Assembly (NCBI GenBank): GCA_041912555.1
Contig: JAYRMU010000063.1
Location: 103,236-167,235, forward strand
Reading direction: 5' to 3'
DNA from: Thermoanaerobaculia bacterium
GTDB lineage: Bacteria; Acidobacteriota; Thermoanaerobaculia; UBA5066; Gp7-AA6
Length of the DNA stretch: 64,000 nt
Both the position numbers and the translations under genes were made by a program. Positions 1 through 64,000 of this stretch are shown here, in pieces. Each line of letters opens with the position of its first letter. Within the stretch, counting starts at the first letter, position 1. Below the pieces are notes generated by a model. It searched no databases. It was not told the origin of the DNA and saw only the letters and a program-made list of their open reading frames with translations.

Positions 1-909
1 GGTAGCGCAGGCCCGCGAGCTTCGCGCCGGGCAGGGTCGCGAGCGTCTTCACGCCGGCCCAGCCGGCCGCCTTCGCGACGCCCTCGGCGAGTTTTTCGGC
101 GACGACGAACCGCGCGCCCCCGGCCTCGACGACGGCGTAAGTCTCGTCGGGGTGGACCGCGATCGCGACGTTTGCCGGCAGCGTCCACGGCGTGGTCGTC
201 CAGATGAGCAGGCGCGCGTCCGGGAAGCTCTTTCCGTCCGCGGCGAGGCCCTCCACGGGGAAGGCCACCGTGACCGCCGGATCCGCGCGCTCCTCGTATT
301 CGAGCTCCGCCTCGGCGAGCGCCGTCCGGTCGGTGAAGCACCAGCGCACCGACTTGAGCGCGCGGTACACGAGGTCCTTCCCGTAGAAGCCGCCGAACGC
401 CCGCGCGATCTCGGCCTCGTACCGGTAGCTCATCGTCGTGTAGGGGTGGTCCCAGTCGCCGCCCACGCCGAGGCGCCGGAATTCCTCGCGCTGGATGCCG
501 ATGAACTCCTCGGCGTACGCGCGGCAGGCGCGGCGGATCTCGACCGCCGTCATGTCCTTCTTCTTCGAGCCGAGCTTCTTGTCCACCTGCTGCTCGATCG
601 GCAGGCCGTGGCAGTCCCAGCCGGGGACGTACGGCGCGTCGAAGCCCGCCCCGGCGCGGCTGCGCACGACGACGTCCTTGAGGATCTTGTTCATGGCGTG
701 CCCGATGTGGATGTGGCCGTTGGCGTAGGGCGGGCCGTCGTGCATCACGAAGAGCGGCCGGCCGGCGGCCTGCGCGCGGATCCGGGACTCGAGGCCGGCC
801 TGCGTCCAGGCCTCGAGCTGCACGGGCTCGCGCCGGGCCAGGTCCGCCTTCATCGGGAAGTCGGTCCGGGGGAGATTCAGCGTGCTCTTGTAGTCCGGCG
901 CGTCGCTCA
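1..909 (-). CDS. ileS: isoleucyl-tRNA synthetase, N-terminal part; the gene continues beyond the window start
   Basis: The reverse complement of 840-909 reads [23 protein letters not shown]. The HIGH motif [13 protein letters not shown] lies near 700-760 on the minus strand. The plus-strand ORF 152..1000 is antisense junk. Confidence 0.8.
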
Positions 910-923
910 TGGGAGGGCGCAGT

Positions 924-1340
924 TTAGCTCAGGGGCGCGCCCCCTCGTCCGCCGGTCAGGAGGGCCACGACGGCCGCCGCGATGTCGCGGCCGTGCGTGA
1001 TCGTGACCTCGGCCAGCCGCACGTCGAGGGCGCGGGCGCGCTCGAGCGCGCTGCCGTGAAAGGCGAGCAGGGGCTTTCCGCGCGGGTCCCGGCCGACCTC
1101 GATGTCGCGGAAGGCGAGTCCGCGCCACCCGAGGCCGAGCGCCTTCATCGCGGCCTCCTTGGCGGCGAATCGCCCGGCGACGTGCTCGGCGAAGGCGCGG
1201 GGATGCCGACGCGCGGTCCGGAGCTCGCCGGGCCGGAAGACGCGCGCGAGGAAGCGCTCGCCGTGCCGCTCGAGGACCCCCGCGACGCGATCCACCTCGG
1301 TCACGTCGAGGCCGAGGAGCAGGCCTCCTTCGCCGGGCAT
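924..1340 (-). CDS. acpS: holo-ACP synthase (4'-phosphopantetheinyl transferase)
   Basis: 138 aa. Sequence is [35 protein letters not shown]...[12 protein letters not shown]...EVTITHGRD. The start overlaps the upstream stop (ATGA). Confidence 0.85.
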
Positions 1341-2773
1341 CAGGGGCCCTTGAGGCCGAAGAAGCGCGCGATCTTGTCGCTCAGCGACTCGGGCTCGGCG
1401 GCGCCCGTCTGCCCGTCCGCGGCGGCGCGCTCGCGCAAGGTGTGGCGCCGGCGCTCGAGGATGATCGCGTCGAGCTTCTCGACGAGGGAGGGGTTGGCCT
1501 GGAGCAGGGGAGCCAGGGTGGCCTTGTCGATCTCGATCAGCGTCGCCTCGGTCAGCGCGCGCACGGTCGCCAGGCGCGGCTCGCCCGTCAGCAGGCTGAT
1601 CTCGCCGAAGGCGGCTCCCGGCTCGAGAATCGCGAGCTTGCGGCTGGCCGCGGCCTCTCCCGTATGCACGGAGACGGCGGCGCGGCCCGCGGCGATGAGG
1701 AACATCGAGGAGGTGGAGTCGCCCTCGCGAACCACGATTTCTCCCTCGGCAAAACGGCTCAGACGCGCCCCGTGGGCCAGGCGGCCCCGCTCGTCCGGCG
1801 TCAGGGGGGCGAACAAGGGGTTGGCCCCGATCGCTCCGGCCACGAGGTCCCGGGTGTCGTGCCGCGCGAGGGGGCCGGCGGCATACTGGTGCTGGCGGAT
1901 GAGCGGGTAGGCGAACGGGAGGCCTTCCCTCTCGAGCCGGTACCAGACGCGCTCGCGGACCTTCGAGTCGATCTCGAGATAGCGGGCATAGTCGTCGAGC
2001 CAGTATCGCAGCTCGAACGTCACCGCGAAGTCGTGGAACCCGGCCACGTAGGCGACCGGCGGCGGCAGGGACGCCACCCCGGGCAGGTCCCGGGCCGCGG
2101 ATTCGAGCACGGCCCGCGCCCGGGCGGGCGGGGCGTCGTACTCGAGGCCCACGCGCAGCGCCCGCGCCATCGGCACGCTGCCGCGCCGGAAGACCTCGAG
2201 GCGGTCGCGGCTGGCGACGCTGTTGGGGATGAGGAGGGCGTTGCCCTCCATGGTCCGGACCTTGATCGCCCGCCACGAGAGCTGCTCGACGAGCCCGATC
2301 GTCTCGCCGGTGCGGACCATGTCCCCGACCTGCACGGTGCGCTCGATCGCGAGGCCGAGCCCCGAGAAGAGGTTGCCCAGGGTTTCCTGGAGGGCGAGGC
2401 CGACGACCGCCGTGATGATGGCCGACGTCGTGAGGATCGCCGGGAGGCTGACGGAGAGGACGACCTTGCACAGGGCGCCGAGGAGGAAACCGAAGACGAG
2501 CAGGCTCACGAGCTGCCGCAGCAGCTCGGGGGCCGCCGCGGCCTGGCGGATCCGGTAGCCGACGTCGAAGAGGGCGAAGTCGACGAGGCGCGTCGCGAGC
2601 AGCGCCCCGGCCAGTCCGATCGCGAAGGTCCCGTAGTCCTTGGCCCGGCCGTCGGTCATCGGGACCCCGGCCCTCGCGAGCAGCCAGACCACGGCCGTCA
2701 CAACGGCCAGCAGCAGGAGCGCGGGCAGGATCCTCCGGGCCCCGGCGCTCGTCGAGAGGGGCGGGCCGCTCAT
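1340..2773 (-). CDS. mechanosensitive channel (MscS family) with a C-terminal cyclic-nucleotide-binding domain
   Basis: 477 aa from MSGPPLSTS. It has N-terminal TM helices and an MscS beta-domain (GLVEQLSWRAIKVRTMEGNALLIPNS). The C-terminal cNMP-binding-like segment is FAEGEIVVREGDSTSSMFLIAAGRAAV...FGEISLLTGEPRLATVRA. Confidence 0.8.
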   Translation of the reverse strand: MSGPPLSTSAGARRILPALLLLAVVTAVVWLLARAGVPMTDGRAKDYGTFAIGLAGALLATRLVDFALFDVGYRIRQAAAAPELLRQLVSLLVFGFLLGALCKVVLSVSLPAILTTSAIITAVVGLALQETLGNLFSGLGLAIERTVQVGDMVRTGETIGLVEQLSWRAIKVRTMEGNALLIPNSVASRDRLEVFRRGSVPMARALRVGLEYDAPPARARAVLESAARDLPGVASLPPPVAYVAGFHDFAVTFELRYWLDDYARYLEIDSKVRERVWYRLEREGLPFAYPLIRQHQYAAGPLARHDTRDLVAGAIGANPLFAPLTPDERGRLAHGARLSRFAEGEIVVREGDSTSSMFLIAAGRAAVSVHTGEAAASRKLAILEPGAAFGEISLLTGEPRLATVRALTEATLIEIDKATLAPLLQANPSLVEKLDAIILERRRHTLRERAAADGQTGAAEPESLSDKIARFFGLKGP

Positions 2774-3381
2774 CGGGCGGCGATCCTTTCCGCCACGGCG
2801 CGCGGGTCGGCGCTCTCCTGGAACAGCCGGATGGCGGCGACGCCGCTGATCCGGTCGCGGTACGGCTCGAGCTCCGAAAGGCGATCCTCGTCGATCCCGC
2901 CGATCGCGTAGACCTCGCATGCGTGGGTCCCTCGCGGGGGCAGCGCCGCCAGGGCGCCGGGACCGAGCGGCGGTCCGTATTGCCGCTTGGACGGCGTGTC
3001 GAAGACGGGGCCGATCACGACGAAATCGGCGCCCTGCGCGATCGCCTCCTCGGCTTCCGGCGCCGAGTGCGTCGACAGGCCGACACGGAAGCCGCGAGGC
3101 GTGTGGGCGCGGACCTTGGGCAGGGGCAGGCCGCTCGAGGGCAGATGGACCCCGGCCGCCCCGGCGGCCAGGGCGACGTCGAACCGGCGGTGCACGTAGA
3201 GCGCGACCGAGGGTCCGAGGCGGGCCTTCGCGTCGCGAGCCCGGTCCGCCAGGGCGCGGTCGTCGCCGCCCGCTTCCCGCAGCGTCACGCTCACCGCCGG
3301 CGCGCCCGCGAGGCGGTCGAGGACTCCGGCCAGGCGCTCGTCTCCGATCGCGGCGCGGTCGGTCACGTAGAGGGATCTCAT
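2770..3381 (-). CDS. thiE: thiamine-phosphate synthase
   Basis: 203 aa. Sequence is MRSLYVTDRAAIGDERLAGVLDRLAGAPAVSVTLREAGG...FVVIGPVFDTPSK...YAIGGI. Confidence 0.85.
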   Translation of the reverse strand: MRSLYVTDRAAIGDERLAGVLDRLAGAPAVSVTLREAGGDDRALADRARDAKARLGPSVALYVHRRFDVALAAGAAGVHLPSSGLPLPKVRAHTPRGFRVGLSTHSAPEAEEAIAQGADFVVIGPVFDTPSKRQYGPPLGPGALAALPPRGTHACEVYAIGGIDEDRLSELEPYRDRISGVAAIRLFQESADPRAVAERIAAR

Positions 3382-3626
3382 TCGCGCCGGGCGGACGCCT
3401 CGCGGGCCGCCTCGAGCCCCCGCGTGAGAAACCGGAGATCGGCAAAGCCGGCCGCGAGGTGGACGAGGCCGAGGCCCGACACGAAGCCGCGGAAGAACCC
3501 CGAGCCGAGGATCCCCGGAAGCGGCGCCCGGGCGGTCCAGGGACGCAGGAGCAGGTACACGCCGACCGTCGTGCAGTAGAAGACGAAGAGCGCGCTGGCA
3601 AACAAGGAGAGCACTTTCCGGCTCAT
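3378..3626 (-). CDS. small membrane protein (hypothetical), first gene of the thiE-mscS-acpS-ileS transcription unit
   Basis: 82 aa from MSRKVLSLFASALFVFYCTTVGVYLLLRPW. It has two predicted TM segments and a 4-nt overlap with the thiE start. Confidence 0.5.
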   Translation of the reverse strand: MSRKVLSLFASALFVFYCTTVGVYLLLRPWTARAPLPGILGSGFFRGFVSGLGLVHLAAGFADLRFLTRGLEAAREASARRE

Positions 3627-3681
3627 GGATGCCGGCCGTCCGGGGCCGAGGTCGGGGAGATCACTGGCCCGGGATTGTCTC

Positions 3682-3710
3682 AAAAAAAAGACCGCGCCGG
3701 ATGGCGCGGT
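3682..3710 (-). terminator. rho-independent terminator on the minus strand, downstream of the FecR-like gene
   Basis: Perfect 8-bp stem ACCGCGCC/GGCGCGGT with loop GGAT at 3691-3710. An A8 run lies at 3682-3689 on the plus strand, which is a U8 tract after the hairpin on the minus strand. Confidence 0.7.
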
Positions 3711-3746
3711 GTGAAGAGGAGGAAACCTCGGAAGAAGTCGCTCGTT

Positions 3747-5978
3747 TCATGCCCTCCCGGGCGGCCGGCCCGACGATCCCGAGGGCGGCGCGGGGCGCGG
3801 CGCGGGAGCCGGCGCGGAGTGCGCGGGCGGGGCGGGGGCGGGTGCGGGGTGAGCCGGGGCTGCCTGCGGAGGCGGGGCCTGGGGCCGCGGCGCTTCGCGC
3901 GGCGGCGCGCCGGAGGAGCCGCGATCGTGCGGGGCGGACCCCGAGGGCGGCGCGCCGGTGTAGTCGCGCGGGGCCCCCTCGCGGTGGAGGGCGCCGGCGT
4001 CAGGCGTGCGGCGGCCGGGAACCGAACCCTCGATCACCCGCCGCGCGGGAGGAACGCCCTGGCCGTGCGCCCGCCAGTCTTCTCCGCTCCGGGCCGGGGG
4101 ATCCTCGCCCGTGCGCGCGTTGCCGCGACCGGGATCGGCGTTCGCGGCCTCGCCCTGCGAGCGGGAGCCGGAGGCGGTCCGGGAGCGCCAGTGCTCGCGG
4201 TTCTCGCGGCCGACCACGTTCGTGTCGGCGCTCTGGCGGGGCGCCTCGCCGGTGCGGCCGGGCTGCGGGCTCGCGCCGCCGCCGGCGCTGCGGGTGCGCC
4301 AGGCCTGCGTCGGGTCGGACCGGGGATCCGCGGGCCGCGCCTCGGAGCCGCGATCGGGACGAGCGGCCGTCGCGCCGCCCGTGGCGCGGTCGGCCGGATC
4401 GGCGGTCGTCCGGGATCCGCCGCGAATCACGGTCTTGCCGGTGTTGCGGTCGGTTTCGATGCGGGTCGGGCCCTCCACGTGCACGCCTCCCCGTCCCCGT
4501 TCGACGATGGTCGTCCCGCGGGGGGCGACTTCGGCGGCGCCCGGCCCGCTCAGGCGGCCCCGGTCGGCGACGACCGCGTGGTCGCGGAGCGTGTCCACGG
4601 TTTCGCGCGGCAGCTCGCGGTCGCGCGCGACGACGGGCTCGAGGCGCCGCTCGGTCTGGCGGTCCGAGGTCCGGGCGATCGTTCTTGGCGCCTCGCGGAC
4701 GTAGTCGCGCAGCGAGTCGCGGACCGCGACGCCCGACCGGGTGGGAACCACGATCGGCCGCGAGGAGATGGCGACCTGGCTTCCGAGCCGGTCCGCCACG
4801 CGCGTGCCGGGAACCACGTCGATGCGGCCGCGCGTCGTTCCGAAGCCGTTGGCGCCCGTGAAGTTCCAGCCGCGCATGTCCACCCGGCGCGTCGCGAAGG
4901 TGCCCTGGATCCCGAACGCCAGGCCGGCGCGGGGGTAGGACCAGTTGCGGTAGTAGTTGTCCCACCAGGGCGAGAAGCCCCCGTAGAACCCGAGCGGGCA
5001 CCAGCCCACGTAGGAGGGCGTGTAGGCCCAGTAGACCCACGCCGGCGAGTAGACGTAGCCGGGGGACCAGCACCAGCTGTTCCAGCCGGTGTCGAAGAAC
5101 CAGTTCCCGTAGTGGAAGGGGTACCAGCCCCAGGAATCCCAGGACCACCAGGTCAGGCCGGCCGGCGTGTAGTACCAGGAGCCGTTCGAGTAAGGGCTCC
5201 ATCCCGGAGCGACCGAGGGGCGCCAGACGTAGCTCGAGTACGTGGTGTTGTAGTCCCAGTTGCCATTGCCGTCGAGCGAGGCGACGTCGCCCGCGTAGTC
5301 CTCGCCGACGTACTGGGTGGAGGCGTTCTGCGGAGCGTCGTAGGTGGCCGCGAGACGGTCCGAGGCCCAGCTGTCGAAGCGGTCGTGCGAGAAGCTGCCG
5401 CGGGCGATCTCGGGCTCCTCCTCGCCGTGCGCCATCAGGTAGTTTCCGGCGCGCACCGTGTACGAGCCGAAGGGCGTGCGAACCTCGACCGAGCCCGCCC
5501 GAACGACGACGGCCGAGCCGTGCCGCGGGTCGGCGTTGACCCGGACCCGCGAGCCCGGGTTGGTGTAGACGGTGGCGTCTTCGGTGTCGACCCGGGGCAC
5601 GGCCTTGTCGTCCGATCCGACGACCGAGAGGATCACCGAGCCTTCCCTCAGGGAAATGGCGGAGACCTGGTCGTCCGAGCCCTGCTGCGCATAGAGGGAG
5701 ACGAACTGGACGGAGGTTCCTCCTCCGACGTGGAGCACGTTGCCGTCGGCGAGCGCCACTTCGGCGCGGCCCGGGTCGTCCGTCCGGAGCTCGTCGCCGG
5801 GCGAGATGGGCAGGTTGCGGCGGGCTTCGACGGTGCCGTTGAGCGTGGAAACGACGGTGACCTCGCCCGACACCTCCCGGACGTACGAGTACGCGCTCCG
5901 GTTCGGGGCCTGTCCCAACGCAGCCGACGCCGCCAGCAGGACCGAGGATGCCAGCAGGCCGATGCGTTTCGCGGTCAT
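3747..5978 (-). CDS. secreted FecR-domain protein with a Trp/Tyr-rich central region (DUF6600-like) and a Pro/Ala/Arg-rich low-complexity C-terminus
   Basis: Signal peptide MTAKRIGLLASSVLLAASAALGQ. FecR-like beta region (VALADGNVLHVGGGTSVQF...VVVRAGSVEV). W-rich block YYTPAGLTWWSWDSWGWYPFHYGNWFFDTGWNSWCWSPGYVYSPAWVYWAY. C-terminal PAPAPAPP repeats. The start was chosen at the ATG with GGAG 9 nt upstream. Confidence 0.65.
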   Translation of the reverse strand: MTAKRIGLLASSVLLAASAALGQAPNRSAYSYVREVSGEVTVVSTLNGTVEARRNLPISPGDELRTDDPGRAEVALADGNVLHVGGGTSVQFVSLYAQQGSDDQVSAISLREGSVILSVVGSDDKAVPRVDTEDATVYTNPGSRVRVNADPRHGSAVVVRAGSVEVRTPFGSYTVRAGNYLMAHGEEEPEIARGSFSHDRFDSWASDRLAATYDAPQNASTQYVGEDYAGDVASLDGNGNWDYNTTYSSYVWRPSVAPGWSPYSNGSWYYTPAGLTWWSWDSWGWYPFHYGNWFFDTGWNSWCWSPGYVYSPAWVYWAYTPSYVGWCPLGFYGGFSPWWDNYYRNWSYPRAGLAFGIQGTFATRRVDMRGWNFTGANGFGTTRGRIDVVPGTRVADRLGSQVAISSRPIVVPTRSGVAVRDSLRDYVREAPRTIARTSDRQTERRLEPVVARDRELPRETVDTLRDHAVVADRGRLSGPGAAEVAPRGTTIVERGRGGVHVEGPTRIETDRNTGKTVIRGGSRTTADPADRATGGATAARPDRGSEARPADPRSDPTQAWRTRSAGGGASPQPGRTGEAPRQSADTNVVGRENREHWRSRTASGSRSQGEAANADPGRGNARTGEDPPARSGEDWRAHGQGVPPARRVIEGSVPGRRTPDAGALHREGAPRDYTGAPPSGSAPHDRGSSGAPPREAPRPQAPPPQAAPAHPAPAPAPPAHSAPAPAPRPAPPSGSSGRPPGRA

Positions 5979-6174
5979 GGTCATGTCTCCCACACCCCGC
6001 AGACAGAGCGAGCCCCGTGCCACTCCGGCGGCTTGCCCGTCGCGAAAGAATGTGCTCTAAATCAAGGACTTATGCCAGCGGCAGGCAGGGCGACCGGGCG
6101 CGGCATGTCCCGCGCGGGAGACAGGCTGTGAGCGCCGAGGACACTTGCGCGGCGCGCCGGCGGCGGTGGCAGGC

Positions 6175-6684
6175 GTGATCCGCGACATCGTGCACTTCGG
6201 AGATCCGAGGTTGACGGCGAAGAACGAGGAGGTCGACGCCTCGAGCGAGGACCTGTCGGCGCTGGTCGCCGACATGGTCGAGACCTGCCACGCCGCCCCC
6301 GGCGTCGGCCTGGCCGCGCCGCAGATCGGGATCAACAAGAGGGTGGCGATCATCGACCTGTCGGTGGGGGCGGATCCCGACGGCGTCCTCGTCCTCGTCA
6401 ACCCGGTCGTCGTCGAGAGCTCCGGCGAGCAGAGGGAAGAGGAGGGCTGCCTCTCGGTACCCGACATCGCCGAGAAAGTCGTCCGGCCCGCTCGCGTCCG
6501 CGTCCGGGCCGCGGACCTGAAGGGGGCCGTCCGCGACATCGAGGGAACGGGCCTTCTGGCCCGTGCGTTGTGCCACGAGACGGACCACCTGAACGGCATG
6601 CTCTTCGTGGACCGGCTTCGGGGCCTCAAGCGGGAACTGACGTGGCGGAAGATCCGCCGCCGAAAGGAAAAGGGGATCTGGTGA
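6175..6684 (+). CDS. def: peptide deformylase
   Basis: (V)IRDIVHFGDPRLTAKNEEV...GVGLAAPQIG...EGCLSVPD...HETDHLNG. A GTG start at 6175 is assumed. The ORF track starts the ORF upstream, at TTG 6145. Confidence 0.85.
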   Translation: MIRDIVHFGDPRLTAKNEEVDASSEDLSALVADMVETCHAAPGVGLAAPQIGINKRVAIIDLSVGADPDGVLVLVNPVVVESSGEQREEEGCLSVPDIAEKVVRPARVRVRAADLKGAVRDIEGTGLLARALCHETDHLNGMLFVDRLRGLKRELTWRKIRRRKEKGIW

Positions 6685-8078
6685 GCCTCGCCGTCTTCAA
6701 CACACTCGGCCGCCGCGTCGTGACCTTCGAGCCCCGCGAGCCGGGGCACGTCCGGATGTACACCTGCGGGCCGACGGTCTACAACGTCGTGCACATCGGC
6801 AACCTCCGCACGTTTCTCTGGGAGGACGTGCTGCGGCGCCACCTCGCCGCCCGCGGCTGGCGCGTCACCCAGGTGATGAACCTGACCGACGTGGACGACA
6901 AGACGATCCGGGGCGCGGCGCAGGCGAAGCTGTCCCTGCGCGACTTCACCACGAAGTACGCCGACCTGTTCTTCCGCGACATCGAGAGGCTCGGCCTGCA
7001 GCGCGCGGAGCAGTACCCGCGGGCCACGGACCACGTCCCCGAGATGCTGGAGCTGACCGCGAAGCTCCTCGAGCGCGGGCACGCGTACGAGTCCGAGGGC
7101 TCCGTGTACTTCCGGATCGCGACGTTCCCGGACTACGGGAAGCTGTCCGGGATCGACCTGGCCGAGGCCCGGCGCGGCGAGCGGGTGGCCGACGACGAGT
7201 ACGAGAAGGAGGACGTCAAGGACTTCGTCCTCTGGAAGGCTGCCAAGCCGGGCGAGCCGTCCTGGCCGTCGCCGTGGGGCGAGGGCCGGCCCGGCTGGCA
7301 CATCGAGTGCTCCGCGATGAGCATGAAGTACCTCGGCCGCCATTTCGACATCCACACGGGCGCGGTGGACAACATCTTTCCCCACCACGAGAACGAGATC
7401 GCGCAGAGCGAGGCGGCGACCGGGGAGCCGTTCGTCGACGTGTGGCTCCACGCCGAGCACCTCATCGTGGACGGCGAGAAGATGGCCAAGTCCAAGGGCA
7501 ACTTCTTCACGCTCGACGACGTCCTCGCGCGCCGCGACGACCCGGTCGCCGTGCGGTACCTGCTCCTCTCGGTGCCCTACCGCAAGAAGCTCAACTTCAC
7601 GTGGGACGCGCTGGCCGCCGCGGCGTCCGCGGTCGAGCGCATCAAGTCCGCCCTGCAGAGGATCGAGGAGGCCGCGGCCTCGGGCGCCGCGAAGCCCGGG
7701 GCGTTCCCGGCCGACCGCGCCGCCCGGTTCGCGGCGGACTTCTCGGCCGCCCTCGACGACGACCTCAACACGGCCGAGGCCCTGGGCGTGCTCTTCAAGT
7801 ACCTCCGCGAGATCAACGCGGCGCTCGTCGACGGCTCGCTCGACGCCGCCAGCGCCTCGGCCGCGGCCGCCGCCATCCGCGGCGCGGACAGGGTCCTCGG
7901 CGTCCTGCCCCCGAAGGACGACGTCCTTCCGGCCGAGATCGAGGCCCGGATCGCCGACCGTCTCGCCGCCCGCAAGCGCCGCGACTTCGCCGAGGCCGAC
8001 CGCATCCGCGCCGAGCTCGCCGCCCGGGGGATCGTGCTCGAGGACGGCCCCGCGGGAACGAGGTGGAAGCGGGCTTGA
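6681..8078 (+). CDS. cysS: cysteinyl-tRNA synthetase
   Basis: VSLAVFNTLGRRVVTFEP...MYTCGPTVYNVVHIGNLRTF...KMAKSKGNFFTLDD (HIGH and KMSKS motifs). The GTG start overlaps the def stop. Confidence 0.9.
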   Translation: MSLAVFNTLGRRVVTFEPREPGHVRMYTCGPTVYNVVHIGNLRTFLWEDVLRRHLAARGWRVTQVMNLTDVDDKTIRGAAQAKLSLRDFTTKYADLFFRDIERLGLQRAEQYPRATDHVPEMLELTAKLLERGHAYESEGSVYFRIATFPDYGKLSGIDLAEARRGERVADDEYEKEDVKDFVLWKAAKPGEPSWPSPWGEGRPGWHIECSAMSMKYLGRHFDIHTGAVDNIFPHHENEIAQSEAATGEPFVDVWLHAEHLIVDGEKMAKSKGNFFTLDDVLARRDDPVAVRYLLLSVPYRKKLNFTWDALAAAASAVERIKSALQRIEEAAASGAAKPGAFPADRAARFAADFSAALDDDLNTAEALGVLFKYLREINAALVDGSLDAASASAAAAAIRGADRVLGVLPPKDDVLPAEIEARIADRLAARKRRDFAEADRIRAELAARGIVLEDGPAGTRWKRA

Positions 8079-8103
8079 GCGCTGGAGGCCCCGGCTCACG
8101 ACC

Positions 8104-8132
8104 TTGACACCCGCTCCCCCCGGCGGGATGAT
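8104..8132 (+). promoter_or_regulatory. candidate sigma70-type promoter for the trp leader / aroDE-trp operon
   Basis: Perfect -35 TTGACA (8104-8109), a 17-nt spacer, and a -10-like GATGAT (8127-8132). The leader ORF ATG at 8142 lies about 9 nt downstream, so the transcript would be leaderless or nearly leaderless. Confidence 0.4.
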
Positions 8133-8141
8133 GTCGCCTCG

Positions 8142-8192
8142 ATGACGAAGGTGCGCGTCTCCGGTTGGTGGTGGCGGGGGCAGACCCGGTAG
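8142..8192 (+). CDS. trpL: trp leader peptide candidate (16 codons: MTKVRVSGWWWRGQTR) with three consecutive Trp codons
   Basis: ATG 8142, then TGG TGG TGG at 8166-8174, then TAG at 8190. It lies between cysS and aroDE-trpEGDCFBA and is followed by a hairpin with a U-tract. Confidence 0.55.
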   Translation: MTKVRVSGWWWRGQTR

Positions 8193-8252
8193 GGCGCGAT
8201 CCGCCCTGCCGACGAAATCGGCCGGGGCGAACCAGAACGACGATAATCGGAA

Positions 8253-8289
8253 CCCCCGGCCCGGATGGGCTCGGGGGTTTTTGATTTTC
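8253..8289 (+). terminator. intrinsic terminator / attenuator hairpin immediately upstream of aroDE
   Basis: CCCCCGGCCC-GGAT-GGGCTCGGGGG stem-loop (8253-8277) followed by TTTTTGATTTTC. The upstream segment TCGGCCGGGG (about 8222-8231) can alternatively pair with the 5' arm, giving an antiterminator. Confidence 0.55.
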
Positions 8290-9765
8290 ATGGCCAGACG
8301 TCTTCCGAAACCGGCCTTCATCGCCTCGCTCGCGCCGAAAGACGCGGAGGACGCGAAGCGCCTCGTCGCGCGCGTTCCGGCGGCGGCCAACGCGATCGAG
8401 ATCCGGATGGACCTCGCGGAGAGGCCGATGCCGGCGGCGGCCGTGGCGAGCCTCGACGCGCGTCCGATCCTCCTGACCTGGCGGTCCCTGGCGGAGGGCG
8501 GGAAGTTCTCGGGATCGGCCGAGGAGTACCGGCGGCTCGTGACGGAGGCCTATGACGCCGGGGCGGCCGTGGACGTCGAGCACGCGCGAGGCCTCCTGTC
8601 CGACCGCTCGCTCTTTCCCGAGCGCGACCGCGTCGTGGTCTCGCTGCACTCGCCCTTCTCCCTGCCGGACGACTGGGAGGCGCGCCTGGCCGCGATGCGC
8701 GCCGCGGGCGCGGCGGCCGTGAAGCTGGTGGCGGGCGCGCCGGACGTGGCGGCGGGGCTGCGGATCGCGGGGATCCAGCGCCGCAGCGGCCCGGACGCCG
8801 CCGTCTTCCCGATGGGTCCGACGAGCGCGCCCGGGCGCGTCCTCTCGGCGCTCTTCGGAGCCGCCCTCGTGTACGGTCCGGTCGACCGGGACACCGCACC
8901 GGGCCAGGTCCCGATCGCGGACCTGCTCGACGTCTACGGGGTCGACCGGCCGCGGCCGATCGAGGCCCTGTTCGGGGTGATCGCGGGAAGCACCGCCCGG
9001 TCCCTCTCCCCGCGCCTCCACAATGCGCTGTTTCGCTCGCGCGACCTGCCGTACCTCTACCTGCCGCTGCAGGTCGCCGATTTCGAGCGCGAGAAGCCCC
9101 ACGAGATCGCGTTCGATCCGCCGTTCCGGGGCTTCGCCGTGACCCAGCCCTGGAAGCTCGCCGCCGCGCGCGCGGGCCGGCCCTCCGACGACGTCCGCCT
9201 GATCGGGGCGGCGAACACGCTCGTGCGCGAGCGCGGCGTCTGGCGAGCCGAGAACACCGACGTCGACGGCGTCTTCGATCCTCTCGCCGACCACGGAACG
9301 GGAGAGGGGCGCAGCGCGGTCGTCGTCGGCGCGGGCGGCGCCGCGCGCGCCGCCGTCGTGGCGGCGAGGCGGCTCGGGTACGAGGTGGCGATCGCCGCGC
9401 GGCGCGACGCCGAGGCCGACCGGCTCGCCGAGACCCTGCGCGTCGACTCGCTCGCGTGGTCGGACCTTCCGGCCAGCGAGGCGGACCTGTACCTCAACGC
9501 GACGCCGGTCGGCTGGCGGGACGACGAGCCGTCCGCCATCCCCGAGCGCGTGCTCGAGGGACGCCCGCTCGTCTTCGACTGCGTGTACCGGCGCGACGGG
9601 CGCGAGACCTCGACGATCCGGGCGGCCCGCGCCGCGAAGTGCCCGACGGTGGACGGCCTGCGCATGTTCGTCGTGCAGGCGGTTCGCCAGGCGCAACTCT
9701 TCGGCGTCGAGGGGGTGACCACCGAGGAAGTCGCCCGGATCCTGCGCGCGGGATTCCCGTCGTGA
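8290..9765 (+). CDS. aroDE: bifunctional 3-dehydroquinate dehydratase (type I) / shikimate 5-dehydrogenase fusion
   Basis: The N-terminal half is AroD-like (IEIRMDL...KLVAGAPD). The C-terminal half is AroE-like (SRDLPYLYLPLQV...NTLVRERGVWRAENTDVDG...VVVGAGGAARAAVVA...LYLNATPVG). Confidence 0.8.
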   Translation: MARRLPKPAFIASLAPKDAEDAKRLVARVPAAANAIEIRMDLAERPMPAAAVASLDARPILLTWRSLAEGGKFSGSAEEYRRLVTEAYDAGAAVDVEHARGLLSDRSLFPERDRVVVSLHSPFSLPDDWEARLAAMRAAGAAAVKLVAGAPDVAAGLRIAGIQRRSGPDAAVFPMGPTSAPGRVLSALFGAALVYGPVDRDTAPGQVPIADLLDVYGVDRPRPIEALFGVIAGSTARSLSPRLHNALFRSRDLPYLYLPLQVADFEREKPHEIAFDPPFRGFAVTQPWKLAAARAGRPSDDVRLIGAANTLVRERGVWRAENTDVDGVFDPLADHGTGEGRSAVVVGAGGAARAAVVAARRLGYEVAIAARRDAEADRLAETLRVDSLAWSDLPASEADLYLNATPVGWRDDEPSAIPERVLEGRPLVFDCVYRRDGRETSTIRAARAAKCPTVDGLRMFVVQAVRQAQLFGVEGVTTEEVARILRAGFPS

Positions 9766-11296
9766 GCCGACGCGGCGGGGAGCGCGAAGCCTTCCTGGCG
9801 AAGGCGCGGGCCGGCCGGTGCGTTGCGGTCGCGCGGGAGCTCCCCGCGGACCTCCTGACCCCCGTGATGCTCTTCTCGCGCATGCGGGCCGCGGGGGAGG
9901 AGTCGTTCCTTCTCGAGAGCGTCGAGGGCGGGGAGACCGTCGCGCGATACACGTTCCTCGGCACCCGCCCGAGCGCCCGCTGGACGCTGCGCGACGGCGT
10001 GGCGAGCGTCGAGCGGGACGGAAAGAGCGCCCGTCCGCCGGGGCTCCCGCTGGCTTCGCTCGAGGCGCTCGCCCGGAAAGAGCCCTTCGTGCCCGACCCC
10101 GATCTCCCGCCGCTCTGTTCCGGCGCCGTCGGGTTCCTGTCCTACGACGCCGTGCGCCTCTTCGAGGAGATCCCGGACCGCCACGCCCGCGAAGGCGCGA
10201 TTCCCGACGCGCTCTTTCTCCTCTTCGACGCGGTCGCGGCCTTCGACCACCCGCGGCAGCGCCTCGTCCTGCTGACCACGCTCGATCTCACGGACGGCGG
10301 CGACGCCGGCGCCGAGGCGGACGGCGCGATCGCGCGGCTCGACCGGCTCGAGGCCCTGGTGCACGGCGGCGCGGCGGCGCCGAAGGCTCCCTCGCGCCGC
10401 GCCGCCCCGGCGGACGGCTCCGGTTTTCAGGCCGCCGTCCCGAGGGAGCGCTTCCTGGAGGCCGTCGGCGTGATCAAGGAGGCCATCGCTTCCGGCGAGG
10501 TCTACCAGTGCGTCCTGTCGCAGCGCTGGACGGCGCGCCTCGGGATCGATCCGTTCGCCGTCTACCGCGCCCTGCGCGCCCTGAACCCGTCGCCCTACCT
10601 CTTCTATCTCGAAACGCGCGAGGCGACGATCCTCGGCTCCTCGCCCGAGATGCTCGTGCGGTGCCGCGGGCCCCGTGTCGAAACACGACCCATCGCCGGG
10701 ACCACCGCCCGCGGCGCGACGCCCGAGGACGACGCGCGCCTGGCGGCGGCCCTGCTCGCCGATCCGAAGGAGCGCGCCGAGCACGTGATGCTGGTGGACC
10801 TCTCGCGCAACGACCTCGGGCGCGTCTGCGAGGTGGGCAGCGTGGCCGTGCCCCGGTACGCCACGGTCGAGAAGTTCTCCCACGTGCAGCACATCGTGTC
10901 GGAGGTGCGCGGCCGCCTCGCGGCGGGACGCAGCGCCGCCGACGCCCTGGCCGCTTGCTTTCCGGCCGGAACGCTGACGGGCGCCCCGAAGATCCGGGCG
11001 ATGGAGCTGATCGACGGCCTCGAGGCGAAGCGCCGCGGGATCTACGGCGGCGCGGTCGGCTACTTCGATGCGGCCGGCAACTGCGACATGGCGATCGCGA
11101 TCCGGACCGCGGTGGTGGAGAAGGGGTTCTGGAAGATCCAGGCCGGCGCCGGCATCGTCGCCGACTCCGTGCCCGAGCGCGAGTACGCCGAGGCCGAGTC
11201 CAAGGCCGCCGCGCTCTTTCGCGCGATCGAACTGGCGGGCGACTGGTTCGGCTCCGCGAGTCCGAAATCCGAAGCTCGACATCCGGAATCCCCCTC

Positions 11297-11300
<4 letters not shown>
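9762..11300 (+). CDS. trpE: anthranilate synthase component I
   Basis: LLESVEGGE...YQCVLSQRW...LFYLETREATILGSSPEMLV...GTLTGAPKIRAMELIDGLE...AGAGIVADS. The GTG start overlaps the aroDE stop (GTGA). Confidence 0.9.
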
Positions 11301-11865
<565 letters not shown>

Positions 11866-11869
<4 letters not shown>

Positions 11870-12888
11870 CGCCGGGAATCGCGGAGGCGCTGCGCATGGT
11901 CGCCGGGCGAAAGACCCTGCCTCGCGCCCTGGCCGAGGCGGCGTTCGGCGACCTCATGGACGGGCGCGCGACCGAGGCGCAGAAGGGCGCGATCCTGCTC
12001 GGGATCGCCACGCGCGGCGAAACGGCCGACGAGATCGCGGGAGCCGTCGCGGCCCTGCGCCGGAGGATGCGGCGCGTCGAGACGCGGCGGTCGCCGCTGC
12101 TCGACACCTGCGGTCCCGGCGGCCTCGGCCGCGACCTCTTCAACGTCTCGACGGCGGCCGCGATCGTCGCGGCGGGGGCGGGCGCCGCCGTGGCGAAGCA
12201 CGGAAACCGCTCGATCTCCTCCCGCGTCGGGTCGGCCGACGTCCTCGAGGCGGGCGGCGTGCGCGTCGACCTCGGGCCTTCCGCGGCCGGCCGCGTGCTG
12301 GACGAAGCGGGGATCGTCTTCCTCTTCGCCCCGGGGTTCCATCCGGCGATGCAGGAGCTCGGCACCGTGAGGCGGGAGCTCGGCATCCGCACGATCTTCA
12401 ACGCCCTCGGTCCCCTCGCCAACCCGGCCGGAGCGACGCGGCAGCTGATCGGCGTCGGGAGGCCGGACCTCGTGCGCCTGCTCGCGGACGCGCTCGCCTC
12501 GCTCGGCAGCGAGCACGCGATCGTCTTTCATTCCGAGACGGGGCTCGACGAGCTGGTTCCCGGCCACCCGGCCTCCGGCGTCGAGGTCCTGGACGGCTGG
12601 ACCCGGCCGTGGCGGTTCGACCCGGCCGAGTTGCCGCAGCCGCCCGTGACGCTCGAGGAGCTCAAGGGGGGAGACGCCGCGGAAAACGCCGCGATGCTGC
12701 GGCGCCTGCTCGAGGGGGAAACGGGTCCCCGGCGCGAGGCGGTCCTCGCCAACGCGGCCGTCGCGCTGGTCGTCGAGGGGCGCGCCGCGACGGCCCGCGA
12801 AGGATACGAGCGCGCACGGGCGGCGCTCGACGCGGGAGAGGCGGCGCGCCGCTTCGAGAGGATGAAGCAGGCCTCGGGAGCGGCATGA
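11866..12888 (+). CDS. trpD: anthranilate phosphoribosyltransferase
   Basis: DTCGPGGLGRDLFNVSTAAAIVAAGAG...VAKHGNRS...GIRTIFNALGPLANP. Confidence 0.9.
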
Positions 12889-13652
12889 GCGACGTCCTGA
12901 CGGCGATCCTCGCCTCGAAGCAGTCGCGCCTCTCGCGGGGCGAGTACGCGGCGCGGGGCGTCGCGGCGCGCCCGAGCGACGGCGCGGGCTTCGCGGCCTC
13001 GCTGCGCGCTCCGGGCACGCGCATCATCGCGGAGTTCAAGGCGAAGTCCCCGTCGGCCGGGCAGATCCTCTCGAATCCCGACGGGAAGGTCGAGAGCTTC
13101 GCGCTCTTCTACCGGCGGGGGCACGCGGCCGCGATCTCCGTCGTGACCGAACAGGACCACTTCGGCGGAGACCCCTCCTGGCTGCCGAGGATGAAGGCGA
13201 TGTCGGGCCTTCCCGTCCTCATGAAAGACTTCCTCTTCGACGAGCGGCAGCTCGACTTCGCCGCGGCGCTCGGAGCGGACGCCGTTCTGCTCATCGTGCG
13301 CGCCCTGCGCGACGAGGACCTCGCCCGGCTGCGCGCGGGGGCGCGCGAGCGGGGGCTCGCCGCCGTCGTCGAGGCGCACGGGGCCGTCGAGATCCGGCGG
13401 GCCGCCGCCGTCGAGCCGGACGCGGTCGGCGTCAACGCCCGGGATCTCGCGAATTTCCAGACCGACATCGGCTCGATCGAGGCGATGGCCCGCGAGATCC
13501 CGAGCGGGCCCGTCCGCCTGGCGGAGAGCGGAATCCGCACCCGCGAGGACGTCGAGCGGCTCGCGGCGGCCGGGTTCGAGGCGTTCCTCGTCGGCGAGAG
13601 CCTCCTGCGGGCCGACGATCCCGAGGAAGCGCTGCGGGGCCTGCGGGGATGA
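12885..13652 (+). CDS. trpC: indole-3-glycerol phosphate synthase
   Basis: IIAEFKAKSPSAGQI...AAISVVTEQDHFGG...GVNARDLANFQTD. ATGA overlap with trpD. Confidence 0.9.
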   Translation: MSDVLTAILASKQSRLSRGEYAARGVAARPSDGAGFAASLRAPGTRIIAEFKAKSPSAGQILSNPDGKVESFALFYRRGHAAAISVVTEQDHFGGDPSWLPRMKAMSGLPVLMKDFLFDERQLDFAAALGADAVLLIVRALRDEDLARLRAGARERGLAAVVEAHGAVEIRRAAAVEPDAVGVNARDLANFQTDIGSIEAMAREIPSGPVRLAESGIRTREDVERLAAAGFEAFLVGESLLRADDPEEALRGLRG

Positions 13653-14266
13653 CGGCCGTCAAGATCTGCGGCCTCACCCGGCCGGAGGACGTCGCCGCCG
13701 CCTGCGAGCTCGGCGCGGCGTACGCGGGCTTCAACTTCGCGGCGCAGTCCCCTCGGCGCGTCACGCCGGCCGCCTCCCGCGAGCTCGCGCGGGCCTGCGC
13801 GCCCGGAGTCCTCAAGGTCGGCGTCTTCGTCGGAGAGGGCGCGGATGCGATCGCTCGCGCCGTCGAGTCCGCGGGCCTGGATCTCGTGCAGCTCCACCGG
13901 CGTATCACGGAGGAGGACGTCGCCGCCTCTCCCGTGCCGATCATCGCCGTCGCCCGCCCCTCGGGCCCGCGCTTCGACGTGCCGCGCGGCGACATCCTCG
14001 TGCGCTGTCATGCCCTCCTCTACGACCCGAGCGAAGGCGCCGGGGCGCGGATCGACCCGGCCCGCGTCGAGGAGGCGAGCTGGCCCGTGCCGGTGCTGGT
14101 GGCGGGAGGACTGACGCCCGAGACGGTGGGCGCCGTCATCCGAAGCCTGCGGCCGGCCGGCGTCGACGTCGCGTCCGGCGTCGAGAGCGCTCCGGGAGTC
14201 AAGGACCGCGGGGCGCTCTCGCGGTTCTTCGCGGCGGTGAGGGAGGCGGATGCGCAAGCGGGCTAG
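13649..14266 (+). CDS. trpF: phosphoribosylanthranilate isomerase
   Basis: [30 protein letters not shown]...[12 protein letters not shown]. Confidence 0.85.
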
Positions 14267-15443
14267 GGAACGGCGCGGCTACTTCGGCGAGTACGGAGGC
14301 CAGTTCGCGCCCGAGACGCTCATGGCGCCGCTCGCGGAGCTCGAGACGGCCTTCGCGAAGTGGCGGCGCGACCGCGGGTTCCGGGGCGAGCTCGACGAGC
14401 TCCTGCGGAGCTACGCCGGCCGTCCGACGGCGCTGACGTTCGCGGACCGGCTGACGCGCCGGTGCGGGGGAGCGCGCATCGCCCTGAAGCGCGAGGACCT
14501 CCTGCACACGGGAGCGCACAAGCTCAACAACGCCCTCGGTCAGGTCCTGCTCGCCCGGAAGATGCGCAAGTCGCGGGTCGTCGCGGAGACGGGCGCGGGA
14601 CAGCACGGGGTCGCCACCGCGGCCGCCGCGGCCAAGCTCGGAATCCCGTGCCGCGTCTACATGGGCGTGACGGACATGGCGCGCCAGTCCCCGAACGTCG
14701 CGCGGATGCGCCTGCTCGGCGCCGAGGTCGTCGGCGTGGACTCGGGCTCGAGGACGCTCAAGGACGCGATCAACGAGGCGATGCGCGACTGGACGGAGAA
14801 CGTGGCGACGACGCACTACGTGCTCGGCTCGGCCCTCGGTCCGCACCCCTACCCGTCCATCGTGCGGGAATTCCAGTCCGTCATCGGCCGCGAGGCGCGC
14901 CGCCAGTTCCGCAGGCTCGCGGGCCGGGACCCGCGAGCGGCCGTGGCCTGCGTCGGAGGGGGATCCAACGCGATCGGCCTCTTCTCGGCGTACCTCGCGA
15001 CCCGCGTCGCGCTCTACGGGGTCGAGGCCGGCGGCCGCGGGTCCGGGCCCGGAGAGCACGCGGCGCGCTTTTCGGGCGGCGCGGTCGGGGTGCTGCACGG
15101 CACGCGCACCATGCTCCTCCAGGACGAGGCGGGCCAGATCCTGCCGACCCACTCGGTCTCGGCGGGCCTCGATTACCCGGCGGTCGGACCGGAGCACGCG
15201 GCCCTCCACGACGCGGGGCGCGTCACCTACGCGCGCGTGTCCGACGCGGAGGCGCTCGACGCGTTCGCGCTCCTCTGCGAGACCGAGGGCATCCTGCCGG
15301 CCCTCGAGTCGGCGCACGCCATCGCGTTCGCGGCGAAGCTCGCGCGCCGCCTGCCGCGCGCCGCGTGGGTCCTCGTGAACCTCTCGGGCCGCGGCGACAA
15401 GGACCTCGACGAGTACCTGCGGGCGCGGGGCGAGGTTCCGTGA
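14250..15443 (+). CDS. trpB: tryptophan synthase beta subunit
   Basis: [10 protein letters not shown]...[20 protein letters not shown]...[10 protein letters not shown]...GGGSNAIG. Confidence 0.9.
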
Positions 15444-16243
15444 GCCGCCTCGCCGACGCGTTCGCGCGAGCCGGGCGCGAGGGGCGGGCGGCCTTCGTCG
15501 CCTACGTCACCGCGGGCGATCCCTCGCCGGACGCCACGGTCGCCCTGGCCCGCGCCCTCGCGCGCGCCGGGACCGACGTCCTCGAGCTCGGCGTGCCGTT
15601 TTCCGATCCGATCGCGGACGGCCCCGTCCTCCAGCGGGCGGCCTCCCGCGCGATCGCGGCGGGGACGACCCTCGAGCGGGTCTTCGAGATCGCGCGGCGC
15701 ATCCGGGCGGAGACCGACCTCGCGCTCGTCCTCTTCTCGTACCTGAACCCCGTCCTGCGGCGGGGCATCGGCCGGGCGGCGCGCGAGGCGCGGGAGGCCG
15801 GATTCGACGGGGCGCTACTCACCGACCTGCCGCCCGAGGAAGCCGGCGCCCTGCAGCCGGTCCTGCGCGCGGCCGGCCTCGACACGGTCTTCCTGGTGTC
15901 GCCCACGTCGCCCCCGGCGCGCATGGCGGCGGCCGCGCGGCTCTCGAGCGGGTTCCTCTACGTCGTGTCCCGGTCGGGGACGACGGGCGCCCGCCAGGAC
16001 CTCGCGCGCGACCTGCCCGAAACCGTGCGCCGCGCGCGAAAGGAGGCCGGAACGCTTCCGGTCGCGATCGGCTTCGGCATCGCCACGCCGGACGCCGCCG
16101 CCCGCGCCGCGGGTCTGGCCGACGGCGTCGTCGTGGGATCCGCCCTCGTCCGGGCGGCGGAGGAGGCGGGGGAGGGCCGGGAGGCCGCCGTCGAGAAGCT
16201 CGCGAGGACTCTCGCTCGGGCGTGCCGGCGCCCGGCAAAGTAG
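15440..16243 (+). CDS. trpA: tryptophan synthase alpha subunit
   Basis: [14 protein letters not shown]...[18 protein letters not shown]...[13 protein letters not shown]...GFGIATPD. The GTG start overlaps the trpB stop. Confidence 0.9.
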
Positions 16244-16246
16244 GGC

Positions 16247-16906
16247 ATGCGCACCGAGGGGGAGTGCCTCAAGCTCCTTCGCCGGCCGGACCTTCCGGCC
16301 GAAACTCTTCAGGAAATTCTGGGAGACCGGGCGGCCCGCAGGTTCCACGCGGTGCGCCGGGCCCTGGCCGCCCACCCGCGAACGCCTCGCGGGGACGCGC
16401 TCGCGCTGGTCGCGACGCTCTTCTGGAGGGATCTCGCCTGGCTCTCGGCGGACGTGCGGGTTCACCCCGCGATCCGGAGGGCGGCGGACCTCGACCTGCT
16501 GCGCCGGCTGCCGGAGATGGCGGTCGCCGAGCGGGTCGACCTGGCTCGCAACGTCGGCCGGGGCGCTCTCCTGGCGCTGCGGCTCGACCCCGACCCCAGG
16601 GTCCTCGCCTCCGTGCTGGAAAACCGGTTCGCGATCGAAGCGGACATCGTCCAGGCCGCGGCCGCCGGCCAGGGGGAGCGGGCGGAGTGCCTGTCCCTGA
16701 TCGCCGAACACCCCCGCTGGGGCGTCCGTCCGGCCGTCCGGAGCGCGATCCTGAGGAATCCGGCGCTCCCGCAGTCCGTCGCGCTGTCGCTGCTGACCCG
16801 GGCGAGCCTCGACGACCTGCGCGGGATCGTCGAATCCCCCCGTTCGGCGCCGCTCCTGCGGGCCTGCGCGGAAAGAGTCCTTGCGGAGCGGGTCGCAGCG
16901 GTCTAG
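16247..16906 (+). CDS. hypothetical alpha-helical repeat protein (LRV/HEAT-like repeats), co-transcribed after trpA
   Basis: Its ATG lies 3 nt after the trpA stop. It contains repeated DPDPRVLASVLEN.../HPRWGVRPAVRSAILRNPALP motifs. There is no recognisable enzyme motif. Confidence 0.5.
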   Translation: MRTEGECLKLLRRPDLPAETLQEILGDRAARRFHAVRRALAAHPRTPRGDALALVATLFWRDLAWLSADVRVHPAIRRAADLDLLRRLPEMAVAERVDLARNVGRGALLALRLDPDPRVLASVLENRFAIEADIVQAAAAGQGERAECLSLIAEHPRWGVRPAVRSAILRNPALPQSVALSLLTRASLDDLRGIVESPRSAPLLRACAERVLAERVAAV

Positions 16907-16937
16907 CATCGAGTGTCCTCAATCGCGGGAGACGAGC

Positions 16938-17717
16938 ATGGGTGAGACACCGGGCCTCACGTTCGGAGAGGAGCTCCGTCGGGAGAGGCTCATCCGCGAG
17001 GTCTCGCTCGAAGAAATCTCGGCGTCGACGAAGATCTCGGTCCGCCTGCTGACCGCCCTGGAATCGAGCGATCTCTCCCGGCTTCCCGCGCCGGTCTTCA
17101 CGCGGGGGTTCATCCGCTCCTACTCCCGGCACCTGGGACTCGACCCCGACGAGATGGTCAACGCGTACCTCGCCGACCTCGCGCCGGACAAGTCGGGCGA
17201 CGGGGCCTCGAAGAAGGGCCGCCTCCGGTCCCGCTTTCTCCGGGGCCGCCGCGCCGCCGCGAGCACGATCGTCATCAGCGTCACCGCCATCCTCCTCGTG
17301 CTCGGCCTGATCGCGCGTCCGGCGCGGCACAGCATCGGCTCCACGCCGATCGTCCAGCGCCACGTCGCTCCCGTGACGTTCAAGAACGTCGCGGTGTCTC
17401 CCGGGCCGGCGCCCGTGGCCGTTCACGAAGAGACCGCGGCGGACGCGGCCAAGCCCGCGGCCGGAGTCTCGATGGAGCTCGAGTTCGAGCAGGACTCGTG
17501 GACCGAGGTGACCACGGCCGACGGACAGCCGATCTTCTCCGGTCTCGCTCGGCGCGGCACGAAGCAGCGGTTCGAGGCGCACGACGGGTTCCGCCTGACG
17601 CTCGGCAACGCCGGCGGCGTGCGCGTGACCGTGGACGGCCGTCCCCTCGAGCCGCTCGGCGGAGCGGGCCAGGTGGTCCGCAATCTGCCTCTGCCCGCGC
17701 GCCTGACGCAGAGCTAG
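16938..17717 (+). CDS. rodZ: RodZ-like cytoskeleton protein (N-terminal HTH, TM segment, C-terminal DUF4115-like domain)
   Basis: MGETPGLTFGEELRRERLIREVSLEEISASTKISVRLLTALE. TM helix AASTIVISVTAILLVLGLIA. C-terminal EFEQDSWTEVTTADGQPIF...GNAGGVRVTVDGRPL. GGGAG lies 10 nt upstream of the ATG. Confidence 0.8.
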   Translation: MGETPGLTFGEELRRERLIREVSLEEISASTKISVRLLTALESSDLSRLPAPVFTRGFIRSYSRHLGLDPDEMVNAYLADLAPDKSGDGASKKGRLRSRFLRGRRAAASTIVISVTAILLVLGLIARPARHSIGSTPIVQRHVAPVTFKNVAVSPGPAPVAVHEETAADAAKPAAGVSMELEFEQDSWTEVTTADGQPIFSGLARRGTKQRFEAHDGFRLTLGNAGGVRVTVDGRPLEPLGGAGQVVRNLPLPARLTQS

Positions 17718-17737
17718 CCGACCCGGGTCGCTGTCTC

Positions 17738-18835
17738 TTGGCCGAGCCCGATCCTTCCCCGCTCACCGAGCCCCGGGACCTGCTCGCCATCGTGCGCTCC
17801 CCGGAGGCGCCGCGCGAGCTGCGCGCGTTCGCCGCCCGGGGCCTGCTGCCGCTCGAGAGCGTCGATCGCCTGCGGGCCCTGCTCGCCGTCGTGGAGGACC
17901 CGGACCCGGAGGTCGGCCCGCCGGCGCTGGCCACCCTGGCCGCGATCGCGCCCGACGACGTCGCGCACTTCGTCGACGCGGCCGAGCCGACGGCCAGAGA
18001 GCTCGACGTCATCAGCCGCCACACCGACGATCACGTGGTCCTCGAGCGGATCATCCGGAATCGGGACGCCGGCGACGACACGCTGTTGCGCCTTGCCGGC
18101 TCCGTGAGCGGAGCCCCGCAGGAAGCGCTGATCGTCAACCAGGTGCGCCTGATCCGCCAGCCCGCGCTCATCGATGCCCTCCTCGGGAATCCCGAGCTGA
18201 CGATCGACGGGCGTCGCCGCCTGCTCGAGCTGCGCGAGGAGTTCTTCGAGAAGGAGGAGCGCCGCCGGGAGCAGGAGCGGCTGCGCGCCGAAGAGGCGGA
18301 GCGGATCGCGCGGCAGGAGGCGGCCGGCATCGTGTTCGAGGAGGCCGCGTCGGAGGAGGGCGCTCCCGAGGAAGAGGGCGAGGAGACGCCCGCGGGGGAG
18401 GAGGACGAATACAGCTCGGCCAACCTCGCCCAGGTCTTCCGGCGCATCTCCATGATGACGGTCAAGGAGAAGCTGGCGCTCGCCCAGCGCGGGACCAAGG
18501 AAGAGCGCCGGATCCTCATCGCCGACGTGAACAAGATCGTGAGCCTCGCCGTCCTGCGGTGCGAGTCGCTGACGCCGGCCGAGGTGGAGTCGATCTGCGC
18601 GATGCGGAATCTCCACCAGGAGATCTTCCACGAGATCGCCACGACGCGGGAGTGGATCAAGCGTCCCCGCATCCAGATCGCGCTGGTGAACAACCCCGCG
18701 GTGCCCCTGCCCCTCACCCTCCCGCTGATCAAGTTCCTGAGCATGCGGGAACTGCGCAACCTGGCGCGCGATCGGAATCTCGCGGAGGGCATTCGGATGG
18801 CCGCGCGCAAGCTCCTGCTCGACAAGCGCGGCTGA
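17738..18835 (+). CDS. hypothetical repeat protein with a Glu-rich coiled/acidic linker; its C-terminus is paralogous to that of the 16247..16906 protein
   Basis: A TTG start at 17738 is assumed (LAEPDPSPL...). Acidic stretch EEFFEKEERRREQERLRAEEAERIARQEAAG...EEEGEETPAGEEDEY. The C-terminus KFLSMRELRNLARDRNLAEGIRMAARKLLLDKR resembles SLLTRASLDDLRGIVESPRSAPLLRACAERVLAER of the upstream protein. Confidence 0.5.
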   Translation: MAEPDPSPLTEPRDLLAIVRSPEAPRELRAFAARGLLPLESVDRLRALLAVVEDPDPEVGPPALATLAAIAPDDVAHFVDAAEPTARELDVISRHTDDHVVLERIIRNRDAGDDTLLRLAGSVSGAPQEALIVNQVRLIRQPALIDALLGNPELTIDGRRRLLELREEFFEKEERRREQERLRAEEAERIARQEAAGIVFEEAASEEGAPEEEGEETPAGEEDEYSSANLAQVFRRISMMTVKEKLALAQRGTKEERRILIADVNKIVSLAVLRCESLTPAEVESICAMRNLHQEIFHEIATTREWIKRPRIQIALVNNPAVPLPLTLPLIKFLSMRELRNLARDRNLAEGIRMAARKLLLDKRG

Positions 18836-18873
18836 GCGGAACCGGGCCTTCGCCCCTCCCGGGGGGAGGCCGC

Positions 18874-18902
18874 TTGCCGAAGCCCCTCGTTTCCCGTATG
18901 TT
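18874..18902 (+). promoter_or_regulatory. weak candidate promoter upstream of the DnaJ-TPR gene
   Basis: TTGCCG (18874-18879), 17 nt, then TATGTT (18897-18902). A GC hairpin CCTCCC-GG-GGGAGG lies just upstream. Confidence 0.25.
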
Positions 18903-18947
18903 ACCCTCTGAAGAAATCGCCCGCTGCGCGGTCGAGGTTCCAGCAAG

Positions 18948-19568
18948 ATGCCGCGAGACATTGACTATTACGACCTGCTCGGCGTGGCCCGGGACGCCAG
19001 CGAAGTCGAGATTCGAGAGCGGTTTCGCGCTCTGGCGCGGGAGGCTCACCCGGATCGGGCGCCGGCCGGCAAGAAGGCGGAAGCGGAAGCGAAGTTTCAG
19101 GACCTGACCGAGGCGGTGAACGTGCTGACGAACCCGGAGAGGCGGAAATCGTACGACTTCGACCTGGCCGCCGCGGCCGGGATGTCCGGCGACGCCGACG
19201 TCGTCGCCCAGAACTACCTCGGCCAGGGGATCGCTGCCTACAAGGAGCGCAAGTTCGCCGAGGCCGCGGGCAACTTTCAGCTGGCCGTCGGGCGCAACCC
19301 GCGCGACGTCAAGGCCCAGCACTATCTGGGGCTGGCCTCGGCCCGGGCCGGCGACGTGCGCATGGCCGTCAAGGCCATCGAGGCCGCTCTCACCATCGAG
19401 CCGCACAACGGCGCCCTCCTGAAGGACGCCGGGGCGATCTTCCGGCAGGCCGGTCTCCTGCTCAAGGCGGAGAAGGCGTACCAGGAAGCCATTCGCTGGG
19501 ATCCCGCGGCGGGCGAGGCGCGCAAGGCGCTCGAAGAAATCCGCGTGCAGCGGGCAGGCCGAGGGTAA
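18948..19568 (+). CDS. DnaJ (J-domain) protein with C-terminal TPR repeats
   Basis: IDYYDLLGVARDASEVEIRERFRALAREAHPDRA (J-domain with HPD). TPR-like repeats follow (AAYKERKFAEAAGNFQLAVGRNPRDVKAQHYLGLA...). Confidence 0.8.
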   Translation: MPRDIDYYDLLGVARDASEVEIRERFRALAREAHPDRAPAGKKAEAEAKFQDLTEAVNVLTNPERRKSYDFDLAAAAGMSGDADVVAQNYLGQGIAAYKERKFAEAAGNFQLAVGRNPRDVKAQHYLGLASARAGDVRMAVKAIEAALTIEPHNGALLKDAGAIFRQAGLLLKAEKAYQEAIRWDPAAGEARKALEEIRVQRAGRG

Positions 19569-19575
19569 CGCCGCC

Positions 19576-20370
19576 ATGGCCCGGATTGACGCGTTCGGTC
19601 TGACCGACGTCGGGAAGAAGCGCAAGCACAACGAGGACGCCTACGCCCTCGACGAAGCCGAGGGGTTCTTCGTCGTGGCCGACGGGATGGGCGGCCACGC
19701 CGCCGGCGAGGTCGCGGCGAAGATCACCGTCGAGACGATCGGCGAGTTCATCGCGGCCACCCGGCAGAAGGAAGAGGCCACCTGGCCCTTCAAGTACAAC
19801 CACGAGCTGCACTTCAACAGCAACCGCCTGGCGGTCGCGATCGAGAAGGCGAACGAGCGGGTCATGGCCGCCGTCGCGGCCCAGCCCTGGCTGAAGGGGA
19901 TGGGAACCACGGTCGTGGCCGGGCTGCTGAACGAGAAGATCCTCTCGCTCGCCCACGTCGGAGACAGCCGCGCGTATCTCTATCGCAACGGGGAGCTGTC
20001 GCGGCTGACGGACGACCACTCCTGGGTCCACGAGCAGGTCACCGCGGGGATCCTGACCGAGGAAGAGGCCAAGACCCATCCGCTCAAGAACGTCGTGACG
20101 CGGGCGCTCGGAGGCGGGCCGTCGGTCTCGCCGGACCTGCGCGAGATGGAGTTCCGCACGGGCGACGTGTTTCTGTTCTGCTCCGACGGGCTGACGACGA
20201 TGCTGTCCGACGAGGAGATCCGCGACCTGGTCGCGGAGAACGAGGACAAGACGGCGGAAGCCCGCTGCCAGAGCCTCGTGGACCTCGCCAACGAGAAGGG
20301 CGGCGTGGACAACATCACGGTCGTCCTGGTGAAGATCGAGGAACGGGCCCCCGCGGCGAGCGCCGGGTAG
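19576..20370 (+). CDS. PP2C-family Ser/Thr protein phosphatase
   Basis: FGLTDVGKKRKHNEDAY...FVVADGMGGHAAGEVAA...GTTVVAGLL...HVGDSRAYL...FLFCSDGL...GGVDNITVVLV. Confidence 0.85.
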   Translation: MARIDAFGLTDVGKKRKHNEDAYALDEAEGFFVVADGMGGHAAGEVAAKITVETIGEFIAATRQKEEATWPFKYNHELHFNSNRLAVAIEKANERVMAAVAAQPWLKGMGTTVVAGLLNEKILSLAHVGDSRAYLYRNGELSRLTDDHSWVHEQVTAGILTEEEAKTHPLKNVVTRALGGGPSVSPDLREMEFRTGDVFLFCSDGLTTMLSDEEIRDLVAENEDKTAEARCQSLVDLANEKGGVDNITVVLVKIEERAPAASAG

Positions 20371-20459
20371 GCCGGGCCGCCGGAGGGCGGCGCAAACGGA
20401 CGGTGTCTCGATTCCGTACACACATTGACGCTTTGACGCCCGAGGGCTACCCTCAGGAC

Positions 20460-21911
20460 ATGACCATGCGGCGGCCATCGATTCTCCGGATTGCCCGGGC
20501 CTGCCTCGGGGCCCTGCCGCTGTTCCTGGCCGTCACGGTCCTGGCCGCCGAGAAAGGCGAGACGCCGCAGGGCTTCCGGGAGTGGATCCAGAGCCCCGGC
20601 CGCCATTTCCGGGATGGCCAACCCGTCGGGGGCCGGCGAGCCCTGGTCTTCGACGAGGCCGACGACCCCGCCCTGAGAGAGCAGCTCGGGGCGGAGCTCG
20701 CCCGCCTCGACGACGAGCTCTACCGGCGCCAGGGCTGGCGGCCTCCCTTCGCCGAGGGGGAGCCGCTGCGCATCTACGTTTCGCGCTCGCCGTCGGGCGC
20801 CGCTATCCCGGCGGCGACCGCCGCGAGCGGCAGCGGGCGTGGCGCCGAACCCGTTCTCCTCCTCGAGGCGGCGGGACGGTCGAGCGCGGAAATCGTGCGC
20901 GAGGCCGCGCGGCGGGTCGCTCGCGCCACGCTCGACGGCTACGGGGTCGAAGACCCCTTCCTGTCGCCGGCGCTCGCCGAATACCTGGCCGCGCCCGCGG
21001 GGGACATCCGGGACGACGAGACCTGGACGCTGGCCGCGGCCGGCCAGCTCGACTTCCGGGGCCGGCCGGCGGCGCTCGGGCGCTTCTGGGTCGCCGAGGC
21101 GGCCCGTGCGGCGGGGCCGACGTCCCTGAGGGAGGCCTGGCAGCGGGCGGCGGAGGGCGGCGAGGCGCCCATGGACGCCCTCCTGAGGGCGATCGAGGAG
21201 ACGACGGGGCGCCCCGAGGAATCGATCACGCTCGCGGCGGCCGCGCGGATCTATGCCGCGCTCGAGCCGGAAGCGTCGCCGTCGCGGTTGCGTCTGCTCG
21301 ACGTCGAATCCGGAGCGATCGACGCGTCGGCTCCCGTCTCCCTCGCCGCGAGGCATCGGTCGTTCCTGCCGGAGACCGAGGAGACCCTGCGCGTTTCGTG
21401 GCCCCAGGACGGGGCCGCCGGGGCCGCCGTCGTGCGATACCGGGACGCGGCCCTTCCGCCCGACGTCGTGTTCTTCGCGGCCGGCGACCGGCGCGCCCTC
21501 CCGCTGGCCGGCGTCGCCCGGGTCGACTGGCTGATCGCGGGAAGCGCCACGGGCGGCCGCGGCGTCGCGGCGCCGGTCTACGCCGACCTCTCGGCCACCG
21601 TGCCGTACAGCGGCCTCGAGGCCCGCGCTGCTGCCGACGCCGACGGACCCCGCCTGACGTGGACGACCGAAAGCCACGAGGGCCTCTGGGGCTGGGCGGT
21701 GTTTCGCGAGGAAGTGCTCGCAGACGGCCGCATCGCGCGGACGGGCCCGGAGATCGTGCCGTCCGCGCTATCGAGCGCGCAGTCCTTCCGCTACGAGTAC
21801 CTGGACTCCGGGTCCGCGCGGGGGACGTACTACCGGTACACGATCTGGGCGGTCACGGGCGAGGGGCTGCTCGCCCGCGCCTTCTCGGCGACGATCAAGA
21901 CCGCCGACTGA
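20460..21911 (+). CDS. secreted hypothetical protein
   Basis: Signal peptide MTMRRPSILRIARACLGALPLFLAVTVLAAEKG. No recognisable catalytic motif. Ala/Arg-rich. Confidence 0.5.
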   Translation: MTMRRPSILRIARACLGALPLFLAVTVLAAEKGETPQGFREWIQSPGRHFRDGQPVGGRRALVFDEADDPALREQLGAELARLDDELYRRQGWRPPFAEGEPLRIYVSRSPSGAAIPAATAASGSGRGAEPVLLLEAAGRSSAEIVREAARRVARATLDGYGVEDPFLSPALAEYLAAPAGDIRDDETWTLAAAGQLDFRGRPAALGRFWVAEAARAAGPTSLREAWQRAAEGGEAPMDALLRAIEETTGRPEESITLAAAARIYAALEPEASPSRLRLLDVESGAIDASAPVSLAARHRSFLPETEETLRVSWPQDGAAGAAVVRYRDAALPPDVVFFAAGDRRALPLAGVARVDWLIAGSATGGRGVAAPVYADLSATVPYSGLEARAAADADGPRLTWTTESHEGLWGWAVFREEVLADGRIARTGPEIVPSALSSAQSFRYEYLDSGSARGTYYRYTIWAVTGEGLLARAFSATIKTAD

Positions 21912-21963
21912 GGCGCGTCGGTCGCCGGGGATCGCGGGGCCGGCCCCGGCGCTCCCCCCGAAG

Positions 21964-22413
21964 TCAGGCCTTCCGTCTGCGCTTGCGCGCCCGATCCCGG
22001 GCGAGCTGCTCGAAGACGATCTCGCGGTGGTCGAACGCGAAGGCCACGCGGCCGAGCTCCCGCGGGGTGAACCAACGGGCCTCCGCGGCGTCGTCGCCGC
22101 CCTTCGCCCGGCCGGACAGCGGCCTCGCCGCATAGAGCACGGTGACGTTGTGGCCGCGGGGATCGCGGTCGGGCTTCGAATACACGCCCCGCAGCTCGCC
22201 CACGCGGACGCGCAGGCCGGTCTCCTCGAGCGTCTCCCGGGCGCAGCACTCCTCGGTGGATTCCTTCCACTCGCAGAAGCCGCCTGGAAGGCCCCAGTGG
22301 CCCTCGTAGGGCGGCCGCCCGCGCCGGATGAGCAGCACCCGTCCCGCGCGGTCGCGGATCCAGGAGTCGACCGTCAGCTTTGGAAGGCGCGCGTTCTCGT
22401 AGGGGTTCTTCAT
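21964..22413 (-). CDS. NUDIX hydrolase
   Basis: 149 aa. Nudix box GLPGGFCEWKESTEECCARETLEETGL. The start overlaps the helicase stop (ATGA). Confidence 0.8.
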   Translation of the reverse strand: MKNPYENARLPKLTVDSWIRDRAGRVLLIRRGRPPYEGHWGLPGGFCEWKESTEECCARETLEETGLRVRVGELRGVYSKPDRDPRGHNVTVLYAARPLSGRAKGGDDAAEARWFTPRELGRVAFAFDHREIVFEQLARDRARKRRRKA

Positions 22414-24803
22414 TCGTAGCTCCCGAAAAATTCGCGGATCTCGTCGGCCGGATGGCGCGTGGCGAGCTCGCGCGGGCTCTCGTCGTACCAGTCGCGGGGC
22501 AGCCGGCTCGCGTACGGCTCCTCGAGGAAGCGGGCGCAGACGAGCGCGATCACGCCCCGGTCGGTCTCGTTGCGGATGAGGCGGCCGGCGGCCTGGACGA
22601 CGCGCGTCATCCCGGGCTGGAGGTAGGCGTAGTCGAACCCCGATTCCTCGCGGTCGTCGAAATAGCGCCGCAGGAGCTCGCGCTCGAACGACACCTGGGG
22701 CAGGGCGGGCGACACGACGAAGACGGCCGAGAGCAGTTCGCCCGGGTAGTCGACGCCTTCCGCGTACATCCCGCCCGAAACGGCGAAGAGGAGCGTCCCG
22801 CCCGTGGGCGGCGCGGACAGCGCCTCGAGCAGGCGCTGTCGCTCGAAGGACGTCAGGTCGGGGCGCTGCACGAGCAGCTGCGAGCGCGTCGGGGGCATGA
22901 GCTCGGCCACGGCCGCCAGGAACCGGTACGACGGAAAGAGCACGAGGTCGTTGCCGCGGTGCGCGTCGGACATGTCCGCGAGGAGGCGGGCGATGCGGTC
23001 GTAGTTCTTCTCGCGCGCCTTGAAGGTCGTGCGCACCGAGGGCACGATCATGACCTTCCGGTTCTCGGGCGGGAACGGGGGAGGCAGGGAGAGCGACGAC
23101 GTCCGGTCCTTCTCGAGCCCGAGCACCCGCTCGATGGCCTCCGGAGGCGTGAGCGTGGCCGAGAGGAGGACCGTCGAGTGGGCCGTTCGAAAGACGGGCG
23201 CGAGCGCCCGGGCCGGGTCGAGGCAGACGAGGCCGAGGCGGATGCCGGCCGAGCGGCGCTCGACGACGCACGTGAAGTCGGGCCCGAACATCGAGAGCAC
23301 CGCCGAGAAGCGCTGGAGCGCGAAATGAAAGTCGAGGACGGGGTCGTCGACGAGGGCGAGGCGCGTCTCGCGCTTCCAGGCGAGGTAGCGCATGAGCTTG
23401 GCCTCCCAGTCGAGGCGCAGGTCCAGGATCGGTTCGGTCGGGGGCTCGATCTCGGCGATCGCCTCGCCCTCGGGCAGGTCCTCCGCGGCGCCCTGGACGA
23501 TCGCGATCAGCTCCTCGACCGAGAGGACCATGTCCGCGAACAGGTCGCCCGTCTGCAGGAGCAGGCGGTTGCGCAGGGCCGACAACTCCTCCTCGAGGAT
23601 CTCGGGCGAGAAGATCTGGCGCGCCCGGTCGGGCAGGTTGTGCGCCTCGTCGACCAGGAGGATGGCCTCGCTCAGCTCTTCGCCGGTCAGGTGACGCAGC
23701 GCGGCGGCCGGCTCGAAGACGTAGTTGTAGTCCGCCACGATCGCGTCGGCGCGCGAGGCCAGCTCCAGCTGCACTTCGAACGGGCAGACCTCCTCCCGAC
23801 GCGCCTCCTCGAAGACCGTCTCGGGGTCGAGGTGCGAGTAGCCCTCGCGCAGCCGTCCGAGGAGGTTCGACCGGTCCATCTTCTCGGGATAGTCCCTGGC
23901 GAACCGGCAGAACTCCTCGTGGCAGAGGATCCGGTCGTTGGCGCACATGCGTTCCTTCGCGCGGACCTGGACCGTCTGGAAGGCGCGCTCGTTCATGGCG
24001 ACGAGCGAGGACACCGCCATCTTCTGCTGGAGGGTCTTCGACGTCAGGAAGACGACCTGGCGGCCCGAGGCGAGCCCTTCGGCCAGGGCGGGGTAGAGCG
24101 CCGCGGCGGTCTTCCCGGACCCCGTGGGCGCCTCGGCGATGAGGTTCTCGCCGGATCGGACCGCGTTGCGGATGGCCTCGATCAGCTTCTCCTGGATCGG
24201 CCTCGGCGCCGCGTGGGGGAAGGGGAGGCGCTCGGCCGCCTTCGCCTTGCGCTGTCGGGAGACCATTCCGGCGCGCCAGATGGCGAGCGCCCGGGCCAGC
24301 CGCCGTTCGACCTCCCGCTCGGTGTCCTCGTCGAAGGGCACCTCGAGGGAGAGCTCCTCGCCCGTCTCGATGTCCACGTACACGAGCGCCCCGCCGACGT
24401 TGCCGTGGCCCAGGCGGCGCCAGAGGTAGCAGTAGCCGCAGAGCTGGCGGCGGTCGCGCTCGAAGGCGTAGCCCGAGGGCCGCACGCCGTCCACCGAGAG
24501 GTTCGTGGACTTGAGCTCCTCGATGAGCCACTGGCCGGGCGTTCGCTCGACGCAGCCGTCGAGGCGGCCGGTCAGGACGGCCGTCCAGTCGTCCACGGGA
24601 ATGCGGGCCTCGAGGTGGACCTCGGCCCGGTAGGCGGGATGCGCGTTGCGTCTCTCCGCGAGGACACGGGTGTGGATCTGGGCGCCCAGGCCGAGCCGCC
24701 GCCAGCCGTCGCCCCGATCGAAGCCGACGCGGCGGAAGCCCTCGTCTTCCGCCAGTTCGCGCACGGAGAGTTCGAAGACGCGCGATGCTTCGTCAAATCT
24801 CAA
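22410..24803 (-). CDS. dinG: ATP-dependent helicase of the DinG/XPD (Rad3) family with an N-terminal PD-(D/E)xK-like nuclease-type domain
   Basis: Walker A AEAPTGSGKTAA. DEAH box LLVDEAHNL. C-terminal motifs LVLFPSYRFL and VVQAAGRLIRNETDRGV. The N-terminal roughly 190 aa carries DGCVE...LIEELKS (D / E-x-K) and a CGYC pair. Confidence 0.75.
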   Translation of the reverse strand: MRFDEASRVFELSVRELAEDEGFRRVGFDRGDGWRRLGLGAQIHTRVLAERRNAHPAYRAEVHLEARIPVDDWTAVLTGRLDGCVERTPGQWLIEELKSTNLSVDGVRPSGYAFERDRRQLCGYCYLWRRLGHGNVGGALVYVDIETGEELSLEVPFDEDTEREVERRLARALAIWRAGMVSRQRKAKAAERLPFPHAAPRPIQEKLIEAIRNAVRSGENLIAEAPTGSGKTAAALYPALAEGLASGRQVVFLTSKTLQQKMAVSSLVAMNERAFQTVQVRAKERMCANDRILCHEEFCRFARDYPEKMDRSNLLGRLREGYSHLDPETVFEEARREEVCPFEVQLELASRADAIVADYNYVFEPAAALRHLTGEELSEAILLVDEAHNLPDRARQIFSPEILEEELSALRNRLLLQTGDLFADMVLSVEELIAIVQGAAEDLPEGEAIAEIEPPTEPILDLRLDWEAKLMRYLAWKRETRLALVDDPVLDFHFALQRFSAVLSMFGPDFTCVVERRSAGIRLGLVCLDPARALAPVFRTAHSTVLLSATLTPPEAIERVLGLEKDRTSSLSLPPPFPPENRKVMIVPSVRTTFKAREKNYDRIARLLADMSDAHRGNDLVLFPSYRFLAAVAELMPPTRSQLLVQRPDLTSFERQRLLEALSAPPTGGTLLFAVSGGMYAEGVDYPGELLSAVFVVSPALPQVSFERELLRRYFDDREESGFDYAYLQPGMTRVVQAAGRLIRNETDRGVIALVCARFLEEPYASRLPRDWYDESPRELATRHPADEIREFFGSYE

Positions 24804-26308
24804 GAAGGCTCGATTATAATTTGGAGGTGGAAAGAGCGGGGCGCGGTCTGCGGAGTCTCGTGTGTCTGGCCGCCGCGCTCGTCTTCCTCGCGCTTCCGAT
24901 CGAGGCCAAGGCGCGCCGGACGTCGGCGCCCCAGACGCTCGAGCAGGCGCTCGACCAGATCGGCCGGCGCGCCCCGACGCGTTCTCCCGGCGTCTCCGTG
25001 GCGATCGCCGAGCTCGAGTCCGGCGCGACGGTCTACACGCGCAACCCCGACCAGCCGGAGACGATCGCGTCCGTCACGAAGATGCTGTCTTCGGCCGCGG
25101 CGATCCACTTCCTCGGGCCGAACTACAAGTTCCGCACGACGTTCTGGCGGCGCGGGGACATCCGCGACGGCAACCTCATCGGCTCCTTGCTCGTCGTCGG
25201 GGGCGGCGACCCGAACATCTCGGGCCGGTTCTACGACAACGACTCGTTTGCCGTCTTCGACCGATGGGCAGACGGGCTCCGCAAGGCCGGAGTGACCCGG
25301 GTCAGCGGCGACCTGATCCTCAACGCCAGCGCGTTCGACCGGCTCTATCGAAACCCGGAATGGCCGCCGGACCGCGACACGCGCTGGTACCAGGCTCCCG
25401 TGTCCGCCCTCTCGTACAACGACAACGTGGTCATCGTTTCGGTGGGCCGGGGCGCGCTTCCCGGGGCGCCGGCGATCGTCTCGATCGACCCGGACACCGA
25501 TGTCGTGCAGACCGTGCCGCGCGCGCGGACCGTCGGGAAGACGGGACGGATCACCGTCGCGATCGCGCGGCCGGGCGGGTCCGACAGGGTGTACGTGGAC
25601 GGGACGGTGCCGGCGCGGTACTTCCGTTATTCGGTGCCGCTGGCGATCGACGACCCTCCGAAGTTCTTCGGCGCGGCCCTGAAGAGCCGCTTGCGCGCCG
25701 CGGGGATCGAGCTGACCGGCAGCGTCGTCGAGCGCGACGTCAGGCCCGACAACGCCTGGGCGCTCGTCGCCACGACCGAATCGGACCTCATGCCGACGAT
25801 GTCGGTGTCGAACAAGCACAGCCAGAGCTTCTACGCCGAGCAGATCTTCAAGACGCTCGCGTACGAGAAGGCGGGGCGCGGGACGTGGGAGGCCGCTCTG
25901 GGGCTCGAGCGGCAGTTCCTGGCGTCGATCGGCCTCGACCCGGCGCGATACAACCTCCACGACGGGTCGGGCCTCTCGGCCGAAAACCGGGTCGCGGCCG
26001 CGGACCTCGTGAAGTTCCTGAGGGCGATGAACAGCCATCCGAGCGGAGCGGCCTGGCGCGCGACACTGGCGGTTTCGGGCGACTCCGAGGGATCTCTCCG
26101 CAGCCGGCTCCTCGACTCAATGACCCGGGGGAGGGTAGAGGCCAAGACGGGGACCCTGAACGGGGTCTCGACCCTGTCGGGCTACGCACATGCCTCTTCT
26201 GGAAAGACTTACGCCTTCGCCATCCTCCTGAACGGCCCCGGCGTCAGCGACTCGCGCGCCCACAGCTACCAGGACCGCCTCGTCCGGACCCTGATCCAGA
26301 AGGGGTAG
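24785..26308 (+). CDS. dacB: D-alanyl-D-alanine carboxypeptidase/endopeptidase (PBP4, peptidase S13)
   Basis: IASVTKMLSSAAAIHFLG (SxxK). SGDLILNASAFD...SALSYNDN (SxN). KTGTLNGVSTLSGY (KTG). The exact start is uncertain (24785 or a downstream GTG). Confidence 0.8.
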   Translation: MLRQISRRLDYNLEVERAGRGLRSLVCLAAALVFLALPIEAKARRTSAPQTLEQALDQIGRRAPTRSPGVSVAIAELESGATVYTRNPDQPETIASVTKMLSSAAAIHFLGPNYKFRTTFWRRGDIRDGNLIGSLLVVGGGDPNISGRFYDNDSFAVFDRWADGLRKAGVTRVSGDLILNASAFDRLYRNPEWPPDRDTRWYQAPVSALSYNDNVVIVSVGRGALPGAPAIVSIDPDTDVVQTVPRARTVGKTGRITVAIARPGGSDRVYVDGTVPARYFRYSVPLAIDDPPKFFGAALKSRLRAAGIELTGSVVERDVRPDNAWALVATTESDLMPTMSVSNKHSQSFYAEQIFKTLAYEKAGRGTWEAALGLERQFLASIGLDPARYNLHDGSGLSAENRVAAADLVKFLRAMNSHPSGAAWRATLAVSGDSEGSLRSRLLDSMTRGRVEAKTGTLNGVSTLSGYAHASSGKTYAFAILLNGPGVSDSRAHSYQDRLVRTLIQKG

Positions 26309-26363
26309 CCGGGGGCTCCGGGCCCTCTCCGGGGGGCGCCGCCGGGCGGGGTGCCAAAGAAAC

Positions 26364-26392
26364 TTGACACCCTCCGCCTGAGCTTGTGATCA
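26364..26392 (+). promoter_or_regulatory. candidate promoter at the left edge of the low-GC island
   Basis: Perfect TTGACA (26364-26369), 17 nt, then TGATCA / extended TGTGATCAAAT. It lies about 55 nt after the dacB stop. Confidence 0.3.
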
Positions 26393-26725
26393 AATATCGC
26401 TGATTCGTAATTTGGGCCGCGCTGTCGGCCCGCTAACCAGGTGGGAATCCATGAAGCCACGGTCGGTGTACGGGGCGAAGCCTGCCCATTTGGGCCGGTT
26501 TTCCGCTGTTTCCGTGGCCTTTGGACGAGGTTTCTCGACCCGGGCATTCGGCCAGGGTCTTTTGGCGAAAAGAGGTGTCTATGACCTGCTTCGGCGGCTC
26601 AATTCCCTGCTGATATAGCGCAAATCCTCTAGCTAAAGGCTTTAACCTGTGGCACATATTTGTGTCCTCGGGTTTTGTGTTTTTGCCGTACTTCAGTTAC
26701 TCTGCGGCCAACATCACGTTAGGAG

Positions 26726-27130
26726 ATGGCAGTGGAGATCTCGGACGATTTCGAAGTCAGTTCCTCAGCGGAAGAAATCTTCGAGCGAGAAGTTGAGCAA
26801 GTGTTTCAGGAAACACTTGGTTTGATTCACATCGCCCTTGTTTCCCACTACCAACTTTCCGAACAGGAAGCCACTGAGCTGGAGAAGGACCTCTTCGTCT
26901 GGTTTCGTCGCTTCTGTTATCGCCCTGGGCCGTCAATCAAGGAGAACCGACCCTACCTGCTTGTTGCCTGCTGCCAGTTCGCGCGCGAGTACCAAAAGTA
27001 CGTCGTAGGGACAGGGGTGCGCAGTTCCGATGAGAAGCTTCATAGCCTCTTGCAGCGCGAGCCGGCTGATGTAGCGCACGATTTCGCTCGCAGCCTCCAA
27101 CTGTTCGACTTTCGGCGGTCCGATGCCTGA
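26726..27130 (+). CDS. small protein with a sigma-70 region-2-like fold only (paralog of 28341..28718); no region 4
   Basis: EQEATELEKDLFVWFRRF...RPYLLVACCQFAREYQKYV aligns with KEDARDIVQDAFLLAIAKI...RAWLIQVVDHLALNHQRKV of the second copy and with the ECF sigma region 2.2-2.4 pattern. AGGAG lies at 26721-26725. The real start may be the in-frame GTG at 26732. Confidence 0.55.
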   Translation: MAVEISDDFEVSSSAEEIFEREVEQVFQETLGLIHIALVSHYQLSEQEATELEKDLFVWFRRFCYRPGPSIKENRPYLLVACCQFAREYQKYVVGTGVRSSDEKLHSLLQREPADVAHDFARSLQLFDFRRSDA

Positions 27131-28241
27131 CACAGCGAAGATCCTCCTGTTCAAGGGTCGGCGTTCGTCGCTCGTTCCAGTCTCGCATGAAGGGGCCAAG
27201 GCTCGCGCCAGATCCTTCCTTTCGACATCCGCCGAAGGTCGAACGCAAATCGCAATCGACGACACTTACGGCGATGCTGACGTCTTGATGTCGATCTGCT
27301 CGGAACTCTGGGACGTCATCAACGCCAAGCCAACGGTCGTCTCCGAGGAGGCTCCGAAGATCTACAGATGGCTCTCTCAGAAGACCGCTGACGATTTCTT
27401 CTTTGACGAGCGCGACTTTTTTCTCGGCGAGAGCGCATTGCTAGCGGGTGGAAGCGACCGACTCCTCGGAAATCGAATCGAGGCAGAGTCTTGGTTCGAT
27501 AGGTCAGACGCTAACTTCAGACATACGGTCGCTCCAGCTGCACACCTCGCGCGCGTTTCGTATAACCGACTCGCGCTGCGATATGACATGAACCGCCACG
27601 ACGACGTGATCGAGCTTTTGCCGTCGACAGCGCTGACCTTTGAACGGCTGGGTATGAAGGTGGAGCTGGCAAAGTGCCGGTTCCTGGAGGCTATGAGCCT
27701 GAAGATCAAGGGGCGGGTTGACGAGGCGACGGTTCTCCTAGAGGCGCTAGTCTCGGGTGAGGACGCAGATCTCCCCATTCGCGCCACCGCGCTGTTGAAC
27801 TTGGGGAGCATCTACTCCTCCAATGGCCAGCCCGATCGCGCGATCCGGGCCTTTACGCAGGCAAGACCGATCTTGGAATCGTCGCGCCGCCTTGCAGCTC
27901 TTGCAGATATGAAAGTGATGCTTGGCGAAACTCTTCGCGCGATGGGTAAGCCATCTGAAGCCCTCGCCGCCTATCGCGAGGCTGTGAACGACTACGTAGA
28001 ACTTGAGATGTCGACTCGCGTCGCATATGTGAGGATCTTTCTCGCAGAGGCGCTGCTCGAAGCTGCCAGACCCCGCGAAGCCGAATGGGAAATCCTGGCC
28101 GCCCTACCGACGATTCAAGAGCAGAAGATGGTTCCGGAAGGTCTTGCAGCGATCGCTGTGCTAAACGAGTCAGTTAGGCAGCGTAAGACGGATGCCAACG
28201 CCCTCCTAAAGCTCCGAGAGTGCTTGCAGGCAAAGAGCTGA
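27123..28241 (+). CDS. all-helical TPR-like protein, partner of the upstream sigma-r2-like gene (paralog of 28762..30183)
   Basis: Overlaps the upstream gene by 8 nt. TPR-like repeats are present (LLNLGSIYSSNGQPDRAIRAFTQA..., ALAAYREAVNDYVELE...). The C-terminus YVRIFLAEALLEAARPREAEWEILAALPTIQEQKMVPEGLAAIAVL is homologous to YLRVLLAETLIASQKEQDAVAELVAAIPVIERECLASEGLAAVALL of the second copy. Confidence 0.55.
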   Translation: MPDTAKILLFKGRRSSLVPVSHEGAKARARSFLSTSAEGRTQIAIDDTYGDADVLMSICSELWDVINAKPTVVSEEAPKIYRWLSQKTADDFFFDERDFFLGESALLAGGSDRLLGNRIEAESWFDRSDANFRHTVAPAAHLARVSYNRLALRYDMNRHDDVIELLPSTALTFERLGMKVELAKCRFLEAMSLKIKGRVDEATVLLEALVSGEDADLPIRATALLNLGSIYSSNGQPDRAIRAFTQARPILESSRRLAALADMKVMLGETLRAMGKPSEALAAYREAVNDYVELEMSTRVAYVRIFLAEALLEAARPREAEWEILAALPTIQEQKMVPEGLAAIAVLNESVRQRKTDANALLKLRECLQAKS

Positions 28242-28340
28242 CCTGACAGGGGTTCAGGTATTCGGCTGTGCCGGTTTGCCGCCCGGTAGCAACGTCGCGA
28301 CAATATGTAGTTAGAGTTCCCTAGTCTTCGCCCGCCGGAG

Positions 28341-28718
28341 GTGCGCGTGGAGTTACGGGCCAAGCCGGATCGGCCCCGGTTAGCAGCGGCAAGACCCGCC
28401 CGGACTGCGATGTCGGAAGAAGATCTGCAGAGTTTCTACCTCGAGACCTTCCTGCCACTCGTCCGGAGGGCCACCTGGAGGCACGGTCTTTCGAAAGAGG
28501 ACGCTCGGGATATCGTCCAGGACGCCTTCCTGTTGGCTATCGCGAAAATCGACTCCGCGCGAAACCCCAGAGCGTGGCTTATTCAAGTCGTCGACCATCT
28601 TGCACTCAACCATCAACGAAAGGTTCTTCGAAGGGCTCGATTGATGGACCGGTGGACGAGTCTGGAGCGGCGGCAGCTCGCGGAGAGAGAGTCGGACCGA
28701 GAGGGGGTGGACTATTAG
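28341..28718 (+). CDS. ECF-type sigma-70 region 2 domain protein lacking region 4 (truncated/stand-alone sigma2)
   Basis: FYLETFLPLVRRATWRHGLSKEDARDIVQDAFLLAIAKIDSARNPRAWLIQVVDHLALNHQRKVLRRARL matches the ECF sigma region 2.1-2.4 pattern (DxVQ[ED]xF...W[LI]...I..N...D..R). The protein ends about 25 aa later, with no HTH region 4. Alternative starts are GTG 28347 (GGAGG 6 nt upstream) or ATG 28410. Confidence 0.6.
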   Translation: MRVELRAKPDRPRLAAARPARTAMSEEDLQSFYLETFLPLVRRATWRHGLSKEDARDIVQDAFLLAIAKIDSARNPRAWLIQVVDHLALNHQRKVLRRARLMDRWTSLERRQLAERESDREGVDY

Positions 28719-28761
28719 CTCGAAACTGAGCAATGTTGCCATCGCCGGCTGGCTCGACGAG

Positions 28762-30183
28762 ATGAAGGTACGGTCGGTTCAACTAGGCCTGAGCGTTAGC
28801 CAGGCAACGGCTCGCGCAGACGAACTGCTGCGGGAGAGTGAGGCGCGGGCGTCGTGGGACCCGACGGTCCAATGGAACGAGGATCTGCCTGATGTGCTTC
28901 ATGCCCTTTGCCGGATTCTAAGGACGGCTGACCCAGGTGACCATGCTGGCGATGCGAAGAGTGTCTACCAGTATGCGTTGCGGCTTCCGTGGCCAGACGA
29001 GCTGGCTGACGAAAGAAGCGAAATTCTCGCGGCCCTCGCCTACCAGACGTGGAGTAGCTGCCTGCGGGATGGGCGATTCTCGGAAATGCGCGTGTTCGAA
29101 GCGAAGTGCGACATGCACGCACGAGAGCAGGAACTCGTTCGTGATTTTCTCAGTGTGCCTCTCGAGCAGCGGTCAAAGCTCCTCAGTGCGAGGTTCCTGT
29201 CAGACGCGTCCGTATTGATTTCAGCCATCTCCACATTGGATCGTCTAGTCAACACGGATCCAAGAACGACTCTTTCGTGGGGGCGGCAGCTTCTTGAGTG
29301 GGTATCGCGAGATCAGTCCTTGAGAGATCATGAGAGATCTTGGTTTGTTTGTCAGCTGTCGGTTTCGATCGCTGGCGCCCTGCGACACCTCGGGCACATG
29401 AACGAGGCGATGAATTGCTTATCCCGGGCGGAATCGGCGTTTGATCTTAGTCGCTTGAGCCCAGTACTAGGGACGCGGTTCGAATACGCCCGATTGACCC
29501 TGCTGTACGACCGGCGGGAGTACGTGGAGCTTCTCGGGCGTCTTCCCACGCTAGTGAGCAAGTTGGAGAGGTATGGGAGTGGGTCAGAACTTGCGAAGGG
29601 GCGGTTGCTTCATGCCTGCGCCCTCAAGGCAGTTGGGAGTCCTGAGGCGGTGGCTGCGTTTGAGAGCTTGCTGGTGACGGCTGAGATTCGCGACGATCGG
29701 CTGCTTCACGGCCTGACGCTCATGCACCTCGGTAATCTCCTGTTCGAGCAGGGGCAGTGCCTAAGGGCAGCTCTACTCTGCGAGCAGGCCCTCCAGCTGT
29801 TGAATCCGACTGGGGTCAAGTGGGCGATCGCTGACCTCCACGCCGTCATTGCGGAGGCTCTGCGACAAAAGGGTGACCTAACAGGCGCTGAGCGAGCGTT
29901 TCGGTCGGCGATTGAAGCGTGCCGCAGTCAGGGCGTTGCGGTTCGGACCTCTTACCTTCGGGTGCTTCTGGCTGAGACGCTGATTGCAAGCCAAAAGGAG
30001 CAGGACGCGGTCGCGGAACTAGTCGCGGCTATTCCGGTCATAGAGCGAGAGTGCCTTGCGAGCGAGGGGCTCGCAGCAGTGGCCCTGCTTAGAGAGGCAT
30101 TGACGCGACGTGAGGCCGACTCGGCGGCGGTTCGTGTGTTAAGGGAAGAGCTCGACGCCATGAGAAAGCGAGCCGGAAGCTGA
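28762..30183 (+). CDS. all-helical TPR-like protein, second copy (paralog of 27123..28241)
   Basis: 473 aa. TPR-like repeats are present (LMHLGNLLFEQGQCLRAALLCEQALQLLNP..., DLHAVIAEALRQKGDLTGAERAFRSAIEA...). The C-terminal roughly 90 aa are collinear with the first copy. Confidence 0.55.
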   Translation: MKVRSVQLGLSVSQATARADELLRESEARASWDPTVQWNEDLPDVLHALCRILRTADPGDHAGDAKSVYQYALRLPWPDELADERSEILAALAYQTWSSCLRDGRFSEMRVFEAKCDMHAREQELVRDFLSVPLEQRSKLLSARFLSDASVLISAISTLDRLVNTDPRTTLSWGRQLLEWVSRDQSLRDHERSWFVCQLSVSIAGALRHLGHMNEAMNCLSRAESAFDLSRLSPVLGTRFEYARLTLLYDRREYVELLGRLPTLVSKLERYGSGSELAKGRLLHACALKAVGSPEAVAAFESLLVTAEIRDDRLLHGLTLMHLGNLLFEQGQCLRAALLCEQALQLLNPTGVKWAIADLHAVIAEALRQKGDLTGAERAFRSAIEACRSQGVAVRTSYLRVLLAETLIASQKEQDAVAELVAAIPVIERECLASEGLAAVALLREALTRREADSAAVRVLREELDAMRKRAGS

Positions 30184-30324
30184 AACCTCGCGCCGAGATT
30201 CGATGCTGGGTGTCTGTGCGCCCAGGAGCCTTTCCTTCACAGTTCATCTGCAGAAGAAGAGGGGCCGCCGTGCCGTTCCTCTCCTAGGGCCGACAGGGAA
30301 AACCATCGTTCGGGTATCGTCAGG

Positions 30325-30960
30325 TTGTTGCAACCAATCCTCTACCTCCACGGCTTCGCGTCTTCGCCGGCCGGCCGAAAGATCGCGCTCCTCCGCGACG
30401 CCCTGCCATCCACCCGGTTCCGCCTCCTCGCTCCCGACCTCAACCAGCCCTCCTTCGAAAAGCTCGACTTCGAGGCGATCGTTACCACCGCCGTCCGCGC
30501 GGCGCAGGCGGATTCGCCCTCGGTGGTCGTCGGGAGCTCCCTCGGCGCCCTCGTGGCCCTGGCCGCGTGCCGGCGCGGGATCGCGGCGCCGCTTGTATTG
30601 ATCGCGCCGGCTCTGGGATTTGGCCGGAGGTGGATCGAGAAGCTCGCTCCCGGGGACCCGATCCCGCTCTTCCACCACGGAATGAATCGTGAGGTTCCGA
30701 TTCACCGGCGCTTCTTCGAGCAGATGGCCGCGCTCTCCGCGGATCGCGACGCCCCGACGCAGCCGGTCTCGGTCCTGATGGGGGCGAAGGACGAGAGCGT
30801 TCCGTTCGACGGCGTCTCCGAGACCTGGCGCCGCTGGGAGGCGAGCGGGGGCCTGCGCGAGGGGTCGCGGTTCATCGCGATCCCGGACGGCGACCACGGG
30901 CTGGTGGCTCACGTGGACCGGATCGCCGCCGAGATCCGGGCGCGCGCGGCGACCGGATAG
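30325..30960 (+). CDS. alpha/beta hydrolase (YqiA/UPF0227-like esterase)
   Basis: ILYLHGFASSPAGRK...VVGSSLGALVALAA (GxSxG)...DGDHGL. A TTG start is assumed. Confidence 0.65.
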   Translation: MLQPILYLHGFASSPAGRKIALLRDALPSTRFRLLAPDLNQPSFEKLDFEAIVTTAVRAAQADSPSVVVGSSLGALVALAACRRGIAAPLVLIAPALGFGRRWIEKLAPGDPIPLFHHGMNREVPIHRRFFEQMAALSADRDAPTQPVSVLMGAKDESVPFDGVSETWRRWEASGGLREGSRFIAIPDGDHGLVAHVDRIAAEIRARAATG

Positions 30961-30972
30961 AATCGCGGCCTC

Positions 30973-31731
30973 ATGGCGCTTTCTGGTCTGGGCCTCTTCC
31001 TGCTCGAAGCCTGTGCGGGCACCGCCTTTCTGCTGCTCTTCTTCCCGCCGAAGGTGCTGGGAAGGGGGTTCTTTGCGCTCCACGGGGGGCTGGCGGCCCT
31101 CTTTGCCGGCCTGGCCCTCCTGGTCAAGCCCGCGGGCCTTCCGCCCGCGACCGCGGCCGTGGCCACGGGGCTGCTGGTCGCCTATACGCTCCAGGCGCAC
31201 TGGGGCTGGGCGAGCCAGGGCCGGCTCGTGCTTCTCGCGGGGGCGGCGTGCGCGGGGTGGTGTCTGGCCCGCGTCGCCGTGGTGGCGCCGCTCCACTCGG
31301 GAAGCGGGTGGACGGTCGTCGGAGCCGCTGCGGGCGGCCTCTTCTTCGGGTCGGTCCTCCTGATCATGAACCTCGGACACTGGTACCTCGTCTCGCGCGC
31401 CCTGCCGTTCCAGCTGCTGGCGCGGGGGGCGGCGCTCTTCGCCGGCCTCGCGATCTTCCGCACCCTCTACCTCGGCGTCTCGGTGGCCTGCCACCCCGGA
31501 TCGGAAGGCCTTCACACCCTCCTCTCCCTCGAGCGGGACGCGCTCTTCTTTCTCTTCCGGGTCCTGTGGGGAATCGTCGGGCCGCTCGCGCTGTCCTATT
31601 TCATCTGGAGGACCGCGGAAATGAAGTCGAACCAGGCGGCGACGGGCCTCCTCTACGTCGCGCTCGTGTTCGTGCTGATCGGGGAGCTCCTGTCCTCGTA
31701 CCTGACCGTTGCGACGGGATTCCCCGCGTAG
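30973..31731 (+). CDS. integral membrane protein (hypothetical, about 7 TM)
   Basis: Hydrophobic throughout. No recognisable motif. Confidence 0.5.
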   Translation: MALSGLGLFLLEACAGTAFLLLFFPPKVLGRGFFALHGGLAALFAGLALLVKPAGLPPATAAVATGLLVAYTLQAHWGWASQGRLVLLAGAACAGWCLARVAVVAPLHSGSGWTVVGAAAGGLFFGSVLLIMNLGHWYLVSRALPFQLLARGAALFAGLAIFRTLYLGVSVACHPGSEGLHTLLSLERDALFFLFRVLWGIVGPLALSYFIWRTAEMKSNQAATGLLYVALVFVLIGELLSSYLTVATGFPA

Positions 31732-31739
31732 GCCTCGCG

Positions 31740-32198
31740 ATGCGGGCAAGGCACTACTGCGCGGACTGCCTCACGGCCCGCGAGCACGCGGAAACGGACG
31801 GAGGAGACTTCGCCTGCGCGAAGTGCGGCAAGACGTACGCGGCGCACTTCGAGGGCGTCGCGGGAGCGGAGGGCGTCGAGCAGTGCGCCTTCTGCGGCAA
31901 CCACTCCTTCTTCCTGCAGAAGGACTTCGACCAGCGCCTCGGCTGCCTGATCATGGCCGTCTCGCTGGTCCTGGCGCTCTTCGTGGGGTGGAAGTTCGGC
32001 TGGATCTGGTTCACGCCCGTCCTTCTGGCGACGGTCGTGGTGGACTGGATCGTCGCCGCCCGGATCCGTCCGGTCACGATCTGCTACCGCTGCGACGGCG
32101 AGTACCGGGACGTCCCGGTCCACCCTCGCCACAAGGGCTACGATCCCCACGTCGCGGAGCGCTTCGCCGGGACGAAGACGGTCCGCCGCATGCGATGA
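31740..32198 (+). CDS. zinc-ribbon membrane protein (hypothetical)
   Basis: CxxC...CxxC pairs (YCADC...CAKCG, CAFCG...CYRCDG) flank two TM helices. Confidence 0.5.
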   Translation: MRARHYCADCLTAREHAETDGGDFACAKCGKTYAAHFEGVAGAEGVEQCAFCGNHSFFLQKDFDQRLGCLIMAVSLVLALFVGWKFGWIWFTPVLLATVVVDWIVAARIRPVTICYRCDGEYRDVPVHPRHKGYDPHVAERFAGTKTVRRMR

Positions 32199-32785
32199 AG
32201 ATCTACGACGTCTCGCGCCGCATCTCGGAGGAAACGCCGGTCTGGCCGGGCGACGTGGGCTTCAGCTGGCGCGAGATCGCGAGCCCGGGCGCGGCTGCCC
32301 CGTGGGGCTCGACCTGCTTCTCGATGAGCGCCCACTGCGGCACGCACGCGGACGCGCCGAGCCACGTCTTCACGGACGGCAAGACGATCGAGGAGGCGGT
32401 CCTCTCCGCCTTCCTGGGCCCGGCCCGGGTCGTCGAGCTCCCCGGCCTCGGAGAGGTCGGGCCGGACGCCCTCCCGAAAAGGGCCCTCGGTGTGGCGCGC
32501 GTCCTGTTCCGCAGCGGCGGCAAGGCGTCGCTCTCGCCCCTGGCCGCCCTCCAGCTCGCCGCGCACGGAACGCAGCTCGTCGGCACCGACGCGCCGTCGA
32601 TCGACCCCGAGGATGCCGAAGACCTGCCCGCGCACCGGGCCCTCCTCGGCGCCGGCGTCGCCCTGCTCGAGGACCTCGATCTCGCCGCCGTCTCCGAGGG
32701 CGTGTACCAGCTCGTGGCCCTGCCGCTGCGCTTCGCGGACCTCGACGCCTCGCCGGTCCGGGCGATCCTGATCGCGGACGAGTAG
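32195..32785 (+). CDS. cyclase-family protein (kynurenine formamidase / arylformamidase-like)
   Basis: HCGTHADAPSHVF...LVGTDAPSIDP. ATGA overlap with the upstream gene. Confidence 0.7.
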   Translation: MKIYDVSRRISEETPVWPGDVGFSWREIASPGAAAPWGSTCFSMSAHCGTHADAPSHVFTDGKTIEEAVLSAFLGPARVVELPGLGEVGPDALPKRALGVARVLFRSGGKASLSPLAALQLAAHGTQLVGTDAPSIDPEDAEDLPAHRALLGAGVALLEDLDLAAVSEGVYQLVALPLRFADLDASPVRAILIADE

Positions 32786-32804
32786 GGCCGGCCGCGCCGC
32801 CCGC

Positions 32805-34112
32805 CTAGGGGAAGAGCCCCCGGAGCCGGGTCGCCTCCTCGACGCGCCCGACGGCGAGGATCAGCGCTCCCGTCCTCAGGTCCGTGTCGTGCCGGCGGGC
32901 GGTTTCGGCCACGTCCTCGTAAGCGCGCCGGATCGTGCGCTCGAGGTGATTGCGCACGACGTCCGGATCCCAGAAGAACGAGTAGAGGTCCTGGACCCAC
33001 TCGAAGTACGAGACGGTGACGCCGCCCGCGTTGGCGAGGATGTCGGGGATCACGACGGCGCCGTTGCCGCGGAGGATGTCGTCGGCGTCGGGCGTCGTCG
33101 GGCCGTTGGCCGCCTCGGCGATGATCTTCGCCTTGACCCGCGGCGCGTTCTCGCGCGTGATGACGCCCTCGAGGGCCGCGGGGACGAGGATGTCCACCGG
33201 GAGCTCGAGCAGCTCGGCGTTGGAGATCTTCTGCCCCCGCGTGGCGGTGACGGTTCCCTTCTTGTCCTTGGCGGCGTTGACGAGATCGAGGTCGAGGCCC
33301 TTCTTGTCGTAGATGCCGCCCCGCGAGTCCGACAGGGCCACGACCTTCGCGCCTGCCTCGTCGAGGAACCGGGCGACGTGCGCCCCGGCATTCCCGTAGC
33401 CCTGGACGGCCGCGGTCGCGCCCTTGAGCTTCAGGTGCAGCCGTTTGGCGGCCTCGTCGATGGCGACGAAGCAGCCCTCGGCCGTGGCCTCGTTCCGGCC
33501 GGCGGACCCGCCGAGCGGAATCGGCTTGCCCGTGACGACGCCGAGCGTCGAGTAGCCCTGCGTCATCGAGAAGGTGTCCATGATCCACGCCATGTGCTGC
33601 GGGGTGGTGTAGACGTCGGGGGCCGGGATGTCGCGGTCGTGGCCGAGGACGATCGCGATCTCGGAGGTGTAGCGGCGCGTCAGGCGCTCGTTCTCGTCCA
33701 TCGAGAGCTTCTTCGGGTCGACCGTGATGCCGCCCTTGGCCCCGCCGAACGGGATGTTGACGACCGCGCACTTCCAGGTCATCCACATCGCCAGCGCCTT
33801 GACCTCGTCGAGCGTGACGCCCGGGTGGAAGCGGATGCCGCCCTTGGATGGGCCGCGGGCGATCGAGTGCTGCACGCGGTAGCCCGTGAAGACCTTGACC
33901 TTCTTGTTGTCCATCCTGACCGGGATCGAGACGGTGAGCTGGCGCTTCGGGCTGCTCAGGACGGCGCGCGTGCCGGGGTCCAGGGAGAGAAAGTCCGCGG
34001 CCCTCTCGAACTGCTGCAGGGCGAAGCCGAACGGGTTCAGGTTCTCGGGAGCGACGGGGGGCGCGGGCTTGACGGGTGCGGGGCGGGCGGCGGGTTTGCG
34101 CTTGGTGGCCAT
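32805..34112 (-). CDS. gdhA: NAD(P)-specific glutamate dehydrogenase
   Basis: GPSKGGIRFHP...FGGAKGGI...VQGYGNAGAH...DILVPAALEGVIT. Confidence 0.9.
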   Translation of the reverse strand: MATKRKPAARPAPVKPAPPVAPENLNPFGFALQQFERAADFLSLDPGTRAVLSSPKRQLTVSIPVRMDNKKVKVFTGYRVQHSIARGPSKGGIRFHPGVTLDEVKALAMWMTWKCAVVNIPFGGAKGGITVDPKKLSMDENERLTRRYTSEIAIVLGHDRDIPAPDVYTTPQHMAWIMDTFSMTQGYSTLGVVTGKPIPLGGSAGRNEATAEGCFVAIDEAAKRLHLKLKGATAAVQGYGNAGAHVARFLDEAGAKVVALSDSRGGIYDKKGLDLDLVNAAKDKKGTVTATRGQKISNAELLELPVDILVPAALEGVITRENAPRVKAKIIAEAANGPTTPDADDILRGNGAVVIPDILANAGGVTVSYFEWVQDLYSFFWDPDVVRNHLERTIRRAYEDVAETARRHDTDLRTGALILAVGRVEEATRLRGLFP

Positions 34113-34158
34113 GCTTCTCTCCTTCGCCTTCGCGGCAGCCAGCGGGGGAGGGGCCGGC

Positions 34159-35616
34159 TCAGGGCCCCGTTAAGGGCAGCGTCGCGGCGGCGCGGCGCGC
34201 GAGCTCCCAGAGCGACGACGGGAAGACGCCCAGGGCGAAGATCGCCGCGGCGCACAGCGCCAGGGCGAGGCGGTCGGCGGGCGCGAGCCGGGGGGGCGGC
34301 TCGGTCTCGACCGGTTCGCGCATGTAGAGGATGTAGACGACCTTCAGGTAGTAGCCGATGGACACGAGGCTGTTGGCGACGCCGACCAGGGCGAGCGTGT
34401 AGAAGCCCCTCTCGACGGCGGCCTTGAACAGGAAGAACTTTCCGATGAACCCGGCCGTCGCCGGGATGCCCGCCAGGGAAAAGAGGCACAGCGCGAGCAC
34501 GGCGGCGGCGAACGGGGCGCGCCGCCCGGCGCCGGCGAGCAGCGCGACGGGGTGCGGTTTCGTCTCGTCGCGGTAGAGCGCCGAGACGGCCGCGAACGCG
34601 CCGGCGTTGGAGGCGAGGTACGCGAAGAAGTAGACGATCACGGCGGCCAGCGCGTCGCGGCCGAAGACCGCCAGGGCGATGGTCACGTAGCCCATCTGCG
34701 CGATGCCCGAGTACGCCAGCAGCCGCTTGATGTCGCGCTGCGCGAGGGCGACGACGTTGCCGAGGGTCATCGAGAGGATCGCCAGGCCGGCCAGGCCCGC
34801 GCGGAACCGGTCGGGCATCCCGTTCTCGAAGACCGCGGCGAAGACGCGGAAGAGGACGAGGACCGCGGCTCCCTTGGGCGCCACGGAAAGGTACGCGACG
34901 GCGGGCGTCGGCATGCCCTGGTACACGTCCGGCGCCCACGCGTGGAACGGAGCGAGCGACATCTTGAAGCCGAAGCCGACGAGCAGGAAGAGCAGCCCGA
35001 AGACGACGGAGGGGCTCTCGACGAGGCCCGGCCGGGTGAGGTCCTCGATCCTCGTCCCGCCCGCGGCCCCGAAGAGCAGGGCGATGCCGTACAGCGTGAA
35101 GGCGGACCCGAAGGCGCCCGTCAGGAAGTACTTGAGCGCCGCCTCGGAGGAGGCCGCCACGCGGCGGAAGATGCCCGCGAGGACGTAGAAGGCGAGGGAC
35201 AGCGTCTCGAGACCGATGAAGATCAGGAGCAGGTCGAGGCCCCGGATCATGAGCGAGACGCCGACGTGCCCCCAGAGCAGGAGGGCGTAGAACTCGCCCC
35301 GCTCCTCGCCGGTCCGCTCGAGGTACGGCCGGGCGATCAGGATCGCGAGGCCCGCGGCGGCGCCGATGAAGAGGCCCATGAGGACGGTCAGCGGGGACGT
35401 CGCGAAGCGGCCGCCGAAGGTCGTGCCGAGGGGCGTGTCGACCAGGAAATAGAGGGACGCGGCGACCCCCGCGAGGGCGATGGTCGCGGAGGCGCGGCGC
35501 CACGAAGGGGCGAACGCCTCGAGGAGCAGCACGAGGCAGCCCGCCGCGACCAGGGCGATCTCGGGGGCGATCGACACGAGGTCGGCGTGGGTGAAGTGCA
35601 CGAAGCTCTCGGTCAC
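34159..35616 (-). CDS. nuoN: NADH-quinone oxidoreductase subunit N
   Basis: 485 aa. Polytopic antiporter-like subunit. The GTG start overlaps the nuoM stop. Confidence 0.85.
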   Translation of the reverse strand: MTESFVHFTHADLVSIAPEIALVAAGCLVLLLEAFAPSWRRASATIALAGVAASLYFLVDTPLGTTFGGRFATSPLTVLMGLFIGAAAGLAILIARPYLERTGEERGEFYALLLWGHVGVSLMIRGLDLLLIFIGLETLSLAFYVLAGIFRRVAASSEAALKYFLTGAFGSAFTLYGIALLFGAAGGTRIEDLTRPGLVESPSVVFGLLFLLVGFGFKMSLAPFHAWAPDVYQGMPTPAVAYLSVAPKGAAVLVLFRVFAAVFENGMPDRFRAGLAGLAILSMTLGNVVALAQRDIKRLLAYSGIAQMGYVTIALAVFGRDALAAVIVYFFAYLASNAGAFAAVSALYRDETKPHPVALLAGAGRRAPFAAAVLALCLFSLAGIPATAGFIGKFFLFKAAVERGFYTLALVGVANSLVSIGYYLKVVYILYMREPVETEPPPRLAPADRLALALCAAAIFALGVFPSSLWELARRAAATLPLTGP

Positions 35617-37133
35617 TGGCCCACCTGCACGGCCTGCTTGGCGAGGACGCTCTTCTGGAGCGTCTCGACCGCCGGGCGGATCCGGTCGAGCACGTCGTTG
35701 GGCCGCACTCCGATCCAGACCATGAGGACGACGAGCGTGGCGGCGGCGATGAACTCGCTCGGCCGGATGTCGGTGAGCTTGCGGTTCTCCTCGTGGGCGA
35801 ACGGGTTCCAGAACACCCGCTGCACCAGCGTCAGCATGTAGATCGCGGACAGGATGACGCCGCTCGCCGCGGCGTAGGCCCACCACCGGTGCGGCGAGAG
35901 CCACGTCCCGAGCAGGATCGTGAACTCGCCGACGAACCCGTTCAGGCCGGGCAGGCCGATCGAGGACAGGGTCGCGATCAGGAAGAGCGCGGTGGTCACC
36001 GGGACGACCGCGGCGACTCCGCCGTACGCGTCGAGCTCGCGGGTGTGGCGGCGCTCGTAGAGGACGCCGACGAGCAGGAACAGGGCGCCCGTCGAGAGGC
36101 CGTGGTTGACCATCTGGAGGATCGACCCCGAGAGGGACATGGTCGTGAACGCCCCGACGCCGATGACGACCAGGCCGAGGTGCGAGACGGAGGAGTAGGC
36201 GACGAGCCGCTTCATGTCGTGCTGGGCGTACGCGACGAGGGCCCCGTACACGACGCCGATGACGCCGAGAAGGCCGAGGAGCCAGGCGTAGCGCATCGCG
36301 GCGCCGGGGAACAGCGGCAGGGCGAAACGCAGGTAGCCGTACACGCCGAGCTTCAGGAGGACGCCCGCGAGGATGATCGAGCCGGCCGTCGGCGCCTCGG
36401 TGTGGGCGTCGGGCAGCCAGGTGTGGAGCGGAAAGACGGGGACCTTGATCGCGAACGCGAGGGCGAAGGCGAAAAAGAGCAGCGTCTCCGTGCGGCCCGT
36501 GAAGGTGAGGCGGTAGAGGTCCTCCAGGGCGAACGACCAGATGCCCGTGGCGGACTGGTGCCGGATCGCGATGAAGAGGATCGCCAGGAACATCAGCAGG
36601 CTGCCCGCCATCGTGAAGAGGAAGAACTTCATCGAGGCGTAGATGCGGCGCGGACCGCCCCAGATGCCGATGATGAAGTACATCGGGACGAGCATGACCT
36701 CCCAGAAGACGTAGAAGAGGGCGAGGTCGAGGGCGACGAGGCTGCCGAGCATGCCGGTCTCGAGGATCAGGAACGCGATCGAAAAGCCGCGAACTTCCTT
36801 CTCGACGTGGGACAGGGAGAAGAGGAGCGCGACGGGCGTCAGCACCGTCGTCAGCAGGACGAGCAGAAGCGAGATGCCGTCGAGGCCCACGTTGTACGAG
36901 ATGCCGAGCTGGGGGATCCACGTGAGCTTCTCGCGGAACTGGAACCCCTCCTGGGTCAGCGAGAACCGCGTCCAGAGCGGCAGCGACACGAAGAGGTCGA
37001 GGAGCGAGACGGCCAGGGCGGCGTTGCGCGCGGCCTTCGGCGCCGACCGGGGAAAGAGCAGGAGAAGCACGGCGCCCGCCGCCGGCAGGAACACGACGAC
37101 GCTCAGCAGGTGATCGTGCAGGAGGGCCTCCAT
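35613..37133 (-). CDS. nuoM: NADH-quinone oxidoreductase subunit M
   Basis: 506 aa. WLPDAHTEAPTAGSIILAGVLLKLG and related motifs. Confidence 0.85.
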   Translation of the reverse strand: MEALLHDHLLSVVVFLPAAGAVLLLLFPRSAPKAARNAALAVSLLDLFVSLPLWTRFSLTQEGFQFREKLTWIPQLGISYNVGLDGISLLLVLLTTVLTPVALLFSLSHVEKEVRGFSIAFLILETGMLGSLVALDLALFYVFWEVMLVPMYFIIGIWGGPRRIYASMKFFLFTMAGSLLMFLAILFIAIRHQSATGIWSFALEDLYRLTFTGRTETLLFFAFALAFAIKVPVFPLHTWLPDAHTEAPTAGSIILAGVLLKLGVYGYLRFALPLFPGAAMRYAWLLGLLGVIGVVYGALVAYAQHDMKRLVAYSSVSHLGLVVIGVGAFTTMSLSGSILQMVNHGLSTGALFLLVGVLYERRHTRELDAYGGVAAVVPVTTALFLIATLSSIGLPGLNGFVGEFTILLGTWLSPHRWWAYAAASGVILSAIYMLTLVQRVFWNPFAHEENRKLTDIRPSEFIAAATLVVLMVWIGVRPNDVLDRIRPAVETLQKSVLAKQAVQVGQ

Positions 37134-39077
37134 CTACATGGCCCCCACGACGAAGAGAAGCAGCGCGACCAGGCCGAGGAAGAACGTCAGCGCGTAGTTG
37201 CGCACGTTGCCGGTCTGCAGGAAGCGCAGGAAGTCGCCGGCCAGCTCGACGAGGAACGCCGCGGCGTTGAGGATGCCGTCGATGACGAGCACGTCCACGA
37301 CCTTCCAGAGCGTCCGCGCGAGCCAGGCGAACGGCCGGACGAACAGGAAGCCGTAGAGCTCGTCGATCCGGTACTTGTCGGCGACGAGCGCGTACGCGCC
37401 GGGCAGGGCGGCGGCGACGCGGGCCGGCGTGAGCCCTCCCTGCTTCGCGTACCACTGGTAGGCGAGGTACAGGCCGGAAGCCGCGACCGCCACCGAGACG
37501 GCCATGAGGAGCCACTCGGTGGCATGAGGCATCGCCTCCCGGGCGCCCTCGTGGCCCGCGATGGGGGCGATGATCGGAGCCAGAAACGGCTCGATGACGT
37601 TGGCGTGCTCCCCGAACACGGCGGGCAACCCGAGCCAGCCCGCGACGAGCGACAGGACTCCGAGCACGACCAGCGGGAAGGTCATCGAGGCCGGCGACTC
37701 GTGCAGGTGGTGGGCCTGTTCCTTCGTGCCCCGGAACTCGCCGTAGAAGGTCAGGGACACGATCCGGAACATGTAGAAGGCCGTCAGGCCCGCCGTGAAG
37801 AGGCCCACGAACCAGAGCAGCTTTCCGAGGCCGGGGGCCTCGAACGAGCTCGCGAGGATCGCGTCCTTCGAGAAGAACCCGGCGAACGGCGGGATGCCGG
37901 CGATGGCCAGGGTCGCGGCCAGGAAGGTCCAGTAGGTGATCGGCATCTTCGACTTCAGGCCGCCCATGTGCCGGATGTCGAGGTCGTCGGACATGGCGTG
38001 CATGACCGAGCCCGCGCCGAGGAAGAGGCAGGCCTTGAAGCACGCGTGGGTCATGACGTGGAACATGCCGACCGAGAAGGCGCCGACCCCGCAGGCCAGG
38101 AACATGTAGCCGAGCTGGGAGATCGTCGAATAGGCCAGGACCTTCTTGAGGTCGTTCTGCGCGACGGCGATCGTCCCGGCGAAGAGGGCGGTGAAGCAGC
38201 CGATGACGGCGACGAAGAGCATGACCTCCGGCGCGAGCCGGAAGAGCACGTTGCAGCGGGACACCATGTACACGCCGGCCGTGACCATGGTGGCCGCGTG
38301 GATGAGGGCCGAGACGGGCGTCGGGCCGGCCATGGCGTCGGGCAGCCAGACGTAGAGCGGGACCTGGGCGCTCTTGCCCATGGCCCCGATGAAGAGACAC
38401 AGGCAGATCGCCGAGAGCGCGGGGGAGAACTGCGCGGGCTGCTCGGCGGCCTTGCGGAAGACCTCGGTGTAGTTCAGCGAGCCGAACGCCGTGAAGATCC
38501 CGAACATGCCGAGCAGGAAGCCGTAGTCGCCGATCCGGTTCACGACGAAGGCCTTGCGCCCGGCCAGGGCGGCGTACTCGCGGTCGAAGTAGTAGCCGAC
38601 CAGCAGGTACGAGCAGAGGCCGACGCCCTCCCAGCCGACGAACATGAGGAGGAAGCTCTCCGCGAGCACGAGGGTCAGCATCGCGAAGAGGAAGAGGTTC
38701 AGGTACGCGAAGAAGCGCGCATAGCCGGCGTCGGTGGCCTCGTGGTGCATGTAGCCGATCGCGTACACGTGGATCAGGAAGGCCACGAACGTCACGAACG
38801 CGAGCATCAGCGCCGAGAGGGGGTCGAGCCGGAAAGAGATGTCGATCGAAAGGCTGCCGATCGAGATCCAGCTCGTCACGGGCTCGATGACGGCCGCGTG
38901 GCTGCCGGACAGGAACGGCACCAGGCGGCTGTAGGCCGCCAGCGTGACGAGGCCGGCCGCGCCGACGCCCACGGCGGTGACGAACGACTTGCCCAGGCGC
39001 GTGCCGAGCAGCGCGTTGACCGCGAAGCCGGCGAGCGGGATCGCCGGGAGGACCCAGAGCGGCAGCGAAGACGTCAT
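37134..39077 (-). CDS. nuoL: NADH-quinone oxidoreductase subunit L
   Basis: 647 aa. WLPDAMAGPTPVSALIHAATMVTAGVYM. Confidence 0.85.
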   Translation of the reverse strand: MTSSLPLWVLPAIPLAGFAVNALLGTRLGKSFVTAVGVGAAGLVTLAAYSRLVPFLSGSHAAVIEPVTSWISIGSLSIDISFRLDPLSALMLAFVTFVAFLIHVYAIGYMHHEATDAGYARFFAYLNLFLFAMLTLVLAESFLLMFVGWEGVGLCSYLLVGYYFDREYAALAGRKAFVVNRIGDYGFLLGMFGIFTAFGSLNYTEVFRKAAEQPAQFSPALSAICLCLFIGAMGKSAQVPLYVWLPDAMAGPTPVSALIHAATMVTAGVYMVSRCNVLFRLAPEVMLFVAVIGCFTALFAGTIAVAQNDLKKVLAYSTISQLGYMFLACGVGAFSVGMFHVMTHACFKACLFLGAGSVMHAMSDDLDIRHMGGLKSKMPITYWTFLAATLAIAGIPPFAGFFSKDAILASSFEAPGLGKLLWFVGLFTAGLTAFYMFRIVSLTFYGEFRGTKEQAHHLHESPASMTFPLVVLGVLSLVAGWLGLPAVFGEHANVIEPFLAPIIAPIAGHEGAREAMPHATEWLLMAVSVAVAASGLYLAYQWYAKQGGLTPARVAAALPGAYALVADKYRIDELYGFLFVRPFAWLARTLWKVVDVLVIDGILNAAAFLVELAGDFLRFLQTGNVRNYALTFFLGLVALLLFVVGAM

Positions 39078-39090
39078 GCCGGTTCCCGCC

Positions 39091-39402
39091 TCACCACTTC
39101 AACAGGTTGATCTTGTTCACGTCGATGGTTTCCGTGTGGCGGAAGAGCGCGACGAAGATCGCGAGGCCGACCGAGGCTTCGGCGGCCGCGATCGCGATGA
39201 CGAAGAAGACGAGGATCTGGCCTTCGTGGGTGCCAAGGGCGGCGCCGTAGCCGAGCAGCGCGAGGTTGGTCGCGTTCATCATCAGCTCGATCGACAGGAA
39301 GATCTGGATCGCGTTGCGGCGCAGGAGGGCGCCCGCGATCCCGATCGCGAAGAGCGCTCCCGACACGAGCAGGACGTCCGACAGGGGGATCGAGCCGATC
39401 AC
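39091..39402 (-). CDS. nuoK: NADH-quinone oxidoreductase subunit K
   Basis: 103 aa. IELMMNATNLALL. Confidence 0.85.
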   Translation of the reverse strand: MIGSIPLSDVLLVSGALFAIGIAGALLRRNAIQIFLSIELMMNATNLALLGYGAALGTHEGQILVFFVIAIAAAEASVGLAIFVALFRHTETIDVNKINLLKW

Positions 39403-39911
39403 GGCGCGTCCTCCCGCCGGGCGAGGACGAAGGCCCCGACGAGCGCGGCGAGCAGCAGCACGGAGACGGCCTCGAAGTGCAGCAGGTAGTCCGAGAAGAG
39501 CAGCCGCGCGATGGCCGCCGGGTCCGCGAGCGACTCCGGGGCGACGGACTCCGGCAGGGGAGGCAGGTGGGAGCCGCTCCCGCGCAGCATGCCGAGGAGC
39601 AGCCCGGCGAAGACGACGACGGCGAGGCTGCCGAGGACCGTCTGGATGGGGCGGCGCGCCCCGTCGGGCTGCTCGCGCCCGACGTTGAGCAGCATCAGGA
39701 CGAAGAGAAAGAGAACGAGGATCGCGCCCGCGTACACGATGACCTGCAGCGCGGCGATGAACGGCGAAAGCACGAGGACGTAGCAGACCGCGAGGGCGAA
39801 GAACGAGACGACCAGCGCGAGAACGCTCTTGACGGGGTCGCGCCCGACGACCATGAGGCCGGCGAAGACGATGGCCCCGAGGGCCGCGGCGTCGAAGATC
39901 AGGCGTTCCAT
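39399..39911 (-). CDS. nuoJ: NADH-quinone oxidoreductase subunit J
   Basis: 170 aa. Membrane protein in conserved order between nuoH and nuoK. Confidence 0.75.
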   Translation of the reverse strand: MERLIFDAAALGAIVFAGLMVVGRDPVKSVLALVVSFFALAVCYVLVLSPFIAALQVIVYAGAILVLFLFVLMLLNVGREQPDGARRPIQTVLGSLAVVVFAGLLLGMLRGSGSHLPPLPESVAPESLADPAAIARLLFSDYLLHFEAVSVLLLAALVGAFVLARREDAP

Positions 39912-39915
39912 GGCG

Positions 39916-40962
39916 CTAGCGGTGAAGCCTCCACATCTCGAGGCCGGCGACCCAGAGCAGGTTCGCGAGGGCGAGCGGCAGCAGGGCCTTCCAGCCGAGC
40001 TTCATGAGCTGGTCGTAGCGGAAGCGCGGCAGGGTCCAGCGGACCCAGATGAACACGAGGACGAGCGCGCCCGTCTTCGCCGCGAAGACGAGCAGCGAGG
40101 CGAGGCCGCCGACGACGCCGTGCGGGTGGTAGCCCGGCAGGGACCAGCCGCCGAAGTAGAGCGTCGCGGTCATCGCCGACGCCACGATGACGTTGATGTA
40201 CTCGGCCAGGAAGTAGGAGCCGAAGCGCATCGCGGAGTACTCGGTGTGGTAGCCGGCGACGAGCTCGGCCTCCGCCTCGGGCAGGTCGAACGGAAGGCGG
40301 TTGGTCTCGGCGAAGGCCGAGATGAAGAACACGAGGAAGCCGAAGAACTGCGGGAAGACCGTCCAGCGCGGGACGAACGGGAGCAGGTGAAAGGCGCCCT
40401 GCTGCATGCCGACGATGTCGGTCAGCCGGAACGACCCGGCGGCGAGGACGACCCCGGCGGCGGCCGTCGTCATGGCGAGCTCGTAGGAGATGATCTGCGC
40501 GCTCGACCGGATGCCGCCCATCAGGGCGAACTTGTCGTTCGACGACCAGCCCGCGAGCACGATCGAGTACACCGACAGCGACGTGATCGCGAAGACGTAA
40601 AGAAGGCCGATCGAGATGTCGGCGCCGATCAGGGGGATCGAGTGGCCGGCGACCTCGATCGTGGGCCCGTAGGGGACGACGGCGAAGGTCGAGAGCGCCG
40701 CGAACACCGCGAGGCCCGGCGCGAGGAGGAAGAGGAACTTGTCGGCCGAGGAGGGGACGACGTCCTCCTTCGTGAAGAGTTTCAGGATGTCGGCGGGGCT
40801 CTGCATGAGGCCGAACGGGCCCACGCGGTTCGGGCCCGGCCGGTCCTGGATGAAGGCCGCGACGCGGCGCTCGACCCAGACGAGGGGGATCACGATGCCC
40901 GGCAGGATGAGCGCCGGCAGGACGACCCGGAGGACCAGGATCACCCAGTCGATCGCGGTCAC
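39916..40962 (-). CDS. nuoH: NADH-quinone oxidoreductase subunit H
   Basis: 348 aa. LMGGIRSSAQIISYEL...FAETNRLPFDLPEAEAELVAGYHTEYS. GTG start. Confidence 0.85.
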   Translation of the reverse strand: MTAIDWVILVLRVVLPALILPGIVIPLVWVERRVAAFIQDRPGPNRVGPFGLMQSPADILKLFTKEDVVPSSADKFLFLLAPGLAVFAALSTFAVVPYGPTIEVAGHSIPLIGADISIGLLYVFAITSLSVYSIVLAGWSSNDKFALMGGIRSSAQIISYELAMTTAAAGVVLAAGSFRLTDIVGMQQGAFHLLPFVPRWTVFPQFFGFLVFFISAFAETNRLPFDLPEAEAELVAGYHTEYSAMRFGSYFLAEYINVIVASAMTATLYFGGWSLPGYHPHGVVGGLASLLVFAAKTGALVLVFIWVRWTLPRFRYDQLMKLGWKALLPLALANLLWVAGLEMWRLHR

Positions 40963-42641
40963 AGGGTTCCCGCCCAGGCGAAGTCGCCCTTCTTCAGGGT
41001 CGCGCCGCCCTCGAGCTCGGCTTCCGCGATCTTGCCGTAGCCCTCGACCTCCTTCGCGATCTCGCCAAAGATGTCGGCGGGGGTCCAGTTGCGGTCGCCC
41101 CAGCCGAGGGCGTGGGCGAGCAGGAGCAGGAGATCCCAGTGGGCCCGGACCGGCGGCTTCGGCAGGAAGGCGCGCTCGAACCGCTGCACCCGCCCCTGGA
41201 CGTTCGTGAACGTGCCTTCCTTCTCCGAGAGAGAGGCGGCGGGCAGCACCACGTCGGCCGAGCGGGTGAGCGCGTTGGCGGTCCGCGCGGCGGTCGCCAC
41301 GAAGCGCGCCCGGCGCAGGATCGCGGCCTTTTCGGGATCGTCGGCCAGGGCCGCGAAGGTCGCATCGGCGGCGACGATGACCTCGGGCGAGGCCTTTCCG
41401 GAGAGGACGGCGTCGAGGCCGTAGCCCCCCTTGCCGGGGGTCAGGCCCATGTCGCGCGCGCCGCGGAAGTTGGCCGCCGCGTCGTCGCCCTCGACCCACT
41501 CGGTGCGCGACTTGATCTTGCGCGGGCGGGACTTGTCGACGACGACGTCCCGGTTGGGGCAGCCGAGGTGGTCGGCGATCTTCCGCAGGAGGAAGTTCTC
41601 CTCGTTCGAGAGGTGCGCCGAGCCGAGGAAGAAGAGGCCCGAGGGGCCGGTCTTCTCGATCGTGGCGCGGATCTCGCGCGCGATCCGCGCGATGGCCGCC
41701 GGCACGATCGCGTCCTTGACCTCGTTGCCCTCGCGCAGCGTCGCCTTGTGGACGTCGCGGGCGTTCAGGGACTCGGAGAGAAGCCGCCCGTGGTCGCAGA
41801 GCCAGTAGTCGTTGACCTTGGGATTCAGGCGCGGCAGGAAGCGATAGACGACGTCGTCCTTGGACTCGATCGAGACGTTGCACCCGACGTTGCAGCCGGG
41901 GCAGACGGACTTCGACTTCTTGAGATACCAGACCCGGCTGCGGAAGCGGAACTCGCGCACGGTGAGGGCGCCCACCGGGCAGACGTCCGCGGCGCAGCCC
42001 GACCAGTCGTTGGCGAGGGGCTTGCCGTCGTGCGTCCAGACGAGGGTCCGGCCCCCGCGGTCGAGGAACGTGAGCTCGGAGGTGCCCGCGATCTCCTGCG
42101 TGAACCGGATGCACCGCGTGCACTGGATGCACCGGGTCATGTCGGCCACGACGTGCGGGCCGATCATGGTGCGGTCGAAGGTCGGGTACTGCCGCTTCGT
42201 CTCGTCGAAGTGCGAGAGCTGCTGGCCGTAGCCGAACGAGTTGTCCTGGAGCGTGCACTCGCCGGCCTGGTCGCAGATCGGGCAGTCGAGCGGGTGGTTG
42301 ATGAGGAGGAACTCCATCGTCGCGGCGCGGGAGGTCCGGACCTTCTCGGTCGTCGTCTTGACCGAGAGGCCGTCCTTCAGGGGCACCGTGCACGCGGCCT
42401 GGATCTTGGGGATTCCCTCGATCTCGACGAGGCACATGCGGCACTGGCCGACCACCGAGAGGCGGGGGTGGTAGCAGAAGTGGGGGATGTCGACGCCGGC
42501 GAGCTTGGCCGCGTCGATCAGGTTGAGGTTCTTGGGCACCTCCACCGACTTGCCGTCGAAGACCACGGTGAACGTGTCCTTCTGGGGCGGGGGAGGCGGC
42601 GGCGCCGGCGGGGCGGGCGGCTTCGGGGTCGGGCTGCTCAT
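40959..42641 (-). CDS. nuoG: NADH-quinone oxidoreductase subunit G (short, roughly 560-aa form) with a Pro-rich N-terminal extension
   Basis: MSSPTPKPPAPPAPPPPPPQ, then the 2Fe-2S/4Fe-4S cysteine motifs CYHPRLSVVGQCRMC, HPLDCPICDQAGEC and CIQCTRCIRF. Confidence 0.85.
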   Translation of the reverse strand: MSSPTPKPPAPPAPPPPPPQKDTFTVVFDGKSVEVPKNLNLIDAAKLAGVDIPHFCYHPRLSVVGQCRMCLVEIEGIPKIQAACTVPLKDGLSVKTTTEKVRTSRAATMEFLLINHPLDCPICDQAGECTLQDNSFGYGQQLSHFDETKRQYPTFDRTMIGPHVVADMTRCIQCTRCIRFTQEIAGTSELTFLDRGGRTLVWTHDGKPLANDWSGCAADVCPVGALTVREFRFRSRVWYLKKSKSVCPGCNVGCNVSIESKDDVVYRFLPRLNPKVNDYWLCDHGRLLSESLNARDVHKATLREGNEVKDAIVPAAIARIAREIRATIEKTGPSGLFFLGSAHLSNEENFLLRKIADHLGCPNRDVVVDKSRPRKIKSRTEWVEGDDAAANFRGARDMGLTPGKGGYGLDAVLSGKASPEVIVAADATFAALADDPEKAAILRRARFVATAARTANALTRSADVVLPAASLSEKEGTFTNVQGRVQRFERAFLPKPPVRAHWDLLLLLAHALGWGDRNWTPADIFGEIAKEVEGYGKIAEAELEGGATLKKGDFAWAGTL

Positions 42642-43942
42642 GCGGTCACCATGGCGGCCTTCGCCCCGGACAGGCAGCGCTTGTGCTCGACGTGGTACAG
42701 GAACTCGTCGCGGAACTTCGCGACCGAGGAAAGCAGCGGGGCGGCGGCCCCGTCGGCGAGGACGCAGATCGTCATCCCGTTGTTCATCTGGCCGGCGACG
42801 CGCGACAGCAGGTCCACGTCCTCGGGGCGGCCCTCGCCGTTCTCGATCCGCGTCAGGACCTTGTACAGCCAGGTCGTGCCCTCGCGGCAGGGCGTGCACT
42901 GCCCGCAGGACTCGTGGGAGAAGAACTTGAGGATGTTCTGGATGGCCGCGACGATGCAGGTGTCCTCGTCCATCACGATGATCGCCGCCGAGCCGAGCAT
43001 CGAGCCCTTCGCGGCCACGCCGTCGAAGTCGAGCGGGCAATCCTCGATCTCGTCGGCCTTCAGGATCGGCGCGGAGGCGCCGCCCGGAATCACCGCCTTC
43101 AACTTCTTGCCCCCGAGGATCCCGCGGGCGTAGTCGTCGCCGTAGATGAGGTCCCGGAACGGCAGGCCCATCGCGGCCTCGTAGACGCCGGGGCGGTTGA
43201 CGTGCCCCGAGATGCAGAAGAGCTTGGGGCCCGTGTTCTTCTCGTTGCGGCCGAGCTTGAGGAACCAGTCCGCGCCGCGGTCGATGACGTGCTTGACGCA
43301 GCAGAGGGTCTCGACGTTGTTGACGATGGTCGGGCTGGCGAAGGCCCCCGAGATCGCGGGGAAGGGCGGCTTGATCCGCGGCTGCCCGCGCTTGCCTTCG
43401 ATCGACTCGATCAGGCCCGTCTCCTCGCCGCAGATGTACGCGCCCGCGCCGCGGTGGACCGTGATGTCGAGCGAGAACCCCGAGCCCAAAATGTTCTGGC
43501 CCAGGAACCCCTTCGCGTACGCCTCCTCGACCGCCCGGTTCAGGATGCGCGCGCCGTCGTAGAACTCGCCGCGGATGTAGATGTAGGCCGTCTTGCAGTG
43601 GATCGCGTACGAGGCGAGGATCATTCCCTCGAGGAGCTGGTGAGGGTCGTTCTCCATCACGAGCCGGTCCTTGAACGTCCCGGGCTCGGATTCGTCGGCG
43701 TTGCACAGGAGATAGACCGGCTTCGTGCCGTTCTTCGGAAGGAAGCTCCACTTGACGCCCGCCGAGAACCCGGCGCCCCCGCGCCCGCGCACGTTGGCCT
43801 TCTTGACCTCCTCGAGCACCTGCTCGGGGGTCATCGCTCCCGCGAGGACCTTCCTGAGGCCCGCGTACCCGCCGTCGGCGAGGTAGGTGTCGATCGACTG
43901 GGAGTCGGGCGTTCCGACGCGGCGGCTCAGGATCTTTTCCAC
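42638..43942 (-). CDS. nuoF: NADH-quinone oxidoreductase subunit F
   Basis: GRGGAGFSAG (FMN/NADH site). ESCGQCTPCREG (4Fe-4S). Confidence 0.9.
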   Translation of the reverse strand: MEKILSRRVGTPDSQSIDTYLADGGYAGLRKVLAGAMTPEQVLEEVKKANVRGRGGAGFSAGVKWSFLPKNGTKPVYLLCNADESEPGTFKDRLVMENDPHQLLEGMILASYAIHCKTAYIYIRGEFYDGARILNRAVEEAYAKGFLGQNILGSGFSLDITVHRGAGAYICGEETGLIESIEGKRGQPRIKPPFPAISGAFASPTIVNNVETLCCVKHVIDRGADWFLKLGRNEKNTGPKLFCISGHVNRPGVYEAAMGLPFRDLIYGDDYARGILGGKKLKAVIPGGASAPILKADEIEDCPLDFDGVAAKGSMLGSAAIIVMDEDTCIVAAIQNILKFFSHESCGQCTPCREGTTWLYKVLTRIENGEGRPEDVDLLSRVAGQMNNGMTICVLADGAAAPLLSSVAKFRDEFLYHVEHKRCLSGAKAAMVTA

Positions 43943-43943
43943 G

Positions 43944-44462
43944 TCAGGACTCCCGGGCGAGCCGGTCGAGGAGGGCGTCGAGCTTCGCCTCGTCCATCGG
44001 CTCGTAGTACTTGTCGTTGACCATCATGGACGGGGCCCGGTCGCAGCCGGCGATGCACTCGACCTCGACCAGCGTGAACTTGCCATCCGGGGTCGTCCCC
44101 TCCATCTCGACGCCGAGCCGGCGCTTGCAGTGGTCGAGGAGCCTGCCGGCCCCGCGCAGGTGGCAGGAGATGGACGTGCAGATCTGGAGCAGGTTCCTGC
44201 CCATGGGGCGCAGGTTGAACATCGTGTAGAAGGTCAGGACCCCGTCCACGTGCGAGACCGGCAGCCCCAGGATGCGGGCCACCTCCTCGGCGGATTCCTT
44301 CGAGATCCAGCCCCACGTCTCCTGGGCCACCCAGAGGACGGGAAGTAGCGCCGCCTGCTTCGTGGGGTATCGGGTCAGGATCTTCTCGATCCGGGCCATG
44401 GCCTCGGGAGGGAAGGCGCGCGGCTCGCCGGCCGACTCCACGTGGTAGCGGGTGTGGCTCAC
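43944..44462 (-). CDS. nuoE: NADH-quinone oxidoreductase subunit E
   Basis: 172 aa. CTSISCHLRGAGRLL...ECIAGCDRAPSMMVN (2Fe-2S thioredoxin-like). Confidence 0.85.
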   Translation of the reverse strand: MSHTRYHVESAGEPRAFPPEAMARIEKILTRYPTKQAALLPVLWVAQETWGWISKESAEEVARILGLPVSHVDGVLTFYTMFNLRPMGRNLLQICTSISCHLRGAGRLLDHCKRRLGVEMEGTTPDGKFTLVEVECIAGCDRAPSMMVNDKYYEPMDEAKLDALLDRLARES

Positions 44463-44812
44463 CAGTCGAACGCGCCTTTCTTCCAGATGTAGGCGTACCC
44501 GACGAGCAGGATGGCCAGGAACGAGAACATCTCGACGAACAGCGGCCAGCCGGCGGAGCGGAACACCAGCGCCCAGGGGTAGACGAACGCGATTTCCACG
44601 TCGAACAGGATGAAGACCATCGCGATCACGAAGAACTTGATCGAGACCCGCTTGCGGGAGGCGTCGACGAGGGGGACGCCGCTCTCGTACACCTCGAGCT
44701 TCTTGCGGGTGCGGAGCTTGGGGCCCAGGATGGCGTTGAGAAGCAGGATCGTCGCGGCCATTCCCGCCGCGACGCCGAGCAGGATGAGAATCGGAATGAA
44801 ACTCTCAGGCAT
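44459..44812 (-). CDS. nuoA: NADH-quinone oxidoreductase subunit A
   Basis: 117 aa from MPESFIPILILLGVAAGMAATILLLNAILGPK. The ORF track's upstream GTG (44833) is probably not the real start. Confidence 0.75.
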   Translation of the reverse strand: MPESFIPILILLGVAAGMAATILLLNAILGPKLRTRKKLEVYESGVPLVDASRKRVSIKFFVIAMVFILFDVEIAFVYPWALVFRSAGWPLFVEMFSFLAILLVGYAYIWKKGAFDW

Positions 44813-44920
44813 GGGGCGGCCAGACTTTTTCACAAGGGCAGGTGTGAGTCAACGCATGTCAAAGAGCCAGAAGGGCTAAGTCCTTCCGAGGACGGAGCGA
44901 AGGGTTGCTAGGATCCGGCC

Positions 44921-45598
44921 GTGGAAAGACCGTTTCGCCCCGTCGCGCTCGTGCCCGCCTACGCGGCGGCGGCGACCGTGGGCGCGGTCGTGGCCGGCCT
45001 GAAGAAGAGCGTGGCGCGCGTCGTCGTCGTCGACGACGGGTCGCCGGACGCAACCGGGGCCGAGGCGGAGCGGGCGGGCGCGGAGGTGCTGCGCCTGCCG
45101 GAGAACGGGGGAAAGGGGACGGCGCTGCGCGCGGGGCTCGCGCGGGTCCTCGCGTCCGACGCCACGCACGTCGCCTTCGTGGACGCCGACGGCCAGCACG
45201 ATCCGCAGGACCTGCCCCGGCTCCTCGACGCCGCGCGCGCGGGCGACGACTTCGTGATCGGCTCCCGGATGCAGGAGCCCGAGGCGATCCCGGCCTACCG
45301 CTTCCGCACCAACGAGATCGGCAGCCAGGTGCTCTCGCGCATGACGGGGCACGACGTCGAGGATGCGCAGTCGGGCTATCGCGTCGTGGCGGCCGATGTC
45401 CTCCGGCGCCTCCCGTTGAGCGCGCGCGGATACATCATCGAGACCGAGATCCTTCTGAAGGCCGCCCGGCACGTGAAGCGCTACCGGGCGGTTCCGGTCC
45501 GGGCGATCTACGGGGGGCCGTCGCACTACAGGCCGTTCCGGGACACGTGGGTGATCTCGTGGGGGGCCGTCTACTACAAGGTGTTCGAGACGGACTGA
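44921..45598 (+). CDS. family 2 glycosyltransferase (dolichyl-phosphate mannosyltransferase-like)
   Basis: VVVVDDGSPD...AFVDADGQHDPQDLPRL...IGSR...GYR. GTG start. Confidence 0.7.
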   Translation: MERPFRPVALVPAYAAAATVGAVVAGLKKSVARVVVVDDGSPDATGAEAERAGAEVLRLPENGGKGTALRAGLARVLASDATHVAFVDADGQHDPQDLPRLLDAARAGDDFVIGSRMQEPEAIPAYRFRTNEIGSQVLSRMTGHDVEDAQSGYRVVAADVLRRLPLSARGYIIETEILLKAARHVKRYRAVPVRAIYGGPSHYRPFRDTWVISWGAVYYKVFETD

Positions 45599-45704
45599 GG
45601 CGTCGGAGCGGCGGGGCCTCGCCACCCGCGAGCGTCCCCGGGACGCCCGGCGACCCTGGACGTGCCGCGGCCGACGACCGCCCAGCCGCTACAATCGCCT
45701 CCTC

Positions 45705-46580
45705 GTGGATCCACCCCTCATCACGCCGCTGCGCACGCGGGGCCGCGGCCCGCGCGTCCTCACGGTCGACGCCGAAGACTGGTTCCACGTGTGCGGCGAC
45801 GGGTACTACTCGGACCCCCGCCGGTGGGACGCCTTCGCCTCGCGGATCGAGTCCACGCTCGGCGCGCTCCTGGACGCGCTTGCCCGGGGAGAGCACCGGG
45901 CGACCATCTTCTTTCTCGGCTGGATCGCCCGGCGCCACCCGCGCCTCGTCCGGCGGGCGGCCGAACAGGGACACGAGATCGGCGTTCACGGCGACGTGCA
46001 TGGGCGCGCCGACGAGATGAGCGCGTCCGAGTTCCGCGAGGACCTGCGGCGGGCGCGGGAGTCGGTCGAGGAGGCGGGAGGCGTTCGCGCGCGGTCCTAC
46101 CGGGCGGCCGAATGGTCGATCCGCGACGCCGGCGCCAGCGCCCTCTCCGAGCTCGCGGCTGCGGGGTTCCGCTGCGACGCCTCCATGATGCCCGTGCCCC
46201 CGCTCGGAAGCTCCGACGGCCCCGAGGGACCCCACCGGATCGAGCGCGACGGCTGGTCGCTGACCGAGCTGCCGCCGCTGACCGGCCACGTGGCGGGGCG
46301 CCGTCTCCCGCTCGGCGGGGCCTGGCCGTTCCGCGTCCTGCCCGAGTCGCTCCTCGCCGCCGCCGAGGCGGGGTTTCGCGACCGCGGCTTCCCGGCCGTC
46401 TTCACGCTGCACCCGTGGGAGCTCGACCGCGCGCACCCCCGGATGGACGGTCTGCCGGCGGCGACGCGCGCGGTGCACTTCGCCGGCCTCCGGCGCTTTC
46501 CGCAGCGGCTGGAGCGCTGGCTCGAGCGGGACCGGTGCGTGGCGATCGCCGACGCGCTCCCGGAGCTCGTCCCGGCATGA
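45705..46580 (+). CDS. polysaccharide deacetylase-family protein (DUF3473 type, as found in exopolysaccharide/PEP-CTERM loci)
   Basis: VLTVDAEDWFHV...RATIFFLGWIARRHPRLVRRAAEQGHEIGVHGDVH. The start is uncertain (GTG). Confidence 0.65.
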   Translation: MDPPLITPLRTRGRGPRVLTVDAEDWFHVCGDGYYSDPRRWDAFASRIESTLGALLDALARGEHRATIFFLGWIARRHPRLVRRAAEQGHEIGVHGDVHGRADEMSASEFREDLRRARESVEEAGGVRARSYRAAEWSIRDAGASALSELAAAGFRCDASMMPVPPLGSSDGPEGPHRIERDGWSLTELPPLTGHVAGRRLPLGGAWPFRVLPESLLAAAEAGFRDRGFPAVFTLHPWELDRAHPRMDGLPAATRAVHFAGLRRFPQRLERWLERDRCVAIADALPELVPA

Positions 46581-47512
46581 CGGGCAGGGCCGCGTTCCTC
46601 TTTCCGGGCCAGCTCGCCGAGTGGGTCGGCATGGGCCGGGACTTCTACGACGCGGACCCGGAAGCGCGCGCTCTCTTCTCGCTCACGTCCGAGCGCTGCG
46701 GCCTCGATCTCGAGCGGATCCTGTTCGAGGGGCCCGCCGAGGAGCTTCGCGAGAACCTCCCGGCCCAGGCGGGGGTGTACCTCGTCTCGACCCTCGCGGC
46801 GCGGACGCTGGTCCGGTCCGGAGTCCGCCCGCGGGCCACGGCGGGATACAGCCTCGGCAACTACGCCGCGATGGTCGCGGCCGGAGGCATCTCGTACGAG
46901 GAGGCCCTCGACGTGCTCGTGGCCGTCTGGCGCGAGACGGGGCGGCTCGGGATCCGCGGCGGGATGGGCGCCGTCATCGGCGCGCGCCGCGAGGTCGTGG
47001 AAGCCGCCCTCGAGGGCCTGCGCGGCCGCGGCCTCCCGGTCTGGATCGGCAACGTCAATGCCTCGACCCAGTTCGTGCTGACCGGAACGGCCGAAGGCGT
47101 CGCCGCCGCCTTCGAGGAGCTGCGGCCCCGCGCGCTGTCGGTCCTTCCCCTGACGATGAGCTGGCCGATCCACAGCGAGCTCATGCGCCCCGTGGCCGAC
47201 GCGATCGCGCCGATGGTCGCGGCCCTGCGGAGCATCCGCGACCCGGACGTCCCGTATTACGGCCCGGAGGGAACCGTCGTCACCCGGGGCGGGGAGATCC
47301 GCCGCCTGCTCGGCACGGCCTTCTGCTTCCCGACGCTCTGGAAGGACACGTTCGAGCGCCTGGTCGCCGGCGGAGATCGGGTCTTCGTGGAGGCGGGCCC
47401 CGGCGAGATGCTCTCCAAGATGGTGCGCTGGATCGACCGGACGACGCGCTGCCACCCGGCGGGCAGTCTCGCCGCGATCCGGGCCGCCGTGGATATAGTC
47501 GGAGCCGGATGA
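46577..47512 (+). CDS. fabD: malonyl-CoA:ACP transacylase-like acyltransferase
   Basis: FLFPGQ...GYSLGNYAAMVAAG (GHSxG-type, here GYSLG)...VNASTQFVLTG. ATGA overlap with the deacetylase. Confidence 0.75.
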   Translation: MTGRAAFLFPGQLAEWVGMGRDFYDADPEARALFSLTSERCGLDLERILFEGPAEELRENLPAQAGVYLVSTLAARTLVRSGVRPRATAGYSLGNYAAMVAAGGISYEEALDVLVAVWRETGRLGIRGGMGAVIGARREVVEAALEGLRGRGLPVWIGNVNASTQFVLTGTAEGVAAAFEELRPRALSVLPLTMSWPIHSELMRPVADAIAPMVAALRSIRDPDVPYYGPEGTVVTRGGEIRRLLGTAFCFPTLWKDTFERLVAGGDRVFVEAGPGEMLSKMVRWIDRTTRCHPAGSLAAIRAAVDIVGAG

Positions 47513-48237
47513 AGACCGCGGTCGTGACCGGTGGCTCGCGCGGGATCGGCCGCGCGATCTCGCTCGAGCTCGCCGGAGCGGGGGCGCGCGTGGTCCTGAC
47601 GTGCCAGCGCGACGTCGAGCGGGCCGAGGCCACGGCCGACGAGATCCGCCGCGCCGGGGGCCAGGCGACCGCGCTCGTGATGGACGTCCTCAAGCCCGAG
47701 GAGGTCCGGGCGATGGCCGACCGCGTCGGGACCGATTTCGGAGGCGCCGACGTCCTCGTCAACAACGCGGGCGTCATCAAGGACGCCCTGTTCCCCTTCA
47801 TGAAGGAGGAGGACTGGGACTACGTCCTCGACGTCGATCTGAAGGGCGCCTTTCGGGTCACGAAGGCGCTCATCCGCGGCATGCTCCACAAGAGCTCCGG
47901 GCGCATCGTCAACATCGTGTCCGTGAGCGGGATCTCGGGCCACGCGGGCCAGGCCAACTACTCGGCGGCCAAGGGAGGGCTCATCGCCTTCACCAAGGCC
48001 CTCGCGCTCGAGCTCGCCCCCCGGGCCATCACGGTGAATGCCGTGGCGCCGGGCCTCGTCGACACCGAGATCATCGCGCACCTCAAGGACGAGGCGCGCC
48101 GCGAGTTCGTCGGGCGCATCCCGATGGCCCGGTTCGGCAGGCCCGAAGAGATCGCGGCGGTCGTGGGCTTCCTGGCGTCGGAGAAGGCGTCCTACGTCAC
48201 CGGGCAGGTCTGGCGCGCCGACGGGGGCATGGCGTAG
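47509..48237 (+). CDS. fabG: 3-oxoacyl-ACP reductase (SDR)
   Basis: VVTGGSRGIGRAI...NNAG...YSAAKGG (catalytic YxxxK)...GQVWRADGG. Confidence 0.85.
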   Translation: MKTAVVTGGSRGIGRAISLELAGAGARVVLTCQRDVERAEATADEIRRAGGQATALVMDVLKPEEVRAMADRVGTDFGGADVLVNNAGVIKDALFPFMKEEDWDYVLDVDLKGAFRVTKALIRGMLHKSSGRIVNIVSVSGISGHAGQANYSAAKGGLIAFTKALALELAPRAITVNAVAPGLVDTEIIAHLKDEARREFVGRIPMARFGRPEEIAAVVGFLASEKASYVTGQVWRADGGMA

Positions 48238-48270
48238 CTATAATCCCGTCGGAAGGAGACTCACCAACTC

Positions 48271-48531
48271 ATGTCCCGGCAAGAACTGGCGCCGCGCGTC
48301 AAGGACCTGATCGTGCGGCGGCTGAAGCTCGAGATCGACCCCAAGACGATCGACGACGCGGCGCCCCTCTTCGGCGAGGGCCTCGGCCTCGACTCGATCG
48401 ACGCCCTCGAGCTCGTGCTCGGGCTCGAGCAGGAGTTCCAGATCAAGGTCGAGGACGAGGAGGTGGGCGTCAAGGCCTTCGCCTCGGTCAACGCCCTCTG
48501 CGACTTCATCGACCAGAAGAAGACGGCCTGA
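48271..48531 (+). CDS. acpP: acyl carrier protein
   Basis: 86 aa. LGLDSIDALELVLGLE (DSL/DSI phosphopantetheine site). Confidence 0.85.
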   Translation: MSRQELAPRVKDLIVRRLKLEIDPKTIDDAAPLFGEGLGLDSIDALELVLGLEQEFQIKVEDEEVGVKAFASVNALCDFIDQKKTA

Positions 48532-48953
48532 TGGCGGGCGCCGCGCTTCCGCACGCCTACCCGTTCCGGTTCGTGGACACGGTGACCGAGGCGCGCGACG
48601 CGGCCTTCACGACCGGGCGGGCGCGCGCCCGCGTCTCGGCCAACGGGAGGGCCGCGATGGGGGAATCCTGGGGCAGCCCGCTCCTGTACGCCGAGGCGAT
48701 CGCGCAGGCGGCCCTGCTCCTCGAGGGCGGCGATCCCGGGCGGGCCCGTTCCGGTTTCCTCGCCGGCATCGAGAACTTTTCCGCCGAGCGCCCGCCCCGC
48801 GCGGGCGAGACCCTCGAGATCTCCGTGCGGCTGGCGGCGAAGTTCGGCGCCGTCGTCCGCTTCGACGGCGAAGTCCATTCGGATGCCGGGGTGCTTGCGC
48901 GCGGGAGCGTCCTGGTGCGCCAGGGCGCCGAGCCGGCCGGCGCGGAAGGCTGA
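48531..48953 (+). CDS. FabZ/FabA-like hot-dog fold beta-hydroxyacyl-ACP dehydratase
   Basis: LPHAYPFRFVDTV N-terminal motif typical of dedicated hydroxyacyl-ACP dehydratases. The start overlaps the ACP stop (TGATG). Confidence 0.65.
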   Translation: MAGAALPHAYPFRFVDTVTEARDAAFTTGRARARVSANGRAAMGESWGSPLLYAEAIAQAALLLEGGDPGRARSGFLAGIENFSAERPPRAGETLEISVRLAAKFGAVVRFDGEVHSDAGVLARGSVLVRQGAEPAGAEG

Positions 48954-48960
48954 GCGAGCC

Positions 48961-49332
48961 ATGAAGCTGACCGAAGAAGACCGCGGGGCGCACACGATCC
49001 TCAGGGTCGCCGGGACCCTCGCCGTCGGCGACGCCACGCGGGCGATCCAGGAACGATTCGAGAAGATCGGCAACGAGCGCTCCGGCGCCGTGGTCCTCGA
49101 CCTCTCCGGCCTCGAGCACCTCGACTCGACCGCGATCGGCGTCTTCGTCGGGGGGCTCAAGCGTTTCGAGGCCCAGGGACGGCGGTTCTACCTCGTGAAC
49201 CCGCGCGAACGGGTCGCGGCGGTCTTCCGCATCACCCACCTCGATTCCGTGTTTCGCGTGTTCCCGACCGTCGACGCCGCGCTCGCCGTGGCCAACCTGG
49301 CGTCGCAGGAAGAGGAGACGAGTGAGCACTGA
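48961..49332 (+). CDS. STAS-domain anti-sigma-factor antagonist (SpoIIAA-like)
   Basis: ILRVAGTLAVGDA...VVLDLSGLEHLDSTAIGVF...LVNPRERV. Confidence 0.75.
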   Translation: MKLTEEDRGAHTILRVAGTLAVGDATRAIQERFEKIGNERSGAVVLDLSGLEHLDSTAIGVFVGGLKRFEAQGRRFYLVNPRERVAAVFRITHLDSVFRVFPTVDAALAVANLASQEEETSEH

Positions 49333-49606
49333 GACCGCCGTCGCGGCCACGTGCGAGTGCACGCACGAGCCGCCGCACCGCTTCGTCATCGTCAGCCGCT
49401 CGCGCGCGGGCGCGGGCGTTCTCCTCGGCCTCCAGCGCGTGGACGAGCCCTATCCCAGGCGGGAGGTCTTCGTCACGGCGCGCGAGCTCAAGATGGGACA
49501 GGACAACGTGTACAAGGCCTGCTTCGTCTGCGTGGACCGCGGCTTTCGCGAGACGGCCATCGTGCTGCCCAAGGCCGACATCGAGCTGGGGCTGCCGCCC
49601 GCGTGA
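49322..49606 (+). CDS. small Cys-containing hypothetical protein
   Basis: 94 aa. CECTHEPPH...CFVCVD. Overlaps the STAS stop and the rpiA start. Confidence 0.4.
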   Translation: MSTETAVAATCECTHEPPHRFVIVSRSRAGAGVLLGLQRVDEPYPRREVFVTARELKMGQDNVYKACFVCVDRGFRETAIVLPKADIELGLPPA

Positions 49607-50313
49607 CCGGGCCCGCGCCGGACCGGTTCGCCGAGCTCAAGCGGCAGGCGGGGGAGCGGGCGGCGGCGCTGATCTCGTCGGGAATGGTGGTCGGCCTCGG
49701 AACCGGCTCGACCGCCGTCTTCGCCACGCGGCGCCTCGGGGCGCTGCTCGCGTCGGGCGCGCTGAAGAGCGTCGCGGGCGTGCCCACGTCCCGCGCCACG
49801 GCCGAGGAGGCCCGCCGGGTCGGGATCCCGCTGCTGTCCGAGGACATGCCGAGGGCGATCGATCTCACGATCGACGGCGCCGACGAGGTCGATCCCGCCC
49901 TCGAGCTCATCAAGGGCGGGGGCGGCGCGCTCTTCCGCGAGAAGATCGTGGCCCAGGCGAGCGGCCGCGTCGTCATCGTCGTGGACGAGTCGAAGCTCTC
50001 CGGCGCGCTCGGGACGAAGCATGCCCTCCCGGTCGAGGTCGCGCCCTTCGGGTGGAAGTCGCAGGAGCGGTTCCTCGTCTCCCTCGGCGCGACCCCGGTC
50101 CTGCGGGCGGCCGCCGACGGGAAGCCCTACGAGACCGACCAGGGAAACTGGATCCTCGACTGCGCCTTCGGACCGATCGCGGATCCGGCGGCGCTGGCGG
50201 AGCGGCTCGCCGCGCGGGCGGGGATCGTCGAGCACGGGCTCTTCTGCGGGATCGCGAGCGAGGTCATCGTCGCCGGCGAGCGCGGGATCCGCGAGCTGCG
50301 GCGGGAGGGTTGA
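49603..50313 (+). CDS. rpiA: ribose-5-phosphate isomerase A
   Basis: VVGLGTGSTA...DLTIDGADEVD...LIKGGGGALFREKIVA...VDESK. Confidence 0.85.
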   Translation: MTGPAPDRFAELKRQAGERAAALISSGMVVGLGTGSTAVFATRRLGALLASGALKSVAGVPTSRATAEEARRVGIPLLSEDMPRAIDLTIDGADEVDPALELIKGGGGALFREKIVAQASGRVVIVVDESKLSGALGTKHALPVEVAPFGWKSQERFLVSLGATPVLRAAADGKPYETDQGNWILDCAFGPIADPAALAERLAARAGIVEHGLFCGIASEVIVAGERGIRELRREG

Positions 50314-50850
50314 TCAGGACCAGTCGAGCGCGAGCCCGACGCCCTCGAGCGCCAGGAGCTTCGTCTTCGTGACGACGCCGCCCGGCGCCGAGAAGCCCCC
50401 CATCCACCCGCCCGAGCCCACGACGCGGTGGCAGGGAACGATCAGCGGGATCCGGTTCGCGCCGAGGGCCCGGCCGACCGCCCGCGCCTGCCCCGGGGCT
50501 CCGGCGAGCTCGGCCACCTCGCCGTAAGTGGCCGTCCTTCCCGCCTCGATCCGCCTCGCGGCGGCGTAGACGCGGCACGGGAAGTCCGCGATCCCGCTCC
50601 AGTCGAGGCGCACGGGCGCAAAGTCCTGGGGCTTCCCTCCCAGGTGCACCGCGATTCTCCGGATGGCCTCCGCGACCTCCGGGGGCGGATCGCCGGGGGC
50701 GGCTCCGTCGCGGGTCAGCCTCCGGACGGCCTTCTCCTCGTCCGCCTCCGGAAGCTGGACCAGCGCGATCCCGAGGTCGGTCCACGCGATCCCGCATCGG
50801 CCGAGCGGCGTGTCGAAGCGGGTGTAGCGGGGGGCGGCCATCTCACTCAA
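50314..50850 (-). CDS. ogt: methylated-DNA-protein-cysteine methyltransferase
   Basis: ATYGEVAELAG...RAVGRALGANRIPLIVPCHRVVGSGG (PCHR active site). The start may instead be the ATG at 50841. Confidence 0.85.
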   Translation of the reverse strand: MSEMAAPRYTRFDTPLGRCGIAWTDLGIALVQLPEADEEKAVRRLTRDGAAPGDPPPEVAEAIRRIAVHLGGKPQDFAPVRLDWSGIADFPCRVYAAARRIEAGRTATYGEVAELAGAPGQARAVGRALGANRIPLIVPCHRVVGSGGWMGGFSAPGGVVTKTKLLALEGVGLALDWS

Positions 50851-50963
50851 TCTAACCCGCCGCAGGCCCAGAAGGTTGCGGGCCGCGACGCCCCGTTGGC
50901 GGGCCGGTCCGGCCCGGGATCACTTGATTCCAGAGGGACTTGGGCGTTATCCTCCGCCTCCTT

Positions 50964-51048
50964 GCGAAAGTGGCGGAACTGGTAGACGCGCAGGTTTCAG
51001 GAACCTGTGGGTAACACCGTGAGGGTTCGAGTCCCTCCTTTCGCACCA
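50964..51048 (+). tRNA. tRNA-Leu (anticodon CAG), 85 nt including CCA
   Basis: GCGAAAGTGGCGGAACTGGTAGACGCGCAGGTTTCAGGAACCTGTGGGTAACACCGTGAGGGTTCGAGTCCCTCCTTTCGCACCA. Anticodon loop TTCAGGA. Long variable arm. Near-identical in architecture to E. coli tRNA-Leu(CAG). Confidence 0.9.
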
Positions 51049-51243
51049 ATCCCGTGGAAATCAGGCGGCGGTCGGGCGATCCCGGACGGCGGGACGTGCG
51101 CGCGCCGCGCGGAGGCTGCTGTAGGATTTCGTCGCTTCGTCCGGCTGCGCCTGCGCCAATTCCGGCGGCAGGTCCAGCCGGGTTTCGGTGATCGGGCACC
51201 GGTTCCGCGGGAGCCGGCAGGCCCAAGAGGAAAGGAAGGCGCT

Positions 51244-52710
51244 ATGGTCGGGTCGTTTCGTCGATGGTCGTCCGTCTCGCTCGCGTTGCTGGTCGGTGCC
51301 CTGTCCGCCTGCGGTCCCAAGGCGGAGCAGAAGGTCGCCGAGGTCGCCAAGGCCCCCGAGGCGCTGGTGAAGGAGAAAGAGGCCGAGGAGGCCGGCATCG
51401 AGGCCTACATCTACGCCTACCCCCTGGTGACGATGGAGCTCACGCGGCGCGTGTCCACCAACGTCGCGAGCCCCGAGGGCAGCAAGGCGCCCATGGGCCA
51501 GTTCGCCAAGTTGCGCGGCTACCCGGCGGTCGACGACCACTCGGTGACGGCGCCCAACGCGGACACGCTCTACACGATCGTCTGGCTCGACGTGACCAAG
51601 GAGCCGTGGATCGTGAGCGCGCCGGACATGAAGGGGCGGTTCTTCCTCCTGCCGATCCTCGACGGCTGGACGACCGTGTTCGCGGATCCCGGCAAGCGCA
51701 CCACGGGCACGGCCGCGCAGAAGTTCGCGATCACCGGTCCCGGCTGGACCGGCACGCTCCCGGCGGGAGTCACGGAGTACAAGTCCGCGACCGGCATGGT
51801 CTGGCTCCTCGGCCGGATCTACTGCACGGGCACTCCGGAGGACTACAAGGCCGTCCACGCCCTTCAGGACCAGATGAGCGCCGTGCCGCTGTCTGCGTAC
51901 GGCAAGTCCTACACGCCCGCGGCGGGCACGGTGGATCCGGCGGTGGACATGAAGACGTCCACCCGCGATCAGGTCGGCGCCCTGGACGCGAAGGCCTACT
52001 TCACGCTCTTCGCCCAGCTGCTCAAGACGAACCCGCCGACGGCCGAAGACGCGCCGATGGTGGCGACCCTCGCCAAGATCGGCATCGTTCCGGGGCAGGA
52101 CTTCGACGCCACCAAGCTCGATCCGGCGGTCCTGAAGGGCCTCTCCGACGTTCCGAAGAAGGCGAACGAGAAGATCATGGCCTGGATGAAGGAAGGGATC
52201 GTCGCCGGGGACATGAAGCTCTCGGACGGCTGGCTCTTCACCACCAAGACCGGCATCTACGGCACCGCCTACCGCCAGCGCGCGCTCATCACGGCGATCG
52301 GCCTCGGCGCCAACCGTCCCCAGGACGCGGTCTATCCGACCTCGGAAGGGCCCGACGCCCTCAAGTCCTACGACGGCTCGAAGAAGTACGTCATGCACTT
52401 CAACAAGGGCGAGCTGCCGCCGGTGGACGGGTTCTGGTCGCTGACGATGTACGACGCCAACTACTTCTTCGTGCCGAATCCGCTCAACCGGTACACCGTG
52501 AGCCAGCGCAACAAGCTCGCGACGAACGCGGACGGCTCCGTCGACCTCTACATCCAGAACGAGTCGCCGGGCAAGGCGAAGGAGCAGAACTGGCTCCCCG
52601 CGCCGAAGGACAAGTTCATCCTGATGATGCGCCTCTACTGGCCGAAGGAGAAGCCGCCCTCACTGCTCGACGGGACCTGGAAGGTTCCGGGCGTCAAGGA
52701 AGTCTCCTAG
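51244..52710 (+). CDS. DUF1254/DUF1214-family protein with an N-terminal lipoprotein signal
   Basis: Strong SD AGGAAAGGAAGG. Lipobox LSAC. EAYIYAYPLVTMELTRR (DUF1254). DGFWSLTMYDANYFFVPNPLNRY (DUF1214). Confidence 0.75.
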   Translation: MVGSFRRWSSVSLALLVGALSACGPKAEQKVAEVAKAPEALVKEKEAEEAGIEAYIYAYPLVTMELTRRVSTNVASPEGSKAPMGQFAKLRGYPAVDDHSVTAPNADTLYTIVWLDVTKEPWIVSAPDMKGRFFLLPILDGWTTVFADPGKRTTGTAAQKFAITGPGWTGTLPAGVTEYKSATGMVWLLGRIYCTGTPEDYKAVHALQDQMSAVPLSAYGKSYTPAAGTVDPAVDMKTSTRDQVGALDAKAYFTLFAQLLKTNPPTAEDAPMVATLAKIGIVPGQDFDATKLDPAVLKGLSDVPKKANEKIMAWMKEGIVAGDMKLSDGWLFTTKTGIYGTAYRQRALITAIGLGANRPQDAVYPTSEGPDALKSYDGSKKYVMHFNKGELPPVDGFWSLTMYDANYFFVPNPLNRYTVSQRNKLATNADGSVDLYIQNESPGKAKEQNWLPAPKDKFILMMRLYWPKEKPPSLLDGTWKVPGVKEVS

Positions 52711-52741
52711 CCCGTCGAAGCCTCGAAGCGTTTCGATCGGA

Positions 52742-52774
52742 CCGCCAGCACTCGCGTGCTGGCGGTCTTTTTTC
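52742..52774 (+). terminator. rho-independent terminator after the DUF1254/1214 gene
   Basis: CCGCCAGCAC-TCGC-GTGCTGGCGG perfect 10-bp stem followed by TCTTTTTTC. Confidence 0.8.
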
Positions 52775-52818
52775 GCCGGACGCCGGCTCCGCCCGCGCGG
52801 GCGAAGAGAGAACCGGCG

Positions 52819-53880
52819 TCAGCTCCTCCCGCGGATCTTCATGTCCACGAGCTCGTCGATCGAGACGTTCTTGTCGCGGGCCTTCGCGCGCTTGACGAAG
52901 TCGACCGAGACGCCGTGGATGCGCATCGAGACGAGGTCGTCGGCGGTCACGTCCCGGTACCCGAGGGCCTGGAGGTCGCGGACGAAGTCGGGCGTGACGC
53001 CGTGGATCTTCAGGCTGACGACGTCGTCGGCCGAGAGATCCCGATAGCCGAGGCGCTCCATCTCGCGCACGAACTCGGGGGTCGCGCCGTGGATGCGCAG
53101 CGAGACCAGGTCGTCCGCTCCGAGGCGCTCGCCGCGAGCCAGGCCCTTCATCTCCCGGATGAAGTCAGGCGTGACGCCATGAACGCGCATCGTGACGAGG
53201 TCCTCCGCGCTGAGACGGTCGTAGCCGAGGGCCCTCATCGTCCGGATGAATTCGGGGGTCGCGCCGTGGATGCGCATGGAGACCAGGTCGTCCGCGGGCA
53301 GGTGATGATAGCCGAGCGAGTCGAGGTCGCGAATGAACTGCGGCGAGGCGCCGTGAATTCGCATCGAGAGCACCTCGTCGATGGGGAGCTTCTCGTAGCC
53401 GAGGCTCCCGAGATCGCGCAGGAGGCCGCGGCTGACGTCGTGAACGGCCAGGGCGAAGGCCTCGTCCGCGGCGAGGTTGGCGTATCCCATCTTCGAGAGG
53501 GCGGTCAGATACTCGGGGTTGGGCTCGAAGGTGAACCGGCCGGAGCCGCCGGAGTCGTTGAGCTGTCCTTCGAAGCCGATCGTGCCGGCATCGCGGACCA
53601 TGCGGAAGCTCGCGGGCGTCTCGGAGGAGGAGGAGGGCCGGCGAAGTCCCTCGAAATCGCCGGCGTGGAACTCGTCGGACGAGGTCCAGTTCTCGGAGCC
53701 GGCCGGCGACCGCCGCTTGAGCGTGAGCTCGATGGATCCGCCCGGGCGGAAGTCGGCGAGCCACCGCCCGTGGACCGGCTCGGGGCTTCCGGGTTCGCTT
53801 CGAGCGAGACGGGCGGTCGGGAGCAGCGCGACCAGGCCGATTCCCAGGCACAGGCGGCGGAGGGCGGACGGGGATCTCAT
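52819..53880 (-). CDS. secreted tandem-repeat protein (about eight 29-31 aa repeats of the form L-x-ADDLVSMRIHG[AV]TP[ED]F[IV]R-x-M-x-x-LGY)
   Basis: Signal peptide MRSPSALRRLCLGIGLVALLPTARLARS. The repeats run from about residue 150 to the C-terminus. Confidence 0.65.
   Translation of the reverse strand: MRSPSALRRLCLGIGLVALLPTARLARSEPGSPEPVHGRWLADFRPGGSIELTLKRRSPAGSENWTSSDEFHAGDFEGLRRPSSSSETPASFRMVRDAGTIGFEGQLNDSGGSGRFTFEPNPEYLTALSKMGYANLAADEAFALAVHDVSRGLLRDLGSLGYEKLPIDEVLSMRIHGASPQFIRDLDSLGYHHLPADDLVSMRIHGATPEFIRTMRALGYDRLSAEDLVTMRVHGVTPDFIREMKGLARGERLGADDLVSLRIHGATPEFVREMERLGYRDLSADDVVSLKIHGVTPDFVRDLQALGYRDVTADDLVSMRIHGVSVDFVKRAKARDKNVSIDELVDMKIRGRS
52860..53435 (-). repeat. in-frame tandem repeats of about 87-93 bp encoding the RIHG-TPEF protein repeats
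   Basis: Periodic recurrence of ...gtgacgccgtggatgcgcat... / ...gcgccgtggatgcgca... blocks on the plus strand. Copy boundaries are estimated from the protein. Confidence 0.5.
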
Positions 53881-54023
53881 GGGTACCTCCGGTCATGAGG
53901 ACGGCCGAGAGAGAGAAAGGTTTCGTTCGGCCGCGCCCGCATCGCCGGCCGCGCCTCCCGGTCGGCGCCCGCGCCCCGATAGGATGCGGTCATGGGGCGC
54001 GGGTTCCAACTCGGTGATCGCGG

Positions 54024-54779
54024 GTGAATGCGAGCACCCTGCGCGATTTCCTGCGCCGGCGGCTCTCGCGGGAAGAGGTGGTCGGGCTCTCCTTCACGGT
54101 CAGCTCTCTCGCCTGCGCGTGCCTGGCGGTCGTGATCGGACTGCTGGCCCACGAGGTCGGGGAGGACCACGGGAGGCCGGATGCCTTCGACGTGACGGTG
54201 GGCAACGCGCTGGTCGGGGTTCGTTCGGAGTCCCTGAACCGGGCGATGTCGAACGTGACGATGCTGGGAGACTGGCGCCTGCTGGTCGTCGCGACGCCGG
54301 CCCTGATCCTCCTGCTCTGGAGGGCCGGCCACCACGTCTCCGGCCTTCTCTTCGCGGGGAGCGTTCTCGGAGGGTTCGGGCTGAGCTCGGTCCTGAAGGT
54401 CGCCCTCGCGCGCGCCCGCCCGGATCGCTGGCCCGCGCTCGTGACCGAATCGACGTACAGCTTCCCGAGCGGGCACACCGTGATGGCGACCGTCTTCTAC
54501 GGGGGTCTCGCCGCGATCGTGTTTCACCTCCGCAAGGGGCGCGGTGAGCGGGCGGCCGCCGTGGGCGGCGCCGCGCTCGTGGTCCTTTCGGTCGCGGCCT
54601 CGCGCGTGTATCTCGGGGCGCACTGGGCGACCGACACGCTGGCGGGAACGATGACGGGGCTGATCTGGGTGCTTCTCTATTCGGCGGCCGTGGAGTCGAC
54701 GGCGCGGCTCCGGGAGAGACGCCACGGTCCGCGGGGCGGCGGCCCGGCCGGCGGAGCAGGCGAGGCCTCAAGGGGATGA
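54024..54779 (+). CDS. PAP2-family membrane phosphatase (undecaprenyl-diphosphatase/phosphatidate phosphatase-like)
   Basis: KVALARARP...SFPSGHTV...SRVYLGAHWATD (the three PAP2 motifs). Confidence 0.75.
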   Translation: MNASTLRDFLRRRLSREEVVGLSFTVSSLACACLAVVIGLLAHEVGEDHGRPDAFDVTVGNALVGVRSESLNRAMSNVTMLGDWRLLVVATPALILLLWRAGHHVSGLLFAGSVLGGFGLSSVLKVALARARPDRWPALVTESTYSFPSGHTVMATVFYGGLAAIVFHLRKGRGERAAAVGGAALVVLSVAASRVYLGAHWATDTLAGTMTGLIWVLLYSAAVESTARLRERRHGPRGGGPAGGAGEASRG

Positions 54780-54919
54780 CGCTCCGCGATTTCTTCGCCG
54801 CGGCGGCGTTTCCGGCGGCCTTCCGGCAGCTCGGCCAGGCCGCGGAGGCCGCCTCCGCAGCTTATGACGCGGCCGAGGCACTCCTGGCGGAGCGGACGAA
54901 GCGGTTCCTGCCCCCTTAA
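54776..54919 (+). CDS. possible 47-aa small protein translationally coupled to the PAP2 gene
   Basis: ATGA overlap with the PAP2 stop. Ala-rich. No other support. Confidence 0.2.
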   Translation: MTLRDFFAAAAFPAAFRQLGQAAEAASAAYDAAEALLAERTKRFLPP

Positions 54920-55042
54920 GGCTCGAGAGCCCCGAGCCGTCCCGGGCCCGACCCGGCGGCCCGGCACTGCTCTTGCACTCTCCGTGGGTGGCTCCCGAGG
55001 AGCCGTCAACCAGGAGTCCAACGCTCCTGCGAGGAGGTTGCA

Positions 55043-55342
55043 ATGAGCATCGTGAGAAGGAGTTTCGGAATCGCGGGGCTCGCGGTCATGGCCGCCGGTG
55101 TGTGGTCCTGCGCGAGCTACAGGCAGGTGGCGGTCACGACGGACCCGTCGGTCGTGGCGAGCTGCCAGAAGCTCGACGACGTGTCGCTGCCGCCGGATCG
55201 GTCCTACGACGACGAGTCGAAGTCCCTGCTCGAGCTGGCGCGGGCCAAGGGCGCCAACTACCTGCTCGTCGAGAGCAACGACACGCACGTGCGCAAGGGA
55301 GTCGCCTACGCCTGCTCGATGCCCCCCACCGGCACGCACTGA
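55043..55342 (+). CDS. small lipoprotein (hypothetical)
   Basis: Signal and lipobox VWSCAS. 99 aa. Confidence 0.5.
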   Translation: MSIVRRSFGIAGLAVMAAGVWSCASYRQVAVTTDPSVVASCQKLDDVSLPPDRSYDDESKSLLELARAKGANYLLVESNDTHVRKGVAYACSMPPTGTH

Positions 55343-55363
55343 TCGCCGGGTCTCTGACGGAGG

Positions 55364-56371
55364 CTAGCCGCTCCGGCCGAGCGCCTCGAGAAATTCCGCC
55401 TCGAGGCGTTCGGCGACGCGCGCCGCGTCGAAGGTCGCGGCCCGCGCGGGCCCGGCGGCGCGGGCGCGGGCGCGGGCCGCGTCCGTCAGGAGCGAAGGCA
55501 GCGCGTCGGCGAGGCTGCCGGGGTCGCCGTCCCGGAAATACCAGGCCGCGTCCCCGCCGATTTCCCTCTGCCCGGGCAGGTCGGAGAGAAGCGCCGGTAC
55601 GCCGCACGACAGCGCTTCGAGCGCGGGAAGACCGAACCCTTCCGCGACCCGGGAGGCCGCGATGAAGACGTCCGACGCCCGGTAGGCGAACGGCATTCGC
55701 TCGGGAGCGATCCGGTGGTGGTATTCGTCCGCGAGGCCGAATTCCTTCTCGAGGCCGCCGGCGGGGAAGTAGGACACACGCCGCAGCCGGAACCGCCCGC
55801 CCCGCCGGCGAAAGATCTCGAGCCCGCTCAGCGCGATCTCGATGCCCTTGAAGTCGATCTCGAGCGGCCCCACCACCAAAGCGACCGGAGGGTCCGCGGC
55901 CGGGCGCGCCGGCCCCGGAGAAAACAGCGCCGCGTCGAAGGCCTGGCCCACGTTCGCGACCGGGCCGAACCCGAAGCCCGCGAGCCGCGCCGCGAGCGTC
56001 TCCGAGATCGCGAGCTTGCGGGTCGGGAGCCGGTAGATCTCCGCGATCTCGGGCCAGATGTCCTCGTAGAAGGTGATCTCGCCCTCGTAGCCCTGGCAGA
56101 GGTGGAAGACGGGCCCCCGCGCGCTCGCGAGGGCCGGGCGGACGGTGCGGAAAAACGTGGCCACGACGACGTCCGCCTCCGCGAGCTCACGGGATTTCGC
56201 GAAGGCCGCCTGCTCGAAGCGGGCGCGGACGAGCGGAAACCAGTCGGGAGCGGGATTGGGGGAGACGACCGTGGCGCGGTGGCCGCGGCGCGCGAGGGCT
56301 TCCGCGTGCATCATGATGATCTTCGCCCCGCCGAAGAGGTCGCCCGATTCGAGGAGGTACGCGATCTTCAT
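55364..56371 (-). CDS. family 4/1 glycosyltransferase
   Basis: MKIAYLLESGDLFGGAKI...C-terminal EGFGLPALEALSCGVPALLSD (GT-B retaining-GT signature). Confidence 0.75.
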   Translation of the reverse strand: MKIAYLLESGDLFGGAKIIMMHAEALARRGHRATVVSPNPAPDWFPLVRARFEQAAFAKSRELAEADVVVATFFRTVRPALASARGPVFHLCQGYEGEITFYEDIWPEIAEIYRLPTRKLAISETLAARLAGFGFGPVANVGQAFDAALFSPGPARPAADPPVALVVGPLEIDFKGIEIALSGLEIFRRRGGRFRLRRVSYFPAGGLEKEFGLADEYHHRIAPERMPFAYRASDVFIAASRVAEGFGLPALEALSCGVPALLSDLPGQREIGGDAAWYFRDGDPGSLADALPSLLTDAARARARAAGPARAATFDAARVAERLEAEFLEALGRSG

Positions 56372-56438
56372 TCTGTTCGTCCGTGCCGGGAGGCGCGAAA
56401 TCTGATCACACTCCGGTCGAGCTAGGATAGACAGGAAC

Positions 56439-57147
56439 ATGGGTGGTGGCGCGCTCCGTTTGAGCAGGGATCCCGCGGCCCTGCGCGATGCGTACGCTTC
56501 GGCGCGCCCGTTCCCGCACGCCGTCCTGGACGGCCTCTTCCCGGACGAGCTGCTCGACGGCGTCCTCGCCGATTTCCCGGGCGCGGGCGATTCGGCATGG
56601 AGCCGTTTCGACAACCCGCAGGAGAAGAAACTCGGCAACTACCGGCGGCTCCTCGAGACGAGCGACCGCATCCAGCGGTTCCTCTTCGCGTTGAACTCGC
56701 CCGAGATGCTCGAATTTCTCGAGGCGATGACCGGAATCGAGGGCCTGATCCCGGACCCGTACTTCGGGGGGGGGAGCGCTCCACCAGATCGTGCGCGGCG
56801 GGTTCCTCAAGGTCCACGCCGACTTCAACTGGCACCCGAAGTTGAAGCTCGACCGCAGGCTCAACGTCCTGATCTACCTGAACCGGGACTGGAAGGACGA
56901 GTACGGCGGCGCCCTCGAGCTCTGGGATCGAAGCATGACCGGGCCGGAGAAATCGGTCCTGCCCGTCTTCAACCGCACCGTCGTGTTTTCGACGACGGAC
57001 TTCTCGTACCACGGCCATCCGCACCCGCTGGCCTGCCCGGAAGCGACGACGCGAAAGTCGGTCTCGCTGTATTACTACTCGAACGGCCGGCCGGACGAGG
57101 AAAAGTCGGCCCCGCACGACACGATTTTCCCGGCGGCCGCCGTATAA
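56439..57147 (+). pseudogene. 2OG-Fe(II) oxygenase superfamily gene interrupted by a +1 frameshift in a 9-G homopolymer (56766-56774)
   Basis: The N-terminal part (56439 frame) reads ...DPYFGGGS then runs out of frame. The C-terminal part (56791..57147 frame) reads ...LHQIVRGGFLKVHADFNWHPKLKLDRRLNVLIYLNRDW...YHGHP. Removing one G restores a continuous ...PDPYFGGGALHQIVRGGFLKVHAD... reading frame. Confidence 0.6.
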
Positions 57148-57265
57148 ATTTTCGTCGCCCAATCCGCATTTTGCGTCGCGCAGGAAGTCGGCTCCTTCCG
57201 CGGCATTTGCTCATAAGATGGACTCACGCTTTTCGGTGGCGCGCCGGCGCAGACGGGGGGTCCGG

Positions 57266-57898
57266 ATGGAAACGCCCGACGAGACGCTCGATCGAATCTC
57301 TCGAAGGGGCGAAGCGGTGTTCGCGATGGATGGCGCCAACCGGATCATCCGCTGGAACAAGGCCTGCGAGGAACTGCTCGGATTTCCGGCCCGGGCGGTG
57401 CTCGGGAAACCCTGCTACGAAGTTCTCCAGGGTCGCGACGCGAACGGAAACGACTATTGCCAGCGCAGCTGTCCCGTCGCGCGACAGGCGCGTGTGTCGA
57501 AGGACCATCCCGTCTCTCCCTTCGAGCTGACGGTTCGGACCGGGCAGGCGGGCCGGCGGCGCTTTTCGACGGCTCTCTTCGCGCTGTCTTCGTATCATCC
57601 CGCCCTCTCCACCCTGGTCCACGTCCTGCGGCCGCGGGCGGACCGAACCGCCGCCGGCGACCAGCGGCCGGAGCCCCTGCAACCGGTGACGGCCGGGGGC
57701 GAGGCGGTCACGCTGACGAGCCGGGAGGTGGACGTGCTGAGGGGGCTCGGGCGCGGCCTGACGGCGGCTGCCATCGCCAGGTCGCTGTTCATCTCCGAGG
57801 TCACCGTCCGCAATCACGTGGCCCGGATCCTGCTGAAGTTCCGCGTGCACACCAAGCTCGCCGCGGTCGCGTTCGCGCACGAGCACCATCTCCTCTGA
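57266..57898 (+). CDS. PAS-domain LuxR-family transcriptional regulator
   Basis: The N-terminus is PAS-like (FAMDGANRIIRWNKACEELLGF...). The C-terminal LuxR HTH is LTSREVDVLRGLGRGLTAAAIARSLFISEVTVRNHVARILLKF. Confidence 0.75.
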   Translation: METPDETLDRISRRGEAVFAMDGANRIIRWNKACEELLGFPARAVLGKPCYEVLQGRDANGNDYCQRSCPVARQARVSKDHPVSPFELTVRTGQAGRRRFSTALFALSSYHPALSTLVHVLRPRADRTAAGDQRPEPLQPVTAGGEAVTLTSREVDVLRGLGRGLTAAAIARSLFISEVTVRNHVARILLKFRVHTKLAAVAFAHEHHLL

Positions 57899-57979
57899 TC
57901 AGGACGCATCACGAAGCCGGCCGGGCCGGGCGTTAAGCTGGCCGGGCGCCGTCCGAACGGCCTTCTCGAGGACACGACC

Positions 57980-59773
57980 ATGAGACGTTTTCCGGGCTCG
58001 AGTTCCCCGGGTCTGGCGCTGGCCGCCGCCATCGCGGTCCTTCTCCCCGCGTCCGTCATCCTCGGCCAGGGGGAGATGAACGCGCAACTGGAGGCGCCCT
58101 CGGCCGCCCGGGACGCGCTCACGATCTTCACCGCGGCGAAGGTCCGCACCATGGAGCGCGAGAACCCGGAGGCGACGGCCGTGGCCGTCGCGGGCAAGCG
58201 GATCGTGGCCGTGGGGTCGCTGTCCGAAGTGAAGGCCGCGCTCGGAGACCGAGCCTTCGTCGTCGACGAGACCTTCCGGACGAAGGTGATCCTCCCGGGG
58301 CTCATCGACCAGCACCTGCATCCCGTTCTCGGAGCGCTGACGCTGGCGGTCGAGGTGATCGCCACCGAGGACTGGGTGCTTCCGACCCGCACGTACAAGG
58401 CGGCCCTGAGCGAGTCCGCGTACCGCGCGCGGCTCAAGGCCGCGGAGGCGGCGCTCAAGGACCCGAACGAGTGGCTCATCACGTGGGGCTACCAGCCCCT
58501 GTGGCACGGCAAGCTCGATCGCGCGACCCTCGACGCGCTGAGCGCGACGCGCCCGATCGCCGTCTGGCACCGCTCGTGCCACGAGTTCTACCTGAACACG
58601 GCGGCCCTGAAGGCCCTCGGGATCACCGAGGAGTCCACGAAGGGCAAGGGCCTGGCGAGCGAGCAGGCGAGCTGGCCGGAGGGGCACTTCTACGAGGCCG
58701 GCCTCAACCTGATGATGGAGCCGATGCTGAAGGTGCTCATCACGCCGCAGCGCCTGACCTTCGGCCTCACGCAGATGGTGGCGTACCTGCACAGCAAGGG
58801 GGTCACGGCGTACAACGAGCCGGGGGCCCTGTACACGCCCGACATGTGGAAGGTCTACGAGCAGATTCTCGGGGCCGACGACACGCCGATGTACAGCACG
58901 TTCATTGCCGACGGGCGCGGGATCGTCGATCGCGTCGGGCTCGAGCGGGCGCTCCAGGCCACCGAGGAGCAGATCGCCGTGGCGCCCCAGGGCACGGGGA
59001 GCAAGCTCTGGTTCTTCCCGAAGCAGGTCAAGCTCTTCGCGGACGGCGCGATCATCTCGCAGCTCATGCAGATGAAGGGCGGCTACCTCGACGGGCACAA
59101 GGGCGAGTGGATCATGCCGCCCGAGGAGCTGCGGCAGCGGGCGACGCTCTACTGGAACGCCGGCTACCAGATCCACATCCACGTCAACGGCGACGAGGGG
59201 CTCGACGCGGTGCTCGACGTCCTCGAGCGCCTGATGAGGGACAACCCGCGCGCCGACGCGCGCACCGTCATCGTCCACTTCGCCAACTCGACCGAGGAGC
59301 AGGTCGGACGGATCGCGCGCCTCGGCGCCCTCGTCAGCGCGAACCCGTACTACACCGTCGGGTTCGCGGACAAGTACGCGGAGTTCGGGCTGGGGCCGGA
59401 GCGGGCGAACGCGATGGTGCGCTCGGCCTCCGTGCTGCGGCACCGCATCCCGCTGTCCTTCCACTCGGACCTGCCGATGGGGCCGAGCGACCCGCTCTAC
59501 CTGGCGTGGTGCGCCGTGAACCGGACGACCGCCTCGGGACGCGTGGCGGACCCGGGCCAGCGCATCGGCGTCGAGGACGCGCTGCGCGGGGTGACGATCG
59601 AGGCCGCGTACTCCTGGCGCCAGGAGGACCGGATCGGGAGCATCGCTCCCGGAAAGATCGCGAACTTCACCGTGCTCGAGCGCGACCCCCTCGCGGTGGA
59701 CCCGGCGACGCTGAAGGACGTGCCAATCTGGGGCACGGTCTTCGAGGGCCGGAAGTACCCGATCCGGAAGTAG
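57980..59773 (+). CDS. secreted amidohydrolase-family metal-dependent hydrolase (Amidohydro_3 type)
   Basis: Signal peptide. PGLIDQHLHP...IHIHVNGDEG...HFANSTEEQV...SFHSDLP. Confidence 0.75.
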   Translation: MRRFPGSSSPGLALAAAIAVLLPASVILGQGEMNAQLEAPSAARDALTIFTAAKVRTMERENPEATAVAVAGKRIVAVGSLSEVKAALGDRAFVVDETFRTKVILPGLIDQHLHPVLGALTLAVEVIATEDWVLPTRTYKAALSESAYRARLKAAEAALKDPNEWLITWGYQPLWHGKLDRATLDALSATRPIAVWHRSCHEFYLNTAALKALGITEESTKGKGLASEQASWPEGHFYEAGLNLMMEPMLKVLITPQRLTFGLTQMVAYLHSKGVTAYNEPGALYTPDMWKVYEQILGADDTPMYSTFIADGRGIVDRVGLERALQATEEQIAVAPQGTGSKLWFFPKQVKLFADGAIISQLMQMKGGYLDGHKGEWIMPPEELRQRATLYWNAGYQIHIHVNGDEGLDAVLDVLERLMRDNPRADARTVIVHFANSTEEQVGRIARLGALVSANPYYTVGFADKYAEFGLGPERANAMVRSASVLRHRIPLSFHSDLPMGPSDPLYLAWCAVNRTTASGRVADPGQRIGVEDALRGVTIEAAYSWRQEDRIGSIAPGKIANFTVLERDPLAVDPATLKDVPIWGTVFEGRKYPIRK

Positions 59774-59779
59774 AGACGG

Positions 59780-60151
59780 GTGAGCGGCGCGCAGAGCCCC
59801 GCGGGCGGCCCCTTCGAGCGCGGACGGACCCTCTTCAACGCCGGCCGGTTCTTCGAGGCCCACGAGGCCTGGGAGGAGCTGTGGCGCGAGGAGCGGGGAG
59901 ATGCCCGCCGGCGGCTCCAGGGCCTGATCCAGATCGCGGCCGCGCTCCACAAGGCCCGGGCCGGCGCCGCGGGCCCCTGCGCCCGCCTGCTCGCGGCCGG
60001 GCTCGACAAGCTCGGCCCCCTCGGGGAGCGGGGCGACCTGGCCGCCTTCGGGGAGTCGGTCGAGAGGAGCCTCGCCGAAGCGCGGCGGTGGGAGCGGGGG
60101 GAAGCCGCCGGATTGTCATCGATGCCGGTGCTGCCGGCCCCGGGGGCGTAA
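59780..60151 (+). CDS. DUF309-domain protein
   Basis: FNAGRFFEAHEAWEELW...LQGLIQIAAALHKARAG. Confidence 0.6.
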   Translation: MSGAQSPAGGPFERGRTLFNAGRFFEAHEAWEELWREERGDARRRLQGLIQIAAALHKARAGAAGPCARLLAAGLDKLGPLGERGDLAAFGESVERSLAEARRWERGEAAGLSSMPVLPAPGA

Positions 60152-60177
60152 AATGGGCGGTGGACGGCCATACTCCG

Positions 60178-60381
60178 ATGCCCTTTCCGGACCTGCCCTG
60201 GAACTGTCCGAGCCCGTACTGCCCGGACCCCCACAACCCCTCCTCGAAGCCGGTCGACGGCGTCATCCGCTGCCGCTCGTGCGGATGGGAGCGGCGGGTC
60301 GCGGCGCCCGAGCCCGAGTCCGTCGACGACCTGCCGGGCCTCTTCGCGCCCCGGGATCCCGAGCCGGACGCCGAGCCGTAG
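60178..60381 (+). CDS. small zinc-ribbon protein (hypothetical, 67 aa)
   Basis: CPSPYC...CRSCGW (two CxxC pairs), acidic tail. It lies in the gap between the DUF309 gene and rnr. Confidence 0.3.
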   Translation: MPFPDLPWNCPSPYCPDPHNPSSKPVDGVIRCRSCGWERRVAAPEPESVDDLPGLFAPRDPEPDAEP

Positions 60382-60399
60382 CGGGGTAGACTCCGCCGC

Positions 60400-62646
60400 G
60401 TGTTGCCCCGCGATTCGGAGATCCTCGACCGCCTGCGCGAGAAGGGCTCGCGCGTCCTCTCGTTTGCCGAGATCCGGAGGGCGTTTTCCGTCCCGGAATC
60501 GGAGGAGGGGGACCTGCGCGAGCGCCTCGACGCGCTCGAGCGCCGGGGCGAAATCGCGCGGGTGCGCGGGGAGAAGTACTCCGCGATCGAATTCTCGGAC
60601 ATGGTCGCCGGGAGGATCACCGTCCGGCCGGAAGGGTTCGGCTTCGTCCTGGTTCCGGGCGGCGAAGACCTCTTCGTGCCCCGTCCGGGCATGCACGGCG
60701 CGATGGACGGGGACACCGTTCTCGCCCGGGAGGAGCGCTCGCGGGCGTCCTCGGGCCGGCGCGGCCGGGACACCGGGAGGAGCTCCGGCACGGTCGTCCG
60801 CGTTCTCGCCCGGGCCCGGGAGCGGGTCGTGGGGCGCTTCGAGACGAAGGAGGGACGCAAGATGGTCCTTCCCTACGACCCGAAGCTCGACGCCGTCATC
60901 CGGATCGCGGACGGCAAGACGCACAAGGCCCGCGAGGGCGAGATCGTCGAAGTGCGGCTGACGGCGTTCCCCGACGCGCGGCGCGTGGCGCACGGCGAGG
61001 TCGAGGAGCGCCTGGGCTTTCTCGGCGAGCCCGGCGTGGACATCGAGATCGTGCTGCGCTCGCACAACCTTCCGCCGCGCTTTCCGGAGCAGGTCGTCGC
61101 CGCGTCGGAGGCGTTCCCCGAGGAAGTCCGCGAGGAGGACCTGCTCGGCCGGCGCGACTTCCGGGATCACCGGATCGTCACGATCGACGGCGAGACCGCC
61201 AAGGACTTCGACGATGCCATCGAGGTCGAGAAGACGTCGGGCGGTTACCGGATCGGCGTGCACATCGCGGACGTCTCTCACTACGTCGAAGAGGACACCG
61301 TGCTCGACGACGAGGCGCGCTCGAGGGGGACCTCGGTCTACTTCCCCGGGCGGGTCCTCCCGATGCTCCCGGAGCGGCTGTCCAACGGCCTCTGTTCGCT
61401 CAACCCGCGCGTGGACCGGCTGGTCCTCTCCGCGATCCTCGAGCTCGACGCGAAGGGCCGCGTCACGGGCGCGGACTTCGCCAAGGGCGTGATCCGGAGC
61501 GCCCACCGGATGACCTACACGGAGGTGGCCCGCCTCCTCGAGACGCGGCCGAGCCCCGAGGACGAGCGCCGCTACGGCCGATTCCTCGAGGACTTCCGCC
61601 TGATGGGCGACGTCGCGGCGCTGCTGCGCAAGCGGCGCGAGGCCAGAGGCTCGATCGACTTCGACCTGCCGGACGCCGACATCGTGCTCGACGACGCGGG
61701 GCTCGTCGTCGGCATCGTCCCGGAGTCGCGCAACGTGGCCCACCGGCTGATCGAGGAGTTCATGCTGGCGGCCAACGAAGCCGTCGCGCGGAAGCTGCTC
61801 TTTGCCAAGCAGCCCGCGGTCTACCGGGTGCACGACCGCCCGGACCCCGACCGCCTCGTGGACCTGCGCGAGGTGCTCCAGAGCTTCGGATACGAGATCA
61901 AGGGCGACCTCGAGGAGCTCCCGCCGTCCGAGTTCCAGCGCCTGCTCGGCGAGATCGAGGGCAAGCCCGAGGAGCGCCTCCTCCACGACCTGCTGCTGCG
62001 CGCCCAGCGCAAGGCGCTCTACGCCGAGGAGTGCCGGGGCCACTACGCCCTGGCCGCCCCCTACTACTGCCATTTCACGTCGCCGATCCGGCGGTACCCG
62101 GACCTCGTCGTCCACCGCCAGCTCTCGCGCCTGCTGGCCGAGGGACGCCCGATCGCCGCGAAGGACTTCGAGCCGTTCAACGACCGGCTGCGGGAGGTCT
62201 CGGGCTTCTGCTCCGAGCGGGAGCGCCGGGCGGAGCAGGCCGAGCGGGAAAGCCTTCTGTGGAAGAAGATCGTGTTCATGCGGGACAAGGTGGGCCGCGA
62301 GTTCGACGCGTACGCGACCGGTGTGGCATCCTTCGGCGTGTTCGTGACGCTCAAGGACTTTTTCGTCGAAGGGCTCGTCCCCATGGCGGCGCTCGGCAAC
62401 GACTTCTTCGTGTACGAGGAGAAGCAGCACCGTCTCCGGGGGCGCAGCTCGGGAAAGATCTACCGGCTCGGCGACTCGATGCGCGTGCGCCTGGTCGCGA
62501 TCGACGAGGTACGGCGGCGGCTCGATTTCCGGCTCGGCGGCGAGCCGGAGGCCCGGACGTCGGCCCCGAAGGCCCCGCCCGCGAAAGGGCCCGCGGCCGC
62601 GAAACCGATGTCGTACGGGCGAGGCGCCCGTCGGAGGAAACCATGA
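60400..62646 (+). CDS. rnr: ribonuclease R
   Basis: RNB catalytic domain ([25 protein letters not shown]...[23 protein letters not shown]). C-terminal S1 domain and basic tail. Confidence 0.9.
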
Positions 62647-63194
62647 AGAGCTCGCGTTTTCTGATCGTGACCGCCGGCGCTCTCGCCGCCGCCCTGGCCT
62701 GCAAGGAGCGCGGCCGGCCGGACCCCAACGTGCGGATGGCGATCTCGCACGAGAAGGCCATCGACGGCGCGACCACCGAGGGCGGCCAGATGCAGCAGGG
62801 CCAGGGCGCGGGCCCCGGGTCCGACGTCCCGACGCGGCTCGAGGTCCCGCCCGAAGTCGCCCAGGCGTACTCGGGGATCAAGATCACCTGGAAGGACAAG
62901 GCCGACGGCAAGGAAGGCGTCATCGAGGTGCCGCTCGGCGGAGGCACGCCCCTTCCCGACCCTTCGCTCGTCGTCCGCGCGGACGTCTTCCTCCCGGCCT
63001 TCACGATGGGCGGCGGCGCGATCACGTCGGAGGGAGTCGAGCCCCAGAACCCCGCGGCGCGGATCACCGTGTTCGACAAGGGCAAGGAGATCTTCGGCGG
63101 CTGGATCTTCACGCGATTCCCAGACGTGCACCCGTTCGTGCACCCGCGCTTCCAGCTGCACCTCGACGGGGGAGTACCCAAGGCCACCAAGTGA
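62643..63194 (+). CDS. lipoprotein (hypothetical)
   Basis: [20 protein letters not shown] lipobox. ATGA overlap with the rnr stop. Confidence 0.5.
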
Positions 63195-64000
63195 CGCGCG
63201 AAGCCCGAAAGGCCGCCGCGCGGCCTCCCGGGGCGCGTCGCGACGAGGGAACCGCTTCGCGGCCGGGTCGGGACTCCTCGGACCCGGAGGCGACGAAGCC
63301 CGCCGCCCCCTTCCGCGTCGTCATCGCCGGCCGCCCCAACGTCGGCAAGTCCTCGCTCTTCAACCGGCTGGTCGGGCATCGCCGGTCGATCGTCCACGAC
63401 CTCCCGGGGATGACCCGCGACGTCCTGGAAGTCGAGGCCGAGCTGCCGGACGGGCGGGTGTACCTCCTGGCCGACACCGGGGGCTACGACCCGGGGGGCA
63501 AGGACAAGATCCCGGCGGCCGTGCGCGAGCGGGCCGTCGCGGCCATCCGCGGAGCGAACCTCGTGTTCCTGGTGGTCGACGCTTCGGCGGGAATGCTCCC
63601 CGGCGACCTGGCCGCGGCGCGCGTCGTGCGCGAGGCGGGAGCGGACTGCGCCGTGGTGGCGAACAAGATCGACCGCCGCGAGGGCAGCGAGGGCGAAGTC
63701 GAGGCCTGGGAGCTCGGATTCTCCGAGGTGTACGGCGTCTCCGCCGAGCACGACATCGGCATCGACGACCTCCAGACGGCCATCGGCGAGCGCCTCGCCC
63801 TGTCGGGCGGCGCCGGAGAAGCGGCCCCCGAAGGAAAGGGGCACGAAATCGCGCTGGCCGTCGTGGGGCGGCCGAACGTCGGCAAGTCCTCGCTCCTGAA
63901 CGCGCTGCTCGGCGAGGACCGCGCGATCGTCTCGTCGGTCGCCGGGACGACGCGCGACTCCGTCGACGCGACCCTCCAGGCGGCGGGGCGGCGCTTCCGG
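63191..64000 (+). CDS. der: ribosome-biogenesis GTPase Der (EngA), 5' part; continues beyond the window
   Basis: Two G1 motifs, [14 protein letters not shown] and [14 protein letters not shown]. The GTG start overlaps the upstream stop. An N-terminal extension of about 40 aa precedes the first G-domain. Confidence 0.8.

Follow-up and report, generated by a model that had tools for sequence, protein, structure and literature searches.

A probable tryptophan attenuator with a five-segment leader RNA ahead of aroDE-trpEGDCFBA in Thermoanaerobaculia

What controls the tryptophan operon that begins with aroDE in this Thermoanaerobaculia DNA, and does the short reading frame with three tandem Trp codons in front of it take part in that control? 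In the window, by which we mean the whole stretch of 64,000 nucleotides that was analysed, the operon aroDE-trpEGDCFBA consists of eight genes on the forward strand (as are all features described here), with every start overlapping the stop of the previous gene. The first regulated gene, aroDE (8290..9765), encodes a fused type I 3-dehydroquinase/shikimate dehydrogenase (Pfam PF01487, PF08501) and is followed by trpE (9762-11300), trpG (11297-11869), trpD (11866-12888), trpC (12885-13652), trpF (13649-14266), trpB (14250-15443) and trpA (15440-16243), all identified with Pfam. The upstream neighbour cysS (6570..8078; PF01406, PF09190, PF23493) lies outside the regulated unit, and these domain matches bear out the gene assignments of the initial annotation on both sides. 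Homologues of aroDE carry the label Thermoanaerobaculia, an exact-protein lookup returned no record identical to the aroDE protein of the window, and about 130 related Thermoanaerobaculia loci retain the whole unit. Sequence comparison and folding make it probable that the last 190 bases between cysS and aroDE, with their recognisable parts at 8104-8289, form a ribosome-mediated (classical) transcription attenuator of aroDE-trpEGDCFBA that senses charged tRNA-Trp, in a five-segment model. The initial annotation had already read it as ribosome-mediated attenuation, a reading supported by the conserved leader, by the switching of its codons between Trp and His, and by the pairing of terminator and antiterminator.

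The leader ORF runs from 8142 to 8192 (MTKVRVSGWWWRGQTR, 16 sense codons followed by the stop codon TAG at 8190-8192) and has three consecutive UGG codons at 8166-8174, 15 nt ahead of its stop, just as had been described. Conservation was assessed over 75 aligned Thermoanaerobaculia loci, 69 of them trp-linked, with every sequence taken from a metagenome-assembled genome of an uncultured organism. Start codon, reading frame and stop codon of the leader are intact in 74/75 of these loci, while its N-terminal length and sequence vary (14-19 codons in total), and in every aligned locus the last sensor codon stands 12, 15 or 18 nt ahead of the stop. A search for a conserved Trp-codon leader in related genomes had been set beforehand as a test that could refute the attenuator, and such a leader turned up in 69/69 trp-linked loci, with 1-4 Trp codons each; only some of them (L041, L043, L049, L052 and L061) make do with a single one. 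The motif of the E. coli trp leader is WWR, and E. coli trpL (RF00513) resembles the leader studied here in being a short ORF with tandem Trp codons and then Arg. The likeness extends to Corynebacterium diphtheriae, whose trp leader (MTNMNAHNWWWRA; PMC5784534) has the WWWR motif in common with that of the window. Experimental support for Trp-dependent attenuation exists in C. glutamicum (trpL) and S. venezuelae (trpEG leader), according to a statement in PMC4833913. These actinobacterial attenuators also belong to high-GC organisms, but the present one differs from them in its host (Acidobacteriota, Thermoanaerobaculia), in the unrelated sequence of its RNA and in an operon that begins with aroDE.

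The sensor codons, moreover, follow what the operon makes. They agree with operon content in 90/90 resolvable loci, a figure that counts sequences and not independent events, since the loci are kin: W-type leaders precede aroDE-trpE (75/75), HHWHH leaders precede aroDE-hisZ (13/13), and HHGHH leaders stand directly ahead of hisZ-hisG where aroDE is missing (2/2). Two long contigs display the complete arrangement aroDE-hisZGDCBHAFIE-trpEG(D) after one HHWHH leader. Mixed leaders are familiar from other operons, with Thr and Ile codons in the thr leader and Leu, Val and Ile codons in the ilv leader; as in these, the mixture of codons reflects what the operon produces, HHWHH serving sister lineages with a his-plus-trp operon. 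For a combined His-plus-Trp leader before an aroDE-his-trp operon we know of no example and found no description in the literature. The sister lineages amount to a natural codon-swap experiment, in which one scaffold bears Trp, His-plus-Trp or His codons as operon content predicts, and such a swap is about as strong as evidence for an attenuation mechanism can be when it is drawn from sequence.

It also bears on the possibility that nothing is sensed here by translation, the hairpin ahead of aroDE being the terminator of cysS, the promoter an ordinary trp promoter and the ORF a product of chance, or the RNA being bound by a ligand or a protein. The hairpin does lie 175 nt past cysS, and the sequence of the scaffold is conserved far beyond the needs of base pairing. 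Yet the frame of the ORF is kept in all but one of the aligned loci despite its variable length, the sensor codons shift with the operon in all the resolvable ones, and the element is also present at L201, where the neighbour is not cysS. Nor does the RNA look like a known binding element: cmscan of 7800-8600 at E<=10 gave chance matches only and no match to Rfam leader families, including Trp_leader RF00513, and the whole window yielded just one tRNA against Rfam at gathering thresholds. A T-box riboswitch was ruled out for want of an Rfam match at E<=10, and TRAP-mediated attenuation of the Bacillus type, for which the leader should hold nine to eleven (G/U)AG triplets 2-3 nt apart, was ruled out because 8135-8290 holds only one triplet, the stop codon. 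We regard a region without a sensor as extremely improbable.

The promoter proposed for this leader was found in every part: a perfect TTGACA -35 hexamer (8104..8109), a 17-nt spacer and a GATGAT -10 hexamer of the NAnnnT type (8127..8132). It is the sole promoter-like site within 6000-20000, where shuffles yield 0.2, and it is kept in relatives. TTGAC[A/T/G] occurs in 66/75 aligned loci, 64 of which have a NAnnnT -10 at 17-18 nt spacing. In 64/64 loci with a scorable -35/-10 pair the start codon of the leader falls 6-10 nt past the predicted -10, and the gap is 9 nt in 41 loci, as it is for the ATG at 8142 in the window. Counting all aligned loci, 75/75 place a start codon only a few nt past the predicted -10. 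From this geometry we infer that transcription starts some 0-3 nt from the AUG of the leader. A gap of 9 nt leaves no space for a Shine-Dalgarno site, and with a start at or near the AUG the leader would thus be translated without one. The leaderless or near-leaderless mRNA suggested earlier gains support from the 6-10 nt gap in these 64 loci, the start itself remaining a prediction. Documented leaderless genes have a -10-to-start gap of 6-7 nt (PMC3160421), against 9-10 nt between -10 and AUG here, so that a leader of 2-3 nt is equally likely. A leader peptide translated from a leaderless transcript has a precedent in Corynebacterium ilvB (PMC5784534).

At the other end of the region, the GC-rich hairpin with a T-rich tract into the aroDE start, placed earlier at 8253-8277, was found as a stem over 8252-8279. 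Its arms, as defined by folding and alignment, are S4 (8252..8262, ACCCCCGGCCC) and S5 (8267..8279, GGGCUCGGGGGUU); it folds at -23.7 kcal/mol and is followed by the U-tract TTTTTGATTTTC (8278..8289), which reaches the aroDE ATG at 8290. The pattern CCCC...GGGGKTTTT occurs once in the 64 kb window, at this terminator, with 0.03 occurrences expected. Over the 75 loci, pairing holds in 95% of cells, with compensatory changes at 2 pairs, and each of the first four T of the U-tract is either invariant or conserved to at least 90%. An intrinsic terminator just ahead of the first structural gene is likewise found in E. coli trp. The GGGGG run of S5 may be the ribosome-binding site of aroDE as well, in which case the terminator may additionally mask it. 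Taken further, this would make the element a translational attenuator, in which S4:S5 mainly masks the ribosome-binding site, formed by the GGGGG run 12 nt ahead of the AUG, translation of the leader opens S4:S5 and little real termination takes place. The G-run of the 3' arm does stand 8-12 nt ahead of the start of aroDE, both in the window and in its relatives, some of which have TTG codons within the U-tract as their aroDE starts. We nevertheless consider mainly translational control very unlikely, given that at least 4 U, a hallmark of intrinsic terminators, are conserved after the hairpin in nearly all loci. The translational and transcriptional modes of attenuation can coexist.

Between the Trp codons and the terminator lies a second hairpin, overlooked earlier, which is among the best-conserved parts of the whole element. 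This stop-codon hairpin (8187-8211, 10 bp, -20.2 kcal/mol) has the stop codon of the leader in its 5' arm S1 (8187..8196, CGGUAGGGCG, containing UAG), which pairs with the 3' arm S2 (8202..8211, CGCCCUGCCG), both delimited by folding and alignment. S1:S2 pairs in 97% of cells over the 75 loci, with compensatory changes in 2 pairs; taken jointly with the terminator, 96% of cells pair and compensatory pairs number 4. The same analysis defines S3 (8218..8229, UCGGCCGGGGCG), which supplies the antiterminator with its 5' strand. A strand able to pair with the 5' arm of the terminator had been noted before and does so, although its sequence, TCGGCCGGGG, stands at 8218-8227 and not at 8222-8231. The antiterminator S3:S4 (GGCCGGGG:CCCCGGCC) has 8 G-C pairs and a folding energy of -19.5 kcal/mol; over the 75 loci, 88% of its cells pair, as compared with 82% at most in slid registers. 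S2, in turn, has 9-10 bases of complementarity to S1 and to S3 alike; S2:S3 also amounts to -19.5 kcal/mol and pairs in 91% of cells, slid registers reaching no more than 68%. The five near-invariant segments S1-S5 alternate between G-rich and C-rich, and the series S1:S2, S2:S3, S3:S4, S4:S5 comes to -20.2, -19.5, -19.5 and -23.7 kcal/mol. S2:S3 and S3:S4 show zero covariation across the 75 aligned loci, but covariation tests are uninformative here because the columns barely vary; both are conserved complementarity rather than proven structure. On this complementarity, S2 is a candidate anti-antiterminator.

S3 is able to pair with S0, S2 or S4, where S0 is the part of the coding sequence that leads up to the Trp codons and extends into them (8156..8169), as delimited by the minimum free energy (MFE) fold of the window. 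The S0:S3 duplex of the window reaches -20.0 kcal/mol, against -14.5 for shuffles (z = -2.1), and over the 75 loci its mean z is -1.08, with 27 loci below -1.64, which is moderate support; one clade is missing this complementarity. The scheme of mutually exclusive 1:2/3:4 and 2:3 structures envisaged for the region stands in so far as terminator and antiterminator alternatives exist in essentially all loci, and is incomplete in that the stop-codon hairpin was left out of it.

How these segments would act as a switch can be proposed as follows. When Trp is scarce, a ribosome would stall on UGG with its front edge just short of S1, so that the S1:S2 hairpin could form while S0 is held inside the ribosome. 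With S2 and S0 both engaged in this manner, S3 would be free to pair with S4 once S4 is made, S3:S4 would block the terminator, and RNA polymerase would continue into aroDE. When Trp is plentiful, the ribosome would get to the stop codon and melt S1:S2; the freed S2 would capture S3, S4:S5 would form, and transcription would end in the U-tract. If no ribosome is present, S0:S3 would close over the S1:S2 hairpin, and the outcome would again be the terminator. The distance of 12-18 nt from the sensor codons to the stop-codon hairpin, found in all loci, suits such a scheme, and folding under a ribosome mask gives the expected states in most relatives: with the mask at the last sensor codon and the RNA made up to S4, S1:S2 and S3:S4 form in 74/75 loci; with the mask at the stop codon and the full RNA, S2:S3 and the terminator form in 74/75; and the free RNA has the terminator in 74/75 and S0:S3 in 67/75. 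The competition is closer with the mask at the stop codon and the RNA made only up to S4, where S2:S3 wins in 40/75 loci and S3:S4 in 36. A purely thermodynamic switch was rejected, since masked equilibrium folding at full length gives the terminator in every state; even with a stalled ribosome, the terminator is favoured over the antiterminator by some 10 kcal/mol. Kinetic control must therefore be assumed, and antitermination needs kinetic trapping. The same holds for E. coli trp, where the terminator is also more stable than the antiterminator.

The MFE fold of the window, in which S0:S3 encloses S1:S2 and the terminator is formed as well, could also be read as a plain four-segment attenuator, of the kind sketched in the initial annotation, made of S0:S3, the antiterminator S3:S4 and the terminator S4:S5; S1:S2 would then act as no more than a spacer or as a pause hairpin for the polymerase, and S2:S3 would not form at any time in vivo. 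That S0:S3 is predicted in most free RNAs and beats shuffles in many loci fits such a device, as does the lack of covariation support for S2:S3. It accords poorly, however, with a whole clade in which S0:S3 is weak or absent while the rest of the scaffold is retained; moreover, a near-invariant S2 with its double complementarity is hard to explain as a spacer, and a ribosome at the stop codon has to melt S1:S2 anyway. We judge the four-segment arrangement unlikely and retain the five-segment model.

The proposed attenuator follows a known mechanism and involves no new principle. It resembles that of E. coli trp in that the antiterminator shares the 5' arm of the terminator, and in the model the position of the ribosome would likewise decide the fold. 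It differs in having no sequence or structure homology to it (cmscan, E<=10), a leader that begins at or next to the predicted 5' end and has no Shine-Dalgarno site, a stop codon enclosed by an additional conserved hairpin, the 3' arm of which is the candidate second anti-antiterminator, and aroDE rather than trpE as the first regulated gene. The enterobacterial his attenuator (RF00514), with its segments A-F, likewise strings together more than four segments that pair in alternation. The number of core segments here is odd, unlike in the his attenuator, and the stalled ribosome would, in the proposed model, spare the first hairpin and not mask it. We found in the literature no specific description of trp attenuators of Acidobacteria or Thermoanaerobaculia. 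With this element, attenuation of the classical ribosome-mediated kind would reach Acidobacteriota, a phylum of major importance in soil whose gene regulation is scarcely characterised; the element also constitutes a well-conserved RNA family absent from Rfam that annotation pipelines could use. Its compact, putatively leaderless design, with four nearly isoenergetic competing helices, makes it well worth studying and a candidate programmable amino-acid sensor for high-GC hosts.

A broader reading, to which we give somewhat less than an even chance, is that Thermoanaerobaculia reuse promoter, leaderless ORF and five-segment RNA as a single attenuator chassis, whose specificity is re-programmed through a few sensor codons when the operon gains or loses genes, and whose switch logic is unlike that of E. 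coli, the ribosome melting the stop-codon hairpin and so freeing the anti-antiterminator. When the window and about 200 loci (1.44 Mb) were searched by pattern and with nhmmer, each locus gave one scaffold copy and otherwise just reverse-strand self-matches of the hairpins, which leaves versions for other amino acids elsewhere in the same contigs unsupported. A pattern scan of metagenomes was noisier, with about 68 of 120 matches being false positives; among them, a tandem-repeat array was discarded and an apparent Cys leader (ending in CCLNQARG and a stop codon) was rejected as a recurrent coding sequence. Other lineages have leader versions with YWRYW or YWYW.

We consider it very probable that the element upstream of aroDE is a ribosome-mediated Trp attenuator, and regard the five- or six-segment details of its scaffold as an even call. 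Reading the sequence from 7900 to 8500 recovers everything that the initial annotation had listed, one coordinate aside. On the forward strand, a TTGACA -35 box (8104-8109) and, after a 17-nt spacer, a GATGAT -10 box (8127-8132) form the sole match to such a promoter between 6000 and 20000 in a consensus scan, where shuffled sequences give 0.2. There follow a forward-strand leader ORF with three consecutive TGG codons (8142-8192; ATG ACG AAG GTG CGC GTC TCC GGT TGG TGG TGG CGG GGG CAG ACC CGG TAG), and a GC-rich terminator hairpin (8252-8279) with a tract, TTTTTGATTTTC, that runs into the aroDE ATG at 8290. The antiterminator strand TCGGCCGGGG is also present, at 8218-8227 and not at the claimed 8222-8231. 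The pattern CCCC...GGGGKTTTT occurs once in the 64 kb, here, with 0.03 sites expected. By Pfam, the upstream neighbour is cysS (6570-8078) and aroDE (8290-9765) encodes a fused type I dehydroquinase and shikimate dehydrogenase, followed by trpE, trpG, trpD, trpC, trpF, trpB and trpA up to 16243. Since the start codon of each gene overlaps the preceding stop, the eight genes look like a single translationally coupled operon (8290-16243).

A profile search with aroDE yielded 80 genomic loci, 75 of which (the window counted) had an upstream region that could be aligned, and ~52 further true copies of the scaffold came from a metagenome scan. All the aroDE homologues derive from metagenome-assembled genomes and carry the label Thermoanaerobaculia or Acidobacteriota. 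The aligned start, frame and stop of the short ORF are kept in 74 of the 75 loci, despite an N-terminal half that varies freely and a length of 14 to 19 codons, which at the sequence level is the signature of a frame retained for the act of translation, not for the peptide made. In every aligned locus, the sensor codons (the Trp or His codons of the leader) end 12, 15 or 18 nt ahead of the stop. Beyond the Trp codons, the leader peptide has a conserved R-E-x-x-R-stop (8166-8189; alignment columns 137-160), nearly always encoded by CGG GAG .. .. CGG, so that a Shine-Dalgarno-like GGGAGG lies within the ORF; the window departs from it with RGQTR. RNA pairing, anti-SD pausing or an effect of the peptide are candidate causes of this motif.

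The strongest evidence available here for the ORF as a translated amino-acid sensor is the match of its codons to operon content, which in these sequences has no exception and, together with the conserved frame, supports the attenuator interpretation of the initial annotation. Six aligned loci (L027, L030, L031, L039, L053 and L070; ~3880-3995 in most) have leaders ending in ..HHWHH(E/G)VNR*, with four His codons around a single Trp codon in place of WWW, and it is exactly in these six that the genes behind aroDE are hisZ, hisG, hisD and hisC instead of trpE. Counting all loci with visible downstream genes, which are sequences from related loci and not independent events, Trp-type leaders precede aroDE and then trpE in 75/75 cases, and HHWHH leaders aroDE and then hisZ in 13/13; further leaders of the latter kind are those of L083, L085, L107, L111, L146, L149, L151 and L201 (5158-5345). 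HHGHH leaders, devoid of Trp codons, stand directly before hisZ and hisG with no aroDE (2/2), so that loss of the central W of HHWHH goes with absence of the aromatic gene; these two loci, L135 (match at 1928-1968) and L170, read ..HHGHHQ(E/G)NR* before hisZ-hisG(-hisD) and may be closely related. The His-type operon can be seen in full on two long contigs, L111 and L201: aroDE-hisZ-G-D-C-B-H-A-F-IE-trpE-trpG(-trpD). Its genes overlap and no second leader was found within it, so that one HHWHH attenuator serves a combined his-trp super-operon. The L201 attenuator lies directly downstream of a PHP-domain gene (4335-5183), with its promoter within the last 30 bases of that gene, so adjacency to cysS is not universal. 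The same scaffold also carries Tyr and Trp codons upstream of aroDE, in two variants, ..NYWRYWVNR* and ..SYWYWSDNR* (the leader is ..DFSNYWRYWVNR* in L141 and L165, and ..SYWYWSDNR* in L171), and such leaders may sense two aromatic amino acids; trpE follows aroDE in L141, and the contigs of L141, L165 and L171 end before the rest of the operon. Two pattern matches, in L125 (~3100-3420, minus strand) and L142, were discarded as chance hits to a tandem array of ~57-nt units (..GTAGGGCATGGTCGAGCGCAGCGAGCCCTGCCGATTTTCCC..) unrelated to the attenuator.

The Trp codons are followed by five near-invariant segments that alternate between G-rich and C-rich: S1 (8187-8196, CGGUAGGGCG), which includes the stop codon, S2 (8202-8211, CGCCCUGCCG), S3 (8218-8229, UCGGCCGGGGCG), and the 5' and 3' arms of the terminator, S4 (8252-8262) and S5 (8267-8279). 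In folding of the window, each segment can pair with its neighbour (S1:S2 -20.2, S2:S3 -19.5, S3:S4 -19.5 and S4:S5 -23.7 kcal/mol). The stop-codon hairpin S1:S2 and the terminator S4:S5 pair in 96% of cells of the 75-locus alignment, with compensatory changes at four pairs, and RNAalifold recovers both. S2:S3 and the antiterminator S3:S4 pair in 91% and 88% of cells, exceeding all slid registers, and show no covariation in this alignment because their columns hardly vary. Overlapping alternative pairings would yield such conservation beyond the need of a single helix, which argues for them without proving them. The coding stretch that leads up to the Trp codons and extends into them forms a sixth element, S0 (8156-8169), which is variable; in the minimum free energy fold of the free RNA, S0 pairs with S3 in the window and 67/75 relatives. 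Its complementarity to S3 is moderately above dinucleotide shuffles (mean z -1.08; 27/75 loci below -1.64) and is missing from one clade.

In our folding model, the ribosome masks all RNA up to ~10 nt beyond its A-site codon. With the ribosome at the last sensor codon and RNA made up to S4, S1:S2 and S3:S4 form in 74/75 loci: a stalled ribosome would halt just before the stop-codon hairpin, leaving S3 free, and the antiterminator would form first. A ribosome on the stop codon would melt S1, and the full RNA then folds into S2:S3 and the terminator, again in 74/75 loci. In ribosome-free RNA, S0:S3, S1:S2 and the terminator coexist. Thus, the model predicts termination in all states but stalling on the sensor codons. 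Even in the stalled state, the terminator is favoured over the antiterminator by ~10 kcal/mol at equilibrium, so the antiterminator must act as a kinetic trap, as it does in the E. coli attenuator, where the terminator is likewise the stronger at equilibrium. When the RNA extends only to S4 and the ribosome occupies the stop codon, S2:S3 (40 loci) and S3:S4 (36) nearly tie, and S2:S3 would have to prevail by forming first. The GGGGG of S5 sits 12 nt ahead of the aroDE AUG (region 8273-8292), and in many relatives a TTG start is 8 nt away, so the terminator may also occlude the aroDE ribosome-binding site.

The attenuation mechanism itself is textbook, and the logic is that of classical attenuation at the E. 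coli trp operon. Likeness to actinobacterial attenuators lies in the WWWR motif and the likely leaderless translation: the trp leader of C. diphtheriae is MTNMNAHNWWWRA, and its ilvB leader is leaderless (PMC5784534); attenuation in C. glutamicum and S. venezuelae is experimentally supported, as cited in PMC4833913. The extra stop-codon hairpin, aroDE as first regulated gene and the phylum set the present element apart. TRAP-type attenuation was rejected, the triplet array being absent. Searching 7800-8600 with cmscan (E<=10) returned chance hits only (snoRNAs, an sRNA), so the element is not homologous to any curated RNA family by this search; at Rfam gathering thresholds the whole window matches one tRNA gene (50964-51045, +) and nothing else. 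The searchable literature yielded nothing specific on trp attenuators in Acidobacteria or Thermoanaerobaculia, and a description may exist beyond it. This probable attenuator RNA family is unannotated so far, and the re-coding of its one scaffold among Trp, His-plus-Trp and His in step with operon content constitutes an unusually clean natural experiment.

The promoter is shared as well. TTGAC[A/T/G] is found in 66 of the 75 aligned loci (window included), 64 of which have a NAnnnT hexamer 17-18 nt downstream of it. In those 64 the start codon follows the -10 box by 6-10 nt, most commonly 9 as in the window (ATG at 8142). Documented leaderless genes have a TAnnnT box ~12 nt ahead of the start codon, and in three Acidobacteria genomes leaderless genes are predicted to make up ~13% of the total (PMC3160421). 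The present gap exceeds that of the documented genes by 2-3 nt, and we therefore infer a transcript that is leaderless or has a leader of at most ~3 nt; either start would leave no room for a Shine-Dalgarno site before the ORF. In the nine aligned loci without TTGACA, a TGATAT box, possibly an extended -10 promoter, overlaps the stop codon of cysS. The subgroup marked by this overlap, most of it without TTGACA, comprises L032, L036, L038, L041, L049, L052, L058, L060 and L064 (alignment columns 40-80) and, from metagenomes, L090-L092, L110, L113, L121, L124 and L175. Most of their leaders read W-C-W, G-C-W, L-C-W or C-C-W, with a Cys codon conserved beside Trp, and some have a single Trp codon. 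In L036, L038, L041, L052 and L064 an inserted ~12-nt stem extends the stop-codon hairpin (columns 158-194), and in all of these except L064, which retains UAG, the stop is UAA, so that the conserved stem gains an A-C mismatch.

Follow-up and report, generated by a model that had tools for sequence, protein, structure and literature searches.

A region-4-less sigma region-2 protein and its TPR partners form a conserved cassette in soil Acidobacteriota that may act on RNA polymerase

What can a sigma region-2 protein do when region 4 is missing and its neighbour is a large TPR protein? Four genes in a 64-kb window of a Thermoanaerobaculia genome (the window is the whole stretch of DNA analysed) raise this question. 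Performing a literature search, we found no described system equivalent to this cassette, as the original prediction had supposed.

The cassette comprises O1-O2-O3-O4, all on the + strand (Table 1). It occupies the sole low-GC stretch of the window, at 26.4-30.3 kb (0.59 vs 0.70). GC is about 0.70 in the flanks and drops to 0.50-0.62 within about 26400-30300; at 1-kb resolution, just these four bins fall below 0.65 across the 64 kb. GC3 is 0.64-0.69 in the four cassette genes and 0.89-0.90 in dacB, the hydrolase gene and a membrane-protein gene. The compositional deviation claimed from reading the letters is thus real when computed. The proposed setting between dacB and an esterase gene also agrees with the Pfam labels of the orthologues (Peptidase_S13 and UPF0227/alpha-beta hydrolase). 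No mobility gene had been noticed there, and our search for a tRNA, a flanking repeat or a mobility gene returned none of them. All four predicted reading frames are present on the + strand; comparison with homologues and the ribosome-binding sites shifted the likely starts of O1 and O3 to internal GTG codons.

Table 1. Coordinates of the cassette genes and associated elements in the 64-kb window.
Feature	Position	Strand	Description
Distal motif	26363..26370	+	CTTGACAC (TTGACA-type); dacB-O1 spacer; alignment of 23 upstream regions
Hairpin	26537..26563	+	GC-rich, GACCCGGGC-ATT-CGGCCAGGGTC, then TTTT; RNAalifold, 13 loci
O1-O2 proximal promoter candidate	26675..26703	+	sigma-70-like: TTGTGT, 17 nt, TACTCT; consensus match only
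O1	26732..27130	+	132 aa; ORF opens at ATG 26726; likely start GTG 26732, after AGGAG 26721-26725
O2	27123..28241	+	372 aa; all-alpha TPR solenoid
O3-specific cis element	28294..28316	+	consensus CTCGTGACAATATGTAaGTAaG (window: GTCGCGACAATATGTAGTTAGAG); alignment of 18 spacers
O3	28347..28718	+	123 aa; ORF opens at GTG 28341; likely start GTG 28347, 5 nt past GGAGG 28337-28341
O4	28762..30183	+	473-aa TPR protein; O2-paralogous part, residues 127-466
O4 N-module	28783-29034	+	residues ~8-91; N-module profile, 43.3 bits on residues 8-91

O3 is the clearest sigma-like member. Its Sigma70_r2 match scores 37.5 bits against a Pfam cut-off of 24 and spans profile positions 3-67 of 71. The top NCBIfam match is SigJ-type (E 4.9e-7), and the score for TIGR02937, the NCBIfam ECF superfamily, stays under its cut-off (27.1 vs 42.9). 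Among PDB entries, the closest relatives are the sigma-2 domain of SigC, SigJ and SigR. From N to C terminus, the protein has a basic extension, the whole sigma-2 domain, the first part of the linker (RK..RR..L..RW) and a variable acidic tail, with no sigma-4. That region 4 is missing had been proposed for both small proteins, and profile searches gave no region-4 match in any of O1, O2, O3 and O4, even at E<=10. The best 120 O3 homologues measure 95-133 aa and carry PF04542 only; judging from these, the absence of region 4 is a family trait of O3. Invariant residues, including the segments DARDIVQDAF (2.2-type) and WLIQVVDH..N..RK (2.3/2.4-type), extend over regions 2.1-2.4 and the first linker residues. 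Because they cover all of sigma-2 and the beginning of the linker, O3 appears to be a functional domain and not a decaying fragment.

O1 is the best conserved of the four proteins, with 61-90% identity between species. It is predicted to be a cryptic, degenerate sigma-2-like three-helix core followed by a conserved C-terminal segment. The model has moderate confidence (mean pLDDT 68), and Foldseek returned no significant match to it. Region 2 had been assigned to both small proteins; the assignment stands for O3, which exceeds the Pfam cut-off, while O1 is recognised only by its predicted fold.

The larger proteins, O2 and O4, are paralogous over 343 residues (31% identity, E 8e-42, BLASTP), and their collinearity therefore extends well beyond the C-terminal ~90 residues originally noted. 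The reading of the locus as two tandem modules, each with a small sigma-2-type protein and then a large TPR protein, is upheld. Profile searches match O2 and O4 to generic TPR and MalT/AfsR-type families only, the O4 match to TPR_MalT (36 bits) falling under its cut-off of 45, and none of the known anti-sigma domain families in Pfam and NCBIfam is found in either. The O2 model is a pure Rap/NprR/MalT-like solenoid without an HTH able to stand in for region 4. Structure comparison of this model suggests a fold like that of ligand- or partner-binding TPR receptors. Sequence identity to the RRNPP and MalT structures is 7-12%, and eukaryotic TPR scaffolds score slightly higher; the resemblance is thus one of fold class, not of family.

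Gene order ties these proteins together. O1 is followed by O2 in 71/72 loci. The first 8 nt of O2 coincide with the end of O1 (ATGCCTGA), an arrangement indicating that their translation is coupled. Of 52 loci, 48 contain O3, and in 43 of these 48 a TPR gene comes next. In three distant lineages, an O1-like gene is again paired with a 369-aa TPR gene. Whether the pairs are syntenic elsewhere had been put as a question, and they are. The N-module of O4 occurs in the reading frame after O3 in 59/70 loci. In other lineages, 16 proteins of 222-271 aa combine it with an O1-like domain in one chain, a Rosetta-stone link, and at the distant locus L064 such a fusion gene overlaps the end of the O3 orthologue. 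An ECF pair neighbouring L064 is separate, its partner bearing a ZAS-like H-x3-C-x2-C motif (read by eye). Other lineages have an amidase-like gene and an apparent solute-binding protein inserted inside the cassette (read by inspection).

O3 also has its own cis element, an invariant CTCGTGACAATAT motif that stands ahead of every O3; in the window it sits ~20 nt 5′ of the ribosome-binding site GGAGG. There is one copy per locus, it moves with O3, and L064 keeps a recognisable version. Among 43 distinct loci, the 40 nt upstream show no conservation at all, and a conserved -35-like partner is absent. The co-inheritance of the motif with O3 across lineages, with no -35 partner, suggests a specific DNA target, and the element is a candidate -35-independent promoter or operator; an unrelated regulator could also use it as its operator. 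The O3 site is the sole CTCGTGACAATAT-type match in the 64-kb window. Scanning metagenomes for the exact 16-mer, we found 30 (+1) of 106 matches upstream of O3; the others lie on unrelated contigs and are read as chance. No second copy turned up in the 64 kb or, at exact-16-mer stringency, in high-GC metagenome contigs, so nothing points to a regulon.

Upstream of O1, two further conserved blocks, TGTGATnnAAT and then GATTCG, come after the conserved distal CTTGACAC motif, whose function is putative. The hairpin, also conserved, has eight pairs, with 96% of cells paired and compensatory changes in 3 pairs. The observed value was reached by 0/500 shuffles, slid controls dropped to 20-57%, and a single-sequence fold includes the same hairpin. 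Rfam gave no match for the region. The hairpin resembles an intrinsic terminator or attenuator; it may terminate dacB, mark where a ~160-nt small RNA ends or act as an O1 leader attenuator. At the position of the proximal promoter candidate, more distant loci carry TTGACT-N17-TACTCT (conserved columns of the upstream alignment).

We propose, with a probability of roughly 0.4, that the cassette acts on RNA polymerase through a sigma-2 protein that lacks sigma-4 and is gated by a TPR receptor, together with a degenerate mimic pair. The four genes would derive from one module present in two diverged copies, each with a small sigma-2-fold protein and then a Rap/NprR/MalT-like TPR receptor. Since O3 has a complete and strongly conserved sigma-2 domain, it probably retains docking on the core enzyme's beta-prime clamp helices. 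O4 would be the dedicated partner that holds or frees O3 on a signal sensed by the solenoid, binding through its N-terminal module and perhaps also taking the acidic tail of O3 into the TPR groove. Once released, O3 would work at promoters that function without a -35 contact, and the first candidate target is the invariant CTCGTGACAATAT element before its own gene, which would imply autoregulation. Autoregulation is typical of ECF sigma factors. O1, as a degenerate sigma-2 paralogue produced in a fixed ratio with O2, would form with it a mimicking or modulating pair, in competition for the same surfaces on the TPR or N-module. Against the proposal stand the ECF superfamily score of O3 under its cut-off, the moderate confidence of the O1 model, the TPR proteins' lack of a match to known anti-sigma domain families and the absence of a visible regulon.

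The mechanism proposed for O3 has a counterpart in T4 late transcription, where gp55, a sigma-2-only specificity factor, works with co-factors that replace sigma-4. T4 late promoters have a -10-type element and no -35, and the accessory proteins are gp33 and the gp45 clamp. However, this viral system is unrelated to the cassette in sequence, it relies on a flap-binding co-activator and a sliding clamp rather than on TPR receptors, and O1 has no viral relatives. A further precedent for the proposal is SigO-RsoA, in which sigma-2 and sigma-4 reside on separate polypeptides (PMC7826278, PMC8103513). O2 is like RRNPP proteins (Rap, NprR, PlcR, AimR) and MalT domain III in fold, whereas the cassette TPR proteins lack an HTH or phosphatase-type N-domain (Pfam), and a secreted-peptide gene was not seen next to them. 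An analogy to ECF sigma factors with a fused TPR extension had been drawn for this locus. ECF42 indeed ties a sigma factor functionally to a TPR element (PMC8999054), and the nearest full-length profile relatives of O3 include SigJ-type factors with C-terminal extensions, as in ECF41/ECF42. However, ECF42 is a single polypeptide of sigma-2, sigma-4 and a ~200-aa extension; the cassette has no sigma-4, its TPR genes are separate, and the generic TPR or MalT/AfsR-type similarity and HTH-less O2 model speak against the analogy.

Three other readings keep the sigma fold at the centre. O3, and perhaps O1, might be a competitor that binds core RNA polymerase via sigma-2 and cannot direct initiation; once freed from its TPR partner, it would be a global brake on the sigma-binding site, for example in starvation or dormancy, and the upstream element would be an ordinary operator or the promoter of another factor. 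A complete, conserved sigma-2 without sigma-4 or sigma-3, the resemblance of the TPR partners to sequestering receptors and the lack of a visible regulon all fit. We nevertheless hold it unlikely, since conserved regions 2.3-2.4 and first linker residues are not obviously needed for pure core competition, and the co-inherited motif suggests specific DNA binding. We are equally doubtful of a sigma-mimicry partner switch that makes no contact with RNA polymerase, in which sigma-2-fold decoys swap anti-sigma-like TPR binders and so free or capture an unlinked full-length ECF sigma factor. PhyR-NepR-EcfG offers such a sigma-like decoy domain. However, in PhyR a receiver is joined to a sigma-2-like as well as a sigma-4-like part, whereas O1 joins its sigma-2-like core to a unique conserved C-terminal segment and has neither a receiver nor a NepR-like partner. 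Also, O3 is not degenerate, the Thermoanaerobaculia loci of the cassette lack a linked receiver domain, kinase or full-length sigma factor, and the ECF pair beside L064 is separate, with its own ZAS-like partner. Still less probable is a two-subunit sigma factor in which an unlinked or unrecognised protein provides sigma-4-like -35 recognition and the TPR proteins are assembly factors or regulators. O3 ends just past the start of the sigma-2/sigma-4 linker, and SigO-RsoA, where a small stand-alone polypeptide without sigma-4 likewise bears the sigma-2-type function, places sigma-2 and sigma-4 on separate polypeptides (PMC7826278, PMC8103513), a precedent that ECF classifiers flagged as under-explored (PMC7826278). 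The SigO partner supplies sigma-4, whereas the cassette partners are HTH-less TPR solenoids with no linked sigma-4 protein: Sigma70_r4 or HTH matches are absent from O1, O2, O4 and six fused N-module proteins. Moreover, the genes inserted in the cassette elsewhere do not look sigma-4-like by inspection, and nothing -35-like is conserved upstream of O3.

That the cassette is a horizontally acquired island, possibly for anti-phage defence, had been suggested too. Its deviant composition, the TPR proteins of some defence systems, the weak PADLOC TPR matches of O2 (E 9e-5 to 1e-3) and the RHS toxin genes that adjoin it in two distant lineages would favour such an origin, which we now regard as highly improbable and contradicted by the data. 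PADLOC gave generic TPR matches and nothing specific, O1 lacks viral relatives, and neither a tRNA nor a repeat or mobility gene is present. The same dacB/hydrolase site holds the cassette in ~58 Thermoanaerobaculia-type species, with dacB identity down to 56%. Synonymous four-fold sites of the cassette are saturated between species (identity 0.12-0.37), yet every species compared has a GC4 of 0.41-0.74 (~0.6) there against 0.76-0.98 (~0.9) in flanking genes. The low GC is therefore an equilibrium state, not leftover foreign composition; the gating model leaves this persistent low GC3 unexplained. The four-gene cassette is common to a whole clade of soil Acidobacteriota, in which it is chromosomal, vertically inherited and AT-rich over a very long time, not a recent import.

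Our analyses show that the four genes O1 to O4, lying between dacB and a hydrolase gene, are two diverged copies of one module, in which a sigma-2-fold protein is paired with a TPR receptor. All four ORFs are present on the + strand where the original prediction had placed them, and the start codons of O1 and O3 were corrected (O3 to GTG 28347). Searching O3 against Pfam, we obtained a match to Sigma70_r2 of 37.5 bits (cut-off, 24) that covers nearly the whole profile; the sigma-2 domain of O3 thus scores above the Pfam gathering score that is asked of an ECF (group IV) sigma factor. Against TIGR02937, O3 scored 27.1 bits, the cut-off being 42.9. No region 4 (Sigma70_r4 or r4_2) was matched in O1-O4 even at E≤10. 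The best 120 of 325 O3 homologues, of 95-133 aa, likewise carry PF04542 only, and the predicted absence of region 4 thus holds among them as it does in the cassette. Because sigma-4 was looked for and not found, O3 falls outside the ECF sigma factor definition.

Aligning the O3 family, we found invariant residues across the whole of sigma-2 and the first residues of the linker (FY..F.PLVRRATW.HGLSKEDARDIVQDAF...NPKAWLIQVVDHL..N..RK..RR..L..RW). A variable acidic tail follows this conserved linker start. Among solved structures, the SigC, SigJ, and SigR sigma-2 domains are the closest. Against a pseudogene or a truncation artefact, both of which we rejected for O3, stand the strong constraint on the protein and an r2-only length shared by the whole family. 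The conserved sigma-2 domain and a private upstream element suggest that O3 may bind core RNA polymerase and direct promoter-specific initiation.

O1 has no match in Pfam or NCBIfam and no similarity to O3 by BLASTP (E 1.7). A first profile-profile test of the two (hhalign, shallow alignments) gave a probability of 0.4%. The O1-family HMM found no matches in the PDB, and Foldseek returned nothing significant, its best match being nonetheless an ECF sigma factor. When the O1 profile was built from 67 diverse members, and with this diverse profile only, it aligned collinearly with the O3 family over the whole domain (O1 21-94 with O3 4-73; P=2.4e-4, single pairwise test). O1 has a degenerate sigma-2-like fold, and we consider it quite probable that it is a very divergent sigma-2 domain. 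The two paralogous pairs of the original prediction are therefore right in substance, from the O1/O3 profiles and the O2/O4 BLAST alignment, while the sigma hallmark read in O1 is not recognisable in its sequence.

The O1 family is rare: an exhaustive HMMER search of 1.84 billion representatives retrieved 85 at E≤1e-3, and scanning viral contigs we found no relatives. Across the species loci, O1 is conserved (61-90% identity) at the level of the housekeeping neighbours. Three cysteines of O1, C64, C82, and C83 (the last two a CC pair in VACCQFAREYQ), are invariant in a 33-sequence Thermoanaerobaculia alignment and not in distant members; they could conceivably have a redox or metal function peculiar to this lineage. 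Two representatives are joined to other domains: in P0371 (344 aa), an O1-like N-terminus precedes a receiver domain and a GerE/LuxR HTH, and in P0366 (335 aa), an RNB domain is attached to the O1-like part. Both may be genuine fusions, or else chimeras made in gene calling.

O2 and O4 are paralogous over 343 residues (31% identity, E 8e-42), so the collinearity first noticed in the C-terminal ~90 residues is real and reaches much further. Their Pfam and NCBIfam matches are generic (TPR, MalT-TPR, AfsR-TPR). The model of O2 (pLDDT 90, pTM 0.85) is an unbroken solenoid of 18 helices in which no HTH or other domain was found. The TPR partner therefore gives no region-4-like element, and the possibility that it might contribute such an HTH is contradicted by predicted helical repeats throughout. 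O1 and O2 overlap by 8 nt (ATGCCTGA), indicating translational coupling.

O4 differs from O2 by an extra N-terminal part, the N-module (residues ~8-91). The proteins of one subgroup (222-271 aa) carry the O1-like domain at their C-terminus. The profile of their N-terminal 140 residues matched O4 residues 8-91 at 43.3 bits and the O2 N-terminus weakly; other lineages therefore have the O4 N-module and an O1-like domain fused in one protein. No Pfam match was found for six of these fused N-module proteins. The gene after O3 is headed by the N-module in 59 of 70 loci. These arrangements suggest that the N-module may be the part that works with sigma-2-type proteins.

For O1 as for O3, hundreds of homologues come from Thermoanaerobaculia/Acidobacteriota MAGs. 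Scanning one genome per species, we collected 60 loci from ~58 genomes. Nearly all loci long enough to show the order read helicase (-), dacB, O1, O2, O3, O4, hydrolase, and membrane protein, and the cassette gene order is kept even at 56% dacB identity. The pairing of sigma-2-only and TPR proteins thus recurs elsewhere: O2 directly follows O1 in 71/72 loci, O3 is present in 48/52, and a recognisable TPR gene comes after it in 43 of these 48. Across species, identity is 52-82% for O3, 35-65% for O2, and 25-43% for O4. In five loci on long-read MAG contigs (L036, L054, L055, L061, and L062), many tblastn matches, including those of helicase and dacB, come in frame-shifted pieces; they fit assembly indel errors rather than pseudogenes, and depress the apparent conservation there. 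In L027 and L046, O1-O2 are present and O3-O4 were not detectable within the fetched locus. A second, divergent O1-O2 pair (55-63% O1 identity) lies inside the cassette in L042 (3598-5083), L047 (8331-9822), and L060 (6703-8221); the module therefore duplicates as a unit.

Distant O1 relatives (116-143 aa) stand directly before, or overlap, a 369-aa TPR gene in L064, in L067, and on a contig of ERR12037362. In L064, an O3 orthologue (58% identity) is overlapped at its end by a fused N-module/O1-like gene, and beside these, on the opposite strand, are an O1-like gene and an O2 orthologue. In L064 (1461-4769) and on the ERR12037362 contig (genes 5203 onward), the O3-like and fused N-module/O1-like genes adjoin a large RHS-repeat/YD-shell toxin gene, which hints at a possible regulatory target in these two distant lineages. 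No RHS gene lies beside the cassette in the window. L064 also holds, at 8816-10737, an apparently ordinary ECF sigma factor (168 aa, r2 and r4) coupled to a 475-aa protein with TPR repeats. This protein is essentially unrelated to O2/O4 (best E 0.001 over 53 aa), and to our reading it bears a putative ZAS-like H-x3-C-x2-C motif. On these two grounds we rejected the couple as the ancestral module and treat it as an ECF/anti-sigma pair of its own.

Apart from one element before O3, the O2-O3 spacer could not be aligned, and we found no conservation in the 40 nt upstream of it (coordinates of all features are in the table). This O3 element occurs once per locus, always before O3, and travels with O3 where O3 is displaced. 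The window has a single match, and the distant L064 lineage retains CTCGTGGCACTAT as its version. Scanning a metagenome collection, we found 106 exact 16-mer matches. Of these, 30 stand before O3, and a further one, at a contig end, has cassette surroundings. Unrelated contigs hold the remaining 75, 74 of them at GC 0.28-0.56, and the last contig (L087, GC 0.63) looks eukaryotic. By this very stringent exact 16-mer scan, no regulon of further O3-element copies was found, which weighs little against one. The O3 element looks as a -35-independent promoter would, but it could also be an operator.

The dacB-O1 spacer has a covarying hairpin whose observed value was reached by none of 500 shuffles. 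It could serve to terminate dacB, mark where a small RNA (~160 nt) ends, or act as a leader attenuator. RNA stability of the whole spacer was not unusual (z=-0.5), the support being for that one hairpin only, and the spacer has no match in Rfam. A simple promoter/terminator scan stayed at background level and missed this bulged hairpin.

Genes and cis elements of the cassette and its surroundings, with positions in the window
Feature	Position	Description
Upstream neighbours		DinG-like helicase and Peptidase_S13 (dacB), from Pfam labels on orthologues
dacB-O1 spacer	26309-26725	~410 nt; conserved across species, with several conserved GC blocks
Distal CTTGACAC motif	26363-26370	TTGACA-type; conserved, in the dacB-O1 spacer
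GC hairpin followed by TTTT	26537-26563	covarying; 96% of cells paired, 3 compensatory pairs
Candidate O1-O2 promoter	upstream of O1	housekeeping-like; TTGxxT, 17 nt, TACTCT
O1	26732-27130	132-aa degenerate sigma-2-like protein
O2	27123-28241	372-aa TPR protein
O3 element CTCGTGACAATATGTAaGTAaG	28294-28316	nearly invariant; ~20 nt upstream of a conserved GGAGG and GTG 28347
O3	28347-28718	123-aa stand-alone sigma region-2 protein
O4	28762-30183	473-aa TPR protein
Downstream neighbour		UPF0227 alpha/beta-hydrolase, from the Pfam label on orthologues
252-aa ORF	30973-31731	downstream of the hydrolase gene; AT skew -0.3 to -0.48
tRNA-Leu(CAG)	50964-51048	no other RNA gene was detected in the window; lies ~20 kb away from the cassette, with no relation to it

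The organisms are uncultured, and we infer the functions of the cassette as follows. With a probability of roughly 0.4, O3 would act as a sigma-2 protein on RNA polymerase under the gating of O4, with O1-O2 as a mimic pair. Because a complete, conserved sigma-2 is kept, O3 would bind the clamp helices of core RNA polymerase. O4 would hold or release O3 on a signal sensed by its solenoid, the contact being made via the N-module and possibly also via the acidic tail of O3 in the TPR groove. Free O3 would act without -35 contact, at its own promoter first, and the O3-dependent start would fall ~7 nt downstream of GACAATAT. O1-O2 would be a degenerate mimic or modulator pair.

As predicted, the stretch is compositionally deviant. 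GC falls from ~0.70 to 0.50-0.62 across ~26400-30300 (400-nt windows), and at 1-kb resolution four cassette bins are the only ones below 0.65 in the whole 64-kb window. Synonymous positions carry the shift, with GC3 of 0.64-0.69 in O1-O4 versus 0.89-0.90 in the dacB, hydrolase, and membrane-protein genes. A/T-ending codons make up ~15-43% in the cassette versus ~1-18% in the flanks for nearly every amino acid, and this general codon shift rules out one special rare codon as the source. The GC dip is present in all 33 loci with both flanks (~0.59 inside versus ~0.69 outside); in L004, for example, the equivalent stretch is 5589-9617. Comparing ten species, we found GC4 of 0.41-0.74 in the cassette versus 0.76-0.98 in the flanks in every one, and four-fold degenerate sites at conserved residues are saturated, with identity between species of 0.12-0.37. 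Because these sites are saturated and GC4 yet stays low, the low GC is an equilibrium property and not un-ameliorated foreign DNA; the four-fold sites of the ten species show no composition out of equilibrium with the host. The low GC would be kept up either by selection or by a local mutation/repair bias. In the 252-aa ORF beyond the hydrolase gene, read as a membrane protein from its hydrophobic sequence, the AT skew probably reflects T-rich hydrophobic codons; its orthologues have no Pfam match.

Horizontal acquisition, possibly of a defence cassette, is effectively excluded, as are pseudogene remnants. The claim of transfer fails on the same site and flanks in ~58 species genomes and on the equilibrium composition. 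The borders show no flanking repeats, no tRNA was found within 20 kb, Rfam returned nothing relevant among known RNAs, and mobility genes are absent from the cassette as predicted. For defence, PADLOC gave three weak generic TPR matches for O2 (E 9e-5 to 1e-3) and none for O1, O3, and O4; with no viral relatives of the O1 family, that reading falls too. Four known systems come nearest to the cassette: T4 gp55, SigO-RsoA, PhyR, and ECF42. T4 gp55 is a sigma-2-only specificity factor that works with gp33 and gp45, and the cassette differs from that system in holding nothing viral.

Our reading has three main rivals. In one, the sigma factor would be split and its sigma-4 partner unlinked, much as in SigO-RsoA, where sigma-2 and sigma-4 are on separate polypeptides (PMC7826278, PMC8103513). 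The cassette co-encodes no sigma-4 partner, O1, O2, and O4 being without r4 or HTH match, and we consider this reading very unlikely. As possible donors of sigma-4, we also looked at genes inserted in the cassette of L032 and L048, and rejected them; on inspection by eye, one is amidase-like and one reads as a solute-binding protein. ECF42 unites sigma-2, sigma-4, and a C-terminal TPR extension of ~200 aa, essential for activity, in one polypeptide (PMC8999054). A resemblance to ECF groups that depend on such an extension had originally been suggested, and it was not borne out: the genes here are separate, sigma-4 is absent, and the TPR matches of O2/O4 are generic. In another rival, the output of a PhyR-like mimicry switch would be a full-length sigma factor encoded elsewhere; O1 shares a degenerate sigma-2-like fold with the PhyR type. 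In PhyR, this domain is fused to a receiver and has a NepR-type anti-sigma partner; we found neither a receiver domain nor a NepR-like gene in the cassette or flanks, and regard the switch as improbable. Similarly unlikely in our estimate is the third, a pure RNA polymerase competitor. The TPR proteins themselves have a large superhelix of the type seen in Rap/NprR/PlcR/AimR or in MalT domain III. The N-terminal HTH or phosphatase domain of the RRNPP/MalT type was not found in Pfam, NCBIfam, or the O2 model, and no small secreted-peptide ORF was noted beside O2 or O4 in the ORF listing.

Our literature search turned up no account of sigma factors in Thermoanaerobaculia, nor of any sigma-2-only protein that has a TPR protein as its partner. 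We classify the cassette, which combines several unusual and mutually consistent features, as deeply conserved, uncharacterised sigma-derived regulators without sigma-4. The module architecture and the missing region 4 of the original interpretation thus stand, and its transfer, defence, and ECF42 readings do not. Returning to O3 as an O4-gated protein on RNA polymerase, we tentatively extend it, at a lower confidence, to a half-sigma class, not recognised before, in Thermoanaerobaculia-type Acidobacteriota and a few other lineages. In such a class, a stand-alone sigma-2 protein on core RNA polymerase would initiate or block transcription without sigma-4 or -35 contact; Rap/NprR-like cytoplasmic TPR receptors would gate it via an N-terminal docking module, a degenerate sigma-2 paralogue would be the built-in mimic, and a separate AT-rich equilibrium would be part of the regulation.

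Function aside, the cassette is a clean natural case of a cluster with GC3 ~25-30 points below the genome despite saturated synonymous divergence. It bears on what keeps bacterial genomes high in GC, and warns against taking a low GC for a sign of horizontal transfer. Two anchoring domains, sigma-2 and sigma-4, define a sigma factor, and the ECF classification deliberately leaves out sigma-4-less proteins. To our knowledge, T4 gp55 and the split SigO-RsoA pair are the only natural systems without sigma-4. Here, a whole clade of abundant uncultured soil bacteria has fixed a sigma-4-less sigma-2 family together with a cryptic sigma-2 paralogue that is conserved even better, and each of the two is connected to a TPR sensor. 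Should O3 act on RNA polymerase, cells would have in it a means of regulation that is -35-independent or sigma-competitive, and the TPR receptors would be a new signalling input to the transcription machinery.
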